Program-made: the position numbers and the translations under genes | From: Botryllus schlosseri | Taxonomy: Eukaryota | Direction: 5' to 3' | Length of the DNA: 64,000 nucleotides | Assembly (NCBI GenBank): GCA_051294905.1 | Contig: CM119372.1 | Location: 27,158,001 to 27,222,000 of the forward strand | Shown: positions 1 to 64,000 of the stretch, in pieces | Position numbering within the stretch: the stretch's first letter is position 1 | Layout: every line of letters begins with the position of its first letter | Notes under the pieces: model-generated | Seen by the model: the letters and a program-made list of their open reading frames with translations, nothing else | Told to the model about the DNA's origin: nothing | Databases searched by the model: none

Positions 1-1467
1 TAACAATTAGACTTATTTAGGTATATGATGGTCATTTATATTTATTTTCATTGCTAATTTGCCGAGGGTGGTGCCTGGTGTCCATACTAAAAGCAATATA
101 CGTTGCATGAACTAGCGCGCTGCGCGAAGAAAAAATTTTGAATAGCATAAATCTGCTTGAAAATAATATAGTTTATGTTGATTTACGAATAAATTTCAAG
201 CCTACCTCAAGCCTTCAAAATTCCGGACATTTAGGCATATTTTAGAAATTTCTCCCGGACGCAGATTTTTCAGTGAAATTCCGGACATGTCCGGGAAATT
301 CTGGACGTATGGCAACCCTAGTTTAAACCCCCTAAAACAAAAATCATCTGTGAGAGACCCCATTGCTCGCGCTCGTCGAATTTTTTTGTATGCGAGGAAA
401 GATTCTGCCAACATGCAATTGTAGACAAGTTCACGGAGTGTAATCATGGTATTATCATAGAGCATTTTCAAAGTATTTTCGGTCACAGTGATCCATCGGT
501 ACCACCTCTCCCCTACAGTAGTTCATACCTGCATATTTAACGTTTGTATCAGTAGGCGCATTGCGCGCGGCGTGATTTCATAGTTGCAAAATGTTCAATG
601 ACGAATTCATTGAAATCTGGAATACCCATAACGACAGCGCTGAGAATCCTGAGCACATCTACTGTAACTCATCGAGCCTATATCTTTACACATCCCGTTT
701 CTAAGAGAAGTCTCGATGCGCTTTGTGCTGAAACCACGCTTGGATTCTGCGGATGAAATCGGGGTGGTCAATATGATATTAAAAAAGCAATTTACTGCAG
801 CAAAGTTGATAATAAGCGATTTTTCAACTATAGGAATTTTTAAAGTTCACCACTGGTTACTACTTCGCTCAAAAAAGTCACAGACCCCTGCACTTGAGTA
901 AATAGTGGAAGTAGGCTACACGAAGTCAATTTGAGTACGGTACTTAAAAAAGCAGAAATAGGCTACCTTTGTGTCTGACTACCTCTGGAATCAAACAGAA
1001 AACCAAATCGGTAATTCAGAGCTAACATCAGTAGCTTCACAATACTCAGAAGAGTACGAAGAAATAATGAAACTATTTCAACTCTAGACAATGTTATTTT
1101 TCATGAGTAGCACATAAAGTACCCGCATGGAGATTTAATTCCACTAGTTCCTCTCTTGGCTATGAAAAATAGTTGAAGATTTTGTCAGAGCAATCGCTTG
1201 GTGTCTGCTTTCTAAAATTCTTTCAGGGTCCGTCATAGTCATTCAAGCTGTGCCCGTCGTTTTTCCTGAATGCAGCAGAAATGAGCCATGAGCCGTATAC
1301 TTACAACAATTGATCGCAGGTGCCCGCTTTATAAAGTGTCAGGTGAAAATTCAGAACCAACTAACAAAATGATCAATGACACTACAAATTAGGCCATTTT
1401 TTCCAGACGTTATGACGATGTCACTCATGAGCCTGATGGAAACATATCCCAAAACTAATTTTACATT

Positions 1468-1885
1468 AGGGCGGAGATCATAAAGTTAGCTGATCTGGAA
1501 GAATGCTAATCGTCTGATTAAAACTGCTAATCGTACCGCATGAAGTTGGATGAAGGATACTCGCGATTACTCGAGGTGTCCCGTGTTTTCAATCAAAATT
1601 CATTGGTGTTATTTGTTGCATCATTATTGCGAGAACGCATTATTGGCTGTCTATTGCCAATTTTTTGAATGAAACGGCAAGCCGCTGATAAATATACTAC
1701 GACTATCACAGGTAGAATTATCATCGTCATGAAATTAAAGTCATGCGTGATCAGGAGGGTACAGCGAAGAAACGGATCATAGAATATTGGTAAATGTATC
1801 GCTCTGCAATGGTGCGTTCATAATTCGTTGATTGTGTGATTGTTTATTGAAGCCATTACCTCGGACACAATCTTCATTGTCATTA
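1468..1885 (+). mobile_element. Truncated MITE, same family as 17721-18401
   Basis: Starts AGGGCGGAGATCATAAAGTT and is colinear with 17800-18200. Confidence 0.75.
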
Positions 1886-2671
1886 TCGCAGTGTTGAAGG
1901 TTTGAATGAGAAACGATTTCATAATAATTTTGTAACATTTTTTAAAATGTTGCGCTCATAAATTTGTGATTTTGTTCGAAAATATGATGCAACTTGGACA
2001 GGAATCCTCATGAGAATGTTGCTGAAATTGTGCTGAGTTCGGTGCGCGCCTCATTTAGTGGTAGTGTCAAAAGTGGGATTCAGAAACGATGTCACAATAA
2101 TTTTCAAAGACTTCTATAAATTCGTGAATTTCACTTCTGAAGGTGTGATATCGGACACCGTCCTACGCAGGGATTTTGACAAAATTTTGAGGTCTTATCC
2201 ACACCCCTATTATCTAACTCCTCAATATCAAGCATGGGTAGTCTTAGCGATGGGGGGAACACCTAAAAATTCAATATAGGTCTAGCCAGTAACATCCGGA
2301 AGGTATTTTTATATACATAATATTGATTTGTTGAGAAATCACAACAAGTATGAGGTTTTGAAATTCTAGCAAAATCAACCATTCGTGCAACTGTTGAAAT
2401 CGGTTGCACTCTGTGTTAAATGATTTGAAAAATCGAAGTAGGCTACCATAGTGCTATTTCTTCCTCGTAGAGGAATTTCTTCATGCTGGACAAACGAGTA
2501 AAAATTTGTGATATAACAGTGGTTCTCAACTTTTCCACCTCGTGGTCTGGTAAAACTTCAAAACAAATTTTGTGATTGGTGAACCATCAATAATCAAAAT
2601 TAAGTGAAATTTAATCACGTTTATTGCTGCCTTTTTACTAGATATTGATACGTGGTTCCATAAGAGTTTCG

Positions 2672-3347
2672 GACTTCTTCGGTATTCCCCACACATCAAG
2701 AATTGGTCCCCATGAAACCAATAAATGTTTTCCATGAGCATGTGGAATTTAAAAACGTCAAAATAAATTGTTTTTCGCGTTGGGATTTGGGTTGGGGTAG
2801 GGAACGCCGATATTAGGGATGGGGTTAAAGATATTAGGGTTCGGGTGGGAGATATTAGGGTGGGTTAGGATATCCTAAGATTAGGGCTGGGCGTAACGTA
2901 AGATTAAGGTTGGGGGAGGGGGTATTAGGGTTGGTCGGTTGGGGTATGGGTATATTAGGGTTGGGGAATGGGTGGGGGATATTAGGGTATCCCAAGATTA
3001 GGTTTAGGGGAGGGTGAAAAATATTAGGGTGATGGGCGATTGATATTTGGGTTGAGAGTATCGTGTCCCTAACCCTAATCTTGGGATGCCCTAACCCCAA
3101 CTTTGACCCCTACCCACCTATATCAATCACCCCTAACCCTAATCTTGGGATAACCCTACCCCAACTTTGACCCTAACCCACTCCAACCCTTATATCCCCC
3201 TTCCCCAGCCGTAATATCTCCCTGCCTTAACCCTAATATCCGTCTCTCCAAAGATAAAAAACAATTTATTTTGACGTGTCCATGGGAAACATATATAGAT
3301 TTCATGGGAATTACTTCGATGATATGTGGGGCATACCGAAGAAGTTT
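2672..3347. repeat. Fold-back element with a degenerate TTAGGG / CCCTAA core
   Basis: Inverted arms at about 2672-2775 and 3255-3347 enclose a G-rich tract (GATATTAGGGT) followed by a C-rich tract (ACCCTAACCC). Confidence 0.8.
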
Positions 3348-3758
3348 CTACAAGGCAAAACTCGCGAAGTCCTGCTAAAGACCACTAACTTGACCGTGTT
3401 TTTATGTTATAATTTGAAAAAAAGCGACTTCGCTGCTTACTTTAGCCTCTATTACACAGCCAGGTGACGCTTAATTGCACTGTCGGAACTTGTCGAGGTT
3501 TGTGCCCTCTGGACGCTTCCTCAAATTGTGTCATACCTCTTACCTTAATTTTTGGTACCGGTATAAGAGAACAGTAGGAAGCGGGAGTTACATATGATAG
3601 AAAGAGGTCTTATATAGGCTACTACTTTAGCTATCATTACCTTCTGCCGTCAACCTCCAATGCATAGGATATTTCTGTCCTCCAAGACAAAACCGATCCT
3701 TTCAGCGACTACGGTTTCCCCGCCGCCAGCTGAAACCACACATCACTGGTAACAGCAA

Positions 3759-4956
3759 ACTTGGACAACTAGATAATTCTAGTTGTCTAATTTCACTAAA
3801 TTAGAGCGAAATGCAAGTAATCTAATTCTAATATAATTTGTGAAATGTTTCTGTGCTCTAATTCTAATTCTAATCTAATTTGCGAAATGTTCCTATGCTC
3901 TAATTCTAATTCTAATTTAATTTGTCGAATGTTTCTATGCTCTAATTTTAGTTATAATCTAATTTATTGTTTTCCTCAAAAAGCCTCGTTGTCCGCGGCA
4001 TTTTGGAGCGAGTGAACAAGAATATCCCTCTCGAGCAGGGAAATCCAGTGCCAAGCCACCGAAGCCGCCATCGCACTACTTACACCGTGCAATCATAGTA
4101 GTTATTGGGACGAATAATAGCAATACTGGCATAGTAGCTTGTCGTCTGCGAAAAACATCTATTTCGATGACGTTTTGAAAACTTTACGCTAGTACAACGC
4201 GGTGCTCAGTTACATGGGCGATGGGCATGGTTACCACAAAAAAAGTAATTTTATTAAAGAAGTACAAATACAACAAGAAATATTATGATCACGAGCTTCA
4301 TTTTATTTTGAATTATGAGCTGCGCACGATACCTGACCACGCTTATCAGCGACTAATGAATCAATATTGGGGCTAGCCAGACATGGTACTAGCCGAAAGA
4401 CTATTTCATCCTAAAGATTGATCTTGTGGGAAATCCCTAGGCCATTTTTTCAGCGTCTCGGTCTTGGCACTGCATGGGCCATTGCATGGCAAGGCAATAT
4501 GCTCATTGCTTATATCAGCTGACTCTCCATCGATGAAATGCTGTTGCTATCGCCGAAACCGTTTCTGTTAGTGAGGAATAGTGTTGTTGGGCACAGACGA
4601 ATAGCTAATTTTGAAACAACTACATAAATTGAAAATGAAATAAATTTCAGCATTTCAAAATTCCTTACTTCGCGTTCTTGTTCCAAACTCACAAATCAGA
4701 TCGTTGACCACATGTGGCCTGCGTGTTGGTGACCCCTGGTATAGTATAAAACAAGCCAAGCTTGATGTACAGACGTTAACCGTTCTCATGTATATGGGAA
4801 TTGGGAATGCACAGTGACTTGATATGAACTGAACTTCATTTTTGCTGTGTTTATTTCTCATTCACAATTTCATTCAATTTCCAAGTTTTTGCGAATTCAG
4901 TAATTCTAATTCTAATCTAATTTGAAAAAGTAGAAAATTTTGTAGTTGTCCAAGTC
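3759..4956. mobile_element. MITE with ACTTGGACAACTA termini and CTAATT subterminal repeats, containing a nested fragment (about 4213-4737) of the 37602 family
   Basis: ACTTGGACAACTA ... TAGTTGTCCAAGT termini; the internal segment is colinear with 37790-38273. Confidence 0.75.
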
Positions 4957-6371
4957 TGGGTCACAGAGCTTACAGATTACTAACCGGGTACGGCTACGGA
5001 GCCGTCGGCATCGGAGAAATTTAACGGGCCCCGTGGCGATTATTGTATATATCAGCTGACATCGATATTCATGCGAGGAGAATATGCCAACAAAAATATT
5101 TTGTTTCAAAGTGATATTTCATCGATGCTGTAATAAACACGAAACTGAATACAAATATGTTGTCTTTCCGTTTCATGGAATTATGAATAGACGATTCCCA
5201 GGTCTCTGGTCACAGTAGTGTATGACTGGCCAAAATCACGACCAGCCACATTTTGCTCCACTGACGAGGTTATTCGCCGACGTTTCTGAATCCCACGCCA
5301 TTGAAATTTAGGGAACCACGTATAGAAAAGGTGAATAAATATAAGTTTATGCTAATATCCTGTAAGTTCAGATTGGAACTGTAAAGAATTGGTGGAAAAC
5401 CGCAGGGGTGGCATGTCTGGAAAACAGTAAAGACAATTTGTCCACTTTATGGTTATTTTGCTAATAGAAGATGAAGCTAGATTGAATCTACATATGTAAC
5501 ATCTTAACCTTCGCGAAGCCTGTAAATAAAGCGGAATAACTGCGGGTTGTAGCTGGAGTAGCAAAATCATCAAGTTGGCCCCCTTAAGCGCATTCTGCAA
5601 AGTTGACCGGAATGGGACGTGTTATTCGCATATGTTGATATCAGAATAAGGTCACTTGAGTAACTCATACTTCAGAACCTGTTTACTGTAGTATCATGTC
5701 ATTCGACGCATTGATTTTTCTAGTTTGACCATTGATCCAACTGAAATTGAAGCTGTTTGATGGTATCATTCGCCCGTTTTAGCTTTTCATCCACTGTCAA
5801 ATCTTCAGCAAAATATGCGTGATCGATTAATATGTTTGTTGCAGGTGACAATAATGACGCTGTAGAGAAGAGGTCACCAACACGCGGCCCGCGATCCGAT
5901 TTCAGATTAACGCCAAGTAAAGCATTTTAAAATGCTGGAATCATCACTATTCCTCACTAGCTGAAACAGCATCGGCGATGGCAACAGCATTTCATCGATG
6001 GAGAGTCAGCTGATATAAGCAATGAGCATATTGCCTTGCCATGCAATGGCCCATGCAGTGCCAAGATCAAGGATAATCCGAGGATTATCATCGAAAAACT
6101 AACATAACTCCGCTTCTACTGGTCAGAATTGAGTCAAATTTGTTTTGCATCGTCTTTGAAGACAGCTCAACATTTTGATATGGTTGGCAAAAATATTTGA
6201 ATTTTTGTTTTTAAAATTTCCCCAAACAAATTACAAATTTGAATTGGATCTGCGGAGTCTTATACTTGTTAGAATTGAACTAAATTTGGTGTGCAGCGTT
6301 TTTCAGATTAACCTGACAATTTAATCAGTGAATGGCTGGAATCTGGGAAAAAAAGTTATTTCCGAACAGCC

Positions 6372-6726
6372 CTACCATACCATACGTCCTCATTTAGGAG
6401 GATCTATCCTCCTTTTTCGGGTTTTTGAAAATGCCCTCTGAGGACGCCTAAATGTCCTCCTTTTTGAGATTTCGTCCTCTTTTTTTAGAATTTTGAGTTA
6501 AACACGTAGCAAAATTCGACCGAGATACCATAAAATAGCACTGAACTGACGCTTAGGCGGGACTGGCGGGTATTTCGGGAGCTGAGCGAAAGTTGACCGT
6601 TTTTTAGTCAACCGACTGCGAAGTGAGAGAAATTGACTAATTTTTTTGGATTTTCCTCCGGTATTCCAAGTTTAAAAATTTTGACAAAGTGTCCTCCTTT
6701 CCTGATTCCAAAATATGGTAACCCTA
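6372..6726. mobile_element. MITE of the TAGGGTT(G/A)CCATA family
   Basis: Ends TATGGTAACCCTA and has GTCCTC subterminal repeats. Relatives at about 200-320, 7354-7452 and 9154-9500. Confidence 0.7.
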
Positions 6727-6727
6727 C

Positions 6728-6989
6728 GTAATGGTGAAGCGTCCGGCTTCTTGATCGGTACCGGTAGGTCGTGGGCTCGATCCCTGGCAGGGTCAGATCA
6801 AAGACGTGATTATTAACATTGGTATCCATGTCTTCCCCGCTTGGCGCTCATGCATTACAGAGATACCATGGAGGGGAGGTGCAAGACCAAGAAAGCCGTA
6901 CAAGGCTATATCTGCACCTTCCTTGTCCAGCGGCATAAGCACATCATCCACTCATGGTATGCATATGCACAGATCGTGTGTATGTAAAT
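6728..6989 (+). mobile_element. tRNA-derived SINE, apparently resuming at about 9982 after a nested insertion
   Basis: Pol III A-box-like GTAATGGTGAAGCG and B-box-like GGGCTCGATCCC followed by a non-tRNA body. Confidence 0.6.
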
Positions 6990-9981
6990 TAGGGATGGTG
7001 TGAACCTCTGAAAGGTTCAGGTTTGCTGAATGCTTGCCTATTTGAAAGGTTCTGTGTGAACGCGAACGTGAACCTCATGGCGTCATGTGACGTCATGTTG
7101 CTGATTTCAAGCCTACATTTCAAGGAATTGATGTATTAATGTACGCAGGTACACGTTACCTACAGCGACAGCTCGGGCCACTTTATGCCAAAATGATGAA
7201 GTACATACTGGGGTTTTAACCGTCGCCAAATGTATAAACTAGACTAGAGCAATCAAATGATATAATAATCCCATAAAATCAATATCTTTCTTCACTTTGC
7301 CAATAATTTGGACGAGGACCTGCAAGGAAACATATAAGCTTACGACTTAACGGTAGGGTTACCATATTTGGGAAATCTGAAAAGAGGTTACTTTTTCAAA
7401 ATTTTCAAACTTGCGATACCGGATGAAATCCTGAGGACGTATGGTAACCCTACTTAACGGTCTAGGCGAGACCAGACAATGTATTCGGCGTCTGAGTATT
7501 GCTACATTGATATTGAGCAGAGTGTAAAACGGGTTTCTATAGCAGTGGTTCTCAACCTTTTTCACCTCGCGGACCGGTAAAATTTCAAAAAATATTCGGC
7601 GGACCGGTTGACTTTCAAAAATTGAAATCAACCCTAAATGTAACGTATACAACTGTTTGTGCAAGCATATGGTGCGTAAGTGACATTTTGAGGGTTTTGA
7701 TCAGTGGTTCCCAAACTTTTTCGGTGTGAGGGCCAAATTTAGAATTTCAGAGTATACGGTCGGGGCCGCACGAATACTACGGCTATGAAACGGAACCAAA
7801 CAGTCATCATGGTTATATCGGAGTAGTTTTATTGCCCTGGCGAGATTTCAAAACTGAACACTGTTTATTGCTACTTATCTGCGGCATTGGGTGTCCGTTG
7901 AGTGAATCAGCTTTTCTCGCCTAAACGCGCGAAGCGCGAGAAATTTCTTTAGTTTCATGACTGAATCGGTCAATATGATCGGGAATGGCATGTATTGCTA
8001 TCAATTTTCATCCTGTCTCTGTTCACGCAATCTGATTTACCGGTAGAGCTGAGTGAGGTGTGTTTGAAAAGGTATAGGCCCCTCAATAGTAATTAAACAT
8101 CTCCGGGGGGTATACCCGTTGGCAGGAACGTAGCAGCACTTCTTCAGGACCCCGGGCTCCCATATGGCGATAAACTGACCCCGCATCACGTTGTTCGCTT
8201 TTGCCAAGAAATTGAAGTTGTGCTGTTTAGTGAGACAGCGCGACGCGCGAATATGTCGATAATTCATAATAAAATCGATGAATAAGATCGGGAATTGCAT
8301 GGTTGTCCTCTTTGCCCACGTAATCAGATTTACCGGTAGAGCTGAGTGAGAGGTGTCTTTGAAACTGCAGACCCCGTAAAATTAAACATCTTCGGGCGGG
8401 TGAACGAACCCCTAGGTATGACTTCTTTACATGATATTATTTCGTGACCTCCTGTCTGCTATATCAAAAAATGCAGAATTGCCCAAACCTACTAAACTGA
8501 AAGATCACACGATTTCAGATTGGTATTTCTTCACTGGCATATAATTTTCTTTCCTGCGAGATGGTATTTGTCTTGTGAGGTTCAGATTGCCAAGACAAGA
8601 ACATTCGGCGCCAGTCATTTAGGCGCCTATATGGACAATTAAACCTATATTTATTTCGTATATATAAAGAAGTTATTCGTATTTCGAAGTTTTTGGTCAG
8701 CATAAATGTGGTCCTTTACGGCCAACGCTTTCTCGCTGCCGATCGTTCTGACACACTTCTTGGAGTCACATGTTATATGGCTTAAAACTTTGTCTTAGTG
8801 CGGTCATGGCCAACGCTGATATGCCCATTTCTATAAATCTTGCGTATTTTTTCTCGGGGAAGAGTACCCAATAATCAAGATATGTGGCGAATTGAAATCG
8901 CGCCTAGCGCGAAAAAGTTTCGAAAAAGTTGCATAAATGGTCAAAAAATACTTATGCTAATAATTTATGCTACTTCACGAAATAATTTTAGGCCCTTTTC
9001 GAGCTCGACCCCCTCAATTGGGGGGTTTGGGTTGCGGCAGTTACGGCCCTGACTATAGGACTAACAATTATGCTGCTTTTAGCCGGCTAAGCATTATGCA
9101 ATATGCATCTCGACATATTCAGCCATGACTCACGTGTTGCACATCTAGTTATCATAGGGTTGCCATGCGTCCTCTTTTAAGATGATTTGTCCTCTTTTTT
9201 GATTTTTTTAAAAGTGTCCTCTGATGACGCTCATATGTCTTCTTTTTTGAGGATTTTGGTTACATATATGGCAAAATTCGAGTGATATACATTAAGTCAG
9301 CACTGTAGAAACGCTACGGCGGCTATTTCGGGAGCTGGACCGGAAAGTTAACCTTTTTTTTCCGTCAACCACCTGTTAATGTGAAAGAAAAACTGTATTT
9401 TCCGGGAGTTGAGCCTCTTTTTCTTTTTTGGTCAAGCGACCACGAAGTGGGAAAAATTTACCAGGTTTTCAGGATTTTCCTTCAGTTTTGAAAGTTATCA
9501 ATACCTATTTATATCTATAGCTACTGCTCGTTCAACTGGAAGGTTAGGGCACATTGCATTGAAACAGCAGTGACGTAACGTTAGCACTCTATACTCACAA
9601 CTTTCCTGAAATTCTATAATTAAAAACTACAGAGGCCAAGCCAAGCAAGAGTATTTTATAAATATAATTTATTTTTTAATAAATCGATTTCTCAACATAT
9701 TTTGGGGACCGCAAGAAGGCTATCTGGGGGCCGCGCTTGGGAATCACTGGTTTTGATCGTACTTGAATATGTTTATGATGCTGGCATCCATATGAATTTA
9801 CGGTAGTGATTCTGACGAGTTGGGGTATAATTGCATTGCCCACATAAATTTGCTGCCGCCGGGAGTCGTTTACAATCTTTCGCGCCGAACCTACCAAGGT
9901 TCGTTTGTGAACGTGAATCTCTAAATTCATGAGGTTCACAGACAGAACGCGAACGTGAACCTCACGTTCACATCATCCCTA
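6990..9981. mobile_element. hAT MITE (TAGGGATG termini, GTGAAC repeats) expanded by nested insertions
   Basis: Both ends match the intact copy at 24081-25063. Confidence 0.85.
7354..7452. mobile_element. 99-bp hAT MITE with 8-bp TSD CTTAACGG
   Basis: TIR TAGGGTTACCATA / TATGGTAACCCTA. The empty site is visible in the paralogous copy near 24427. Confidence 0.92.
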
Positions 9982-10556
9982 GTATACATGTCATGAGTCG
10001 GTGTATATGCCGCAAAGAAAACATCAAGGACAAAAATAAACTACATTCTTCCCTTTCCTTTGGCTTGCTTACTTTAGTGCTTATATTTTTAGACTACTTC
10101 CAAATCTACTTCTAAGTACTTAAGCAGGTTTTTCAACTTAGAGAAGTTAGTCGAGTGGTCATCATTTTAGTCTAGGGTGCTACTTATACTGAGCAGTGTT
10201 CAGTTTTCTAGGCAAAAAAACGCACTAAAAATATTCACTTTTGGACTTACACATGGAAATCTCTACTTGTTCTAGTTACTGTGTCCTTTTCCTTTTTGCC
10301 CCTATTGGCCGTTGAGTTGATCTTTTTTTCGCGTCGTATAAATTAAAATAAATTGGAATAAACCGTCATCAAGTGTATTTTTGACCATCACAGTTTTTTT
10401 TTTGTGGTAAATATGGTGTTTGTCGACTACTATGGTCATTTACACCGGGCCGATATTTTTCATTTTTTTCGTAACTGCCGACTTATAGCAGGGCCCACTT
10501 CTAGGCTTTTTGTAAGACACCGTTTACGCAGATGAGGTGGCGCGGAGTGGCTAGAT

Positions 10557-11091
10557 CAGGGTTGCAATGATTCAAGTCATGACTCGACTCGAGTCCGAAT
10601 TGAGTCACGATTTTTTGATGACTCGACTTGACTCGAGTCATTTTCTCAATATACAGCAATGACTCGAATCGATTTGTGTATTGGATCGAATTGGACTCGA
10701 TCCAAGTCATATGATTCGAGACTCAGACGGCCAAGATCGAAATTTCATTGTAATTTCAAAGAATAGTAAAGGTACAACACTATTGGGATTTGGTCTATCG
10801 GAAATGGTACTTGAAAATGCGACTAGAAACTGCTAAAAGTGTGGAAAATTAGAATATTATAAATGAAAAACATTCGATATCCCCAAACAGAAAAGTGGGT
10901 TTTACAAGACTTTAACTGGAAACTGAGCAGTCAACACAATGACTTGGACTCGGACTCGACCCTCTACTCGTTGACTCGGACTCGGACTCGACTCGTTGAT
11001 GAATTGAAAATGAGTCGACTTGATTCGAGTCAAAACTATTAAAGTGAGATTGATTTGTAACTCGGAGCCTTGTGACCTGGTTACAACCCTG
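10557..11091. mobile_element. hAT MITE with GACTC-rich subtermini, inserted into a SINE
   Basis: TIR CAGGGTTGCAA / TTACAACCCTG with imperfect TSD GGCTAGAT / GCATAGAT. Confidence 0.8.
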
Positions 11092-11099
11092 GCATAGAT

Positions 11100-11207
11100 A
11101 AACCACCAACACTTAGGTAGGAATTCTGGAGTCGACCTCGGTAGGACTCAAACGTACAACCCATTGGTGTTGCAGCTGTGGATATTATACCACTCCGCTA
11201 TCTCGCC
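11100..11207 (-). mobile_element. tRNA-derived SINE head; second copy at about 32925-33105
   Basis: The two loci share ATTCTGGAGT(C/T)GACCT...GGACTCAAAC...TACC(A/G)CT(C/G)C(G/A)CTA, which reads as reverse A and B boxes. Confidence 0.6.
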
Positions 11208-12206
11208 TCGTATTCTTTGTATATATAGGATTGCTGGATAACGACAAGGCACTGTTGTCACGAAACGACTTGTTACATCGTTTCCTGTTTGGCCGGGATA
11301 TTACCGCGTGACATAGCATTCTGAAACCATTTTCTCACGTATGCATTTCCAAAAGGATTGATTGCTTCGTTTCAAGTTGCATAGTGCACATAGATGGGGA
11401 TATTCAAGTTAATCGTTCAATACGGTATAGTACGCGTATATATTTATCAGAATTTGCAGTTATGCAAAACTATATTTAAGCGATGTGTTTCGTAACGAAG
11501 TCTATATAGTGTGGCCAAGTATTCCTGCAATAGTATTCCTGCAATTTGAATATTAGTTAAGAATAAAGCAGAATTATCATAAGGTATTATTACAAGAACT
11601 GTCCGCGACTACTTTGTAACTTAATGTATCACTCCTTTGTAGACGAAATAATATGCCGGGAAATTATGAACTGATTACATAGGCGCATGGTGGGCTACTT
11701 TTGTGAAATTGTTATTCGCCGCATGTTTTGTAGAACGAGGGCCATGAAGTTTTACATCGCTTATAAACACAGCTGACAATAGATATAAAATAAATATATG
11801 ATAAGCCTTTTCGACGTCGTAAAAATGTCGCTCGCGAGCCTGCTTTTGAGGTTTCTAGTCTGATAGCTCATTAGACATATTACGACGATACAATACGACC
11901 ATTAGGAAAAATCTGGTGACCATACCAATGACATTACTGCGCACGTCCACATGTTGATAGGCAAGAAAATGGAGACTTGGTTGAAAATATACCACATAGC
12001 ACAAGATTGCGTGCGAATCAATTATTTACACTTTTGATAATATTCGTACTATTAATAGGAGAGCCAATAAATATTCCGCTCACGCATTAACAGAAAGTGG
12101 ACCTAATACCGACTTCTCTTACCTTAGAAGGCAGATATGGCAAATACGATTTCAATCATGGTTTACAAAAATTACATACTCCTCATGATAAAATGATGGC
12201 ATAGAC

Positions 12207-12601
12207 GAGTGGTTCCCAACGTGGGCGATATCGCCCCCCAGGAGGCGATTTGGCGGCCTAGGGGGGCGTAAATGACGAATGGGGCGATAGGGGGCGAAAA
12301 TGGACAAAGGGGGCGACAGGGGGCGAAAATAGCGAAGGGGGCGATAGGGGGGCGATGACGCGTTAAAACGGCTATATTGGAGTCAAGTCGGAGAAATGAC
12401 ATTTTTTTTAGTCAACCCACGGAAATTTAGTTGCATAAGTGTAAAATTCGACAATGAGATGAAAAGTTTACCTTTTTTTTAGTCAGCCCGCCGATGATTA
12501 CAGTTTGTATACCGATTTTCCGGTTCACAAAATCTGGGGGGCGATGATCGGCGTCGAGCTTGAAAAGGGGGCGATGAGTCGAAAAAGGTTGGGAACCACT
12601 G
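12207..12601. mobile_element. hAT MITE with GGGGCGA repeats and 8-bp TSD GCATAGAC
   Basis: TIR AGTGGTTCCCAAC / GTTGGGAACCACT with an exact TSD. Confidence 0.92.
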
Positions 12602-12809
12602 GCATAGACGAATTACGAATGTCCACGTAGAGTATGCAGAACATTTTTGCAGCAAAACGTTTTGACTTTAGCTTATCTATTGTTTTTCTTGGTGTTTTCT
12701 CGCCGATATCGAGAACGGAAAAACATCGACATTAAAAGTGTGGTATTCTGTAACATCCGATTACCAATTGAAAGTAAATGTTGTTGCACTTTCATTTCCC
12801 AGAGCGATA

Positions 12810-12867
12810 ATGTGTTGGATATATTTTCTCGGATTGCTCATGATCATAACTCTACCCATCATGCATG
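12810..12867 (+). CDS. GPCR first coding exon (signal peptide)
   Basis: ATG followed by hydrophobic MCWIYFLGLLMIITLPIMH and a strong donor G|GTAAGA. Phase 1 matches the exon at 17555. Confidence 0.7.
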
Positions 12868-15800
12868 GTAAGATTGTTCTGTTTTGGTTAGTATATTGTT
12901 TGTGCAGGGGGGTTTCATAGTGGGCGATTTCAACCCATGGAGGCGATTTCACGGGACAGTTTGGTCATTTGTAGGGCAAAATGCCAAGTCTTCAATACTT
13001 TATGTTCAGTTTCCTTCGAAGTTAAATTTCTAATCGGTGAACATAGGTGTTAAAGCTATTCAAAGATTCTCTGTTGTACGCGAACCATATACTCGTGAAC
13101 GGCAATATTATGTATTTATTTACGGCGATTGTTCTGTATATCACAATGTTAGCTGCATGTTACGATTATTTGGTTCAACGAGAACTCTGGTCTTGAACAC
13201 ATAGCCTTGAATCTGCATACCAATGCATGCTAATTCTGCCGCAAACATCAACTTGTATTTGCACATATGTAATTGAAATATGCTAGTCATGAATATTTTT
13301 CTCATACGTTGGGCATTACCACTTTTTCTTTTTTAGTGTCGCGACCATGTCATATAGGCTTGTTCTGCTGGACAGCGTGCTAGGTAGGCGCTATGAACCT
13401 CCCTAGTATAAACGTGATGACGTTTAAATATTTCCAATAGAATCGCTTATCGACTGAAATTCTATACCTATCCCTCATATTTTATTGATGAGTCATTCTC
13501 GCTGATTTTCATCTCCTATAATATTAAAATGAGGCGCTAACGAAGAATCAATGCGTGACTAGGGTGACGACATTGCGCACATACTTTTGGTCTGTTTATG
13601 GCAGTGGTCGGAAGGAGCCATAATTACCCTACATTTTCAATCGGCTATGTCTATATCCACTGTGAAGTCACAATTACAGATTCGTGACGTCATGGGTAGA
13701 AACACAAAAACAATAAAAAACATGGTTTAAACAAGGGCCTTGTTTTAAACATGTTTGCTTTAAATTGATTTTTTTCTTAAATGCAATCCTAATTGTTTGG
13801 CCTGCTACTTATTCTCGCGGCGCCTACAACGCTTACTAGTGCAACTACCTAGTCGAATTCGGCTCGTTGTGAAATTTATGTCATTTTGCACCGTAATAAA
13901 ATCGCAATCCATGTTGACCATAACGCAGAAGAACATTATGGACACTATACTGAAACACCTGCTGCCTCAACCAAGCGCTGATACTGTTACATGTCATATA
14001 TTTAAGAAACTTTATAATTTGTCTATTCCTAGTACAAGAATATCTTAAATCAGATTGAAAATAGTTCTGCGACTCACGCGAATTTCTAAGGCTGATTTTC
14101 ATCACGGCATACCTGCTATCCTAATGTACAAAAGTAGAAATTTCTTCCTTCTGCAAAACTTCAGGCTTCACGATGGGCTCCCATGCATTTTTAACTCAAT
14201 AAATTGGTAGTATAGGCGTACTTCGTCACTGATGATATCGGACTTTCAATAGAGCTATGGGTCTAAAGTCCGACAACTTACATTAGTCGACCTATTTATC
14301 AAATAAAGGGTGTCCCTCTTAGTCAGAGCGCAAAAACGATATTTTCACCGTGTTACTGCGAGCTGCCGCATCGTATATAGGCAAGGTTCCCATCAATATG
14401 GACCCAAAAATAAGGACAGTCGAACTATTAGATTAGCATGGAAAGTGTTTTGGTAACACTTGGTACATACGTGGCATATCACATTCCATAGTTTTCGCCA
14501 AAAACAATCTGCTCCGGCAACTCCTTGTTGTGCTTCATGGATCTCACGACAGCTCAGGTCTAGGTTTACCTTTACTCAGGGCCGAAACAGCACTTCGTCA
14601 GTCCCCAAACCCCCTAAAAAATAAATAAAATAAAATAAAATAAAATAACGTTAGTCTTGGGCTCCTATAGGGTGATAAACCAAACTTCTTCACCTCGTTG
14701 GGATTAGACGCGTCAACCAAGACGGAAAAAGGCACTACACTACGTTAAGACAAAATCATCTTTTTAGCGTATGGAGCAAGAACTCCAGTAACAATGCTTG
14801 TAGTCTTGGTCCTGGCCGAAGCAAACTTATTTGCGATGTTGGAATAGGGGAATATTGCTTCGAACAATTGCGATGCGCGATAGTTAGGGGGTAATGATTG
14901 CTGGTGTTTGACAGTATGGAATGCCCAGACCCTCAGCAGCAGCAGCAGCTTTGTAGTCTGTGCTCGTTGGTGCTGATCGACTTGTGAAAAAATTATTCAT
15001 CGACTGGCTCGAATTAATCATTATGACACACTTGTGTTTTTAGGCATCAATTTGAGTTGTAATAGCGGTCTTTCCTGTGGCCTCCAGGTTAATGTCACAA
15101 TTCCAGATATTGCAATGTGCGGAAAACTAGCCCTTCAAGTTTCGTTTGATACCTTCAAAATCTCTCTCGTAACCGTCACGAAAAACTTTTTTACGCTTGC
15201 TCATTTTAAATAATTTGATTTAGCGTTATTAGTAGCTAAAACTATATGTGCAATTTAATTTAGAAAACTTTATCAATCATTCATAGCTTTACTACTTTTT
15301 AACCAAGTTTCGTCTGCATTGCGCCCCTCTTCACTACACAAAATATTCTGCCATCCCCACAGCTTATTCTGCTGTAGAATATACAGCAGAAACCTGGTAC
15401 TGCTATTTACTGCTAAAATGACGTCCGGTGCGATAGCTTGATAAAGCCGAAACTGCGCTAGCTATCTCACCACTTGGAAGTGAAATCCTGTCATGTGTAC
15501 GCCACGGGAGTTTCTTTCATTTATGATGTGATAAAATCTCGACGCAAAAGCATGCTTTTAGAATATTATACAACGCAGATACCAGAAGAAAACGATCGAA
15601 GTTCTGTAGTTCTTGAAAATAAGACAAAATAGGGACGCAAGTCCAAAACAAGGACATTTCTTAGAAATAAGGACAGTTGAGTTTTTTTAAGACCTGGCCC
15701 TTCAAAATAAAAACAAATCTTAGAAATAAGGACGGTACGGCAACCCTGAATCGAATCACCCAGATACCCTATGTTGCCTAGCCCTATCTAATTGCTTAAT

Positions 15801-18800
15801 ATAGGGATAGGCAAAATAGAGTACCTGGGTGATTCGATTCTGAATCGTGTATTACGCTTGGAGTCGATTCTAATATTCGAATATCACAATATAATGTAAT
15901 ATGTCAACGCTTAAATGTGTACCTTTTATGCCACCACAATGAACATAATGCCACATTGAAGATACTTTGGTATTTTTTTGACCATTCCGATTTCATTGCA
16001 CTTCTTGACAATGTTGTGGGATGATCATGACTTCGGAAATTTGTTATTTCCAGTAACGTTCGTAGCTTTGTACTATGTCTCGTATGCTGCGACACGGCAA
16101 ATCAAGGTTTCAAGCCTTCCTCAGCGGAAAATAGTATCGAAACTACAATTCTTGTTTGTAAATCAACGTTCAGTTGTGAGGAGTGTATAGTTTCAGTACT
16201 TGAAAAAAATCGTCTTCTACTACTCAACTCGATTCATTACAATTAATACTCGATTCAGATTCGATAACTCGAACCATTGTGCCCAGCCATAATCGTATAT
16301 TATTACAGAAAAGATTGAAACCTTATCACGCCTCATCCATATGAACCCTTGTCAAGCCACAATCTCGAAAATGTGATCCAGTGATAATGGCACGAATTAA
16401 CTCTTATGGTTGTTCCAACGTCATATATAGCTAGGGTTCTGGTTTAAATCATTTTGCCCTTGATTAAAATCGATTTTAATCAATTAAATAATTCAAATCA
16501 TGATTTTTTTGATTTTTTTCGTTTTCTTACTCATAATAACAACAACACGAACGAAAGACAAAGGGATGAATGACGACCATGTCAATCAAGGTGATGAAGG
16601 ATAACGCTCAAACTTTAATAATGTGGTGCTGTGAATCATCATCCAGATAGATGAAAACGTCCAACCTATGTGATAATGATGGGTCGCCCGAATCATTACT
16701 GATCTGTTCTAGTGACGATAGGAGACATGTTGAGTCAAATCGGGACCATCCATAATAATTGCATCTTCATCTTGATCGATGGAGTGGTTTCTGTCAGCAA
16801 ACTGGATCAGATATGAGAGAATCTTTCGAATTCGATAGAGACTCCGGATTGCGCCTCGTTTGCGGTACCCCACGATTGCCTCCGATATAGCAGCAGCATG
16901 TCACAGTCAACTAACTAGTATCCACAGCAAAACGCTATAATATATTGATTGACTATCGCTCTTTGCTCTTTTCCCGCCTGTCTGTCAAATAGCTGAACTA
17001 TGCCGGTGCCGGTGACGAGATGCTATCTCCGGTTCATAAAAAAAGTCATATGATTGTCCGATAATAAACCTCATTCGCGCATCTCGTCCGAAATTTGAAA
17101 AAACCAAAATAATCAATAAAATCAAAATGGTAAAATTAAAATCAAAAATCAACGAAAAAAACCTGATTTAAATCACACTGATTTAAATCAGCCTGATTTA
17201 AACCAGAACCCTATATATAGCCTACAGAAGACAGAAGATCTATCTGATCAAATCTATACCTTGCATACGACCAGAAGGAAAACCATTCCCGTTACAATTG
17301 ATCGATACAAATTCCGCGTTTTGTAAAGGAAAACGATTATATACGTCTTGTTATTACGGCTGGTCGCTATAGGTTACTTTGCGTAAGTATAAAGGTGATA
17401 ATGATCTTTCGTTGAAAAGAAAGTACTGTACCCGAAGTACTTGTTTGTGAGTCAATAGTCGATTCGGGATCGAATATGTCGGAATTTAAAACATGATAAG
17501 TCAGTGATACCAAATAAGCATGTTCTTATTCGGGTGTCTTCTTTCTACGTTCAGCTGGACAGAATTGTTCAACGGAGGAGTTCAAATGCCGCGATGGATT
17601 AAATTGCATTCCCGTCGTCAATTTTTGCGATACAGTAATGGATTGCAGGTATTAGACCTTTTCCATTTATAATTCCGTTGTTACCAACTGATAACAATTC
17701 TTATATACGTTTAGAACTTTTAGGACGGAGATAATAAAGTTTGCTGATCCGAGAGAATGCTAATCATGCGATTACAAATGGCTAATCGGGACGCATTTTA
17801 GGCGGAGATAATAAAGTTAGGTGATCCTGAAGAATGCTAATCGTGTGATTAGATACTGCTAATCGCGACGCATAAAGTTGGAAAAGGCTACGCGCAATGG
17901 TTGGTCGAGGTGTCCCGAGTTTTCAATCAAGTGGTGTTATCTGCAGCATCATAATGAGAAAACGCGTTATAGGCTGCCAGTTGTCAATTTGTTGAATGAA
18001 ACAGCAGCCTGCTGACAACGATACTTCCACTGTAATAGGTCGGCCTACTAGGTAGAAATATCATGAAAGTCGTGTCCAATTAGTACGGCACAGCTAAGAA
18101 ACGGATTATAGAATATTGATATCGTTCTGCAATGTTGGTTGCATAATTAATTGATTGTTTAGTGAAGCCATTGCCTAGGGTACGGTACAATTGACACGGT
18201 CATTGTCGGAAATATTTGTGCGTAGGAGTGGTACACAGTGTAAGCAGTTTTTATAGATAACTAGTTGCGGTTTGTTAAATCATGAGAATAACAATAACTT
18301 CATGCGCTGCGATCAACCGGTTTCCTTAATCTTAGGTTGATAAATCCTGACGAACGGGATAATCGACTTTATTGCTAATCCAACTTTATTATCTCCGCCC
18401 TTGAACACCCTTACGCGGATTGAATAATGGCTTTGATAAGCCATACAAAATTGCCTTATTACAGTTTATCTGCATGATCGTGGCTTCATCGTAATGGTAG
18501 AGATAAATGACAGTGAGCAGAATGAGCGTCTCGTACACTCTTAGCGAAGAGAGTGTCTATTTACACCCAAAGGGCCGTAAAGGGTGGTACACGAAAACAG
18601 AACCTAACTCTGAAGTATATCACGGTCATGAATCATACGTGCCTACGTGCATGCATAATTTGGATTAAAATTTATACCGATTTATACCGCGGTATAAGTC
18701 TGAGGTAGGATCCGGTTTCGTGTGCTCTGGGTGTATATTCACACCCGTATATCAGGGGTGGTACACGGGTGGAAATATACACCCTTTTCACTAAGAGTGT

Positions 18801-21800
18801 ATAGAGTTACACCAGCGTGATGATTCATAGCATGGTTTCGGCGATATAGCTTACAGGCATTACGTCAAACTGGTATGAAAAATCTTATTTTCATTTTAAT
18901 CATATTCGTTCACATTTTGCAACCTCTCATTTTTCTGTAGCGAGTAGGGGATCTTACCCTGTAATCTCATTTTACGTTGCTAAAAACTGTTATTCGTAAT
19001 GCCTCTTCTGAGCATGGGAGTGTTAAATTATATAATCTTATACGTAATATGAGAATCTTTTTGCAGTGATGGATCTGATGAGCCTGCTCAAATCGAGAAG
19101 ATTGATAACAGTTTATATGAGGTTTGCAGAGGACGATCGGAACATCGCTCAGGATTCTGTGAGCTTCCATCAGATCTCGAGCCCGACAGACAGCGATTGT
19201 GCAGGGAACGTGCGTATGAATGTAAAATTACTTCAAATGATACAAATGTAACGTGCGTGAAAAAAATTACAAACAGTTCTAAAGTTGCGAAAAGGAAATG
19301 ACACGAACACCCATCTATAACTATTATAATTATTTTAAGTGTTCTGTAGTGAAATCTAGAAATCTCAATCAACAAAGGGTTTCAATAGTTGAGTGTGAAA
19401 CACTCGAAATCAGTGGTTCGCAAAATCTTTGACATCGTGGCGGCATTTCAAACTGCAGAGTACGAATAGAGCCGCATGAAAATACTCTAGTAGCCTATTT
19501 GATCGATTTTACTTCATTCTGATATCCGTCATTATTTCATACCACCCCCTCGTATCGTTTACATTATGTCTTCGGTCGTGGTGCAAAAGGCCGTCAGGCG
19601 ATAAGCGTCACATATTTTTGTTCACTAAACAACAACCATAACAACAACAGCAACATTGTGCATTGCCATTGTGAAAAAAAGGTTATTTATATCACAGGAG
19701 TAAATGGATTTTTGTAAAAATTTCGTAAGTCTCCGTGAATGACCTTGCTAATGCTACTTTTTATTTTTTCTACATTCCCCAACAAAACATCTCTAAACTG
19801 GAAAATATTTGTATCAGTTGGCAATTGGCAAAATAACAATTAAAATGAGTCTGCACAGCAGGATATTCCATCTCAAACGGCCATTCTGTTGATGTGAGTT
19901 TTAGAGTTTTACTAGTAATAAAGCGAAACTGCCTCGTGACGTTCTTATTAAAAAAACACAAATTACGTTATCAACTATGTTGTAAATTTAAAGGCTTCCC
20001 GCTTCGCGGACCCCACGAAAAGGCTTCGTAGACCCTCGGTTTAGACTCACTGACAAAGCGGAAAATAGGCACATTCGTAATCAATTCAAAATACCTTCGG
20101 ATTTTCGTAAACGAATATGCCCTCAAAGTGTGTGATACCTTCAATCCTACTTTGTGTCATGGCTTCAGAGCATGGACAGGATGTATGTAGTGTATATCAG
20201 GGGTTCTTCAAGTATGGTTCGCGACCCACACACGGGCAGAGGTGGTCAGTAACGAAATACTTCTACTTTTTGGAAGTACTCAAGTAGTTTTGCTCTACTT
20301 CGGGTACTACTCAAGTAGATCCGATTTTCTCTACTTCTACTTCGCAATATTTTGTGATCTACTTACTTACTTTTCGCTATTTTCCGTTTTTCAAGTAGAA
20401 GTAGTTTAATCCCCCAATACGTAAGATAGCCTGAGGAATTTCGGGGCTGTTTTAAAGGAGTACAAACATTTAATATCTATGAAAGTCAAGTAAAGCCCAG
20501 AAATTTTGTTGCGCTTCGCGAATAGTAGTGCACGAGTAACAAATTTGTTTTCATGAAAGTAATTGTTAATAATCGTTAAGTTATATTTTTCATCTGAACA
20601 CGTCACACACAATGTGCAATCCGATAAGACACAATGCGATGACATGAACAGATATAGGAGGATGTCGAACGACACGCATCAGTAGCGATCCTTTTAATCT
20701 TACATCCAACTCGGTCTAGAGTGCCCAATCGCACAGTTCTTTTCGATGTTGATCTTTTTGAAGCCGCGGCCCTTTCTTCCAGTTCTTTCCATTGTGAGTG
20801 CTTTCTTTCGTCGGGTCTTTTTCAGGGCTTTTCTGTCGCCGTAAGAACGGCAACGGCGGAGGAAGAGGAGCCCAGATAAACCTCCGACGGGAATCGAACC
20901 GGTTCCGTCAGATTTGTAGGGGCTTATCGTCACCACTACGCTATGTCCCTCACCCCAAGTATCGGTGAATATAATTTAGGTACTGGATTGCATATTGCTT
21001 ATCACACCGCATTGTCACCCATATCAAATATTTCATCACAGTAAATACGGCCCACGACATAACGTTTAAAACTACCGTTTCGCAATCTAACAAATACCCA
21101 TCATATCGCAATCTAGTAGCCCATTAGGCTACGTGTCTTGCTATTCAGGAAAATCCAGTTTTTTTAACATTACACCTGATTTAGCAGATCGCCTTTGAAG
21201 CTTTATGGACAAAAGACATGAAATATATTTTCCGCTTTTCAGAAGTGGTATTCGTATTTGACTTTCAATTGCGAGTATCATACTTTGAGTTCGAATTACT
21301 TTCAGTTCTTTTGTCTGCAGAACATACTGAAACATAAAAGCAAGAGTAGCAATGCCACTATTTTCCGAAAATAAAGCTACACTAAATATAACTTTTACGA
21401 TCCACAATATCTGTTATTAACGAATACTAATCGCGCAAAGTGATGAGACCGTATCCGATACAACTTCTACGTATATTGCTCTTCGCCTAAACTTGGGGCC
21501 CCATAATATACGGGTAGGGCGCCATGTCATGATATTCTATAAAAACGGGGTCTTTTAGTAAACAAAGGGTTAGTATCGCATTTTCATATCAATACTATAA
21601 TTTGCATCCCATGATGCGAAACAAAGCTTATTCTGTCGAAAATTGATACCTCCCAGAATGCATCAATACGAATCAAGCTCTCTGCACCTGCTGCATAGCT
21701 CAATTCGCAGCTTTTGACAGTCCATGCCAAGGAATAAACCCTGTTTTCAAAACTACTTAGCCTACTTACTTGAGTAGATTTAAAGGCAGTCAATTCTACT

Positions 21801-24800
21801 TCTACTTCAAGTAGTTTTAGGTGGCTTATTGAAGAAGTACTTCTACTCGTACTTGAGCAGATTTTTTCATGTCTACCTCTACTTCTACTTGAGTAGCTTT
21901 CATGACTGCTTTGACCACCTCTGCACACGGGTCGCTAAGCGTTTGATTTTGGTTCGCGACGGTACCCGAGTGATCTTTTAATATCGATGTAATATTTGTT
22001 GAATTTGTTGCAGAGAAAAAATTTCTGCGCGCGATTTCATGTGGATACTTTGTGTCTTTCGTGACACGTAGAAAGGTCTTTGCTACAACATGGCTTCGTC
22101 AGGAAAATGTGTCATCTTTGTATTACTTAAATTAGTTTGAATTCATGATAAGATTCCGCTGGCATTGGGTTTATGGAAAATACCGTCGGATAACGTTTGA
22201 ATGCTTTAGTGTAGTGGTGTGAAACGAGCGGGTGCGAGACTATGATGCACGTATATTTAGAGCACAACCCCTTCCGCGCCAGTACACATGAAGACATGAA
22301 ATTTCGGCCAGCATACGTCTGGGCAAAGTGAGGGGCCAAACAGATCGGCGGCGATAAAACCTTGGTCAAGAATGACCGTCGTTGGTTAGCCAAAATCTTA
22401 GCCATTGATAAGTCCGGTTGTCGAAATGGTCTGCACCCGCACAGTTCCGTCGTTGCAATCTGAGTAGCACAAATGAAGTACAAATGCGACCGAAGAGGAA
22501 AATACCACATCCCAATTGAAAATCGCATGCGGCTGAAATGTTTCATTGAGCTGAGTTGCATACAACTGTTATCTGCGCTGTCTACGTAATATCTGCCCCA
22601 GACATGGGGTGCATGATTACTTCATGAATGTAATCGATTGCGATTACGATTACTTCTGAATCACGCGATTACGATTACAGCAAAATCAGGAAGTAGTCGA
22701 TTACGATTACGATTACATTGGAAAAGTAATCACGATTACTCACGATTACATTTATTTTGCTTCTTAGAACTAATCTTACAAGATATATTGAAGACAATAT
22801 AAGAATTGCGCCGAAAAGGCCTAATCAGATAACAACAACTTTCTCAATAAATGATGCGCTATTTGCTTGTTACGTCATAATATACCCATTGGGCAACTTA
22901 ACAAGGGACAATTTATCGCATCCAACGATTTGCATTCTTGCCAGCTCCTTAACTGCCGCACCCCAAACTCCCCAATAGGGGGGTGAGAGCGCTCGAAGGG
23001 GACTCAAAAATATTTGGTAAAACCAACATAAATTTTAAAGTATTTTCGTGAGATTTGATTAACTTGAATATTTTTTGGGGGCTTGCGATTTAAATGTCTT
23101 TTGATAGCTTGATTGATTGATTGATAGCTTGAAATGCATACCTCTCACCCTCATGACAAAAATATGCATAATTTACAGGAATAAGCATTTCGGTGCCGGT
23201 CATTACCGAGCCACGACATACCAAAGACAAATGCAGTTTCGGCCAACATGCGACTCCAAGAAGTGTATTACTAAAGAAAGACCTTGGCCAAAACTTTGAT
23301 CATGTGTCCATTGTCAATAGCCGCGCTGGGTGTGTGTGACTAATAATCTTATCCCTAAAATCTGAGCCCACAATACAAATGCCACCCGGGCCACCCACAG
23401 AGGAATTAAGACAGGGCAATTATTTGTGCGTGCGTCTCACGAAAGTTGTTCTTTTCGTCATCTACATTTGGGTGACTGCAATATCTTTTAATGTTATATA
23501 TAGCAGACCAGAGGTCACGAATTAACAACATACAATAAAGTAATTACAACAACATACCAGATGTTATAATTATGAATTACGTGCCCTCAGCTCCACAGGT
23601 AAATTTGACTATCGGGGGGCTGAGAGAGGCCTAAAAATGAATAGTAATATAATGCAATTACTAATATTATTGACGATAATTCATTCTTCAACTTGAAAAT
23701 TGACCACCTTATTGGGACCCAAGACTAACGTTCGGAGTGCGGGACCAATTGCTGTTTTGGTCCTTATTATAGCTACAACCCACGCTATCATGGCATAAAA
23801 GCGGATGGCTATGGCAGCAGGTAAAGGATTTCGAAATAACGATTGGCGCCCGTTTAAAGTATAGAGTCATGAAAATGAGATGAAGTGACCATAAAATTCT
23901 GCCTTCTACTTAATACAGATACTGCGCGCTGCCGTTACGAGAAACGGCAAAGAACGGTTCGGTTATGATGTACATCAGCCGGCAGCAGCTGTTGATTTTT
24001 TTAATGCTTCGTTGTGGAAATTGTAATGTTTTATTTGGCGAGTACGAAATTTCAAATCTTTGCTCGGTGTACGTACGTACTAGGGATGGTGTGAACCTCT
24101 GAAAGGTTCAGGTTCGTGTGAACGTGAACCTTTTTGAAAGGTTCTGTGTGAACACGAACGCGAACCTCATGACGTCACGTGACGTCGTATTTCTAATTCC
24201 AACCCTACATTTTAGTGAAGTTATAGCCTATATTAATGTACACGATACCTATAGCGATGACTCTGGCAACATAATGCCACATACTGGAGTATAAATGGAC
24301 GTTTTAAACGTCGGCAAACGTTTCAACTGGGGCAATAAAATGGTATAATAATCTCATAAAATCAACATCTTCCATCGCTTTGCCAACAATTTCGACGAGG
24401 ACTTGCAAGGGATTATAAGCTTACGCCTTAACGGTCCAGGCCAGCCCGACAATGTATTCGGCGTCTGAGTATTGTGACGTTAATATTGAGCAGAGTGTAA
24501 AACGGGATTCTATACTTGCTACCGATATTACCCCAATAACAAATTATATAGCAGTAGCCAACACCCCAATCCCACGGATTTTGTTTTTATGATACAATAA
24601 ACATATGAAGTCAAGATTGACCACGCACACCTGCTAGATTTTTTACATTAGACAACGATATTAATTCCTTTGATTGATCGAATAAGCATAATTCTCTGGC
24701 TACATGTAGTGCATCTCGCTCTTGATGTTGTGTCAATGCTAGTCAAGCTCACAGCAGAGAGTCACTAAATATTCACCAACGGAGTGCTGGTTATTTCGAG

Positions 24801-27800
24801 CATAATTTTTGAGATTCTCAAGGAGCATGCTCGCTTGGTGTTGATTTTTTTTTATGCTGCCAGCGCCATGCATTGAGTGGCCAGCAGTTGAAATGCAATA
24901 AATTTCAACCAAAGCTGTTCTAATGAAGTGAAAACTGGAATATATGAAAAAAGGTTTACAGTTCAGAACCTACCAAGGTTCGTTTGTGAACGCGAACCTC
25001 TAAATTTCTGAGGTTCAACACGCACAGAACGCGAACGTGAACCTCACGTTCACACAATCCCTGGTACGTACTGCATAGGCCTGCTGCCCGCAAAACACCA
25101 ACAGACAAATTGCGTTTAACTGTAAGCATAACCTTTAAGCAAACATCAATACATAAATTACCATTTGCAACTAGGCAGAATGGTGATTATTATCCTGCTG
25201 CGAGGTATAGTGGCGCCTGGAGTGTTGTTATAACCTGATATATCGCAGGGCAGGTGTTCTTACAATCACACTACAATGTACGTCGCGACGCCCGCGAATA
25301 TCTATTTACATACAATGTGTGGATACTTCTTACGCAATCATGAGCGAAGCTAATACTTCTGACGCAATAATGAGCAGTGGTGTTTGTAAATCTGACGTTT
25401 GTGCTATCATTAACTTGGTATAATATCTTTTCCTTGTTCGCGAATGTTGAGTTTATGTCATAGTCCTTGTACAAATAAAAAGTAATCGCTCTTTCACAAG
25501 GAAATCGATTAGATATGGGAAGTAGTCGATTACGATTACGATTACTTCGGATTTTTTTCGAATGTAATCGATTGCGATTACGATTACTTGAAAATGCTGT
25601 AATCGTCGTAATCGATTACGATTACTAATCGCGATTACTGCATGTCTGATCTGCCCGTGAAACATAGTATACGAATATTAAAAATACATTCTTTTTGATG
25701 TGCGAGGCTTGGGTCACGGCTCACGGGATGCTACTAAACTCAAATTGGGGTCGCGGCCTAAAAAGTTTTCAACCCTGATGTATATCATAGTCGCAATGCC
25801 TGCAATTTTTTATCGCTGCTTGCTCGCCGGCTATACGTCTATTTGCAATTTATATCTGTTGCGACCAACACTAACAAATTTACTCTAATTATAATTCATC
25901 AAAAACAAGGTCTCGGGCAACTGGGTCCTACGATACATAGCAATATTATAGCAATAACCGTCGACCGACCCTTTGCGTAAACGCAATCTATTGGACAATG
26001 GTCGCCTCGACTTTATTAAGAGCGTGGATTCTTAACCAGGCGTCCGTGAGCCAGAGGTGGTCAGTAAAGAAGTAAAAGTTCAAAAGTGATCTGCTAAAAC
26101 AGGTGTAACGTTAAAAAAAGCCGGGCTTTCCAGATTAGCAGGACGCGTTATGGACTGATAGATTACGATGTGATAGGTGATAGGTAATTGCTAGATTGCG
26201 AAATGGTAGTTTCAAACGTTATGGTGGGCCATATTTACTGTGATGAAATATTTGATATGGGCGTCAATGCGGTGTGAGCGGAACCAAGCAATTCGGTACC
26301 TACATTATATTCACTGATAATCCGGTCAGGATCCGACGTGATTTTGAGCGCCCACAGAGAGTTACCAGTCGTACATGATAATGCACCTGCCGCAATATCC
26401 TGCTACTTGCTTACTAGGTCAAATTATTTTGACTCTAGGTTGTCTTTAAGCTTGCGTTCTTGTGTGAGTAGCGTGCGAGAGTGGAGCTTATGCAGAAGTT
26501 CGCCAACACGAGAAGACTTACATTACTGGCATTTACGCATGTACTCAACCCTATTGAATTGATATCTTCGTATGATAAAAATCCGAACTCCACGTTTGTT
26601 TTCAAGACATTATATCAGGGGCACGCGACATACGGCCTGCGGTCACAGTCTGCCGCAATTCTCCACTACTTGCTAATACTTGCTCACGTATGTCAAATTA
26701 TAGTGACTGTAGGGTATTCATTCTTATTTCGGACACAAATAATATATTAATTTCTAGTTACTCTTTGGTTCTTTGTTTTCTTAGAAGCTGTTCACAACTT
26801 TGATTGACCACAGCTGTTTCATTGACTTCAACAGCTGTTGAAATACCTTATGTCAATAAATTCATTGAATACTGTTTTGGTTCAAGTTCAAGCTCAAACT
26901 TGAAGTTTACATTAATTACGATTAATCCTCGTACAGGTGGATAAATACGCGTTTAATGTATTGATTCGAGAATCCGGCCCGCCAAATAATTCATTTCCCC
27001 ATGTCCGACCCGCCAACCGAAGAAGTTGCCCGCCCCTGGGTTAGATGATAGTTATTTAACCGTGGCTGTGGCATATAATTTTCGAAGTAAATTGGTAATA
27101 ATGTTGGAGTCGGAGTCGGAGTTCTTTTAGGAAAATAGTCGGAGTCGGTACGTTTAAAGAGTCAGGAGTCGGAATAACAGTTGGATGTCGGTATATTGAA
27201 AACGTGTGGTGTCGGAGTCGGAGTTGGAGTCGGTATAATGAAAATGTATAGAATCGGAGTCGGAGTTAGAGTCGGCGGTAAAATTTACCGACTTCAAAGC
27301 CCTGCTCGAAATTCGACATATCTTGAGGAAAAACGGCTCATTAACTAGAAACAATTTATTTATTACTCTACTTGAAGATTCCGTCTATATTGTAGACTTT
27401 AACCAAGGCATCGCATTTGTTGTCAAATAATTTGAGATCAGAGTGTAGTTTAGGTATTCTGCCGTACCTATTATCATTATTTCCTATCGTTGTAAAATTT
27501 TCTATCTATTTTCAACAGGAATGGAGTGTTCGAAAGAGGAGTTTGCATGCCGCGATGGATCAATGTGCATTCCTGTTCTACACTTCTGCGATACAATGAA
27601 AAATTGCATGTAATCTAGCTTAGTAAACAGCCCTGACACATTGCATGGCTTGGATCTGAGATCAAAGTGTTTTCCTGTTACTTTTCTATAGCAGCGGATG
27701 CACAAATAAATACATCCGTTTGAATTACTGCGCGGGGGAAGTAGCAGAATTAATAATTTAATCATTATAAAAAATTCACGCTAAGCGAGCTGCGGAATAT

Positions 27801-30800
27801 TCGATTGCTTATTTGAGCAATATAGACTTTGTTATTCGTAACTTTTCCGGCTGCATCCAAAATAGCACGCGGTAATGAGTTGACCACCACTCGCGAATAA
27901 TAATGGAACGCAGCAATTCCCATTCCTTATGATTTATCATATTTCATACCTTGGTATTCTTTGCGAAGAGCAATTCATGCTTCAATCGATATATTTTGAT
28001 GGGCTGAATCTTAGTCATAATTCGTCATCAACATGTCTTATATGATGGTGCCCACATTAACGCATTAAAACCTTCAATAACGCATTTAACACATTCCTGA
28101 TAACTACGATGCCAGTCACATACTGAGATGTAGAACACGATTTGGGGTGTAAAATATGACATTCGCTCAACTGGGGATCACGACGTACATTAGCTGGACA
28201 ATGTCATATTTTATATAGGATAGTTTTACCGGAAATGTGATTGTGAATCATGCGACAGATCAATGCAAACCATTCGACCACAGTCGAACTCCTAACTATG
28301 CGCTGGTCACGCATAAGTTAAGTATGCGTGATCCGTGCAGTCAGGCATTGCAAAGAGATGAAAATACAAATTATAATACCGATCGTCATCATGATAAAGT
28401 CCCATAGAAAGTACTCCGACAGGGACGTGATAAAAACATGTGATCGTTCATGGTTTGAGATACCACGGAACAACTGTAAGAGATTTGAATAAATTGTGCA
28501 ATGCAAAAAATTATTTGCAATGATCACATAACGACGACAGCGTTCTGTGGTTATGATTTTCGCGAAACTCTGTTCTCGACAATCCAGCTAAAGAGATTGT
28601 CGTGAATAGTCCCGGCTATTGTTAATAAGTCTGTTACAAATCTTCGGAATTATAAAGCTGAAACTGAATGTACAAACTATAGATGTCAATTCTTCTATAA
28701 TTTGCTGCCTGCCAATAACAATTTTCAACACTATCGGCTGTGAAAACTCAGCAACTGTCTTGATATAGTGGCAAAACGCCCAGTGTTAGTCTCTATAGGT
28801 TTCGTCATAATTTACCTATAATCCATACGTATTGCGGTTGGAATTGAATTTTTAATCTCATAAACGGCATATCAAAATTAGTTGGCAATGATAGCTTGGT
28901 TCACAACGGCAGGGCGAAATTACGTGGAAACCGATCTTATAAATCCATTCAATAATTACAATTTGGATATTCTGGATTTGATTCAGATCGATAAGACGCT
29001 TGGACGTGACACCTTACATCCAACAGTAGCATAGGACTTTCATGCACACTTTCCAAACGATAGAATTGAAATCAAGCGGGAATTGCAACAAAAAATATTA
29101 AAATTAGTCATATAAGCAGCGTGTATGCTTGAAGCGTATTATAGTATCGACTCTTGTCGGCTCCCAAAATTGGAGGTGAATTCTGTCAAATCTTACTACT
29201 GAAAATTGGTAGCCTATGTTAACTTGCAAGCAATTGCAATACTAGTTTACCCATAAACATATTTCATGGCGACATAATAGCACTTCAATATATACTGAAA
29301 TGGAGGCTTCAGCAAAGGTTTCCCAGAATAGAGAAACGCACTAGTTACTAATACTATAATTTGAACCGCTTCTTGGAGGTACAGAATTTCAATATGAATA
29401 TACTATGCAATAATACTATAATGATCATAATCATACTTCTGATTTCAGTGACGAATCAGACGAGCCCCGAACATATCCAATGACTGAGAATACTTTGGTG
29501 AATATTTGTAGAGGGAGATCAGAAGATCAATCGGGATATTGTATTCTTCCGTCTGATCTTGAACACGACAGACTGAGATTGTGCAGGAATGGTAAATATG
29601 TGTTGATAATCTCATCTAGGTGCCGATTCCAGGTACTGAATCTCCATACCACGGTTTCTGAAGTTGCGATAAAGCAGCCAATATATATTTATCAGGAGGT
29701 AACACAGTCTCTGGGCTATCTAGCCGCCCAACTCGCGTATGGGTGCGTGGGTCCTTGGGTTTACGATGATCCAACACTTGGTCGCGATTTAGAAATATAT
29801 GGACATATAAGAATGATGAATTTGCCTGACCAATCATAATTAACACCTTCAGGAATAAACATATTTTTGGCGACAAATATTATTTCCTGCGGCCAACTCC
29901 AATAGAAGATATCTTATATACTTTACAATCCAAATAATACCATTCCATTTCAATCGGAAAAGCACCGCTATATCATCTCAATACTCAACGACAATATCGC
30001 TGGTCATATCTTTTTCTTAAATGAAACACCAGAATCAACAAGCTGTTCGCCAGGGGAGTATGCCTGTCGCGACGGATCTTCCTGTCTTCACGTGTCCTAC
30101 TTTTGCGACGGGTTCCCGAGTTGCAAGTGAGCAACAGCGCATGCGTTGAACATGAAACTGTTTTAGCTTCGTTCCGCATGACTAAGATATATTCGATTCC
30201 GAATATACGATCATCATGCGAATGTCCGAGTTTGAAGCGTGTGATTGAGTCCTCAAAAGGACCTATTCTTTTATGTTTCTAACTTTATATCAGCCGTGTT
30301 TGCCAACCTTATCTAATTCAATGGTCAGTTTTGCCTCGCTTTTAATGTTGATGTGTTGATACTTGATATTTTAAACATCTTGCTATTATTAAACCGCTCA
30401 ATTTATCCTGATGAAAAATAAATCAAATATTCATCGGACTGTTTCATTGCGTCTACGTCACGTAGGCTAACCGCTGTGCCGCAGTGAAGTCATAAAATTA
30501 CCCACTTGACAGTTTTTGTAGCTGCAGACACATTGTCGTTTTTCGGGGCATTTCGAATTGGTGGTTAGTTGAAGTCAGTTTGGATATTTCTGCTGGATAA
30601 TGAGTATGACGTGAAAGCTCCTGTGAAGAATGTACCCATCAGTTAAATTTGCATGCAGCTTTATTTTTATGTTCGTGGTCGAAAATGTTTATATTTGAAA
30701 ATAGGGAGAGATGTTGGTGTGCCTTTACTTGATATGCATGATACACATAGACGTAACTGAAAAGTCCACCTATACCTGATTTAAGGGACAGAAGTGACGA

Positions 30801-33800
30801 GCCAAGACCATTATTAGACGCTGATTCTGCTGGTAGGCTATGTATGGGACGGGAGCTATCTGGAACGAAGCCACACCCCTATTGCCGGCTACGTGACGAG
30901 GAAATTTGTGATGGATTGAGCATCTGTTCCAACGGTAAGATCCCTCGAATGTGGAAAATATGACCATATCATGTCTTCCTGACCAGGAAATGTTAGGTGA
31001 TTTAGCAGTAGAAATCACAGATCTGGAAATTCGCAGGTTTAATATAGTTCAGAGCGACTCAAGTGTCGGTCCGCGGTCCGAAGTGTTGAATCCGAACCTT
31101 ATCTGTCTCGGGATTTACTCAGTTTTTTACCGAAACCTATTCCACTATCGTTGATTTCGATAAACAAAGTACAGTGTTGAGGCAGCGTTTTCGAATAGGA
31201 ACCTTAAAAAACTATATTTCGCATCTGTATGACCAGTAAAAACCTTCACCTCTACCTTTTACTCACTCTTACCACTTTAGAACCAAGATTTAAATAAAAG
31301 GAAATAAAAATAACAATTCTTCGAATAACTAACTAATAGAACAACAAACCAATTTCGCATATTGCTTTGGTAAGTAACCGCCTTAGCGGATTTTGTTTAA
31401 GTTACATTCCTCTGACTATGTAGCATTTCATGTGAGTTTCAACGCATCTCAGCAAATTTTTAACTTTTGTACCTTTACCGTTGCTATCGGAATTGAGTAT
31501 CCATAGTAGTCATAGTATCCATCCAGTCACAGCTTGTCGTCGAGAAAGCGCCGCCATTGGGATCTGTATATTTCAAGGCTGCGGATTGCACAGGGATAAT
31601 ACTTCTGTTGCTTCCCGCATACATCCAGATTTTCGTTTAGACTTCATTCAAAATCGAGCCTTATCAACCTCATTTCTGACAAGGCTAGTATTTCGTTTTG
31701 ATATTTATTAGGATATAGTGTCCATAAATATGAAAGTCGTAGTTCACCATTGGCGATCGTTTCATTATTTTATTGCCAGGTGCACGTAGGCTATATTGCG
31801 GTCACATCAGGTTGTTGGCTTGCCTGGGTCGATCGTTTTTTTTTTTAATATTTCCAAATTATCCACTCGTAAGTAGGCTCCCTTACGCTTGTCAGCGTGA
31901 AAGTTACGAAAATATTTTGAGAATATCCAGTTTTGGTGTTCCTTGTATTTCGAACATCCTACTCATTTGGAGTTGTTGATTCTTGGCTGATTCCATTGGT
32001 TGTATCCTTATTTTGCTTAAGGCAACAAGAAAAGCAAGAAGAGTATTCTCATTGAAGTGATTATCCATTGATTTGATCAATAAATTCCAGGGAAAATTAC
32101 CTGAACCTTCTACAAAAGTATTCCGAGTTCAGTAATTATGGCTTTTAGCCAAATTCGTAACCACAGGGAAATTTTGGTAGAATCAATTAATCAACAAAAC
32201 TATATTTTCTCAACAAAAATTGACGTCATGGATTGATTGTGCCATAGTGCAGAGTGATGACGTTAAAATGTCTGAACATCTTAATCAGGCTCTCGTACAC
32301 TGATTAGCCGGTGGTTGTTGGTATTGAAATAGGTTTTTTGAACTACAGACGTTGGAATTTTGCCATGCGTTTCTGCTCCGACCTTTCATTACTCTTCACT
32401 GTTTAGCTCATCAGATATTTCCAATTATATTATTCTATTTAGCATCAATGGTGTTACGATATCTATACACTAGTCAAGTGGTTTCCAACCTTTTTCGACT
32501 CATTGCCACCATTTCAAGCTCGACACAGATTTTCGCCCACCAATATTTTCGGATCGGAAAATGAGGACACGCACGAGAAATTTATTCACCTAACCCTGAT
32601 CGCTGATGAATAGACTAAAAAAGGTCACTTTTCAGACTAGGTGCCGGAAACCCGGTTTTCGCACATACTTTCCGTTGAGTAGATCTTTTGGTAGTCAACT
32701 TTCGTGTCATATGCAGAGTAAACCGTCTTCAAGTGAATTTTTGGCCGTGTTAATAAAATATTTGTCACAGAACGTTCTAATATTTTCGCTCCCTATCGCC
32801 CCCAGTCACCCTATTTTAATATTTTCTCTCCCTTGTTTCTCAGAATCGCCCACTAGAGGTCGATATCACTCTCGTTGAGAACCACTGCCTTAGTGCGTTA
32901 TTCTTTAAATTAATTCTTGAGCTGCCGAGCGCGTCCCGTTTTTAGTCTGCAGGCTTTTGTCCTGCTATATGCGGATAAAATAGCGACGAAGAGCGCAGGG
33001 AAACATCCGCCACTTAGAAAATTATTCTGGAGTTGACCTAGCGCGGACTCAAACCTCCTACCGAATGGCGTTACAGTCGCGGAACATACCGCTGCACTAC
33101 TTCTCAGGAGCAGATGATTTTTTTAAATATCAGCCGCTCCGAGACAAGGATTAAGAAACATTGCCATATATTGTTTATAGTATCTTTATCGACTTTGCCA
33201 ATTGGTAACTGATGACTAGATTCGTAGTGGGGATTGATGACGAAATTCGAAGACTTACCAAGGTTCTCTGTGTCATATTACTTGGGCTGGCCACTTTTCA
33301 GTCTCCTTTCCATTTATGTATTGTAGAATGTATCATGTTGTATCAGTGTAAACCTGGATTGTAATATTTGTGTGGATGCCGATTTTGGCGCAATGACTTG
33401 CCTTTTATATTTTCGCCGGCTAAATACCTTCCAAAAAAGACAACTCGATGAATGCCCGCGCATAAGGGCTGTTCAAAAAAACATTTTTTAAATATTTTTC
33501 GCTACGTGATTAAATCGTCAGGCTGCCTAAAAAAAACGATGCACACCAAATTTGACTCAATTCCAACCAGTAGATGCCGAGTTCATTCAAATTGAAATTT
33601 GAGTCATTTTTAAATAATAGTATTTACGGTGGCAAATTTCGTCACTCCGACATGACGAGAAATCGTGTTCAAGGCATGCCTGAAGGAGCAGGAATGCTTT
33701 TTCTACCCGTTTACATCTTGACAAGGCCAATGGTAGAGTTTGGATATAGACATCGCAAGTTACCGAAAAAAAGATATGACACGGATTAGCTGAAATTAGT

Positions 33801-36800
33801 CGACTTCATTGAAATAGCCACGTTCAAAGGATGGGGATATGTTTGCAAATGAAGTACTGTTCACACTAAAATTAACGACCACAAAAACCTTATAAACTGG
33901 CAAGCAGGTAAAACAAGAGTAAATATATTTCTCAACTGATAGTTAATATCTATGATTCTTGTAGATTTCACGAAGTCTTAACGAAGCTTGTGGCTGTATT
34001 TTTCACAAAACATTTCGACATTATGATATCGTATCATTGGCCCTTCAGCACTCTATATTACTCTCTCAAACGAATTAGGAATACTTCACATTGTTTACGA
34101 CTTTCAGTGGATACACATTAATGTTTAGTTAAATATAAGTAGATAAACTCGGGTCATGTACAGATAGGATGCTCCAGAATTATCACCCCTCGTTGATAAT
34201 AATCGTGACAGATCTTCCTCCTATCAAAAAGTTATCGTCCTTTCTTCACGTCATACTCCATATTCGCTGAATACCATCTAACAGTCTCCATTTATCATAT
34301 TAGAGAACCAATACGTTTTATTATTCTATGACAAAAAGGGGTTTCAGGAGATATTGAAAGACCAGAAAATGACGAATGTGCTTTATAAGCTAAGTGGGTC
34401 ACCATTTCGTTTCCCTGAAGCTCGAAAAGTTTCGACCACATAAAAAGCTCTAGTATCAACGCTTATGTGAAATACCAGAAATAATTTTTCAATTCATAAA
34501 TACTATTTATTGGTGTATCTCATTCCCAATTGCAATCAGCACCAGTTTTGACGTTCTGGATCAGTCAATGTCAAGTATAGCAGAACACTGGGAACACTGG
34601 GCTGTTGAGGGATGCAATTGATGTCTCTGTGGCTGAGATTTTGGAAATGGCGACTATACAATCGGTAAAAACTTTGAATCTAGGCCGTGAGACATCGGTA
34701 TGCCCTGCATAACTCGCATAGGGCACAGCAACTTCAACATATCATGAATTATGCTCGCAGTCAGTCCCAGACCCGTCTAGTCACCGTCTACTTTGAACTG
34801 CGTACCGACAGGCTACATACGATGTCTAAGCGACATTTCTGTTACTTCACATAAGTGTTGATACTATGCTTTATGTTTGTAAACTTTGCAATCCTCACGA
34901 AAACCAAATAGTAACTCATATTAGTCAAATGGTATAGCATATCAGTCTTCTGGGTGACTTTCCTTACCACCTCAAATACATGATCAAAGTATAATTGAAA
35001 GCATCGGCGTTCTACTGGAGGAAAATTGTGATAATTATAATGAACCAAAGGCGAGATTCCTCGAGCATCCTATCGATACATGAGCCGAGTTCATCACATA
35101 TAATGAAGGATATCTAATTCTATTTAAAGTAAAAAATATATTCCATCAGTCACAATTCATTTGCGAGAAGATTATAGGAGTGCTGAAGAGCGAATAATAT
35201 TATATCATAATATCACAATGCATTGTGAAACACAGCCACAAATTTCGTTTAGATTTCGCGAAATCTATATTGGTCCGACGTAAAGTTCTTCTAAGTGTTG
35301 ACTCTCACTTGAGAAATATATTTACCCATATTTTACTTGCTTTTCAGTTTATTTGGTTTTCGTGGTCGTTAATTTTAGTGTGAAAAGTACTTTATTTGCA
35401 AATTATATCACCGTCCTTTGAACGTGACTATTTTAATGAAGTTGAATTCTTTCCAGCTAATCCGTGTCATATCTTTTTTTCGTTAACAGGCTATGTCCAT
35501 ATCCGAACTCTACCATAGGCCCTCATCAAGATGTAAACGGGTGGAAAAAGCATCCTGGCACCTGCAGGCATGGCTTGAACACGACTTTTCGTCATGTCGG
35601 AGTGACGAAATTTGCCACCGTGAATAGGCCTACTATTATTTAAAAAATGACCGAAATTTCAATTTGGAAGAACTCGGCTTCTACTGGTTGGAATTGAGTC
35701 GAATTTGTTGTGCAGCGTTTTTTAGGCAACCTCACGATTTAATCAGGTAGCAAGAAAGATCCGGAAAAAAGTTTTTTGAACAGCCCAACGCGCATATGTG
35801 CAAATATGCTGATGCCACTGCCTAAAACCACATTTTATTGATAACCCGGGTATATATGGGAAAGATATAATCTGATTTTTTTGCGGTTGTTTTTCACAAT
35901 ATCCCCGTGTGATCTATTGATACACTGGGAAAGTTTACGAAACGCAACCTTCAACAAATAGTTTGATTCGGAACAATTTTCTTGCATTCTCGGTATGAGA
36001 ATCATTATCCTCAACTCTGTGATATTTCCTTTTAACAGACGTGGACGAATGCTTTTGCGGAGACAACAGTGAAGGTAATAATAAATAACATAGGTGTCAG
36101 AAATAATGGGCTAATAGTCTAACACGGGCCCAATACAGAATAAATACGCAGGCACGTGTAGCAGAGTATGGTGCACTTTGTTGACAGGATAAAAATGTCT
36201 TGGCGGGAACGAACGAAATCGCCAATTAATCGAGACCTTGGATTCATCGCAAAAGAGCGAACACATACTACGTCTCTAGTGATCGAGTGAATTTTAGGGT
36301 AAGGGGGACACACTTCAAACCTCCACTGACTGGTCACAAGTGATTCAGGCTACTGTAGTTCCAACTCCAGAATGAATAATTGCTATTCTGCTTTTCCGGT
36401 CAGTAATGCCAGTTCGAATCATAGCTTCCTAAGCCAGCCCCCGGAACCGACTAGAGTAGGACAATCTTAAAAGTTACCACGTATATATACAGTGTGATGG
36501 TTTTTGTTTCGTCTTAAAAGCATAGCAACTGGTTAAATTATTTTCGAAGTTTAGACGTTGCGATCTCATTTGCTATAGATATTCGTTGATCCAAAGACTC
36601 ACTCACTGCTATATTAATTTAGTGTTGAAACTAGAAAATGATGGGCTGTAACAAAGTTTAGCTGAAGCCTTACCATGTCCAAGCAATTTACAGCTATATT
36701 TACAGCACTTGCTGCGGCCAAAAATATCTTTTCATCGACCGCAGGTAACCAGCGGAATACAATTGGGACATTGCTGATCCAACATCTCAGAGCTAAAGTA

Positions 36801-39800
36801 TGATCCTTTCAGGATGTTTCATAAATGAAATTAAAATGCTCCTAGGTCATATCGATAACGGCTGTTTTCGATGCTTGTCAAACCCCACGCAAATCATCGG
36901 AGTCTCCAGTGTGTGCGATGGATTCCTGGATTGCCACGATCTCAGTGACGAATGCCTCTGCCAGGCAGCTGAACGTCCCAAGATCTGCGAAAGAATGAAA
37001 TGGGGCATGGACTTCGTTCATTAATTTATATAGCGGTGACAAACAAGTAGGTTTTTTATTCAGGGATGCTGAATGCAACGGAAAATCGATCTTCACATTT
37101 AAGGTACACGAACGCAATCGATCAAAATTTGATGGATGGAAGTATGCGAAGATTTGTTTGCGATGAAAAGTCAGTAATCAGGAAATTCATATAAGCAATA
37201 TTGGTTTTCAATCAAGCGAAACGTCATTTTTGTGATGATTTATGTGACAATGCCCAATGACCTTAATTCAACTAAAAAATAAATAAAGTTCTGCTGAGTA
37301 GCGAGTCATTTCCGTGACATAAAATTTCGTTACACTGTTTTAAAGAGTGACTTTACTTATGTTTCTTGCAAGGAAACTGTGGGGTTTGGTCCGGGTCCAC
37401 AGTTATGGCTTAAGTTGGTTTAGCTTTGAGCTCAATATCGCACTATTGTTTCTGTTTACTATAACTGTAACGGTTGCCCGACATATGGGCATGCGACACA
37501 ATGGAAAACGACAGTTCAGCATGGAACACATCAGCATGCATCACTTCAGCATGTGACTGTATAACCCAAAAACTTACCCTAACCCGAAACATAGCCTAAC
37601 CCAGGGGTCGCCACCTCAAAACGGGTCGCGGGCCACTTTTCGAATTTCGTGCAGTCCGTGGACCGCAAAAATGTAATATGGAGACAAAATAGACCACACA
37701 CTCTCTAGCAGCCACGCTTTCAAAGCTTTCGTCAGTACAATGCTGTTCAATGAAATCTAAAGAAAAAGTTTTTTTTGAACAGCCCTAGTTCATGGACGAC
37801 GGGCGTAGTTACCACAAAGGAAGTAATAGTTTAATAAAGAAATACAAATACAACAATGGACATATCATGATCTTCAACGCTTTTCAGCGACTGCGGAATC
37901 GATATTAGGGTTACCGTGACACGGTACTAGCTGAAAGTCTTGTGGGGAATCCGTAATCCGTTCTGTAAGTGTCTTGGCAGTGTCTTGGTCATTGCACGTA
38001 AGGCACTCTGCCCATGCCCATTCATATCATCTGATTCTCCCTAGATGGCATGTTGTTGCCATCGCCGAAGCCATTGCATTTATTGAGGAATATAGTGATG
38101 TTGGTGGGCAATGGGCATACTTTGAAACAACTATATTTTAAAGCTGAAATAAATTTCAGCATCTCAAACTGCTTCACTTTTCGTTGTTCCAAAATCATAA
38201 ATCCTATCGCGGGCCGCAAAATATGACCTAGAGGGCCACATGCGGCCCGCGGGCCGCGTGTTGGTGACCCCTGGCCTAACCCAACCCAACCTAACCTAGC
38301 CTAACCTAACCTAAAGCCCAACCATAAATCCAACCCTAACCTACCCCTAACCCGTAATTTTACCCACATGCTCATGTGTCGCATGCCAAATTGTCGCATG
38401 CCGAAGTCTCGCATTCTCATATGTCCACGGACCAATTGTAACCCATAGCCAGTGTTGGGATCAAGTCACTACCTTCGAGTCACGAGTCATCTCGAGTCAT
38501 TGCACATTTTGACTCGAGTCAAGTCAAGTCAATCGATTTTCAAAGGTGACTCGAGTCAAGTCAAGTCAATCGTTTTTTGGAGGTGACTCGAGTCAAGTCG
38601 AGTCAAGTCAAGTCAAGTCACGAGTCAAGTCACGATTCAAGTCAAATTGAAATTTCGAAGTATGATTGATGATGCAAAGTCATTATATTTTGCTAACTAG
38701 ATTAAGGACAGATGAATTGGCCATTTATCTTGAATCAAATAACGAATATAAAGATAAATATACATGCGAAACGATGTTGCAGCACTCACGCAAACGTAGA
38801 GCTGCTAATAAAATATGCGAATAATTTTATAGTTACATCTACAGTCTGATTTTATCGGCCAATATTGAGTATCGAATACGAATCCTCGAGAAGTTGAAGA
38901 AATTGATGTGGTACAATACACCGCCCAAATACACATCCGTGAGAATATAAACGCGTAAACTATATTCGTTCGTTATATATCAAACAAGATGGTTGGTAAA
39001 GGTGAGCACATCCGCAATGTAAGCTCTGAGCCGTCTTAGAAACAAGGATACACGTTGCTATTAGATTAATCCAGGGTCGGCCAACCCGTGGCCCGCGGGC
39101 CACATGTGGCCCGCGAGAAGGTTTTGAGTGGCCCGCGAGGTAATTTCCGAAATTGGTAATGTTATAAAAATGAATTGCACGGATTGTGAACTTGCAATGC
39201 CAACCAAAAATTTGATTAGTCTGGAAGCAACACTTGAGATGTTATGACTAAAATATCAGTTACGACGCATTGGCATTTCCATGAGCCAGTCACACTTTGG
39301 TAGATCTTCGTACACTACAATAAAGCAGAATAATTTGCGATAAATATATCAAAAGTAAATATTTTCTACACGCTTCGCGCAACATTTTGTCACTCGATTT
39401 CTTGCTTTTAATATTGTTACCCCTTTGTGAAGATGAAAGAACGCTTAATGTATCAGATTGAGTCTAACTATATTCTCGATTACGAGACAAAGTGTCATGC
39501 GACCTAGCGTTTGCGCTCGCAGAAAGACCGTCGACTATGAAACCTAGGCACAAAACGATTGACGCATGTTGGTCGAAGCTTTCGAAATTGATATGTTCAG
39601 GCGCTGAATAGTCTAGTCCTGGCAAACTGAGCCCAGCGATATACTGCAGGCCTGCAATATAGTCAAGTGACTATTATTGAGCTATGGATGTCGAAAAAAT
39701 TTCGCGCTTCGCGCGGCTAGTGGCCCGCGCAATATTTCGTCGATCGAATGTGGCCCTTTGGCTGAAAAGGTTGACCAGCCCTGGATTAATCTATTGCTAC

Positions 39801-42800
39801 TACGATAACGTAAGCTGTGATTGTATCGTTAGCGGTCAAATTATTTGTGATGTGACAATGGAGAATCAGTGAAACGTACAATCAGCGAATGACTGGTTGC
39901 TTTCACAAGTGACACCGGCGTATCGCGAACAAACAAAACATAAACAAGATATGGTTATTTAATCGACACAGTTTACTTAATGACTTGAAATTGACTCGTG
40001 AATTTTGCTCCGAGTCACGAGTCAATCCACATTTCTGATGCGCCGAGTCAAGTCAAGTCAAGTCATTTTTGCAAAGTGACTCGAGTCAAGTCAAGTCACA
40101 CGAAAAAGGTGACTCGAGTCTGACTCGAGTCAAGTCATGACTCGAGTCATCCCAACACTGCCCATAGCATTTATGATATTTAAAACTTTCGTTTTAACTA
40201 ACCTTCGATGTAGGAGACTTACGATAGTCATGTTTTTAGAATGACAAAATTGGTAAGTCATGTGATATTCTTCTTAGTAATCGACGTGATCAATACTGAT
40301 CCTTTAGTTCAGTGGTTCTCAATTTTTGTAGACACCCCCCCCCCTTGACGATAGTGAAAAATGTTGCGCCCCCTTATTGTCATATCGAAAATATTAAAAA
40401 GAGAAGCCAGAAGGTTGCAATCCCAACGTATAGTTTAATTGCATGGGAGGTTATCCCTGTTAAGAGACCTGTCAAATATGATATCCGGACGGAGCATTCT
40501 ACAAATTCGGTACTACATGAGCATTGAGCATGCCAGAAAGGGCTTCTTCGATGTTCTAAGCCACTTCGATTCAAATCCATGCTTGTTAGATTCAAAATGC
40601 ATATTATACATGACACATGACACGAACTTATAGGCAAATATCTTATTTCTCTATTTCTCCACTGATCACAGAAGTTTGACGAACAGACAATAAAAGATAA
40701 TGCATACATTAATTCACCATGCAGCCAATCCTCATTAAGATATATCTTCTCTGAAAGGTACAAGGTCCGGTATCAATCACAATGTAGCATCGGTGTAAGG
40801 ATAGTACGACGTTAATGTGACATTTAAAATCTCAATATCATTAGGATTATCGCCGGGGTTGATACTTGGAAGTTTCAGCAAGATTAAACTCATGTCAAGT
40901 TTATTTCTGTCAGGCGACTTCGCGCCCCCTTCAGATGCTTCCACGCCCGACCCCAAGGTGGCGCCCCCCAGTTTGAGAACCACTGCTTTAGTTACTGGAT
41001 TTCACTAGGCCTGCGTATTCGACATGATCATTAATCAGTTCCATCACAACAACTTCAAAAACATATAGATGCGGCATTCACCTTGACTGGTATGGACATG
41101 ACCGGCATTACAATATTATTACAATGATGCGTAAATACGTTCAGTCCGTTGCATAAGTTGGTCCATTTTCTGTAATTTCGGCCGAATTGGTTAGCAAATA
41201 TCTCCTACACACACAAACATTATTTTTCCTCTGAACAAATATAACTTTGGCATTGTTCTTATAGCGGTTATATAGCATTTCAATCAATCATAAATGGATC
41301 ATCGATATCGATTTACATAAATCGCCGCGATGACTCACCTCGAATTGGTAGTTCATAAATTGCATAGCATCAAGATTGGCTATAGCTTGGCGTGGTTAAT
41401 CCTAATCTGAAATTATGAATACGCATCAGCAAATTAAACTGCTTAAAATGAAAATGTTTGTTGACTCGAATTCGGATGGTTTGACTTGCGTCAATTCATT
41501 TTGAAAATTAGCGTGGCCTGACTCGTGACTGGACTTGATTCAAAACTTTGACTTGTGACTCGAAGGTAGTAACTTGATCCCGACACTTGCGAACAATACT
41601 ATAGATTGTTTGCGTTTGAAAATGATTAATCAGTCGAGAAACGAACAATACTTTCATTCACAGAACAACCAATGGTCAAGTTGAGAATGCAAAGCACTGC
41701 GTAAAGCGTAAGTAAACCTTTTCCAAGGTCACATGGTCTGACTATACGACGAGAAGAGCGTTACTAACCTCGATGCGGACTTGAAATTAACTCATCTGCT
41801 GATAATTATATGACCATATATTTGCAATATTATTTTTCTGCGGCTGGTTATTTCTTATGTTTATCATCTATCATTACCATCTCTCCGTTATTCTCCATCG
41901 ATTATTATTTTACCTGTCAGTGTCGTTGGGTATTTTGTTCATCTTAAGGGATTCTGTGGTATTGAGGTTATAGTATGATATGACGCTTCCACTAGCATGC
42001 TTTCGAATTTGTACCTCAGTTAGACATATGCTCGAGAGACACAGTATTCACAGTGTGCTTTAGTCAGAACCTCTTTCAACTTGCTATTTCTACAGTATCA
42101 AACAGAAGCACTCCGCACAGAGCTCTGACATGTCAATGCATAGCCTACATAAGCTGTTCATTTTATATATATATATACCTTAAACTAAAGAAATATAATC
42201 AAGTTAGTGCGCCTAGCCATTCAATCAACTGTAAATAGGGTGTGGACTATTAAAATCATAACCCAAAATTTCACGTCGATACACTACACAGTGCAGTATC
42301 AGTTCAATGTGCAATTTATTTTATGAAATTTTCTTCCATTCAGAGCCAGGGGCATTGTGCAAGATTGGTGAGCATGACAAAATTTTGAAAATTTTTAGTA
42401 GGGTAAATTTTGTTTCTAAATTGATTCTTATTGTAAATGAAAGACCAAACGATTACATCAACGTAAGCGAGGCTCTGCTTACTTAAAGGGTAGGCTAGGC
42501 ACGAATATTGGGTAATTATAGCTAATTCGACCTGATGAAAATTCGTTGAAAGTCACTTAATATTCGTTAACAGATGGACCATTCATCGCATGCGAATACG
42601 AGCATGAAGACCCAACAATTGCTAATTGCGTCAGTGACGACATTCATTGCAAGCAGCTTCCTAAGGCGTATCTGTGAGTAATCTTCCATAGAACGACGCC
42701 GAATTGAGTATAAATGATTGATTCGAGCCTCGAGTCAAGTATCTGAGTGTCATTTGTTATGAAGCCATAACAGTAATGTTGAGTGTCAATTGTGTTCCAT

Positions 42801-45800
42801 TTATGCGATCGCGAAGTATAAGTAATGTAAGTCGAACTTGTTTTCAAAATACCTTCAATTTGGTAACTAAACTCTGAAATGAAACTTTGACAGAACGCCG
42901 AAGGTCAATCCCTATACTTCATAGAAATGTCGTTTCCAGCGCTTGTTATACCTTGCTCTGTATGTTTTTAAAGAATTGATACGGACATCAGGCGAGGCTG
43001 CAGCTGTCCCTTGCTGGAACGGAAAGAAAGTGTTGAAACGATAATTCTCGTTGATACAAAAGTGATAAGAGGAGAATAATTTCGATAGTACAAAACATCA
43101 CTCTCATCGCCAGATTCGAATGTTGAACATTTGAGCTCGATTCGGATTTGAGTACGTCAGTCGTGGGTGGGCAAACTGCGGCTCGCGATCCGCATGCGGT
43201 TCTTTCAGCTTTTGATTGCGGCTCTTTAACGATTGCACAATGTGTACATGCGTTTCGCCATTTTACTAGAGAGGTTTACCCGGATTATTAATCAATTCAT
43301 GCATTCTGTCGCCTTTTACCAGTATGCGTATTTTTTTGTGTGTTGTTTCTCTTCTTATGGTGTGCGCAAGACTTGTAAATTTTAGTGGCGAGAGGCACTA
43401 CAGGGTTAGACCTTTACAATTGAACACTTGAATCATGTTCATATAAACGTTTCACCCGCGACAATGGTGCCTGGTCTCAATCAATGATAAATCATTGTGT
43501 TCAACAATAAGCTTGATAAGAAATCACGCCAGCGCAGGTCACAATCATTTCCGGGCTAGCAATGGTGAAGACGGTCATTCGTATTGTAAAGACTAGCAAT
43601 AAGTGCTGAGTGTGGCCAAGAAAATATCGTCGAGCGATAATTACAAGAAAAGAAAGAATGAACATGAAAATACAACAGTAATTTGAAACGTTGTTACGAA
43701 ACTAGACACCAAAAACTTGGCCCGAGCAATAACATTAGCGCGCTGAAATATTCCTTAAATTATCATCAGCACTTGAAGGAACTGCTCCCCACTGCTTGTT
43801 GTCATATCAGCCTGATTTCAAACTTGCAGTCCAGGTGGAGGCGCACCGTTTCACCATACGATAATAAACTTCATTCGATAGCCTACATTTCATTGTGACG
43901 TGATAAAATCATATTATTGATTTTTTGTGTTGTGGCTCTTTCAAAGTTAAGATTTTCGATATGCGACTAGTGCGTGAAACTGGCCTGCCCACCCCTACTC
44001 TATAGTAAACTATTCCCTCCCCATTATATTATATGAACGGCATGCGGTTGCAGGAATGTCGGTAGTACTGCCAACAGTTTATACCCATTTTTGTTATGTG
44101 GATTTTCGGGGACATCCATGTTTGCATACACCTAATATCGCTATCATGGGAGATTTAAACTCATTCAAGTTCAATTATGCACGAAAATAGGAAACATCCC
44201 GTTATTAAATGACAGTTTCAAGTTTCCGTTAGGCTAAGTTGGGTTTCTGCTATCAATATCTATAAGAAATTTCATTCCGGGTATCACTGAAAATGATGCA
44301 AACTGTCATACCTTCCCCTTTGTTCAGACCGACATCCAGTTCCAATTCTTCTGATCGGTGGTCATCTTGCGAGACGTGGAATTACGGTTATAAAGATTGC
44401 TTGATTGCGTAAGTACGCCTATAATGGAACCATCTGACTACCATTAACACTGGATCAATGATTACATTGGCTGGACAACCGATACAATCCAAGATTATTG
44501 GTCAAATAAAGCAATTTGATACGGGTTAATAACTTCCCGCATCGAAGGTGTGTGGTATGATTTGTAAATTTGTGACGGTCAGCCTCTGTGTACTGCAGAG
44601 CAGTTCTCAACTTTATGTACCTACCTGCAATAGTGTAGCTCGACGCATTAGAAGTGGAGTTAATAAGTCTGCATTCCTATTTATGAACCTCACAATACGT
44701 CACTGCCAAACAGAAATTTTATCATAATATATATATATATATATATATATATTGGTGTTGTTGTTGACTGTGGAATCATGGTACTAATTGGTGTTGCATG
44801 GTAAATGAATAAACCGGTTGAGCTATAAAATAGTGATAATGGCACTATACAATAGTATTTTTGACTCCATTTTCGGAAACCACTTTATATTTTATGGGGC
44901 GCTAAGCGCAATTTATCATTTCTTTGTTTCTTTTCCTGATTTTGTAATGAAAAAAGCGTGTTTGGATAAAGTAATTTAGACCAACTAGGTTTCAAATATT
45001 ACTTCGCTGTGGAATGATTTTCGATAAGTTTGAAAATTGATCTCGAAAAAATGGATAAAAACTATACTTGGATTTCACCACGGCGATTAATGAATAAAAA
45101 ATGTCAGGTGGGTCACCCTTGAAGCCATCTTTTATATGGCTTTCCCATTTATTTGTAGATAAAGTCGCGCCAGGAATATTTAAAATTAATATTACGAATG
45201 ATTGCGTTTGAAAGCAAGTGATTGCTATACCTGGTTTTGACCATGCTATACCTGGTTTTGACCCCACTTGGCTTAGTGAATGATTTTCAATTCAACATTA
45301 AGAACTTTTTCCATTCTGTAATTAGACACTATAAATCGGCCCATACAACATCGGTTAACTGTTTTATAGCCGTTACTGTCGCATGTAATGTCAAACAAAT
45401 CGAATTTAGTGGTTAGGTGAGCACGAAATAGCAACTATTAAAAATGCAATCGTTTTTCGGTTAGGGTTAAATTTTGATGAAATTTATTTTTCTGCATTTA
45501 AGATTAGACATTAGATTATACCTATTCCTAAACTAACATGTAAACCCGAAACCCAGTTGAACTATGTGGTTGATGTGACTAGGAATCACTTGTAAACAAA
45601 TTATTCACATCTTCGCAACAGCTAATTTCATTTACTATTAAGAGTATAGTGAGATGTCCGGGTCCCTCTTTCTGTATGTAACATTTTACGGTCATCATCC
45701 TCCAGATGACACCAGTTTTATTATTAGTTGTGGTTTTCATGTTTTTCTTTACTACAATTATCATTTACAATAGCTCTATAGTTTTTTTTATCGTTCTTCC

Positions 45801-48800
45801 AAATGTACCGAGCTGTACCACGGTCCAAGTTTAGGCTTTTATAAGACACTGCTCACGCGGCTTAGATGGCGAAGTCTAATCATGATCTAGTCTAATCATA
45901 ATCTCTGAATCAAGTTGTGAGTACAATTACAGGAAAAACATAAGATGTAGAATTTTGATCAAAATGTTCAATCACTGTTAGCTATCATCATTATGAGCCT
46001 ATATACGTTTTCCGGTGGGTTCGAAAGCTTCGGTGTTACGAATAGCTGCAATGGATCATGGTATACTTGGATATGTCAGTGCTTTTCTTCCCTCACTGTT
46101 TCGATAATTTGCTATGTTTGTCACAAAAAAGTAATGTTAGCCGTCGGAATGGTATCTCTCCCAACTCTGTCGGTCTATAAAATAGCTTGCTTAACCATTT
46201 ATAATTTCGAATAAAATAAAATACCAACCCTTTATGAGCGTCACACAACCGGACGTTGTAGTTCCTGAAAACAGGTTACATATTATCATTTTGAAAATAG
46301 GACAGTCTATTGCAGCATAGTTCATTCGGATTTCCCGATTTACCTTTTATAGCTGGTTCGTGGTACAGAACTTGAATATAGCTTTCAATACAACATCCAT
46401 TGTAGCAGTATATTTATTAAACTCGAAGACTTTTCGGGTGCCTCTTTTCAAGAGTTATCGGCACACTGATGGGATTTAAACAGATTTAAAAGCAAAACCA
46501 AAAAGGCAAAGTATGACGCAACAATCAAAATCACAGACCATGAAATTCGCATTGTATCAATGGCAACAATAACAAACTACGAAGTATACGGACATACGGT
46601 ACTATAGTAGCAGCACAATTTGTGAATAAACAATTACACGCACGGAACAACACGCACTAATGAGAAAGTTATAGGTTATAGAGGAAATCTTTCTGTCTGC
46701 ATAAAATAGGTTTGCTCAACTGAATAATAGTAGACTCCAACACTTTTAAATGAAACACAGACCTACCACGCGCAATGACAGTGAACTAATAGTAATAATA
46801 ATAACTAATAAATATCTGATCACCGCAGCAACTTGATTAAACATTTTTCCTAATATGTTTGACTATGATATCGATAAGTTATTATCTTACTGTAGTCTTG
46901 CCTTTTAAAATTTGATTGCCGTCGTAATAGTCCGACCGCGGAGTTCAAGCAATTCTCAGGACGTAGCCTATATTATTAAGAACTCAATTTATATTTGTAA
47001 TTGTATGGAATTTCGCGACAATACCGCGGCATGTATTCCTGTTACCTGAATATCGTCGATAACTACTTAAACTTTTACATTAGCACTTCCAAATGTGGGA
47101 CATGGGTGTTTCGCTCAATTGTTCGTTTCACACGGCAAGATAAAACGTGACCAATTTTATGTAAGTTATATCATTTGCAGATACAACTGTACCAAGGTGC
47201 CTTATCGAGACGTTAAGTCGATTCGAGAATGCAGTGCTAAGGTAAATCATTTCGTATAGTTATGCAACAGACCATCATCATCGTAAATGTTACACATAGT
47301 AAGTAGGCCAAAACATAACATCGTTTGTTTAAATGCGGAATCAAGTCCGTGAGTATCTTTCTGTAATTGCCTGAATATGCCCACTAAATGATCTGTTAGC
47401 TACTCGGTGCTCACAGCTCGCAGTGTTTTTACATAGGATACTTGGTAACGCACTGCGATTATGAAGTAGACCCTGCTAACGAGTAAAACTGTTGACGATG
47501 GCAGAATTGTTTATGAGTATGAGTATTTTTGAATTGTGGAGCAAAATGCAAGACTTCAAGAATTGCGATGCGATAAAAAGAATGGCAGGAGTCGAAACGA
47601 CTTAGTGAATTCAACCAATCAGACTTCTGCCGTTATCGACGAGTATAGTAATAAAATGGAAAAATGTGTAAAGAAATTTGAGAAATGAGAAATATGATGA
47701 GAAAGGCCCTACAAAAATACCTAAAAATGGAAGGCGGACGAGGCATCTTTCAGAGATCCATTTCGACTAAGCCGTGGACATCTCACAGCCATTTCTGCCG
47801 GTGTACTTACTACAACCTACTAGAGCAGTGGTTCCCAACCTTTTTTAGACACGCCTCCTTTATGATAGTGAAACATTTCGTGCCCCCCTCATCGTGATAT
47901 CACAAAATCCAACCGGGATACTAGCAACTCCAACAGATTTTTGATGGCATGGAAGGTTATAACTGTTGATGAGAGAATTACAAAATATGAAATTCGGTGT
48001 TTATATAGAGAAACACGCGTGAATTGGAGGTAAATCGCGCAAAGCGCGAATTTTTTTTTCAGTTGATTGTTTCTTCGCGCCCCACTTCCGAGCTTTCACG
48101 CCCCCCACTGGGAACCATTATACTAGAGGATATATGAAATCATTTTATCCATATAACAATTGATTAATCCCAGTGAATACGACTTGCACAAACTTGCATG
48201 TCTAAGGAAACTATAGAACTAGACTGATATATGTATTCGAGATAGCCCAGCGTTAGTAATGACCATGATTTTAATTGTAAGATGTGGCCAATAATGCATT
48301 TGCAATACATTGCAGGATACCAAGTGCAACATTTCAGAATGGTGCGAAGTTGGATGCCCATGCTTCTATTTTCATTGCGACGACGAAAAGGTTATTTCTG
48401 AAGACAGTGTAAGAATTGCATATTAAAATAGGAAAATGGCCTTTTGTAGAGATAAATTACACTTACTATGATGACACAAAACCTTCGGTGACCTGTCATG
48501 TAGAGCGTTAGTTCGTCGACTGTCTAAACCTGAATGGGACTACATTTAAATCGAACAGTAGGCGTTTAATATCGATGCTTCTGATGAACTATGTCAAAAA
48601 TGAAGCTACAAACATAATTCCTGTTCGCGAGATAAGGACGCATTACTTCTGCGAAAATTGGTAATCGTAATCCATGGGATATGTACCATCATAATGTTTG
48701 CTGTAGACTACTTGGTTCGTTTACATCTGTTCTAATTGGTGTTATACCAGAAACTGTCGCAAACCTGATTTGCACCATACGCGCTGGTGAAAATCGGATC

Positions 48801-49941
48801 AATCCTCGATGTTCTTTGAATTTGTCTGTTTAATGGTATTAACGGCTAATCTGACATAACCTGTCATGTTAGAGTTTATATACACATTCATCGTTTGAGG
48901 AAGGTAAATGTGTAGCAGGAGGTGTCATTGCTAAATTTGTTGCCCGTTTAAACGCCACGACGGCCGCACCCCAAAACCCGAAATTGAGGAAGGGAGCTCG
49001 GAGGGGAATTATTTCGTAAATCAAGATAAAAAGGAGTATTTCAGAGATATTTCCTCAACTGACAATGTGTTATTTAAGTGATGAAAGTGATTCTATAAAA
49101 GTGGTTTACTCAATGAGGAGGGGGCGAAACGTTTTTTTAATCTTTCCCATGCACCCATTCCCAGGATGTGGATATGCAAAACGTTGTATGCGAAAAATGT
49201 GATTATTGGTTATTCTCTCATCAAATATTTAGGTATGCGACGGGTACAAGGATTGCTCATCTGGGTCTGATGAATGTCAGCCGGGATGCATTGAAAGTGC
49301 ATTTTCTGACGAGAAGTCGATGATTAAAAGCACAGGAGTCCTAGTTCTGGTGTGGACATTCAGTAAGTCACTTCGAAAAATCGACCGGGCTCGAGGTATT
49401 CGGACTGGGATAGGATTTCAATGAGGCTCGATATGTCGGGTTTACCAGGTTTGAATCGCTCGGGACAAAAATATTTTACAGATTCCAAATCTTACGTAGA
49501 TGATGTTCATGCTATACTCTGCTCTACTCTACTCTGCTTACTTTGCAGGTGTTACTGCCATTTTTGGATGTACATCAGTAGTTGGATCAAATTTACATGG
49601 CCTGTTGGAGAGCCCTAATGGAATTGTCACTTCATCGCATACCACCATCAACAGACTACTCATTATGAGTTTATCCGTTGCTGATTTGCTTGTTGGGGTA
49701 GGATACGTGTATACCTACTATATGCATTTACTGTACTAGTGTATCTGGTAAATACTCAGGTATACACGATTTCCATATGCATCAAGGCCGCGGTGTTCGA
49801 AGGCATATACTGCGACGTCGATGTCGAATGGAGAACAAGCACCGCCTGTTCAATGCTAGGCGCGCTATTAATCGTCGGATCAGAGCAATCCGTGTTTACA
49901 ATGGTTCTGATAACGATACATCGACTGCATGCTGTCATGAG
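12810..49941 (+). CDS. LDLa-repeat-containing rhodopsin-class GPCR (GRL101/RXFP/LGR-related 7TM, no LRRs seen); 18 exons, 3'-incomplete (ends after TM3)
   Basis: Exons read by hand: 12810-12867, 17555-17648, 19067-19209, 27519-27609, 29449-29591, 30033-30126, 30786-30934, 36039-36074, 36846-37004, 37064-37103, 41664-41707, 42574-42673, 44328-44408, 47181-47241, 48316-48408, 49233-49362, 49549-49697, 49760-49941. All junctions are AG/GT except one GC donor at 37005. Phases chain without a stop (1847 nt). Signal peptide MCWIYFLGLLMIITLPIMHA; LDLa motifs such as VCDGFLDCHDLSDECLC and VCDGYKDCSSGSDECQPGC; TM2 LSVADLLVGVY; TM3 WRTSTACSMLGALLIVGSEQSVFTMVLITIHRL. Confidence 0.88.
14383..15748 (-). 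mobile_element. Internally deleted hAT transposon containing the transposase remnant
   Basis: One end is GGACGGTACGGCAACCCTG (15748) with subterminal AATAAGGAC repeats. The degenerate opposite end near 14383 has the same AATAAGGAC motif. Confidence 0.6.
14683..15204 (-). pseudogene. Decayed hAT-superfamily transposase, N-terminal part
   Basis: Hand translation: MSKRKKVFRDGYERDF...AHCNIWNCDI...KHK...AAAAEG(frameshift)WAFHTVKHQQS...IFPYSNIANKFASARTKTTSIVTGVLAPYA...PFSVLVDASN. It has a degraded BED-like finger, ARTK and FSxxxDASN motifs, three stops and one frameshift. Confidence 0.8.
15748..15840. repeat. Short imperfect hairpin
   Basis: GAATCGAATCACCCAG...CTGGGTGATTCGATTC. Confidence 0.8.
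16432..17213. mobile_element. hAT MITE with 8-bp TSD TATATAGC
   Basis: TIR TAGGGTTCTGGTTTAAATC / GATTTAAACCAGAACCCTA. Confidence 0.92.
17555..19209 (+). CDS. GPCR LDLa cassette 1 (exons 17555-17648 and 19067-19209)
   Basis: GQNCSTEEFKCRDGLNCIPVVNFCDTVMDCS|DGSDEPAQIEKIDNSLYEVCRGRSEHRSGFCELPSDLEPDRQRLCRE, with canonical splice sites. Confidence 0.9.
17721..18401. mobile_element. MITE with a duplicated left end
   Basis: GGCGGAGATAATAAAGTT ... AACTTTATTATCTCCGCCCT; the left terminus is repeated at about 17721 and 17800. Confidence 0.8.
18536..18799. mobile_element. Small TIR element with CACTCTTAG termini, flanked by TA
   Basis: TA|CACTCTTAGCGAA ... TTCACTAAGAGTG|TA. Confidence 0.75.
20237..21923. 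mobile_element. hAT non-autonomous element with CTACTT repeats and 8-bp TSD CACACGGG
   Basis: TIR CAGAGGTGGTCA / TGACCACCTCTG. A partial second copy lies at about 26052-26320. Confidence 0.92.
20880..20950 (-). mobile_element. tRNA-like (SINE head) segment inside the hAT element
   Basis: The reverse strand reads TAGCGTAGTGG (A box) and GGTTCGATTCCC (B box), but the acceptor stem does not pair well. Confidence 0.6.
22599..25648. mobile_element. hAT element with GATTAC repeats and 8-bp TSD ATCTGCCC
   Basis: TIR CAGACATG / CATGTCTG with an exact TSD. Confidence 0.88.
24081..25063. mobile_element. hAT MITE with 8-bp TSD GTACGTAC
   Basis: TAGGGATGGTGTGAAC / GTTCACACAATCCCTG with an exact TSD. 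Confidence 0.92.
26616..27038. mobile_element. hAT-type MITE
   Basis: CAGGGGCACGCGAC...CGGCC start and GTTGCCCGCCCCTG end. Confidence 0.6.
27105..27304. mobile_element. MITE end with GGAGTC repeats
   Basis: (GGAGTC)n arrays ending CCGACTTCAAAGCCCTG. Confidence 0.65.
27519..29591 (+). CDS. GPCR LDLa cassette 2 (exons 27519-27609 and 29449-29591)
   Basis: MECSKEEFACRDGSMCIPVLHFCDTMKNCI|DESDEPRTYPMTENTLVNICRGRSEDQSGYCILPSDLEHDRLRLCRN. Paralogous to cassette 1, with the same 143-bp second exon. Confidence 0.9.
30033..30934 (+). CDS. GPCR LDLa cassette 3 (exons 30033-30126 and 30786-30934)
   Basis: STSCSPGEYACRDGSSCLHVSYFCDGFPSCK|DRSDEPRPLLDADSAGRLCMGRELSGTKPHPYCRLRDEEICDGLSICSN, with donors GTGAGC and GTAAGA. 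Confidence 0.9.
32474..32887. mobile_element. hAT-type MITE
   Basis: AGTGGTTTCCAAC ... GTTGAGAACCACTG termini. Confidence 0.7.
33465..35788. mobile_element. Fold-back element with diverged TIRs of about 600 bp and 8-bp TSD CGCGCATA
   Basis: About 33465-34075 is the reverse complement of about 35155-35788; termini GGGCTGTTCAAAAAA / TTTTTTGAACAGCCC. Confidence 0.88.
36039..37103 (+). CDS. GPCR exons 36039-36074, 36846-37004 and 37064-37103 (LDLa module plus linker)
   Basis: DVDECFCGDNSE|GHIDNGCFRCLSNPTQIIGVSSVCDGFLDCHDLSDECLCQAAERPKICERMKW|GMLNATENRSSHL. Confidence 0.8.
37602..38273. mobile_element. hAT MITE with 8-bp TSD GCCTAACC, inserted in a CCTAA-repeat element (about 37470-38435)
   Basis: TIR CAGGGGTCGCCA / TGGTGACCCCTG with an exact TSD. 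Confidence 0.9.
38450..40160. mobile_element. hAT element with GAGTCAAGTC repeats and 8-bp TSD CCCATAGC
   Basis: TIR CAGTGTTGGGAT / ATCCCAACACTG. Confidence 0.93.
39072..39783. mobile_element. Nested hAT MITE with 8-bp TSD GATTAATC
   Basis: CAGGGTCGGCCAACC / GGTTGACCAGCCCTG with an exact TSD. Confidence 0.92.
40310..40985. mobile_element. hAT MITE with 8-bp TSD CTTTAGTT; shorter relative at about 47826-48118
   Basis: TIR CAGTGGTTCTCAA / TTGAGAACCACTG. Confidence 0.92.
43158..43996. mobile_element. hAT-type MITE
   Basis: GGGTGGGCAAACTGCGGCTC ... CCTGCCCACCCCTA. Confidence 0.65.
44727..44752. repeat. (AT)n microsatellite
   Basis: About 13 AT units. Confidence 0.9.
48316..49941 (+). CDS. GPCR juxtamembrane LDLa module and TM1-TM3 exons (48316-48408, 49233-49362, 49549-49697, 49760-49941)
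   Basis: FHCDDEKVISEDS|VCDGYKDCSSGSDEC...GVLVLVWTF|SVTAIFGC...INRLLIMSLSVADLLVG|VYTISICIK...WRTSTACSMLG...SEQSVFTMVLITIHRLHAVM. The pattern is typical of the RXFP/GRL101 7TM domain. Confidence 0.92.
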
Positions 49942-50538
49942 GTTTGAATAGACACAGTGGTGTCGCCACATAAAGGCGGCAATGTGGTGTGAAATACTAT
50001 TGCGTTCTCAGCCGTTGGAAATTGGGCAATCCAATTAGTTAGTCATCTGCTAATTGGATCCATACAAAATATAGTAAGATATGCTATGACTAGAATACCA
50101 CGTGAATTCTACTGCGCAGCCACTATTTTCACTATTGATGACAGTTACCTCCGATAGTATAATCGGTAAGTTTCCCAATCCGACTCTGACCCTGTTTTAT
50201 TGAAGGACATTTGTAATCCCACCCGACTTCTAGTCGCGATCGCTGGAATTAGTATGATTTTCGTTCACAAAACTGAATATGCACAAAGTAAATTGAAGGA
50301 ATTTTATCGTTGTTTTCGTTGGAAGGAAATGAAACGTCAATGCTGCAAGAATATGGTTAGCAATGCATGGATCCTCAGCCCCATTCTGGGTCAGTCCAAA
50401 ATCTGCTAAGTCCCACCCAGGTGCACCATGGCGTCGGATTTATGCTGCACACAACTAGGTTGTTTAAGGAATTATTTTCATACGGGGTTGAAGTCATGAT
50501 GCGATATTGAACATGCAATAATGACTATTAGCCTATAT

Positions 50539-50910
50539 CAGAGGCGGCCAACCAGTGGCCCGCGAGGTAATTCACGAAATTAGTCATATCAAAAAAATAC
50601 CCGGATAATTCATTGTGAAGTTGCAAGGCCAACCAAAGTTTGGTAGCCTGACCGCAAAATTTGGGATGTTGATGACTAAGATATCTGTTCCGATACGTTT
50701 TCGTAGCAAGGGGCCAGCCACATTTTTCGTAGATCTTTCTATATGACCGCAGAGTAGAATATTTCTTGGAATATTTGTTTGACCTGATATTTTTCTTAGC
50801 ACATGTCGCGATTTATCGTCACTCGAAGTCTTGATTTTAGTATTACCTAGTAATACCTACAATTCACAGAATTGAGTCGAGCTATATTCACAATTATGAG
50901 ACAACACGTC
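50539..50910 (+). mobile_element. Left part of a MITE of the 39072-39783 family, interrupted at 50910
   Basis: Colinear with 39072-39495 (GTGGCCCGCGAGGTAATT...GTAGATCTT...GTCACTCGA...ATTGAGTC...GAGACAA), after which homology ends abruptly. Confidence 0.85.
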
Positions 50911-51963
50911 AGTAGTAGGATAAAGCAATTTTGTTGCCGGCCAATCCCAGAAGGCCACGTCGCCTTAATTGCCACGCCTACATTGCCACATCATCCGCCC
51001 ATTGCCACATCATCTGCTACGTCATCAGCCGCGGGCATTGCCACATCCAATGTATATTTGTATTAGTGAAATGCGTCTTGATAATATTAGTCAGATTTTC
51101 TATTATGTGTATTTAGGACTATGTATTTAAATTCCTATTCAGATTATACATAAATGCGAAAACTATGATGTATATGCAAGGCTATATTCTCCGGATAATA
51201 TTATTAATATCAAAATTCTACACATCATCACTAATTACTTAATATAAAATGCGATTTTGAGCGCTGCGACTTGATAATATGAATCTCTACGCTTCTGATG
51301 CATGATTTTTTGCGATAAGGACCTAGGTAACATTCAGAGTCTGCAACGATTGTTTGGATATACATTATAGCAATACCCCACTAAACTATAGGCGGTTATA
51401 TTACTCTATTGGTCAGAGATAACTCATCCGTCCATATTTTTAAACTTGATTTTATGTATACAAGTTACGGTCTCTGCAGCCTCCACATTTTACGACTTAT
51501 TTTTATTAGACGCAGGCAAGCGGTTCTCCAGTTCGTAGCTACGGAAACAAATCACTCGCATGTGCGCGTTCCGAATAGTCTTGTAGAATTTTCTAAAGTC
51601 GTAACAGCTTAGCAGCATATACGCGAATCCCCAGGCGAAAATAATCGAACGAACTATAGCCGCAGGCGTGCGATTCGCAGGGCTTTAATTATATAAACAC
51701 TTTCGATACCTGTACGCGAACCCCAGCGTTATAACGATTGCTATAATTAAACGAACACCTTCGCGGCAGGTACGCGATCCCCGACGTTATAATGATAGGG
51801 ACAAATTAGCCGCATGAAAGCGAGTCTAATGAATATAACGACAGACAACAAGTTAGTTGAAAAGTAAAACTAATCGTGACCGACGCAAGACGGTGTGAAA
51901 CAGCGCTTTCGCTCGATTCTTTCTTGACATATAATATACTGAGCATATAAAAAGCTGGCAAAA

Positions 51964-52410
51964 CCTATACTTGAGTACTCCGAAATGTACAAGTACTTTA
52001 CCTTTACACGACGTTTTTGTAAAATGAATACTAATTTCAATGAAAAATAAAAAAATATGTACTCAAGTAGGTTTTTGTCTACACGCACCAACTACTCAAG
52101 TGTTTATGACACAGGAATGATTCATGAATTATAGCGCAAGCAGGCCAAATCTATACTTGAGTACTCCAAAATGTAAAAGTACTTCCACCTATACTTGAGT
52201 AGTCCGAAATGTACAAGTACTTTACCTTTACACGACGTTTTGTAAAATGAATACTAATTTCAATGAAAAATAAAAAATTATGTACTCAAGTAGGTTTTTG
52301 TCTACACGCACCAACTACTCAAGTGTTTATGACACAGGAATGATTCATTAAGTATAGCGCAAGCAGGCCAAATCTATACTTGAGTACTCCAAAATGTACA
52401 AGTACTTCGC
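51964..52410 (+). repeat. Tandem duplication of about 224 bp built on a CTATACTTGAGTACTCC motif
   Basis: Units start at about 51964 and 52188. Further local duplications at about 52460/52641 and 52885/53085. Confidence 0.85.
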
Positions 52411-54299
52411 TATGTACTCTCTCCACGTAAAAAGTGACTAGGTTTTAGACTACTTTATCGATTTTCGATGTTGCGCAAATACCGCAAACTTTGCTTGCTT
52501 TCAGAGCTGGCAACTAAATGCAAGACAGACTTAAGTTTGGATGCGGCATATTTAGGTTTTTAAAAATTATTCATACCCATGTTTCGAAATATTGTTAACT
52601 AACTTATGTTTTCGATATAAGATAAGCGTGAAGTGTACAAATTTCGATGTTGTGCAAATACCACAAACTTTGCTTGCTTTCAGAGCCGACAACTAAATGC
52701 AAGACAGACTTCACGCAAAAGTTGATATTCTGAAAATTTTGGCTAGTTAATAGTTTAAAAACTTATACTTCAGCACTACGAAATGTACAAGTACTTTACC
52801 TATACACGACGTTTTTGTAAAATGAATACTAATTTTAAGAAAAAATAAAAAAAAGAGCGAAAAACTACCTTTTATCACGCTAATCCCCACCGTGAAACTT
52901 GGTACGCAGTTGTAGGACAATATGAAAATACACCATACCAAATTTCGTCAGACATTTCATGATGTAACACCTTTAAAACCAACGCAGTTCTATACCGACT
53001 TTTGGCCTAATCTGTTTTCCGTAACGCAGCACGTACGTATACATAGACAACTTTAAAACGGAATTACCATGTTAATAATCGACTCCCCCACCTTGAAACT
53101 CGGTACGCAGTTGTAAGACATTATGACAATGTACCATATTAAATTTTGTTACGCATTTCATGATTAAACAACTTTAAAACTAACGCAGTTCTATACCGAC
53201 ATTTGCGTGAATCTGTTTTGCGGGAGCGTAGCACATACCTATACTTCGGATTTTGTATAGTATATACTAATTTTACATTGCGGGGTATTCAGTAAACTTT
53301 AATCCAGTGATCCTCCATCTATTTTCAATCACGCTCCTCTTATTAGTCTAGGCTTCCAACCCCACATCCAGTACGTATTTACCTACTAAGTACCTATTTC
53401 CGACTAAGTAAAACGTCAGTATTCCAGGTATTTTCTGCTTAATTCTGAAACTATAATGGATTTGAAGCAGTACAATATCATAAACACTTGAGAATATTTG
53501 CTGCATGTAGGTAAAAAACGTACTTGAGTACTCGGAAGAAGTCGATACTTACTTGTTTAGCCGCTCGGACATCATCACTTATTGTACTTTACTAGAAATT
53601 TACTGCTGATAAATGAGTGTAATACCACGAAGTGAGACTTCGAAACTATATCGTCAGTTCTCCGGGACCAAATATCGTGTTAAGTGTTAAGTTGTTGTAT
53701 TATGTAGCTATAGTAATTGGTACACGTAAGCTCAGGATCGAACCAACTTGTGTTAACTTGCGTTATTATGTACCTAGTAATTGATGCGAGTAATCCCGCA
53801 ACTGATGCTGTTCAATGCCTTTACTGCGTTCTTACCAAGCACCTAGACAGCCCCAAGCAATATTTTTAGATTCAAATATAGCGTATCGAGTACTTTTTCT
53901 CAACTGTAATAAAAACTTTTAGACTCCGGATTTTGTGTAGTAGGCTATATACTAATTTACAATACCGCATTTGTAATTCGCGCAAGTACAGGAATATCAT
54001 AGTTCTTGTAAGAAAGTTGTCTGCGCACAATATATGTTAATCATAAGTCCTACAAATTCATGATTTCGTCCTAGTTTAAGTTTTAGAAAATATTATACCG
54101 ACATCGCGACATCTTTCAAAAACAAAACCATGATCAAGGATTGAAAGATAATTTTTGCTATTTTTCATTGACATAAGTCATTCTGGAACGCGAAAACGCA
54201 TTGTACGATATAGATGAAACTTAAGCAAATCCTAGGATCCTCATTTCCAAAGTAGCTTAGATCTCGAAATAAGCTTTGACTCGCTATTCTCCTCAAGCC

Positions 54300-54945
54300 A
54301 TGGAATCATCACGAGTATCAGCACCTTCGATCACTGAAGAAAAGGATGAAATTATATCCGAAACATATTCCTTGACCAGGAATTTTATCATGTACGAACT
54401 CGACGGGTCATGCGTTAAGGTAAATACGAAAGCAGAGAGAACCTTACGTCAAGTTGGAGATGAAATGCTCGAGCGACATCGAACAGTCCTAAACGCAGTT
54501 TCCAAACGTCTCCGCTATAGTGATGTTGAAGTCAATGAAAAATATAAAGAATATTTACCCGATGAGCGGCTGTTCCTGATGCTAGCTGATGAAATTTTCA
54601 AAGATACCAAAGAAAATTGGGGGAGGATTGTCTGCCTTTTTGTGCTCGGTAGCATTCTTGCTCGCAAAAACGAGGATGAACATCACGGGGAGCATATAGA
54701 AGCTATCATACAGACAATTGGGAATTACATTGCTAGCAGAAGACTAAAGTGGATAGTGCGAAATGGAGGATGGGTAGGTGATTTACATGCTTCGCTTAGG
54801 ATTTATAAATTATCTTCTATTTTTGTTACAGGATGGCTTTGTAGGATTTTTTGATAATGCCGCTTTCGACTACAATAAAGTTTGGAAGGGACTCGTGTTT
54901 GTTGGAATCGGACTGACATCTATAGCAATGGCATTATCAAGATAA
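54300..54945 (+). CDS. Bcl-2 family apoptosis regulator, MCL1/A1-like, 195 aa, 2 exons (54300-54773, 54832-54945)
   Basis: BH3-like LRQVGDEM, BH1 NWGRIVCLFVLG, BH2 WIVRNGGW|DGFVGFF split by a 58-bp GT-AG intron at the conserved GGW^D position, and a C-terminal membrane anchor VWKGLVFVGIGLTSIAMALSR. AATAAA at 54984. Confidence 0.93.
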
Positions 54946-54983
54946 TGGATGTTCGCATGTTTTATCTCATGTAATATTTTAAG

Positions 54984-54989
54984 AATAAA
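54984..54989 (+). terminator. Probable polyadenylation signal of the Bcl-2-like gene
   Basis: AATAAA about 40 nt after the stop codon, mirrored at 62180-62185. Confidence 0.55.
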
Positions 54990-55948
54990 ATTCTTCATCG
55001 TTAATCGCATCCATTTTACTGTAGGATGTATACAGTTTCAGTATGAATGATGGGTCCTATGGTGCTTGACGAAAGAAGTTGGTCATCTATTCTATATTCC
55101 GAAATAATCAAGTTTGTGATTTTTTAGCAGCACCTAGCCTCATATAAACTTTAATAGAATCACTTATAACTCATCAGTTTACTCAAGTAAATCTAATTTG
55201 ATACTCGAGCACTGAACCTTAATTTTCCAGCAGTATGATAGACACCCTCCGATGGTACTCAACATCGTGCAATTCTGCTCGAATACAAGTACAAGTAGAG
55301 ATTTCAAAGTAAGTAAGTAACTGGTTATGTTTGTAGACTATAACTCCACTTCTATCGTTCAGAAAGGAAAGGACGTAGTTTATTTTTGTCCTTGATGTTT
55401 GAGATGTTGAGCAGAGAAGTACATGTACTTCTTTAAAGTACTCAAGTAGGCTAAAATGCCAAGCTACCTTGTAACTAAGGCTACTATTTGTCATAATAAC
55501 TACTATGAGCGCACAATTAGCTTGTTCAAAATCTCCAAATTCCAGGGATTCACTGATTGAATTGATATGTATTGAATTAAAATAATGCTGCCTACGAAAT
55601 TTGCTAGATGTGAACGCATTTTTATCAAAATGTTCAAATTTCACTGACAACCTCTTGAAATTGTTGCAGTGTCTAAAACAGAGATCTCAAACATGCGGCT
55701 CGCGAACCGTCAATTTAATAAACCGTCGAACAATCAGGGTTGGAGACAAGATTTTTCCGTTCTATGTCATGACAATACCAACAAACACCGTGTAAAGTTT
55801 CAAGGTTGTCATTCGATGATTAAGGAATTAAGAAAACTACTTCTACTAAACTTCTGGACTTTTACTAAACTTATACACTGCATCTGATCAAGTATAGATA
55901 GAAAAGCAAAGCTAATATAAAATTCCGCGAAGTACCGATTCTGTAACT

Positions 55949-57318
55949 ACTGTAAGTAGGCAAACCTTAGCTGAGTATACTCCGAAAAAACAGGAGTAAT
56001 TCGTTACTCACCAAATAAATGGATATCATTCAATATGAGTGGCGTTAGGATATCCGTCAAATACTTTCCGTTATTCTATAGAAGTTGCGTTTCTGACTAC
56101 TTAAAAGTTGCTAGAGCTCATGCTATTTTATCGTCGTATCGATGTTCGTTTTGAAAAGTAGCATGCTCAATGGTTCATGTTCACATTATTCAGTTAAATT
56201 AGGTTTTGCGCAAAGAAAAAGGACTGTAAGTAGGCAAACCTTAGCTGAGTATACTCCGAAAAAACAGGAGTAATTCGTTACTCACCAAATAAATGGATAT
56301 CATTCAATATGAGTGGCGTTAGGATATCCGTCAAATACTTTCCGTTATTCTATAGAAGTTGCGTTTCTGACTACTTAAAAGTTGCTAGAGCTCATGCTAT
56401 TTTATCGTCGTATCGATGTTCGTTTTGAAAAGTAGCATGCTCAATGGTTCATGTTCACATTATTCAGTTAAATTAGGTTTTGCGCAAAGAAAAAGGACTG
56501 TAAGTAGGCAAACCTTAGCTGAGTATACTCCGAAAAAACAGGAGTAATTCGTTACTCACCAAATAAATGGATATCATTCAATATGAGTGGCGTTAGGATA
56601 TCCGTCAAATACTTTCCGTTATTCTATAGAAGTTGCGTTTCTGACTACTTAAAAGTTGCTAGAGCTCATGCTATTTTATCGTCGTATCGATGTTCGTTTT
56701 GAAAAGTAGCATGCTCAATGGTTCATGTTCACATTATTCAGTTAAATTAGGTTTTGCGCAAAGAAAAAGGACTGTAAGTAGGCAAACCTTAGCTGAGTAT
56801 ACTCCGAAAAAACAGGAGTAATTCGTTACTCACCAAATAAATGGATATCATTCAATATGAGTGGCGTTAGGATATCCGTCAAATACTTTCCGTTATTCTA
56901 TAGAAGTTGCGTTTCTGACTACTTAAAAGTTGCTAGAGCTCATGTTATTTTATCGTCGTATCGATGTTCGTTTTGAAAAGTAGCATGCTCAATGGTTCAT
57001 GTTCACATTGTTCAGTTAAATTAGGTTTTGCGCAAAGAAAAAGGACTGTAAGTAGGCAAACCTTAGCTGAGTATACTCCGAAAAAAACAGGAGTAATTCG
57101 TTACTCACCAAATAAATGGATATCATTCAATATGAGTGGCGTTAGGATATCCGTCAAATACTTTCCGTTATTCTATAGAAGTTGCGTTTCTGACTACTTA
57201 AAAGTTGCTAGAGCTCATGCTATTTTATCGTCGTATCGATGTTCGTTTTGAAAAGTAGCATGCTCAATGGTTCATGTTCACATTGTTCAGTTAAATTAGG
57301 TTTTGCGCAAAGAAAAAG
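55949..57318 (+). repeat. Tandem array, 5 x 274 bp (left arm)
   Basis: Units starting ACTGTAAGTAGGCAAACCTTAGC at 55949, 56223, 56497, 56771 and 57045; near-identical. Confidence 0.97.
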
Positions 57319-59850
57319 AAAATTCACGCAAAAGTCGCTATTGCTCCGTGATGATTTTGATGTTGTTCCATACCGATTTGGGAGGTAGTACACCTAATTT
57401 CGTAAAGTACACAGAAAACTACTTCTACTAAATTCCTACACTTCTAAACTTCTACACTGAATCTTGTAAAGTATATAGAAAAGGAAAGCCAACGAATAAT
57501 TCATGAAGTTCCGATAGGCTATATTTGAGGTAATGATTCCCGTGCGAATGAAAAGTAAGTAGAGAAGCTTAGCATATCAACGATATCGTTGCCAGTCATT
57601 GCGTCGATTCGCTGCTTGAAATCCTCAAGATCGATTGATGTTTCGAGGTTTCGCGGTTTCGCTTTGCTGTCATCCGTACGAGCAGAATGTCTGGATTAGG
57701 AACAACTACGCCAGGACCATTAATGCTTTCGATACAGTGCAATATGAATAGCGCTACGTTGATCAATTCAAATTCAACAATGGCTCCCGCGCACGATTAT
57801 GTAGCCGGATTTTCGTTGAATATTGACGACACCCACAAACCTAAAGATCTCTTTCCCCTTCACATCTATGATAGAGTTATCACTCCAATGACTACGAATA
57901 ACTTGAGATTCCGTCGGATTAATATCCGAATCAAATAATACCAGAGTATCTTTTCCGACTTTTAAAACCCGCACTGTCGCGTTCGGCCTATGTCGCAACA
58001 CCACAATATGCGGCCATACAAAACGATGAATAGTAGCTTTTTGTAGTACCATATCTGCGAGATATTTTCAGTTGGGTGTAATTTCACGCTGCTCACCAAT
58101 TTACAGCTCACAGTGCAACTGAATTGGCGTTCATACTAATTCTACATAATTTTTGCATGTCAGGCAATTACATCAGCAGTAAAACGCCGGCGGCTACTCA
58201 TTTGAAGCTTGTTAGTATCTGAGATAAATGGCGCTCAAGCGTAGCATGGAATCGCTAATACACCATACCAAATTTCGTCAGACATGTCATGATGTAACAC
58301 CTTTAAAAACCAACGCAGTTCTATACAGACTTTTGATGCAATAGCGATTACACAGTAAGTAACTAACTGAATATGTTTGTAGACTATATCTCCACTTCTA
58401 CCATTCAGAGATGTTGAGCACATAAGTATATGTACTTCTTCAAAGTACTCAAGTAGCTTTTCGTAGGATATAGATGACACTGACAACACTCACCAAGACC
58501 ACTGGTCCACTGAAAAAAGTACATTGTAGCAGTAAAGTCCTACTAAAGTACAAGAAGTAATGATTTCCCAGTTAGTTAAAAAGTAAGTATTGCAGGTATA
58601 GTTTGATCGAAAAAGCGAAAAACTCTGAAATAGAAGTAGATGCAGTGTAAATAGGTAACACTTCATTGAGTATAGCGCAAGCAGGCCAAACCTATACTGG
58701 AGTACTCCAAAATGTACAAGTACTTCGCTAATGTAGTAAGCAGGCCGATATGAAGATATTCGTTGAGCTGAATGAACATAAAAATACTCCCGTGCCCCGA
58801 AATTTATGTATAATCTGAATTGTATTTTCTGGAGGGAAAGTATTATCTAGCGTATAATGAATGTTATTTATTTTTTGGAATATTAGTCCTAAATACACAT
58901 AATAGAATATCTAAGGGAAGTATCGAAGTTTCATAATAAACATGAAAATACCTGGTGTCGTTGAGTTGAATAAACATAAAAAAATAAACATAAAAAAATT
59001 TTTGCCTGACATGCAAAAATTATGTAGAATTAGTATGAACGCCAATTCAGTTGCACTGTGAGCTGTAAATTGGTGAGCAGCGTGAAATTACACCCAACTG
59101 AAAATATCTCGCAGATATGGTACTACAAAAAGCTACTATTCATCGTTTTGTATGGCCGCATATTGTGGTGTTGCGACATAGGCCGAACGCGACAGTGCGG
59201 GTTTTAAAAGTCGGAAAAGATACTCTGGTATTATTTGATTCGGATATTAATCCGACGGAATCTCAAGTTATTCGTAGTCATTGGAGTGATAACTCTATCA
59301 TAGATGTGAAGGGGAAAGAGATCTTTAGGTTTGTGGGTGTCGTCAATATTCAACGAAAATCCGGCTACATAATCGTGCGCGGGAGCCATTGTTGAATTTG
59401 AATTGATCAACGTAGCGCTATTCATATTGCACTGTATCGAAAGCATTAATGGTCCTGGCGTAGTTGTTCCTAATCCAGACATTCTGCTCGTACGGATGAC
59501 AGCAAAGCGAAACCGCGAAACCTCGAAACATCAATCGATCTTGAGGATTTCAAGCAGCGAATCGACGCAATGACTGGCAACGATATCGTTGATATGCTAA
59601 GCTTCTCTACTTACTTTTCATTCGCACGGGAATCATTACCTCAAATATAGCCTATCGGAACTTCATGAATTATTCGTTGGCTTTCCTTTTCTATATACTT
59701 TACAAGATTCAGTGTAGAAGTTTAGAAGTGTAGGAATTTAGTAGAAGTAGTTTTCTGTGTACTTTACGAAATTAGGTGTACTACCTCCCAAATCGGTATG
59801 GAACAACATCAAAATCATCACGGAGCAATAGCGACTTTTGCGTGAATTTT

Positions 59851-61220
59851 CTTTTTCTTTGCGCAAAACCTAATTTAACTGAACAATGTGAACATGAACC
59901 ATTGAGCATGCTACTTTTCAAAACGAACATCGATACGACGATAAAATAGCATGAGCTCTAGCAACTTTTAAGTAGTCAGAAACGCAACTTCTATAGAATA
60001 ACGGAAAGTATTTGACGGATATCCTAACGCCACTCATATTGAATGATATCCATTTATTTGGTGAGTAACGAATTACTCCTGTTTTTTTCGGAGTATACTC
60101 AGCTAAGGTTTGCCTACTTACAGTCCTTTTTCTTTGCGCAAAACCTAATTTAACTGAACAATGTGAACATGAACCATTGAGCATGCTACTTTTCAAAACG
60201 AACATCGATACGACGATAAAATAACATGAGCTCTAGCAACTTTTAAGTAGTCAGAAACGCAACTTCTATAGAATAACGGAAAGTATTTGACGGATATCCT
60301 AACGCCACTCATATTGAATGATATCCATTTATTTGGTGAGTAACGAATTACTCCTGTTTTTTCGGAGTATACTCAGCTAAGGTTTGCCTACTTACAGTCC
60401 TTTTTCTTTGCGCAAAACCTAATTTAACTGAATAATGTGAACATGAACCATTGAGCATGCTACTTTTCAAAACGAACATCGATACGACGATAAAATAGCA
60501 TGAGCTCTAGCAACTTTTAAGTAGTCAGAAACGCAACTTCTATAGAATAACGGAAAGTATTTGACGGATATCCTAACGCCACTCATATTGAATGATATCC
60601 ATTTATTTGGTGAGTAACGAATTACTCCTGTTTTTTCGGAGTATACTCAGCTAAGGTTTGCCTACTTACAGTCCTTTTTCTTTGCGCAAAACCTAATTTA
60701 ACTGAATAATGTGAACATGAACCATTGAGCATGCTACTTTTCAAAACGAACATCGATACGACGATAAAATAGCATGAGCTCTAGCAACTTTTAAGTAGTC
60801 AGAAACGCAACTTCTATAGAATAACGGAAAGTATTTGACGGATATCCTAACGCCACTCATATTGAATGATATCCATTTATTTGGTGAGTAACGAATTACT
60901 CCTGTTTTTTCGGAGTATACTCAGCTAAGGTTTGCCTACTTACAGTCCTTTTTCTTTGCGCAAAACCTAATTTAACTGAATAATGTGAACATGAACCATT
61001 GAGCATGCTACTTTTCAAAACGAACATCGATACGACGATAAAATAGCATGAGCTCTAGCAACTTTTAAGTAGTCAGAAACGCAACTTCTACAGAATAACG
61101 GAAAGTATTTGACGGATATCCTAACGCCACTCATATTGAATGATATCCATTTATTTGGTGAGTAACGAATTACTCCTGTTTTTTCGGAGTATACTCAGCT
61201 AAGGTTTGCCTACTTACAGT
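59851..61220 (-). repeat. Tandem array, 5 x 274 bp (right arm, inverted)
   Basis: Reverse complement of 55949-57318, including unit-specific variants. Confidence 0.97.
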
Positions 61221-62223
61221 AGTTACAGAATCGGTACTTCGCGGAATTTTATATTAGCTTTGCTTTTCTATCTATACTTGATCAGATGCAGTGTATAAGT
61301 TTAGTAAAAGTCCAGAAGTTTAGTAGAAGTAGTTTTCTTAATTCCTTAATCATCGAATGACAACCTTGAAACTTTACACGGTGTTTGTTGGTATTGTCAT
61401 GACATAGAACGGAAAAATCTTGTCTCCAACCCTGATTGTTCGACGGTTTATTAAATTGACGGTTCGCGAGCCGCATGTTTGAGATCTCTGTTTTAGACAC
61501 TGCAACAATTTCAAGAGGTTGTCAGTGAAATTTGAACATTTTGATAAAAATGCGTTCACATCTAGCAAATTTCGTAGGCAGCATTATTTTAATTCAATAC
61601 ATATCAATTCAATCAGTGAATCCCTGGAATTTGGAGATTTTGAACAAGCTAATTGTGCGCTCATAGTAGTTATTATGACAAATAGTAGCCTTAGTTACAA
61701 GGTAGCTTGGCATTTTAGCCTACTTGAGTACTTTAAAGAAGTACATGTACTTCTCTGCTCAACATCTCAAACATCAAGGACAAAAATAAACTACGTCCTT
61801 TCCTTTCTGAACGATAGAAGTGGAGTTATAGTCTACAAACATAACCAGTTACTTACTTACTTTGAAATCTCTACTTGTACTTGTATTCGAGCAGAATTGC
61901 ACGATGTTGAGTACCATCGGAGGGTGTCTATCATACTGCTGGAAAATTAAGGTTCAGTGCTCGAGTATCAAATTAGATTTACTTGAGTAAACTGATGAGT
62001 TATAAGTGATTCTATTAAAGTTTATATGAGGCTAGGTGCTGCTAAAAAATCACAAACTTGATTATTTCGGAATATAGAATAGATGACCAACTTCTTTCGT
62101 CAAGCACCATAGGACCCATCATTCATACTGAAACTGTATACATCCTACAGTAAAATGGATGCGATTAACGATGAAGAATTTTATTCTTAAAATATTACAT
62201 GAGATAAAACATGCGAACATCCA

Positions 62224-62869
62224 TTATCTTGATAATGCCATTGCTATAGATGTCAGTCCGATTCCAACAAACACGAGTCCCTTCCAAACTTTATTGTAGT
62301 CGAAAGCGGCATTATCAAAAAATCCTACAAAGCCATCCTGTAACAAAAATAGAAGATAATTTATAAATCCTAAGCGAAGCATGTAAATCACCTACCCATC
62401 CTCCATTTCGCACTATCCACTTTAGTCTTCTGCTAGCAATGTAATTCCCAATTGTCTGTATGATAGCTTCTATATGCTCCCCGTGATGTTCATCCTCGTT
62501 TTTGCGAGCAAGAATGCTACCGAGCACAAAAAGGCAGACAATCCTCCCCCAATTTTCTTTGGTATCTTTGAAAATTTCATCAGCTAGCATCAGGAACAGC
62601 CGCTCATCGGGTAAATATTCTTTATATTTTTCATTGACTTCAACATCACTATAGCGGAGACGTTTGGAAACTGCGTTTAGGACTGTTCGATGTCGCTCGA
62701 GCATTTCATCTCCAACTTGACGTAAGGTTCTCTCTGCTTTCGTATTTACCTTAACGCATGACCCGTCGAGTTCGTACATGATAAAATTCCTGGTCAAGGA
62801 ATATGTTTCGGATATAATTTCATCCTTTTCTTCAGTGATCGAAGGTGCTGATACTCGTGATGATTCCAT
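62224..62869 (-). CDS. Second, inverted copy of the MCL1-like Bcl-2 family gene (exons 62869-62396, 62337-62224)
   Basis: Mirror image of 54300-54945 (coordinate sum 117169). The ORF track gives an identical translation for both copies. Confidence 0.93.
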
Positions 62870-64000
62870 GGCTTGAGGAGAATAGCGAGTCAAAGCTTAT
62901 TTCGAGATCTAAGCTACTTTGGAAATGAGGATCCTAGGATTTGCTTAAGTTTCATCTATATCGTACAATGCGTTTTCGCGTTCCAGAATGACTTATGTCA
63001 ATGAAAAATAGCAAAAATTATCTTTCAATCCTTGATCATGGTTTTGTTTTTGAAAGATGTCGCGATGTCGGTATAATATTTTCTAAAACTTAAACTAGGA
63101 CGAAATCATGAATTTGTAGGACTTATGATTAACATATATTGTGCGCAGACAACTTTCTTACAAGAACTATGATATTCCTGTACTTGCGCGAATTACAAAT
63201 GCGGTATTGTAAATTAGTATATAGCCTACTACACAAAATCCGGAGTCTGAAAGTTTTTATTACAGTTGAGAAAAAGTACTCGATACGCTATATTTGAATC
63301 TAAAAATATTGCTTGGGGCTGTCTAGGTGCTTGGTAAGAACGCAGTAAAGGCATTGAACAGCATCAGTTGCGGGATTACTCGCATCAATTACTAGGTACA
63401 TAATAACGCAAGTTAACACAAGTTGGTTCGATCCTGAGCTTACGTGTACCAATTACTATAGCTACATAATACAACAACTTAACACTTGTAAAACACGATA
63501 TTTGGTCCCGGAGAACTGACGATATAGTTTCGAAGTCTCACTTCGTGGTATTACACTCATTTATCAGCAGTAAATTTCTAGTAAAGTACAATAAGTGATG
63601 ATGTCCGAGCGGCTAAACAAGTAAGTATCGACTTCTTCCGAGTACTCAAGTACGTTTTTTACCTACATGCAGCAAATATTCTCAAGTGTTTATGATATTG
63701 TACTGCTTCAAATCCATTATAGTTTCAGAATTAAGCAGAAAATACCTGGAATACTGACGTTTTACTTAGTCGGAAATAGGTACTTAGTAGGTAAATACGT
63801 ACTGGATGTGGGGTTGGAAGCCTAGACTAATAAGAGGAGCGTGATTGAAAATAGATGGAGGATCACTGGATTAAAGTTTACTGAATACCCCGCAATGTAA
63901 AATTAGTATATACTATACAAAATCCGAAGTATAGGTATGTGCTACGCTCCCGCAAAACAGATTCACGCAAATGTCGGTATAGAACTGCGTTAGTTTTAAA

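Follow-up and report, generated by a model that had tools for sequence, protein, structure and literature searches.

Maverick/Polinton elements are said to have been described by Kapitonov and Jurka in 2006. The foldback elements Drosophila FB and Galileo make target-site duplications (TSDs) of 7-9 bp and are placed in the MuDR or P superfamilies; in adenovirus, a protein-primed DNA virus, incomplete particles contain copy-back or inverted-dimer defective genomes, and undersized helper-dependent vectors multimerise to packaging size. Mavericks have (AGT)2//(ACT)2 ends and a perfect 6-bp TSD, and in the available portion of the same study intact elements span 12.7-24.6 kb and intact vertebrate ones have terminal inverted repeats (TIRs) of 46-1,447 bp (Barreat and Katzourakis 2021, PMC8097293). 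The other 6-bp-TSD group, IS3EU/GingerRoot, has ends TA..TA or TG..CA according to the accessible part of its description (PMC10045372). Bcl-2-family sequences are reported in adintoviruses, for which Starrett et al. (2021, PMC8502044) mention Bcl2 and IAP homologues in a single sentence of the excerpt, and in giant planarian Gypsy-like retrotransposons, which carry a BCL-2 domain according to an extract of Arkhipova and Yushenova (2019, PMC6431247).

The window analysed here, a 64,000-nt stretch of Botryllus schlosseri DNA (G000:C2:27158001-27222000), lies inside a 40.6-Mb contig, away from the contig ends. A real mobile element begins at 50911, where, as a first-pass annotation of the window had it, new DNA starts with the letters AGTAGTAG, and CACGTC was found as a 6-bp TSD on both flanks exactly as that annotation predicted. 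The right end (...CTACTACT) lies 7.7 kb past the window; its letters and the CACGTC that follows had been foreseen correctly, whereas its position, expected near 66260, is 71685/71686 because a 5,407-bp LINE is nested in the right arm. For the same reason the element measures 20,775 bp and not 15,356 bp; without the LINE it agrees with the predicted ~15.3 kb. The insertion reaction duplicated 6 bp of the target. Just inside the left end, the motif ATTGCCACRYC has four matches, against 0.11 expected in the window and none of 100 shuffles reaching four; these copies are possibly candidate protein-binding sites.

Features of the foldback element and its insertion site (positions of the window; numbering continues past 64000 into the next 9.9 kb, L009)
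Feature	Position	Strand	Remarks
TSD CACGTC, left copy	50905..50910	.	6 bp; both junctions read directly
Whole foldback element	50911 to 71685 (continued)		20,775 bp; G000:C2:27208911-27229685
Terminal motif	50911..50944	+	AGTAGT + 13 variable bases + TTTGTTGCCGGCCAA; family signature
Left arm	50911..58986	+	8,076 bp; self-BLAST of window + L009
ATTGCCACRYC, four copies	50968..51047	+	subterminal
223-bp tandem repeat	51963..52408	.	2 copies; Tandem Repeats Finder
Bcl-2/MCL1-like gene, left copy, exon 1	54300..54773	+	158 codons, ATG to BH2 tryptophan
Left copy, predicted intron	54774..54831	+	58 nt, GT..AG, phase 0, straight after BH2 tryptophan codon
Left copy, predicted exon 2	54832..54945	+	37 codons + stop
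274-bp tandem repeat, left arm	55949..57318	.	5 copies; Tandem Repeats Finder; non-coding arm filler
Arm joint	58987..59001	.	
Right arm, inner part	59002..64000	-	mirror of 58167-53173; runs on to 64186 past window
274-bp tandem repeat, right arm	59851..61220	.	5 copies; Tandem Repeats Finder
Right copy, predicted exon 2	62224..62337	-	identical to left copy
Right copy, predicted intron	62338-62395	-	
Right copy, exon 1	62396..62869	-	identical to left copy
Nested LINE	64187-69593 (L009:187-5593)	- (ORFs)	5,407 bp; 12-bp TSD; TAA-repeat tail
Right arm, outer part	69594-71685		beyond window; ends ...CTACTACT
TSD CACGTC, right copy	71686-71691 (L009:7686-7691)		beyond window

Self-BLAST and junction reading support the earlier view of a non-autonomous foldback that is almost entirely two long inverted arms. 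The window itself holds inverted repeats of 4486 nt (53682-58167 / 59002-63487) and 509 nt (53173-53681 / 63492-64000), both at 100% identity; with the next 9.9 kb included, the inner arms (52986-58167 / 64187-59002) match at 99.88% over 5186 nt and the outer arms (50906-52998 / 71690-69594) at 99.48% over 2097 nt. In sister copies on C9 and C11 the arm reaches 58986 and encloses a 64-68-bp loop; the right arm here is without the mirror of 58168-58986, about 819 bp having been lost at the centre. The nested LINE, on the minus strand, has an intact ORF1 and an ORF2 of EN-RT-RNaseH type (RVT_1, 1.9e-37; Exo_endo_phos_2, 6.4e-19; RNase_H, 2.7e-13). A 100-N run stands at the arm's inner edge in 3 of 12 foldbacks read, so palindrome centres are partly unresolved in the assembly.

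The first-pass annotation had the element cutting a MITE whose remainder and TSD, followed by GPCR exons, would reappear downstream. Resemblance to the MITE at 39072-39783 is limited to about 170 bp of the left flank (75.7% over 144 nt; 82.9% over 41 nt). In the 2.2 kb downstream of the element there is no GCCTATAT, and nothing next to the insertion site matches this MITE. For the GPCR reading, single exon-sized frames in the flanks gave no Pfam match. A membrane-helix-like exon in the flank is visible by eye only.

The claim of an intact Bcl-2 gene in each arm of the palindrome was confirmed by self-BLAST together with Pfam (PF00452, E 9.9e-22; 77.8 bits, where the cut-off is 31.4). The closest solved relative of the product is MCL1 (E 5.7e-11), and in the Atlas pro-death Bok-type clusters score just as high; on these protein comparisons, action as a cell-death inhibitor is putative. 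The predicted second exon continues BH2 (DGF..) and then encodes a hydrophobic C-terminal anchor. All six subfamily copies have a GT donor directly after TGG, the predicted exon 2 is identical or changed by one residue in copies on C12, C11 and C5, and subfamilies remain 90-96% conserved across the block 54814-55039. RNA depth over the coding region is at most 2.7 per 117-bp bin in two runs and nil in a third, and no splice joint for the predicted intron was seen in these three runs. A search of IMG/VR contigs found no relatives of the protein.

Dispersed copies of the terminus, another expectation of the first-pass annotation, are numerous. A terminus pattern search of the genome (at most one mismatch) gave 69 forward and 73 reverse matches, mostly in +/- pairs; the control also matched (55+52), so the evidence lies in the pairing and the TSDs and not in the raw count. 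The 42 end-pairs listed have a median of 16,152 bp, 29 of them falling between 13 and 20 kb. Gene copies number at least 150 among those listed (73-100% identity), with 423-576 first-look candidates; stops occur in 13 of the 150 listed, and 108 of them form 54 convergent pairs on 18 contigs. What had been taken for a one-off captured cargo is a family-wide gene with hundreds of copies. Several subfamilies have a gene shortened to 82 codons or none at all, yet have multiplied; movement therefore does not depend on it.

During diversification of the family the gene kept its reading frame open, under purifying selection of moderate strength. dN/dS is about 0.4-0.5, which is moderate constraint only; it is at most 0.55 in 13 of 15 pairs drawn from six copies (0.72 and 1.05 in the other two), with a synonymous excess at p<0.05 in 11 of these non-independent pairs. 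At 13 variant sites the state is common to both arms of a single element, versus one site that groups different elements; arms of one element thus swap sequence and evolve in concert, a pattern that ordinary chromosomal gene conversion could equally explain.

ORF and Pfam reading bears out that the element has no polymerase, integrase or capsid gene, and the 12 foldbacks read contain no long ORFs besides Bcl-2 and nested transposons. The genome does hold many polymerase-bearing Polintons with AGTAGT ends. A 1129-aa ORF is a candidate polymerase (nearest Atlas clusters 96-100% PF03175, score 0.96), adjoined by a weak A32-like ATPase match (E 0.0045); the PF03175 profile itself gave no match in the genome at E<=0.001. 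Long matches to the ORF number 41 (75-100% identity), and 36 of these are free of stops. The resident end motif was matched 22+19 times, against 0 for the control. Polymerase matches lie between the ends of two pairs (15,272 bp on C10; 14,817 bp on C15), and further end-pairs of about 13.6 kb carry the terminus of a polymerase-bearing C13-type Polinton. The proposed Polinton link has the AGTAGT/ACTACT ends and 6-bp TSD behind it, and sequence comparison with these residents gave no further tie: the family has only AGTAGT in common with the one resident end compared (L045), BLASTN and TBLASTX gave no match between foldbacks and the resident polymerase locus, and no autonomous element with the family's subterminal sequence was found. 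In a comparison by eye, all 41 polymerase matches lay outside the listed family end-pairs and farther than 20 kb from any listed Bcl-2 match. There is a single lead to an autonomous partner: at C5:1696496 a terminus of the family type stands 6.7 kb upstream of a polymerase match, and no partner end was found for it within three mismatches. Overall, the first-pass annotation was partly confirmed in what it observed and partly supported in how it interpreted it.

We favour, with moderate confidence, the view that this locus is one copy of a large non-autonomous foldback family, a helper-dependent inverted-dimer derivative of a Polinton/Maverick that keeps a survival gene. The element would be two near-identical arms of about 7-8 kb joined tail to tail, and as an inverted dimer it would carry one sequence, AGTAGT with the conserved subterminal motifs, at both ends. 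Resident autonomous Polintons may supply the protein-primed polymerase for copying, and a retrovirus-like (rve) integrase may carry out integration. The palindrome perhaps arose during strand-displacement replication, when one genome end was copied back or dimerised tail to tail. The displaced strand would be fully self-complementary and able to fold as a hairpin, which would account for arm-to-arm correction. Resident polymerase-bearing Polintons measure 14.8-15.3 kb, and the family median of about 16 kb is close to this, which suggests a possible size (packaging) constraint. Viral Bcl-2 homologues keep host cells alive, and the putative MCL1-like protein would likewise keep the cell alive while the element or its helper replicates.

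It is conceivable, though rather unlikely in our judgement, that the element is instead a foldback transposon of another, perhaps undescribed cut-and-paste superfamily with 6-bp duplications and AG..CT ends, in which Bcl-2 was an early passenger and Polinton replication has no part. Such an origin would fit arms far longer than known Maverick TIRs, a subterminal sequence that differs from the resident end at L045, 12 foldbacks without any Polinton gene or remnant, and the existence of foldback families in other superfamilies (Drosophila FB, Galileo). It sits poorly with AGTAGT/ACTACT ends and a 6-bp TSD, which are exactly the published Maverick mark, with the TA..TA ends of the other known 6-bp-TSD group, and with sizes that cluster at Polinton size and show no shrinkage of the kind usual for non-autonomous cut-and-paste elements. 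The only transposase found inside, a Mutator-like one in the C14 member, is nested, since identical copies occur away from the listed foldbacks.

Perfect 6-bp TSDs of unrelated sequence, with sharp identical AGTAGT ends, were seen in 10 of 10 elements with both ends read, at unrelated sites on many contigs, and these TSDs contradict the idea that segmental duplication, not transposition, multiplied a family of host genes as chromosomal palindromes kept for host benefit, an explanation that we hold to be very improbable. It would suit the hundreds of copies, most of them intact and subject to purifying selection, as well as arms that evolve in concert like those of sex-chromosome palindromes; the copy here, however, interrupts an apparent intron, and gene-less and gene-truncated relatives have the same ends. 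Least credible, to the point of near-certain rejection, is an assembly artefact in which a foldback chimeric read or misjoin made the palindrome, even though arm identity within the window is 100% and three related palindromes have 100-N runs at their centres. The element is free of N and sits 27 Mb into its contig, both outer junctions have the same 6-bp TSD and unique flanks, the arms differ by the LINE (with its own 12-bp TSD), the 819-bp central deletion, a 4-nt indel and point differences, and near-identical copies with differing nested insertions occur on C9, C11 and C12.

Among known systems, the element resembles Mavericks/Polintons in its (AGT)2//(ACT)2 ends, 6-bp TSD, TIRs and size (LINE excluded, 15.4 kb; family median, 16.2 kb), which falls within the 12.7-24.6 kb spanned by intact Mavericks, and differs in being without polymerase, integrase, ATPase, protease and capsid genes and in foldback TIRs of 7-8 kb, nearly the whole element, versus 46-1,447 bp in the available part of the Maverick study. 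Adintoviruses, as far as the excerpted report goes, likewise combine the Polinton/adintovirus lineage with a Bcl-2 homologue as accessory gene, but in complete virus-like genomes with one accessory copy, whereas here the gene is present twice within a gene-poor palindrome that has spread to hundreds of copies. The planarian Gypsy-like elements, in the extract at hand, are also mobile elements with Bcl-2-family sequence; theirs is an LTR element with the domain within a polyprotein, ours a DNA element with a separate two-exon gene. Drosophila FB and Galileo share very long inverted arms, internal tandem repeats and a mostly non-autonomous nature with the present element, which is unlike them in TSD length (6 bp here) and AGTAGT ends. 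Inverted-dimer defective genomes of protein-primed viruses are alike in presenting one genome end twice, inverted, with identical origins, helper dependence and near-helper size; they are episomal products of the laboratory or of infection, whereas the family described here is germline-integrated, TSD-flanked and diversified into subfamilies.

The window lies at 27158001-27222000 inside a 40.6-Mb contig (C2) of the 495-Mb, 219-contig Botryllus schlosseri assembly, and the 9.9 kb directly after it (L009, numbered on as 64001-73900) complete the element. At position 50911 the sequence switches to AGTAGTAGGATAAAG..., and the right terminus, ...CCTACTACT, abuts CACGTC, a hexamer that also stands immediately before 50911; read directly at both junctions, the element ends AGTAGTAG...CTACTACT, i.e. 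AG..CT. Since CACGTC is present at both junctions, the element is 50911-71685, 20,775 bp long with a 6-bp target-site duplication (TSD). The first-pass annotation had predicted this TSD from the window sequence, together with a size of about 15.3 kb, and 15,356 bp are indeed left once a nested LINE and one copy of its TSD are removed. The element is real and not an artefact; both flanks are unique and share the TSD, there are no Ns within 50000-73900, its two arms differ from one another (point changes aside, by an indel, a central deletion and the LINE, which has a TSD of its own), and other contigs hold near-identical copies in which the nested insertions differ.

The terminal inverted repeats (TIRs) of the element are 7.3-8.1 kb long. 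Within the window the mirror consists of two identical blocks offset by a 4-nt indel, and it continues into L009 (see the table). The insert in the right arm is a non-LTR retrotransposon: it has a 468-aa ORF1, a 1242-aa ORF2 with endonuclease, reverse transcriptase and RNase H domains (Pfam: Exo_endo_phos_2, 6.4e-19; RVT_1, 1.9e-37; RNase_H, 2.7e-13), a simple-repeat 3' tail of TAA repeats, and a 12-bp TSD, with arm sequence 52987-98 found on both sides. The element has sister copies at 99.4-99.7% identity on C9 and C11, which show that the arm once extended to 58986 and enclosed a loop of only 64-68 bp; in the C2 element the right arm has lost about 819 bp at the centre. Outside the LINE insertion point the arms differ by 6 substitutions in 1.9 kb, as against one in 2.6 kb and none in 0.83 kb inside it (50911-52998 versus 52999-58167), a difference that would fit arm-to-arm conversion blocked by the 5.4-kb heterology.

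The structural predictions of the first-pass annotation were thus largely right; those for the surrounding host DNA held in part. The half-MITE described at 50539-50910 resembles the MITE at 39072-39783 over its first ~170 bp and not over the remainder, and the expected continuation of the MITE after the element did not materialize: nothing adjoining the junction matches 39072-39783, and GCCTATAT is absent. Receptor (GPCR) exons had been expected in the flanks, where there are exon-like frames with membrane-helix-like stretches and single exons give no Pfam 7TM match; the element is probably inside an intron of a receptor gene. The exon-like host frames flank it at window 49233-49951 and L009:7852-8040, and an LDLa-like cysteine motif in them is sub-threshold (Pfam E 0.054).

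Dispersed copies, also anticipated, are abundant: the terminal 390 bp have at least 107 genome matches among those listed, often as +/- pairs. A terminus pattern derived from three termini (AGTAGT, then 13 variable bases and TTTGTTRCCGKCCAA; 21 specified bases) has 69 forward and 73 reverse genome matches at no more than one mismatch; the reversed-pattern control also matched 55+52 times (107 matches, far above chance), and the case for a family therefore rests on structure rather than on match count. The reversed pattern is absent from all 45 loci examined. Across the 42 end-pairs listed, i.e. + and - terminus matches at one locus, the median span is 16,152 bp, and 29 fall between 13 and 20 kb. 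All 10 elements with both ends available have AGTAGT.../...ACTACT ends and perfect 6-bp TSDs whose sequences are unrelated (CACGTC, TGTGTT, GATAGG, GTCAGT, ATTTTG, TACGTG, CTACGC, CATGTC, CACGAG and GGTGTG). The foldback structure recurs in 12 of the 12 elements read; their arms measure 4-12 kb and are 99.5-99.98% identical. The subterminal motifs of the foldback termini are TTTGTTRCCGKCCAA and ATTGCCAC repeats. Terminal modules of 25-600 bp differ between closely related copies, which suggests exchange between subfamilies. A run of 100 N stands at the inner arm edge in three of the 12 foldbacks, and the centres of those three palindromes are gaps, or stretches hidden by N, in the assembly.

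The arms of one element evolve together. In a comparison of four sister elements over three regions, with seven or five arms included, 13 variant sites were common to both arms of one element only and one site grouped arms of different elements, from which it follows that a mutation in one arm reaches the other, either by chromosomal gene conversion or by one arm templating the other during replication.

Each arm carries a gene of the Bcl-2 family. The ORF at 54273-54854 matches Pfam Bcl-2 (PF00452) over profile positions 1-100 of 100 with E 9.9e-22 and 77.8 bits, against a cut-off of 31.4, and the BH1 (NWGR) and BH2 (GGW) motifs can be read in it. Its best solved relative in the PDB is MCL1 (E 5.7e-11, in an alignment that takes in an LRxVGD stretch, NWGR and GGW); BAX also matches (4e-9), and the first Atlas matches, at 0.95, are Bcl-2-domain clusters with which a Bok-named cluster ties at 0.95. 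With MCL1 first, BAX matching too and a Bok-named cluster tying, the sequence is compatible with a pro-survival as well as a pro-death role. A GT directly follows the BH2 tryptophan codon in six of six subfamily copies, and an AG 58 nt downstream opens a frame, DGF..., with a hydrophobic tail that is kept in the C12, C11 and C5 copies; on these grounds we adopt a two-exon model of 195 aa, whose C-terminal membrane anchor would depend on splicing of the predicted 58-nt intron. Three RNA runs under the same species label cover the coding region sparsely, and their reads contain no splice joints. Hundreds of RNA reads pile up on a 39-nt stretch at window 55362-55400; the reads have a T-run at one flank of it and unrelated sequence at the other, and the pile reflects a short match to some abundant polyadenylated transcript of another locus, not local expression.

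Coordinates of features of the element, its relatives and the loci compared with them (window numbering unless a contig, C, or locus, L, is named)
Feature	Location	Strand	Remarks
Inverted repeat within window	53682-58167 / 59002-63487		4486 nt, 100%
Second block within window	53173-53681 / 63492-64000		509 nt, 100%
Mirror with L009 included, inner	52986-58167 / 64187-59002		99.88%
Mirror with L009 included, outer	50906-52998 / 71690-69594		99.48%
Nested LINE (non-LTR retrotransposon)	64187-69593		5.4 kb; interrupts right arm; domain matches, tail, TSD
Bcl-2-like gene model, left copy	exon 1 54300-54773, intron 54774-54831 (58 nt), exon 2 54832-54945	+	predicted splice
Bcl-2-like gene, right copy	62869-62224	-	identical mirror of left copy
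100-N runs (L031-L039)	C1:40592353-40592452, C5:26384264-26384363, C16:11767691-11767790		exactly 100 N each
Mutator-like copies	L025:8528-10000 (C14 copy), C8:17148241, C4:5589748, C10:2612813	+ (L025)	four intact, 592 aa, 99-100% identical
End-pairs of ~13.6 kb	C2:10093703-10107540, C4:6363128-6376710, C4:20120004-20133697, C17:2192578-2206224, C24:277026-290688		34-nt terminus
Polymerase delta-like ORF	L040:3079-6306 (C5:11747079-11750306)	-	1075 aa

Copies of the gene are numerous and mostly intact. Among 423 first-look candidates, at least 150 matches are listed at 73-100% identity, with in-frame stops in 13 of the 150, and 108 of these 150 form convergent +/- pairs within 20 kb (54 pairs on 18 contigs). 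Pairwise comparison of six of the at least 150 copies gives a dN/dS of 0.38-0.55 for 13 of 15 pairs, the two remaining pairs reaching 0.72 and 1.05; dS goes up to 0.22. In two subfamilies the gene is reduced to 82 codons, four elements have no copy at all, and in the C9 sister the left-arm gene (L018:4078-4663) is frameshifted near codon 101, the other arm's copy being intact. The conservation, taken with these broken, shortened or missing copies, indicates that the gene is old in the family and constrained, yet dispensable for movement. A full HMMER protein search with the ORF returned 389 matches, the best full-length one being a Styela clava bcl-2-like protein 2 at 46% identity; a word-index protein search returned no match, and no relatives were found in IMG/VR. 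Searching the genome with the Styela clava protein yielded further pairs among 576 candidates, and none of the best 150, which were scored, exceeds 52% identity, so there is no obvious closer host parent. The genome's best match to that protein, at C14:19038685, is unpaired.

Apart from this gene, the long ORFs of the 12 foldbacks belong to nested transposons (LINE in C2, BEL/Pao in C3, Mutator-like in C14). The first-pass annotation had seen no polymerase, integrase or capsid, and none is present among the element's ORFs: no ORF of at least 70 aa has a Pfam match except Bcl-2 and the LINE, neither to a capsid, packaging ATPase or protease nor to an rve integrase. ORF and Pfam searches found no Polinton polymerase gene in the element or in the 11 other foldbacks, BLASTN and TBLASTX of the foldbacks against a resident polymerase locus gave no match, and the sole rve match in the foldbacks is that of the nested BEL/Pao of the C3 copy. 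The long ORF of the C3 copy was rejected as a family gene, being that same retrotransposon.

Polymerase-bearing Polintons do reside in this genome. One locus (L041) has a 1129-aa ORF whose nearest Atlas clusters are eukaryotic and 96-100% PF03175 (score 0.96), next to an A32-like ATPase (weak match); the ORF has at least 41 long genome matches at 75-100% identity, 36 of the 41 without stops. The DNA to its right terminates ...TATATAACTACT, adjoining an unrelated gag-like ORF. The 34-nt Polinton end has 22+19 genome matches (control, 0) and forms -/+ pairs 11-16.6 kb apart, two of which enclose polymerase matches (C10, 15,272 bp; C15, 14,817 bp); autonomous Polintons thus share the AGTAGT motif and are similar to the foldbacks in size. 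As to the autonomous partners for which the first-pass annotation suggested a search, polymerase-bearing, AGTAGT-ended elements exist, but the subterminal sequence of the one end read differs and has nothing in common with the foldback family beyond AGTAGT. The listed family end-pairs enclose no polymerase match, and the listed Bcl-2 matches have none within 20 kb, with one exception: a family-type terminus at C5:1696496 (+) is 6.7 kb upstream of a polymerase-like ORF (C5:1703193-1706291, +). A search allowing 3 mismatches found no partner for this terminus, and the locus is a possible autonomous relative or chimera. End-pairs of ~13.6 kb share their 34-nt terminus exactly with the polymerase-bearing C13/C10-type Polinton and contain no listed polymerase match. 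A PF03175 profile search of the genome gave no match at E<=0.001, and the best match at E<=10 (C5:11748519) was rejected as a Polinton polymerase, since it falls in an intronless DNA polymerase delta-like ORF. That ORF matches from end to end the catalytic subunit of DNA polymerase delta (DNA_pol_B, E 4e-157; PDB 6s1m, E 0) and is either a POLD1-like retrogene or an unusually compact host gene.

The main rival explanation is that the family is a foldback transposon of another superfamily, and its gene content, which is not that of a Polinton, leaves room for this. A candidate transposase did come to light in the C14 copy (PF20700, 4.9e-51); the same Mutator-like ORF occurs at 99-100% identity at three loci far from any listed foldback, so the C14 ORF is a nested insertion, and we rejected it as the family's transposase. 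The Mutator-like copies are a separate, apparently young MULE family. Mutator/Foldback (MuDR) elements have TSDs of about 9 bp; the foldbacks have TSDs of 6 bp and no Mutator-like transposase of their own. According to PMC10045372, Polinton TSDs are 6 bp and those of IS3EU/GingerRoot likewise, but the latter have TA..TA or TG..CA termini, and the element ends AG..CT. We file the element as a non-autonomous foldback variant that would work like a Polinton derivative, and not as a proven member, since its end motif, TSD and TIRs agree with Polintons but its gene content does not. As to mechanism, we lean towards a helper-dependent copy-back dimer that is constrained in size, has its arms corrected through a hairpin and carries a survival gene, an account that we hold to be reasonably probable.

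A more far-reaching version of this Polinton-like account, which as a whole we regard as rather unlikely, would make the palindromes integrated copy-back satellites of Polinton/adintovirus-like viruses, helper-borne and equipped with a working survival gene. Each palindrome would consist of one viral genome end dimerized tail to tail and held at capsid size by filler repeats; resident helper Polintons would replicate, integrate and perhaps package it, and its arms would be corrected against each other via a hairpin intermediate. The retained MCL1-like gene might then protect the replicating cell, or favour the survival of carrier germline or stem cells. If this is true, an animal genome owes several hundred functional cell-death regulators to a virus-satellite system.

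Mavericks/Polintons are generally regarded as viruses with a second life as transposons, and to our knowledge their replication mode and the roles of their accessory genes are largely untested. A family of gene-poor inverted dimers that has kept the ends and the size of Polintons, and whose arms evolve in concert, would be a natural archive of Polinton replication chemistry, from strand displacement and repair through a hairpin or panhandle to a packaging limit. An animal genome ordinarily contains between a few and a few tens of Bcl-2-family genes; the foldbacks show a route by which a single mobile family can bring such a cell-death regulator, as identified by sequence, to hundreds of mostly intact copies.

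We found no literature on foldback Polinton derivatives or on transposon-borne expansion of Bcl-2 in the sources searched, which did not include subscription journals and supplements. The nearest precedent in those sources is one sentence in PMC8502044, stating that homologues of Bcl2 and IAP are observed in adintoviruses; a BCL-2 domain is also mentioned for giant planarian Gypsy elements in PMC6431247. Intact vertebrate Mavericks, according to PMC8097293, have (AGT)2//(ACT)2 or (AG)3//(CT)3 ends, 6-bp TSDs, sizes of 12.7-24.6 kb, accessory regions at both ends and TIRs of 46-1,447 bp. Unlike these, the element has TIRs of several kilobases, and it is without polymerase, rve integrase, capsid, packaging ATPase and protease; it is like Mavericks/Polintons in its end motif, in its 6-bp TSD and in the possession of TIRs.

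What the first reader, a model, noticed from the sequence alone, without database searches (positions are those of the whole stretch)
53173..64000. Near-perfect gene-bearing palindrome of more than 10 kb with an 834-bp spacer
Seen: the arms mirror each other, with only about three differences noticed by eye (one 4-bp indel, two substitutions). Inference: either very recent formation (fold-back replication or template switching) or ongoing arm-to-arm gene conversion. The differences and the distinct spacer argue against a simple chimeric-read artefact but do not exclude one.
Basis: partly seen in the sequence, partly recalled or inferred. Interest (0 to 1): 0.8.

Follow-up and report, generated by a model that had tools for sequence, protein, structure and literature searches.

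The report
Mirror-image Polinton satellite carrying Bcl-2
The assembled DNA holds a 99.9% mirror-image duplication of at least 5 kb per side with a Bcl-2-family cell-death gene in each half, and it is likely most of a roughly 15-kb jumping element that arose when a virus-like Polinton transposon copied back on itself, although independent sequencing data confirmed only one of its two inner junctions.

Summary
Observation confirmed: arms 53173-58167 and 59002-64000, 3 differences in 4,995 bp, 834-bp spacer. The right arm runs off the window. The unit most likely starts at 50911, at a Polinton/Maverick-type (AGT)2 motif where a host repeat stops; symmetry predicts about 15.35 kb. Each arm has an intact, intron-bearing Bcl-2-family gene (nearest named: Styela clava, 48%), five 274-bp tandem units and a conserved orphan 92-aa ORF. 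No Polinton core gene is visible. Best reading (0.7): a helper-dependent, copy-back derivative of a Polinton. Independent runs bridge the left junction. None covers the right junction, and arm:spacer depth fits 1.1 in one run and 1.7 in another. A one-off fold-back (0.14) or an artefact (0.11) therefore stays open. Three alleles differ from the laid majority yet sit in both arms, so arm symmetry is younger than this copy's divergence from its family. This scan's notes describe such palindromes elsewhere in this genome, and the Polinton idea came from them. Eight literature searches found no whole-element palindromic Polinton.

The parts
50905..50910 (+). candidate left copy of a 6-bp target-site duplication (partner would lie outside the window)
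   Evidence: hexamer just before the terminal motif; untestable here
50911..50916 (+). (AGT)2 end motif, likely left terminus of the element
   Evidence: A host dispersed repeat aligns to its paralogue at about 39.1-39.5 kb up to about 50911 and then loses similarity. Element-type repeats begin by 51093. About 0.04 such motifs expected by chance in that interval.
50911..53172 (.). inferred outer part of the left arm: non-coding, built of short repeated modules (223 bp x2 at 51963-52408; 159 bp x2 at 52885-53244); its mirror would lie beyond 64000
   Evidence: mirror not visible
53173..58167 (+). visible left arm
54300..54945 (+). Bcl-2-family gene, 195 aa: exon 1 54300-54773, 58-bp GT-AG intron 54774-54831, exon 2 54832-54945 with a hydrophobic tail
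   Evidence: PF00452 77.8 bits, E 1e-21; gene model; tail 19 of 37 identical to the Styela clava protein
55949..57318 (+). tandem array, 5 x 274 bp, 99% alike
57774..58052 (-). 92-aa orphan ORF, predicted all-beta, pointing away from the spacer
   Evidence: 3 homologues at 66-77% identity; 13 of 24 listed read differences synonymous against 23% expected; model pLDDT 76.9
58168..59001 (.). 834-bp single-copy spacer; 401 of 834 bases match short modules in 50911-58167; ends in an A-rich 14-bp tandem duplication (58969-58999)
   Evidence: left junction bridged in runs X3 and X6, right junction covered in none
59002..64000 (-). visible right arm, cut by the window end; predicted to end near 66262
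59117..59395 (+). mirror copy of the 92-aa ORF
59851..61220 (-). mirror copy of the 5 x 274-bp array
62224..62869 (-). mirror copy of the Bcl-2-family gene, identical

Best explanation
The palindrome is likely the inner 10.8 kb of a roughly 15.35-kb non-autonomous element with Polinton/Maverick-type ends that is predicted to be a mirror image of itself from end to end and would be copied and inserted by enzymes of intact Polintons. Shown: the mirror arms, the spacer, the two cargo genes, the absence of any core gene in the visible part, and an (AGT)2 motif where host sequence stops. Inferred: a strand-displacing, protein-primed polymerase copied a parent element from its left end for about 8.1 kb, switched to the displaced strand 834 nt back, and copied back to the same end. 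The product has two identical termini, so it would remain a substrate for the parent's polymerase and integrase, and its length would fall in the range of intact elements. Arm identity would come from that copy-back, and perhaps from re-copying or repair when a displaced strand folds on itself. The Bcl-2 gene likely came from a host as genomic DNA, intron included, and may help a carrier cell survive.
For: (1) Terminal motif at 50911 at a host-repeat boundary. (AGT)2 is the commonest vertebrate Maverick end motif, and intact elements span 12.7-24.6 kb (PMC8097293, section 7). (2) Of 71 reading frames of 40 aa or more in 50911-59001, one passes a Pfam cut-off (Bcl-2), and the longest is 193 aa. 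(3) The sequence is repetitive and widespread: 20 of 24 listed runs hold part of it, 10 hold half or more of 525 words, and the holders come from 12 studies. Spacer modules lie 20-114 times deeper than subfamily-specific parts, with several allele sets (not a copy number). (4) Left junction bridged without a break in two studies: X3 57987-58316 with 0 differences, X6 57810-58383 with 2. (5) Alleles at 57573, 57842 and 57985 differ from the near-identical laid pieces and sit in both arms: 3 in 677 bp, against 3 in 4,995 bp between arms. (6) In X6 the depths fit 2:1 better than 1:1 (squared error 1.4 vs 14.1; three pieces). (7) Adintoviruses carry Bcl2 homologues (PMC8502044, passage); a Polinton polymerase displaces strands (PMC5499653, passage); phi29 polymerase makes inverted template-switch products in vitro (PMC1855051, passages).
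Against: The right junction had zero depth in 3 of 3 DNA runs, and no strand-changing joint was among the 15 of 16 joints shown. In X3, the deep run, pure-arm, mixed and pure-spacer pieces have depths of 1396, 1390 and 1393. The fitted arm:spacer ratio is 1.13, and 1:1 fits far better than 2:1, so most molecules of this subfamily in X3 do not look palindromic at this junction. The right terminus and target-site duplication lie outside the window. No whole genome was held, so no helper element and no second full copy were seen. AGTAGT occurs 12 other times in the first 50.9 kb. Expression was not tested: the RNA run gave 0 reads and may not contain the organism.
Confidence: 0.7

Rival explanations
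1. Real but one-off: an ordinary, non-palindromic Polinton-type element, or its left end, underwent a single fold-back inverted duplication at this locus, and the palindrome does not spread as such.
For: X3 depth of about 1:1 suggests that most molecules with this arm and spacer are linear. Alleles private to this copy lie in both arms. A 14-bp duplication and a 9-bp hairpin stem (read by eye) sit at the right junction, as at a one-time template switch.
Against: X6 fits 2:1. The mirror-predicted length of 15.35 kb lies in the intact-element range. Unchecked scan notes report hundreds of such palindromes, one of 15.4 kb with Bcl-2; these are leads only.
Confidence: 0.14
2. Assembly artefact: a fold-back read, or an amplification chimera, made from a single linear element.
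For: Right junction unseen in 3 of 3 runs; X3 ratio 1.13. Amplification chimeras are mostly inversions with a gap between the joined parts (85%, PMC1855051), so a spacer does not exclude one. Private alleles in both arms are expected under this reading too.
Against: The arms differ by two transitions and a 4-bp non-homopolymer indel, which look like mutations rather than read errors (judgement). The junction edge is short and A-rich, and the tool drops human-like contigs without notice, so the hole is not proof of absence. X6 fits 2:1.
Confidence: 0.11
3. A host Bcl-2 locus held in a conversion-maintained palindrome (Y-chromosome type), or a Foldback-like element moved by a cut-and-paste transposase.
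For: The gene is intact, keeps its intron and resembles an ascidian protein. Modular internal repeats recall Foldback elements (recalled).
Against: Polinton-type end motif at a sharp boundary. The element's modules hardly match the host flank: 10 short hits in 50.9 kb. Many allele sets per run point to many copies.
Confidence: 0.05

Closest known systems
Polintons/Mavericks (adintoviruses) of animals (PMC8097293, section 7 and passages; PMC8502044, passages)
   Same: (AGT)2 left end; predicted length within 12.7-24.6 kb; Bcl2 as an accessory gene
   Different: Inverted repeats of at least 5.0 kb (likely 7.3 kb) against 46-1,447 bp; no polymerase, integrase, capsid, ATPase or protease gene in the visible part; cargo gene has an intron
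Butterfly polintons with about 2-kb gene-bearing TIRs (10.1101/2025.02.07.637071, passages)
   Same: Genes duplicated because they lie inside the inverted repeats
   Different: Those repeats hold core genes (hexon, adenain) and are about 2 kb; here the repeat is nearly the whole element and holds only cargo
Copy-back and snap-back defective viral genomes (PMC13506859, passages)
   Same: One genome end copied back on itself, giving a helper-dependent palindrome
   Different: Described there mainly for RNA viruses and as non-coding; this one is DNA, integrated in an animal chromosome, and carries intact genes
Cellular multi-motif Bcl-2 proteins; nearest named is Styela clava bcl-2-like protein 2, XP_039252627; nearest solved is Mcl-1
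   Same: BH1 NWGR motif, BH2 motif split by an intron, hydrophobic tail; 48% identity over exon 1
   Different: Lies in a repeated element, two copies per unit; activity untested

Membership tests
Polinton/Maverick (autonomous) | 5' (AGT)2 or (AG)3 end motif | tested here: met
   AGTAGT at 50911, at the host-repeat boundary; a weak motif on its own
Polinton/Maverick (autonomous) | 3' (ACT)2 end motif and perfect 6-bp target-site duplication | not testable with these tools
   predicted right end near 66262 lies outside the window; no genome held
Polinton/Maverick (autonomous) | protein-primed polymerase and retroviral-type integrase genes | tested here: not met
   longest frame in 50911-59001 is 193 aa; 71 frames scanned, only Bcl-2 passes a Pfam cut-off; 59002-64000 is the mirror; about 2.3 kb unseen
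Polinton/Maverick (autonomous) | capsid, ATPase and protease genes | tested here: not met
   same scan
Polinton/Maverick (autonomous) | short terminal inverted repeats (46-1,447 bp) around a unique core | tested here: not met
   arms at least 4,995 bp, unique part 834 bp
Polinton/Maverick (autonomous) | length 12.7-24.6 kb | tested here: inconclusive
   15,352 bp predicted from symmetry only
Non-autonomous mobile element | multiple copies at different sites, or an empty site | tested here: inconclusive
   many allele sets and high relative depth point to many copies; no insertion site or empty site was tested
Bcl-2 family (PF00452) | Pfam score above the curated cut-off | tested here: met
   77.8 bits against 31.4
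Bcl-2 family (PF00452) | BH1 NWGR, BH2 motif, C-terminal membrane anchor | tested here: met
   best 19-residue hydropathy 1.78
Bcl-2 family (PF00452) | anti-apoptotic activity | not testable with these tools
   needs an assay
Fold-back or amplification chimera (artefact) | junction absent from independent unamplified data; arm depth equal to spacer depth | tested here: inconclusive
   right junction uncovered in 3 of 3 runs, but a filter may explain this; ratio 1.13 (X3) and 1.7 (X6)
Alpha-crystallin/CS-type fold (92-aa ORF) | clear structural match | tested here: inconclusive
   best Z 4.7, rmsd 3.0, 58 aligned; 0 of 48,161 chains at Z 5 or more

The most novel reading that the evidence does not exclude
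An animal genome harbours integrating copy-back defective genomes of a Polinton virus: 15-kb whole-element palindromes that have dropped every viral gene, keep a host-derived Bcl-2 gene and an orphan gene under purifying selection in both arms, renew their own symmetry as they replicate, and spread on the helper's polymerase and integrase.
Probability: 0.55. Interest if true: 0.8.

Novelty: new variant of a known kind. Interest (0 to 1): 0.62.

Why it matters
How Polintons replicate has been modelled but little tested in animals. A whole-element palindrome is the product expected if their polymerase displaces strands and switches template, so these elements would be a natural record of that mechanism and would point to the minimal cis-sequences needed. 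They would extend defective-interfering genomes to an integrating DNA virus lineage. They would also multiply an apoptosis regulator in the host genome. Survey pipelines may miss them: one coral survey allowed repeats of at most 2.5 kb and stated a 15-kb minimum loop (PMC11131425, passage).

Tried and rejected
No whole genome was held, so the right end, copy number and helper elements were not examined. IMG/VR scans with the Bcl-2 exon and with the 92-aa alignment found no relative; neither did the two JGI metagenome scans. The word-index search with the Bcl-2 exon found none among 27 candidates; the exhaustive search found 243. No Rfam family and no tRNA. No RNA holder was listed, and RNA run X22 laid 0 reads, which is no test. 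Idea that the spacer's right end is a truncated ordinary right TIR: rejected, since only short modules match the reversed terminal region. Terminus and spacer fold no better than shuffles (z 1.07 and 0.72). The 92-aa ORF has no Pfam hit, no Atlas hit, no viral structure match at E 0.001 and only weak beta-sandwich matches. The BALF1 hit is below its cut-off and is not taken as a sign of herpesviral origin. Scan look-ups by place (near, relatives) and by sequence returned nothing. Kapitonov and Jurka 2006 was not held and is known only second-hand.
Full report
Observation. Self-comparison shows one large inverted pair, 53173-58167 against 59002-64000, at 99.88%, with an 834-bp spacer. Global alignment gives exactly the three differences reported: a 4-bp indel and two substitutions. 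The right arm is cut by the window end, so 53173 is only the mirror of base 64000. Each arm holds five 274-bp units. Units 4 and 5 carry the same variants in both arms, and one substitution is confined to unit 1 of the right arm. The mirror copy is therefore younger than the array's own variation.

Genes. Each arm has an intact two-exon Bcl-2-family gene: exon 1 at 54300-54773, a 58-bp GT-AG intron, and exon 2 to 54945, 195 aa in all. It scores 77.8 bits on PF00452 against a cut-off of 31.4, and Mcl-1 is the best solved relative (E 5e-10). Among 243 relatives, the nearest named one is Styela clava bcl-2-like protein 2 at 48%, whose tail matches exon 2 at 19 of 37 residues. This supports the splice and suggests an ascidian-like host (inference). 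Of the 150 listed relatives, 129 have the BH2 motif and 86 of these continue with valine, as expected from read-through of an intron at the same place (inference). A second ORF, 92 aa at 58052-57774 on the minus strand, has three homologues at 66-77%. Of 24 listed read differences in it, 13 are synonymous against 23% expected (p about 0.001). The table showed only the 40 best-supported of 65 differences, and each change was classed alone. Its predicted fold is all-beta with no clear match. A 93% identical Bcl-2 fragment and one homologue of the 92-aa ORF are each listed on a 4,016-nt contig, possibly the same one.

Boundary. After six calls I consulted this scan's notes. They describe palindromic elements with Polinton ends elsewhere in this genome. 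That changed my reading; the notes are unchecked, and I tested what I could. A host dispersed repeat left of the palindrome aligns to a paralogue near 39.1-39.5 kb up to about 50911 and then loses similarity. Modules shared with the spacer begin by 51093. AGTAGT stands at 50911. It occurs 12 other times in the first 50.9 kb, so about 0.04 are expected in that interval. (AGT)2//(ACT)2 is the commonest vertebrate Maverick end motif; intact elements span 12.7-24.6 kb with repeats of 46-1,447 bp (PMC8097293, section 7). Symmetry puts the right end near 66262, a length of 15,352 bp. Of 71 frames of 40 aa or more in 50911-59001, one passes a Pfam cut-off (Bcl-2), and none is longer than 193 aa. Of the spacer's 834 bases, 401 match short modules in the arm, against 0 in six and 96 in one of seven host chunks of equal size.

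Real or artefact. Of 24 listed runs, 20 hold part of the arm and spacer and 10 hold half or more of the words; the holders come from 12 studies. I laid four of them on 57319-59041. For the palindrome: the left junction is bridged by single contigs in X3 (330 nt, 0 differences) and X6 (574 nt, 2 differences), which belong to two studies. In X6, arm, mixed and spacer pieces have depths of 12.9, 10.0 and 7.6, a fitted ratio of 1.7. Against it: the last bin, 59001-59041, has zero depth in all three DNA runs, and no strand-changing joint is among the 15 of 16 shown. In X3 a pure-arm, a mixed and a pure-spacer piece have depths of 1396, 1390 and 1393, and the five-piece fit gives 1.13. The five and three pieces are those near-identical to the window among the rows displayed; X1 was left out of the fit because its contigs are very short; 6,345 pieces were not shown. 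The tool warns that contig depth is no copy number and that human-like contigs are dropped silently, and the junction edge is short and A-rich. I recall that contig builders prune short low-depth links beside high-depth repeats; I did not check this. The test is therefore inconclusive for this junction. It does suggest that non-palindromic molecules with the same arm and spacer are the majority in X3, which could be the parent form.

Arm homogeneity. At 57573, 57842 and 57985 the window differs from the near-identical pieces of X3 and X6, and both arms carry the window's allele. That is 3 shared differences in 677 bp against 3 arm-to-arm differences in 4,995 bp, about sevenfold more per base. 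Independent ageing of two arms after insertion would give the opposite pattern. So the arms were made equal after this copy diverged from its relatives: by a fresh copy-back, by re-copying or conversion, or by an artefact. These data do not separate the three.

Mechanism. A Polinton polymerase has been shown to displace strands (PMC5499653, passage). Phi29 polymerase in vitro makes inversions when a 3' end re-primes on a nearby displaced strand (PMC1855051, passages). I infer the same event in vivo: synthesis from the left terminus for about 8.1 kb, a switch 834 nt back, and copying back to the terminus. The 14-bp duplication and the 9-bp hairpin stem at the right junction (read, not tested against chance) fit a stall and switch. 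The product keeps two good ends and a normal length, so a helper could copy, insert and perhaps package it. The same chemistry makes amplification artefacts, which is why that rival keeps 0.11. Bcl2 homologues occur in adintoviruses (PMC8502044, one passage; its supplementary figures, not seen, may bear on this).

Comparison and novelty. The element fails three defining tests for an autonomous Polinton, meets one, and two could not be settled. I do not file it as one; it works like a copy-back defective genome of one (PMC13506859, passages). Eight literature searches (listings and starts of abstracts) found no whole-element palindromic Polinton. The nearest reports are 2-kb gene-bearing repeats in butterflies (passages) and 52-nt terminal palindromes in protist virophages (10.64898/2026.07.28.741278, passages). 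The anole survey noted an apparent absence of non-autonomous Polintons (PMC3014272, passages), and a review of giant transposons has no occurrence of 'palindrom' (PMC6431247, passages). Subscription journals and Repbase were not searchable.

Verdict. The palindrome is in the assembly as described. It is most likely a helper-dependent, copy-back Polinton derivative with two cargo genes (0.7): a new variant of a known kind, interest 0.62. The score is held down by the unseen right end and the unresolved junction.

Noticed in passing
window 49233-50170 (+), with possible upstream exons near 44310-44410, 47110-47210 and 48310-48390: Relic of an LGR-like receptor gene just left of the element: weak LDLa hit (E 0.024), transmembrane part like LGR4 and the LH receptor (E 2e-4), with a frame break near 49720 and stop codons.
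   Followed up: partly
window 50911-59001: The hexamer AGTACT occurs at 1.73 per kb in the element against 0.20 per kb in the host flank; it may be a binding site of the helper machinery.
   Followed up: partly
window 20243-20314: A short host-flank stretch matches several element modules at 75-86%, perhaps a relic of a related element.
   Followed up: no
window 33466-34076 and 35154-35786: An older inverted repeat of about 630 bp at 82% identity, probably a decayed inverted-repeat transposon.
   Followed up: no
window 55831-55939 and 57413-57515: A 109-bp direct repeat at 78% flanks the 274-bp array on both sides.
   Followed up: no
window 57810-58052, run X6 record 21: A diverged version of the 92-aa ORF (27 differences in 243 nt) with a different upstream region, at the same depth as the window-like version: a second subfamily.
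   Followed up: no
window 58800-58925: Laid contigs show joints that go back 80-81 bases, so related elements carry an 80-bp tandem unit here; parts of it match the reversed terminal region near 51093-51155.
   Followed up: partly

Follow-up and report, generated by a model that had tools for sequence, protein, structure and literature searches.

A host-derived Bcl-2 gene as probable cargo of a gene-poor palindromic element with Maverick/Polinton-type ends in a colonial ascidian

The small Bcl-2-family gene at 54300–54945 of the Botryllus schlosseri window (the whole 64-kb stretch of DNA analysed here) raises the question of whether it belongs to the animal's own apoptosis repertoire or travels with a mobile element. 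A lone invertebrate Bcl-2 gene with an intron in BH2 would be ordinary; what matters is the setting, in which the gene appears as the intact, spliced and amplified cargo of a palindromic element. We put at roughly 0.6 the probability that a host-derived pro-survival Bcl-2 gene is the cargo of an element that is poor in genes, palindromic over almost its whole length and bounded by ends of the Maverick/Polinton type. The evidence is presented from the gene outwards.

Gene model and splicing

The two-exon model proposed in the original prediction was borne out on the plus strand, with ATG at 54300, a stop codon ending at 54945 and a spliced product of 195 aa. The gene and its signals are:

54300–54773, plus strand: exon 1 of Bcl-2-family gene copy 1, 158 aa, with helix 1, BH3 (LRQVGD), BH1 (NWGR) and BH2 ending in GGW
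54774–54831, plus strand: intron of 58 nt, phase 0, GT..AG, after the BH2 tryptophan (from the sequence and four spliced reads of RNA run X23)
54832–54945, plus strand: exon 2 of copy 1, with the rest of BH2, the C-terminal membrane anchor and the stop; it can be aligned to the tail that splicing gives in Styela P0002
54984–54989, plus strand: AATAAA, a candidate polyadenylation signal (from the sequence and the drop in X23 sense depth downstream)

Removal of the intron joined GGW to DGFVGFF and a hydrophobic tail in copy 1, the best 19-residue Kyte-Doolittle mean being 1.78 for the spliced tail versus 1.02 for the read-through tail. Among the 18 GT..AG combinations tried nearby, 54774–54831 gave the longest product and was the only pair to keep GGW followed by a DGF-like motif and the anchor. 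BH3, BH1 (NWGR) and BH2 (GGW) follow each other in order in the protein, ahead of the C-terminal anchor. The description of the gene as hidden by the ORF track was too strong, the 184-aa open reading frame spanning all BH motifs and missing the tail alone. Likewise, the motifs first quoted for it, LRRVGD and DGFVEFF, are not those of copy 1, which reads LRQVGD and DGFVGFF, but their letters are present in sibling copies.

The claim of a conserved intron held well: its position is that of the ancestral BH2 intron of pro-survival Bcl-2 genes (PMC8998228). According to the accessible part of that paper, the coding region of these genes is split at the GGW tryptophan from sponge to mouse and the anchor is placed on the last exon; the window gene, with two coding exons split at the BH2 GGW, has this layout of pro-survival members. 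V follows GGW in 190 of the 246 homologues with a scorable BH2 (from a set of 286 proteins), as expected, because gene callers read on into the GT donor.

When RNA reads were inspected for the intron, four reads of run X23 with two start places were found to skip exactly 58 nt with GT..AG ends. Since the BH2 intron was retained, the gene did not go through a spliced mRNA, and the suggested origin at the DNA level rather than by retroposition is supported by an ancestral intron that is both present and spliced. A retrocopy or processed gene was ruled out on these grounds.

A pyrimidine tract with AG lies at 54288–54299, just 5' of the ATG, where an upstream exon or a trans-splice site is possible. 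No splice joint was listed at this place, and some sibling contigs share the same ATG after a different upstream sequence.

Identity, ancestry and rate of change of the protein

The family assignment was confirmed with the PF00452 profile (E=8.8e-22; 78 bits against a curated cut-off of 31.4; profile positions 1–100 covered). A word-based protein search (27 candidates) returned no relative; an HMMER scan and an alignment search found relatives. The structure model of exon 1 (pLDDT 79) showed the Bcl-2 helical fold, and a Foldseek search gave 178 chains at E<=0.001, all listed matches being Bcl-2-family proteins with TM of about 0.56–0.69. The best PDB sequence matches were Mcl-1 (E=4.8e-10), MCL1 was not ranked first in the fold search, and the closest named protein was the Styela clava bcl-2-like protein 2 (XP_039252627), with 48% identity over the core.

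The tree was built from 69 rows chosen from 286 proteins, over 142 columns. The window gene, P0169 and P0152 nested with Styela in a nine-row ascidian-type clade (100/99), in which the window group was sister to P0166/P0167 with a stem of 0.43 versus 0.064; this placement points to a stolidobranch ascidian as the source. Support for the position of the ascidian clade next to the vertebrate MCL1, A1 and Bcl-B-like rows was modest (91/85). The best tree did not join it to MCL1 alone; a tree constrained to do so was not rejected (p-AU 0.152). Of the original designation as MCL1-like, the neighbourhood of MCL1, A1 and Bcl-B-like rows remains, but an MCL1-only grouping did not appear in the best tree and the quoted motifs proved family-wide. 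Naming the gene MCL1 by motif was ruled out, such motifs being common to the Bcl-2 family; 'MCL1/A1/NR13-like, pro-survival type' is a fair designation.

Vertebrate MCL1 has similar letters in BH3 and after BH2 as well as the same intron position, but its identity to the window protein in structural alignments is 22–23%, and it has a long PEST-bearing N-terminus that the window protein lacks. The Styela clava protein shares the clade, the GGW-then-anchor layout and a similar tail; it differs in being 241 aa long, in having 44 additional residues ahead of BH3 and in bearing a PEST-like segment, and the window family evolves several times faster. Counted up to BH3, the window protein has 48 residues, Styela 92, mouse MCL1 126 and bird MCL1 161. 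PEST-like segments, scored with our own implementation of the PEST score, reached 7.9 in Styela, 6.5 in bird MCL1 and 8.2 in mouse MCL1, and none was present in the window protein. The short N-terminus without PEST noted at the outset was therefore real and shorter even than that of Styela, but the comparison with vertebrate MCL1 was unsuited to it, since shortness is common among homologues: 141 of 271 have 115 residues or fewer before NWGR, many of these being gene-caller fragments. The scores of P0166 and P0167 were 0.4 and 2.2, and both proteins are probably cut at an exon boundary. Trimming of the N-terminus with loss of the PEST-like segment relative to the host gene is plausible from the sequence comparison, and the more stable inhibitor suggested at the outset might be a consequence.

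In a relative-rate test with Styela as the outgroup, the window gene had 31 unique changes and P0166 had seven (p=1e-4). For the window family as a whole, unique changes outnumbered those of P0166–P0168 by factors of 3 to 22, with p<0.002 in nine of nine comparisons. Faster protein evolution than in the host-type relatives is thus shown for the sequences compared, synonymous differences being still in excess.

These data bear on the reading in which the gene belongs to an ordinary host family of Bcl-2 paralogues spread by segmental duplication, with a local inverted duplication here and AGTAGT placed beside it by chance. The host-type exon layout and the ascidian ancestry agree with such an origin, but the long stem branch compared with the slower relatives does not. 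We infer that a separate host orthologue exists in the same genome; in the most likely reading, the window gene is not the MCL1 of the animal itself but a captured host gene whose spread is due to a mobile element.

The palindrome and its candidate end

A second copy of the gene, absent from the original prediction, was found on the minus strand in the opposite arm of a palindrome, letter for letter identical to copy 1 when read from 62869 to 62224. No further Bcl-2 fragments were found in the 64-kb window beyond these two copies. The parts of the putative element are:

50905–50910, plus strand: six bases before the terminus, a candidate target-site duplication, its partner outside the window
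50911–51110, plus strand: candidate left terminus, AGTAGT and then four TGCCAC within 200 nt, with the (AGT)2 motif as given in the accessible text of PMC8097293; the mirror end lies outside the window
50911–58167: left palindrome arm, mirror verified for 53173–58167 only
55949–57318: tandem array of five 274-nt units, left arm
57522–58052, minus strand: three overlapping open frames of 92, 66 and 58 aa, with their mirror at 59117–59647 on the plus strand
58168–59001: spacer of 834 nt, non-mirrored, with short pieces resembling arm sequence
59002–64000: right arm, running off the window, with its end predicted near 66262 if symmetric
59851–61220: tandem array of five 274-nt units, right arm
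62224–62869, minus strand: copy 2 of the Bcl-2-family gene, with the same sequence as copy 1 (exon 1 62869–62396, intron 62395–62338, exon 2 62337–62224)

Mirror pairing covers 53173–58167, and the outer 2.26 kb of the left arm is without a partner in the window. Over about 5 kb, two substitutions and one 4-nt indel are the only differences between the segments 53173–58167 and 59002–64000. Such 99.9% identity of the arms, together with the identical gene copies, could point to copy 2 as an assembly artefact, produced by a fold-back long read or an uncollapsed haplotype, with one gene at the locus. We hold this to be highly improbable: the arms do differ at the places named and enclose 834 nt of distinct sequence, and the same gene with the intron read-through is present in an independent assembly (P0269). 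Even an artefact at this locus would leave the multi-copy family intact.

The 274-nt units are arranged head to tail, are 99% identical and share motifs with a 223-nt duplication at 51963–52408 and with the spacer pieces. The three frames at 57522–58052 and their mirror at 59117–59647 are possibly one broken gene; for the 92-aa frame (57774–58052), searches of Pfam, PHROGs, the ESM Atlas, viral contigs and longer proteins gave no match. The arm also contains, at 55362–55400, a 39-nt insertion derived from a dispersed repeat, with another occurrence at 10019–10057; it attracts most of the X23 reads aligned to the stretch.

The (AGT)2 motif of Maverick/Polinton 5' ends is present at 50911–50916. 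By itself the AGTAGT hexamer is weak, with 12 occurrences in the preceding 50.9 kb, and this density of 0.24 per kb suits a chance placement next to duplicated host paralogues. The region directly after it is structured, however, containing four TGCCAC in 200 nt versus 0.03 expected, which argues against such chance. These repeats may resemble the nuclear-factor-I half sites of adenovirus origins. The boundary is also abrupt: the similarity of 50911–59001 to the 50.9 kb on its left is limited to one 39-nt repeat, and a GPCR-like (receptor-like) frame on the left stops at 50911, a break that an ordinary paralogue family would not lead one to expect. If the palindrome is symmetric, its sequence implies an element of about 15.35 kb with the right end near 66262.

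On the left, scattered exons of a gene bearing LDL-receptor-A domains extend over about 19000–50910 on the plus strand (Pfam Ldl_recept_a at 29906–30127 and 36797–37021), with receptor-like hydrophobic frames containing stops at 49500–50406. By its motifs this is presumably a GRL101/relaxin-receptor-like GPCR gene; it is probably decayed, and its last exon seems to be interrupted by the element. Two other features lie in this flank: a remnant of a hAT transposase dimerisation domain at 610–846 on the minus strand (Pfam E=6e-4, below the cut-off), and an older inverted repeat pair at 33466–34221 and 35017–35786 (about 780 nt, 78% identity), probably a decayed DNA transposon.

No pPolB, integrase, ATPase, protease or capsid gene was seen in the arm and spacer, with 13 kb of the element visible, and the Bcl-2 gene is the sole ATG open reading frame longer than 95 aa in 50900–59500; the arm frames tried against Pfam and PHROG gave no match. 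An autonomous Maverick was rejected, the replication, integration and capsid genes being absent from the part seen. A 16-nt pattern of the terminus matched three IMG/VR contigs with nothing meaningful among them; only one (L002) could be aligned to the window, through 21 nt that form the end of a phage gene, and this was rejected as chance. A 23-nt pattern had no match in metagenome contigs. The terminal 200 nt folded no better than shuffles (z +1.17). No relatives of the Bcl-2 gene were found in viral contigs or in JGI metagenome contigs.

That no transposase, polymerase or capsid gene was seen in the arms would suit segmental duplication of a host paralogue, and so would the large gene-bearing palindromes described for one colonial ascidian assembly, which in the available portion of that paper are many-gene syntenic blocks in a genome with 46% unclassified repeats (PMC12448946). 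The word 'maverick' has no occurrence in that paper. Set against this are the structured terminus, the break at 50911, the long stem and the very many divergent copies with variable flanks found in the DNA run X1; we judge an ordinary paralogue family decidedly improbable.

A family of copies and what a mobile Bcl-2 gene would mean

The locus is not single-copy, in keeping with the initial idea of cargo: besides the two copies in the window, 9531 contigs of X1 aligned over 2.7 kb around the gene, one variant being present in up to 70 contigs, and relatives from independent assemblies (P0269, P0169, P0001 and P0152) were found in databases at 80–93% identity. Summed over the gene, the X1 depth exceeds that of 55500–55940 by a factor of about 28, a ratio that does not equal copy number.

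A mobile element may be real and its Bcl-2 gene still be a drifting passenger, captured once and amplified with it, the copy here being silent and of no benefit. Accelerated protein change would follow from such drift, and so would the signs of decay: frameshifting indels occur at four places in the CDS at 6–9% of X1 depth, and P0001 and P0169, which lie on contigs of 4016 nt each, appear to be the halves of one split copy. Copy 1 itself has several private amino-acid changes. The comparison of copies gave a different picture, with nine synonymous and nine non-synonymous sites among the 18 in the CDS (pN/pS 0.28, p=0.008; based on the 18 CDS rows among 40 variant rows shown of 127), and this excess of synonymous differences argues against a gene drifting freely. 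BH1, BH2, the splice sites and the anchor are intact in copy 1 and in P0269, and X1 contigs at 90% likeness cover the gene much more deeply than its flanks. Hence, the family is partly maintained and partly decaying.

Transcription was assessed mainly in RNA run X23, of which about 3/100 was read (22 million reads), 287 reads aligning to the stretch. Expression was low; the 39-nt dispersed repeat, which lies outside the gene, took up most of these reads. Within 54330–55049 about 95% of the depth was in one orientation, the sense one; sense depth peaked at 54870–54959 on exon 2, just before AATAAA at 54984, and then fell. The window letter was found in 0 of 9, 0 of 9 and 0 of 12 reads at 54845, 54849 and 54859, and the reads thus come from sibling copies or alleles. 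That no RNA read carries the letters of copy 1 at these three sites, at such low expression, favours the silent passenger, but the sibling copies are transcribed from the sense strand and spliced, which does not. Weighing both sides, we consider a passenger without benefit unlikely. In run X22 three reads aligned and none fell on the gene; run X15 covers all 30 bins including the flanks and was excluded as RNA evidence.

The letter giving DGFVEFF, as in MCL1, was present at 54845 in nine of nine X23 RNA reads and in 26% of the X1 DNA depth, the two runs being from different samples. Judged by these letters, only some of the copies may be expressed.

For the cargo reading, the following course of events can be proposed. 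The last two exons of a host gene would have been captured as DNA, by the element itself or earlier by an ancestral autonomous Maverick, and a Met close to the beginning of the large exon would have taken over as start codon, so that the longer PEST-like N-terminus was dropped. A fold-back duplication of one element end would have created the palindrome and doubled the gene. Copying and insertion in trans by an autonomous Maverick is proposed because polymerase and integrase genes are absent from the 13 kb seen. The protein would anchor in the mitochondrial outer membrane, bind BH3 helices of Bax/Bak-type partners and keep cells alive during activity of the element or of its helper, and this survival is the proposed reason for retention of the cargo.

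Parts of this arrangement are known from other systems, as far as the accessible parts of the sources describe them. Bcl2 and IAP homologues are accessory genes in adintoviruses (PMC8502044), and the window element shares with Mavericks/Polintons and adintoviruses the (AGT)2 candidate left end, a predicted size near 15 kb and the Bcl-2 accessory gene (PMC8097293, PMC8502044). It differs from them in the absence of core genes from the part seen, in an inverted repeat that would span about the whole element instead of short TIRs, and in a Bcl-2 gene that bears an intron and is present twice. Host-derived cargo with introns is likewise known from nematode Mavericks, where it lies near the TIR, a few kb in from the left end, but there it consists of proteases and kinases in largely complete Mavericks and not of Bcl-2 in a gene-poor palindrome (10.1101/2022.07.12.499685). 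The closest match for how the window gene may work is vNr-13 of the herpesvirus of turkeys, a captured Bcl-2 homologue of 179 aa that has two exons, has kept its intron and occurs in two identical copies within inverted repeats; that virus is autonomous, the activity of vNr-13 has been demonstrated, and the element type is unrelated (PMC7199394). The part of PMC6431247 at hand mentions Bcl-2 only in an LTR retrotransposon. Altogether, adintoviral Bcl-2 homologues and Maverick cargo with introns have both been published before, and no published palindromic, gene-poor, non-autonomous Maverick with Bcl-2 cargo was found in a survey whose scope excluded most subscription papers and Repbase.

If the cargo reading is right, it would show that Maverick satellites can retain a host-manipulating gene after the loss of every replication gene, and it would give a countable set of copies for measuring selection for the benefit of the element. 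Counts and expression of ascidian apoptosis genes would then be dominated by mobile cargo and not by host orthologues. A bolder proposal, which we put forward as speculation and think quite unlikely, is that helper-dependent palindromic Maverick satellites made a trimmed, fast-evolving Bcl-2 a selfish survival factor, biasing which cells escape programmed death. Were it true, the many expressed Bcl-2 copies would amount to a drive at the level of cells in a colonial ascidian whose stem cells compete and in which apoptosis recurs in cycles, and selfish Bcl-2 would also reshape the apoptosis repertoire of the host.
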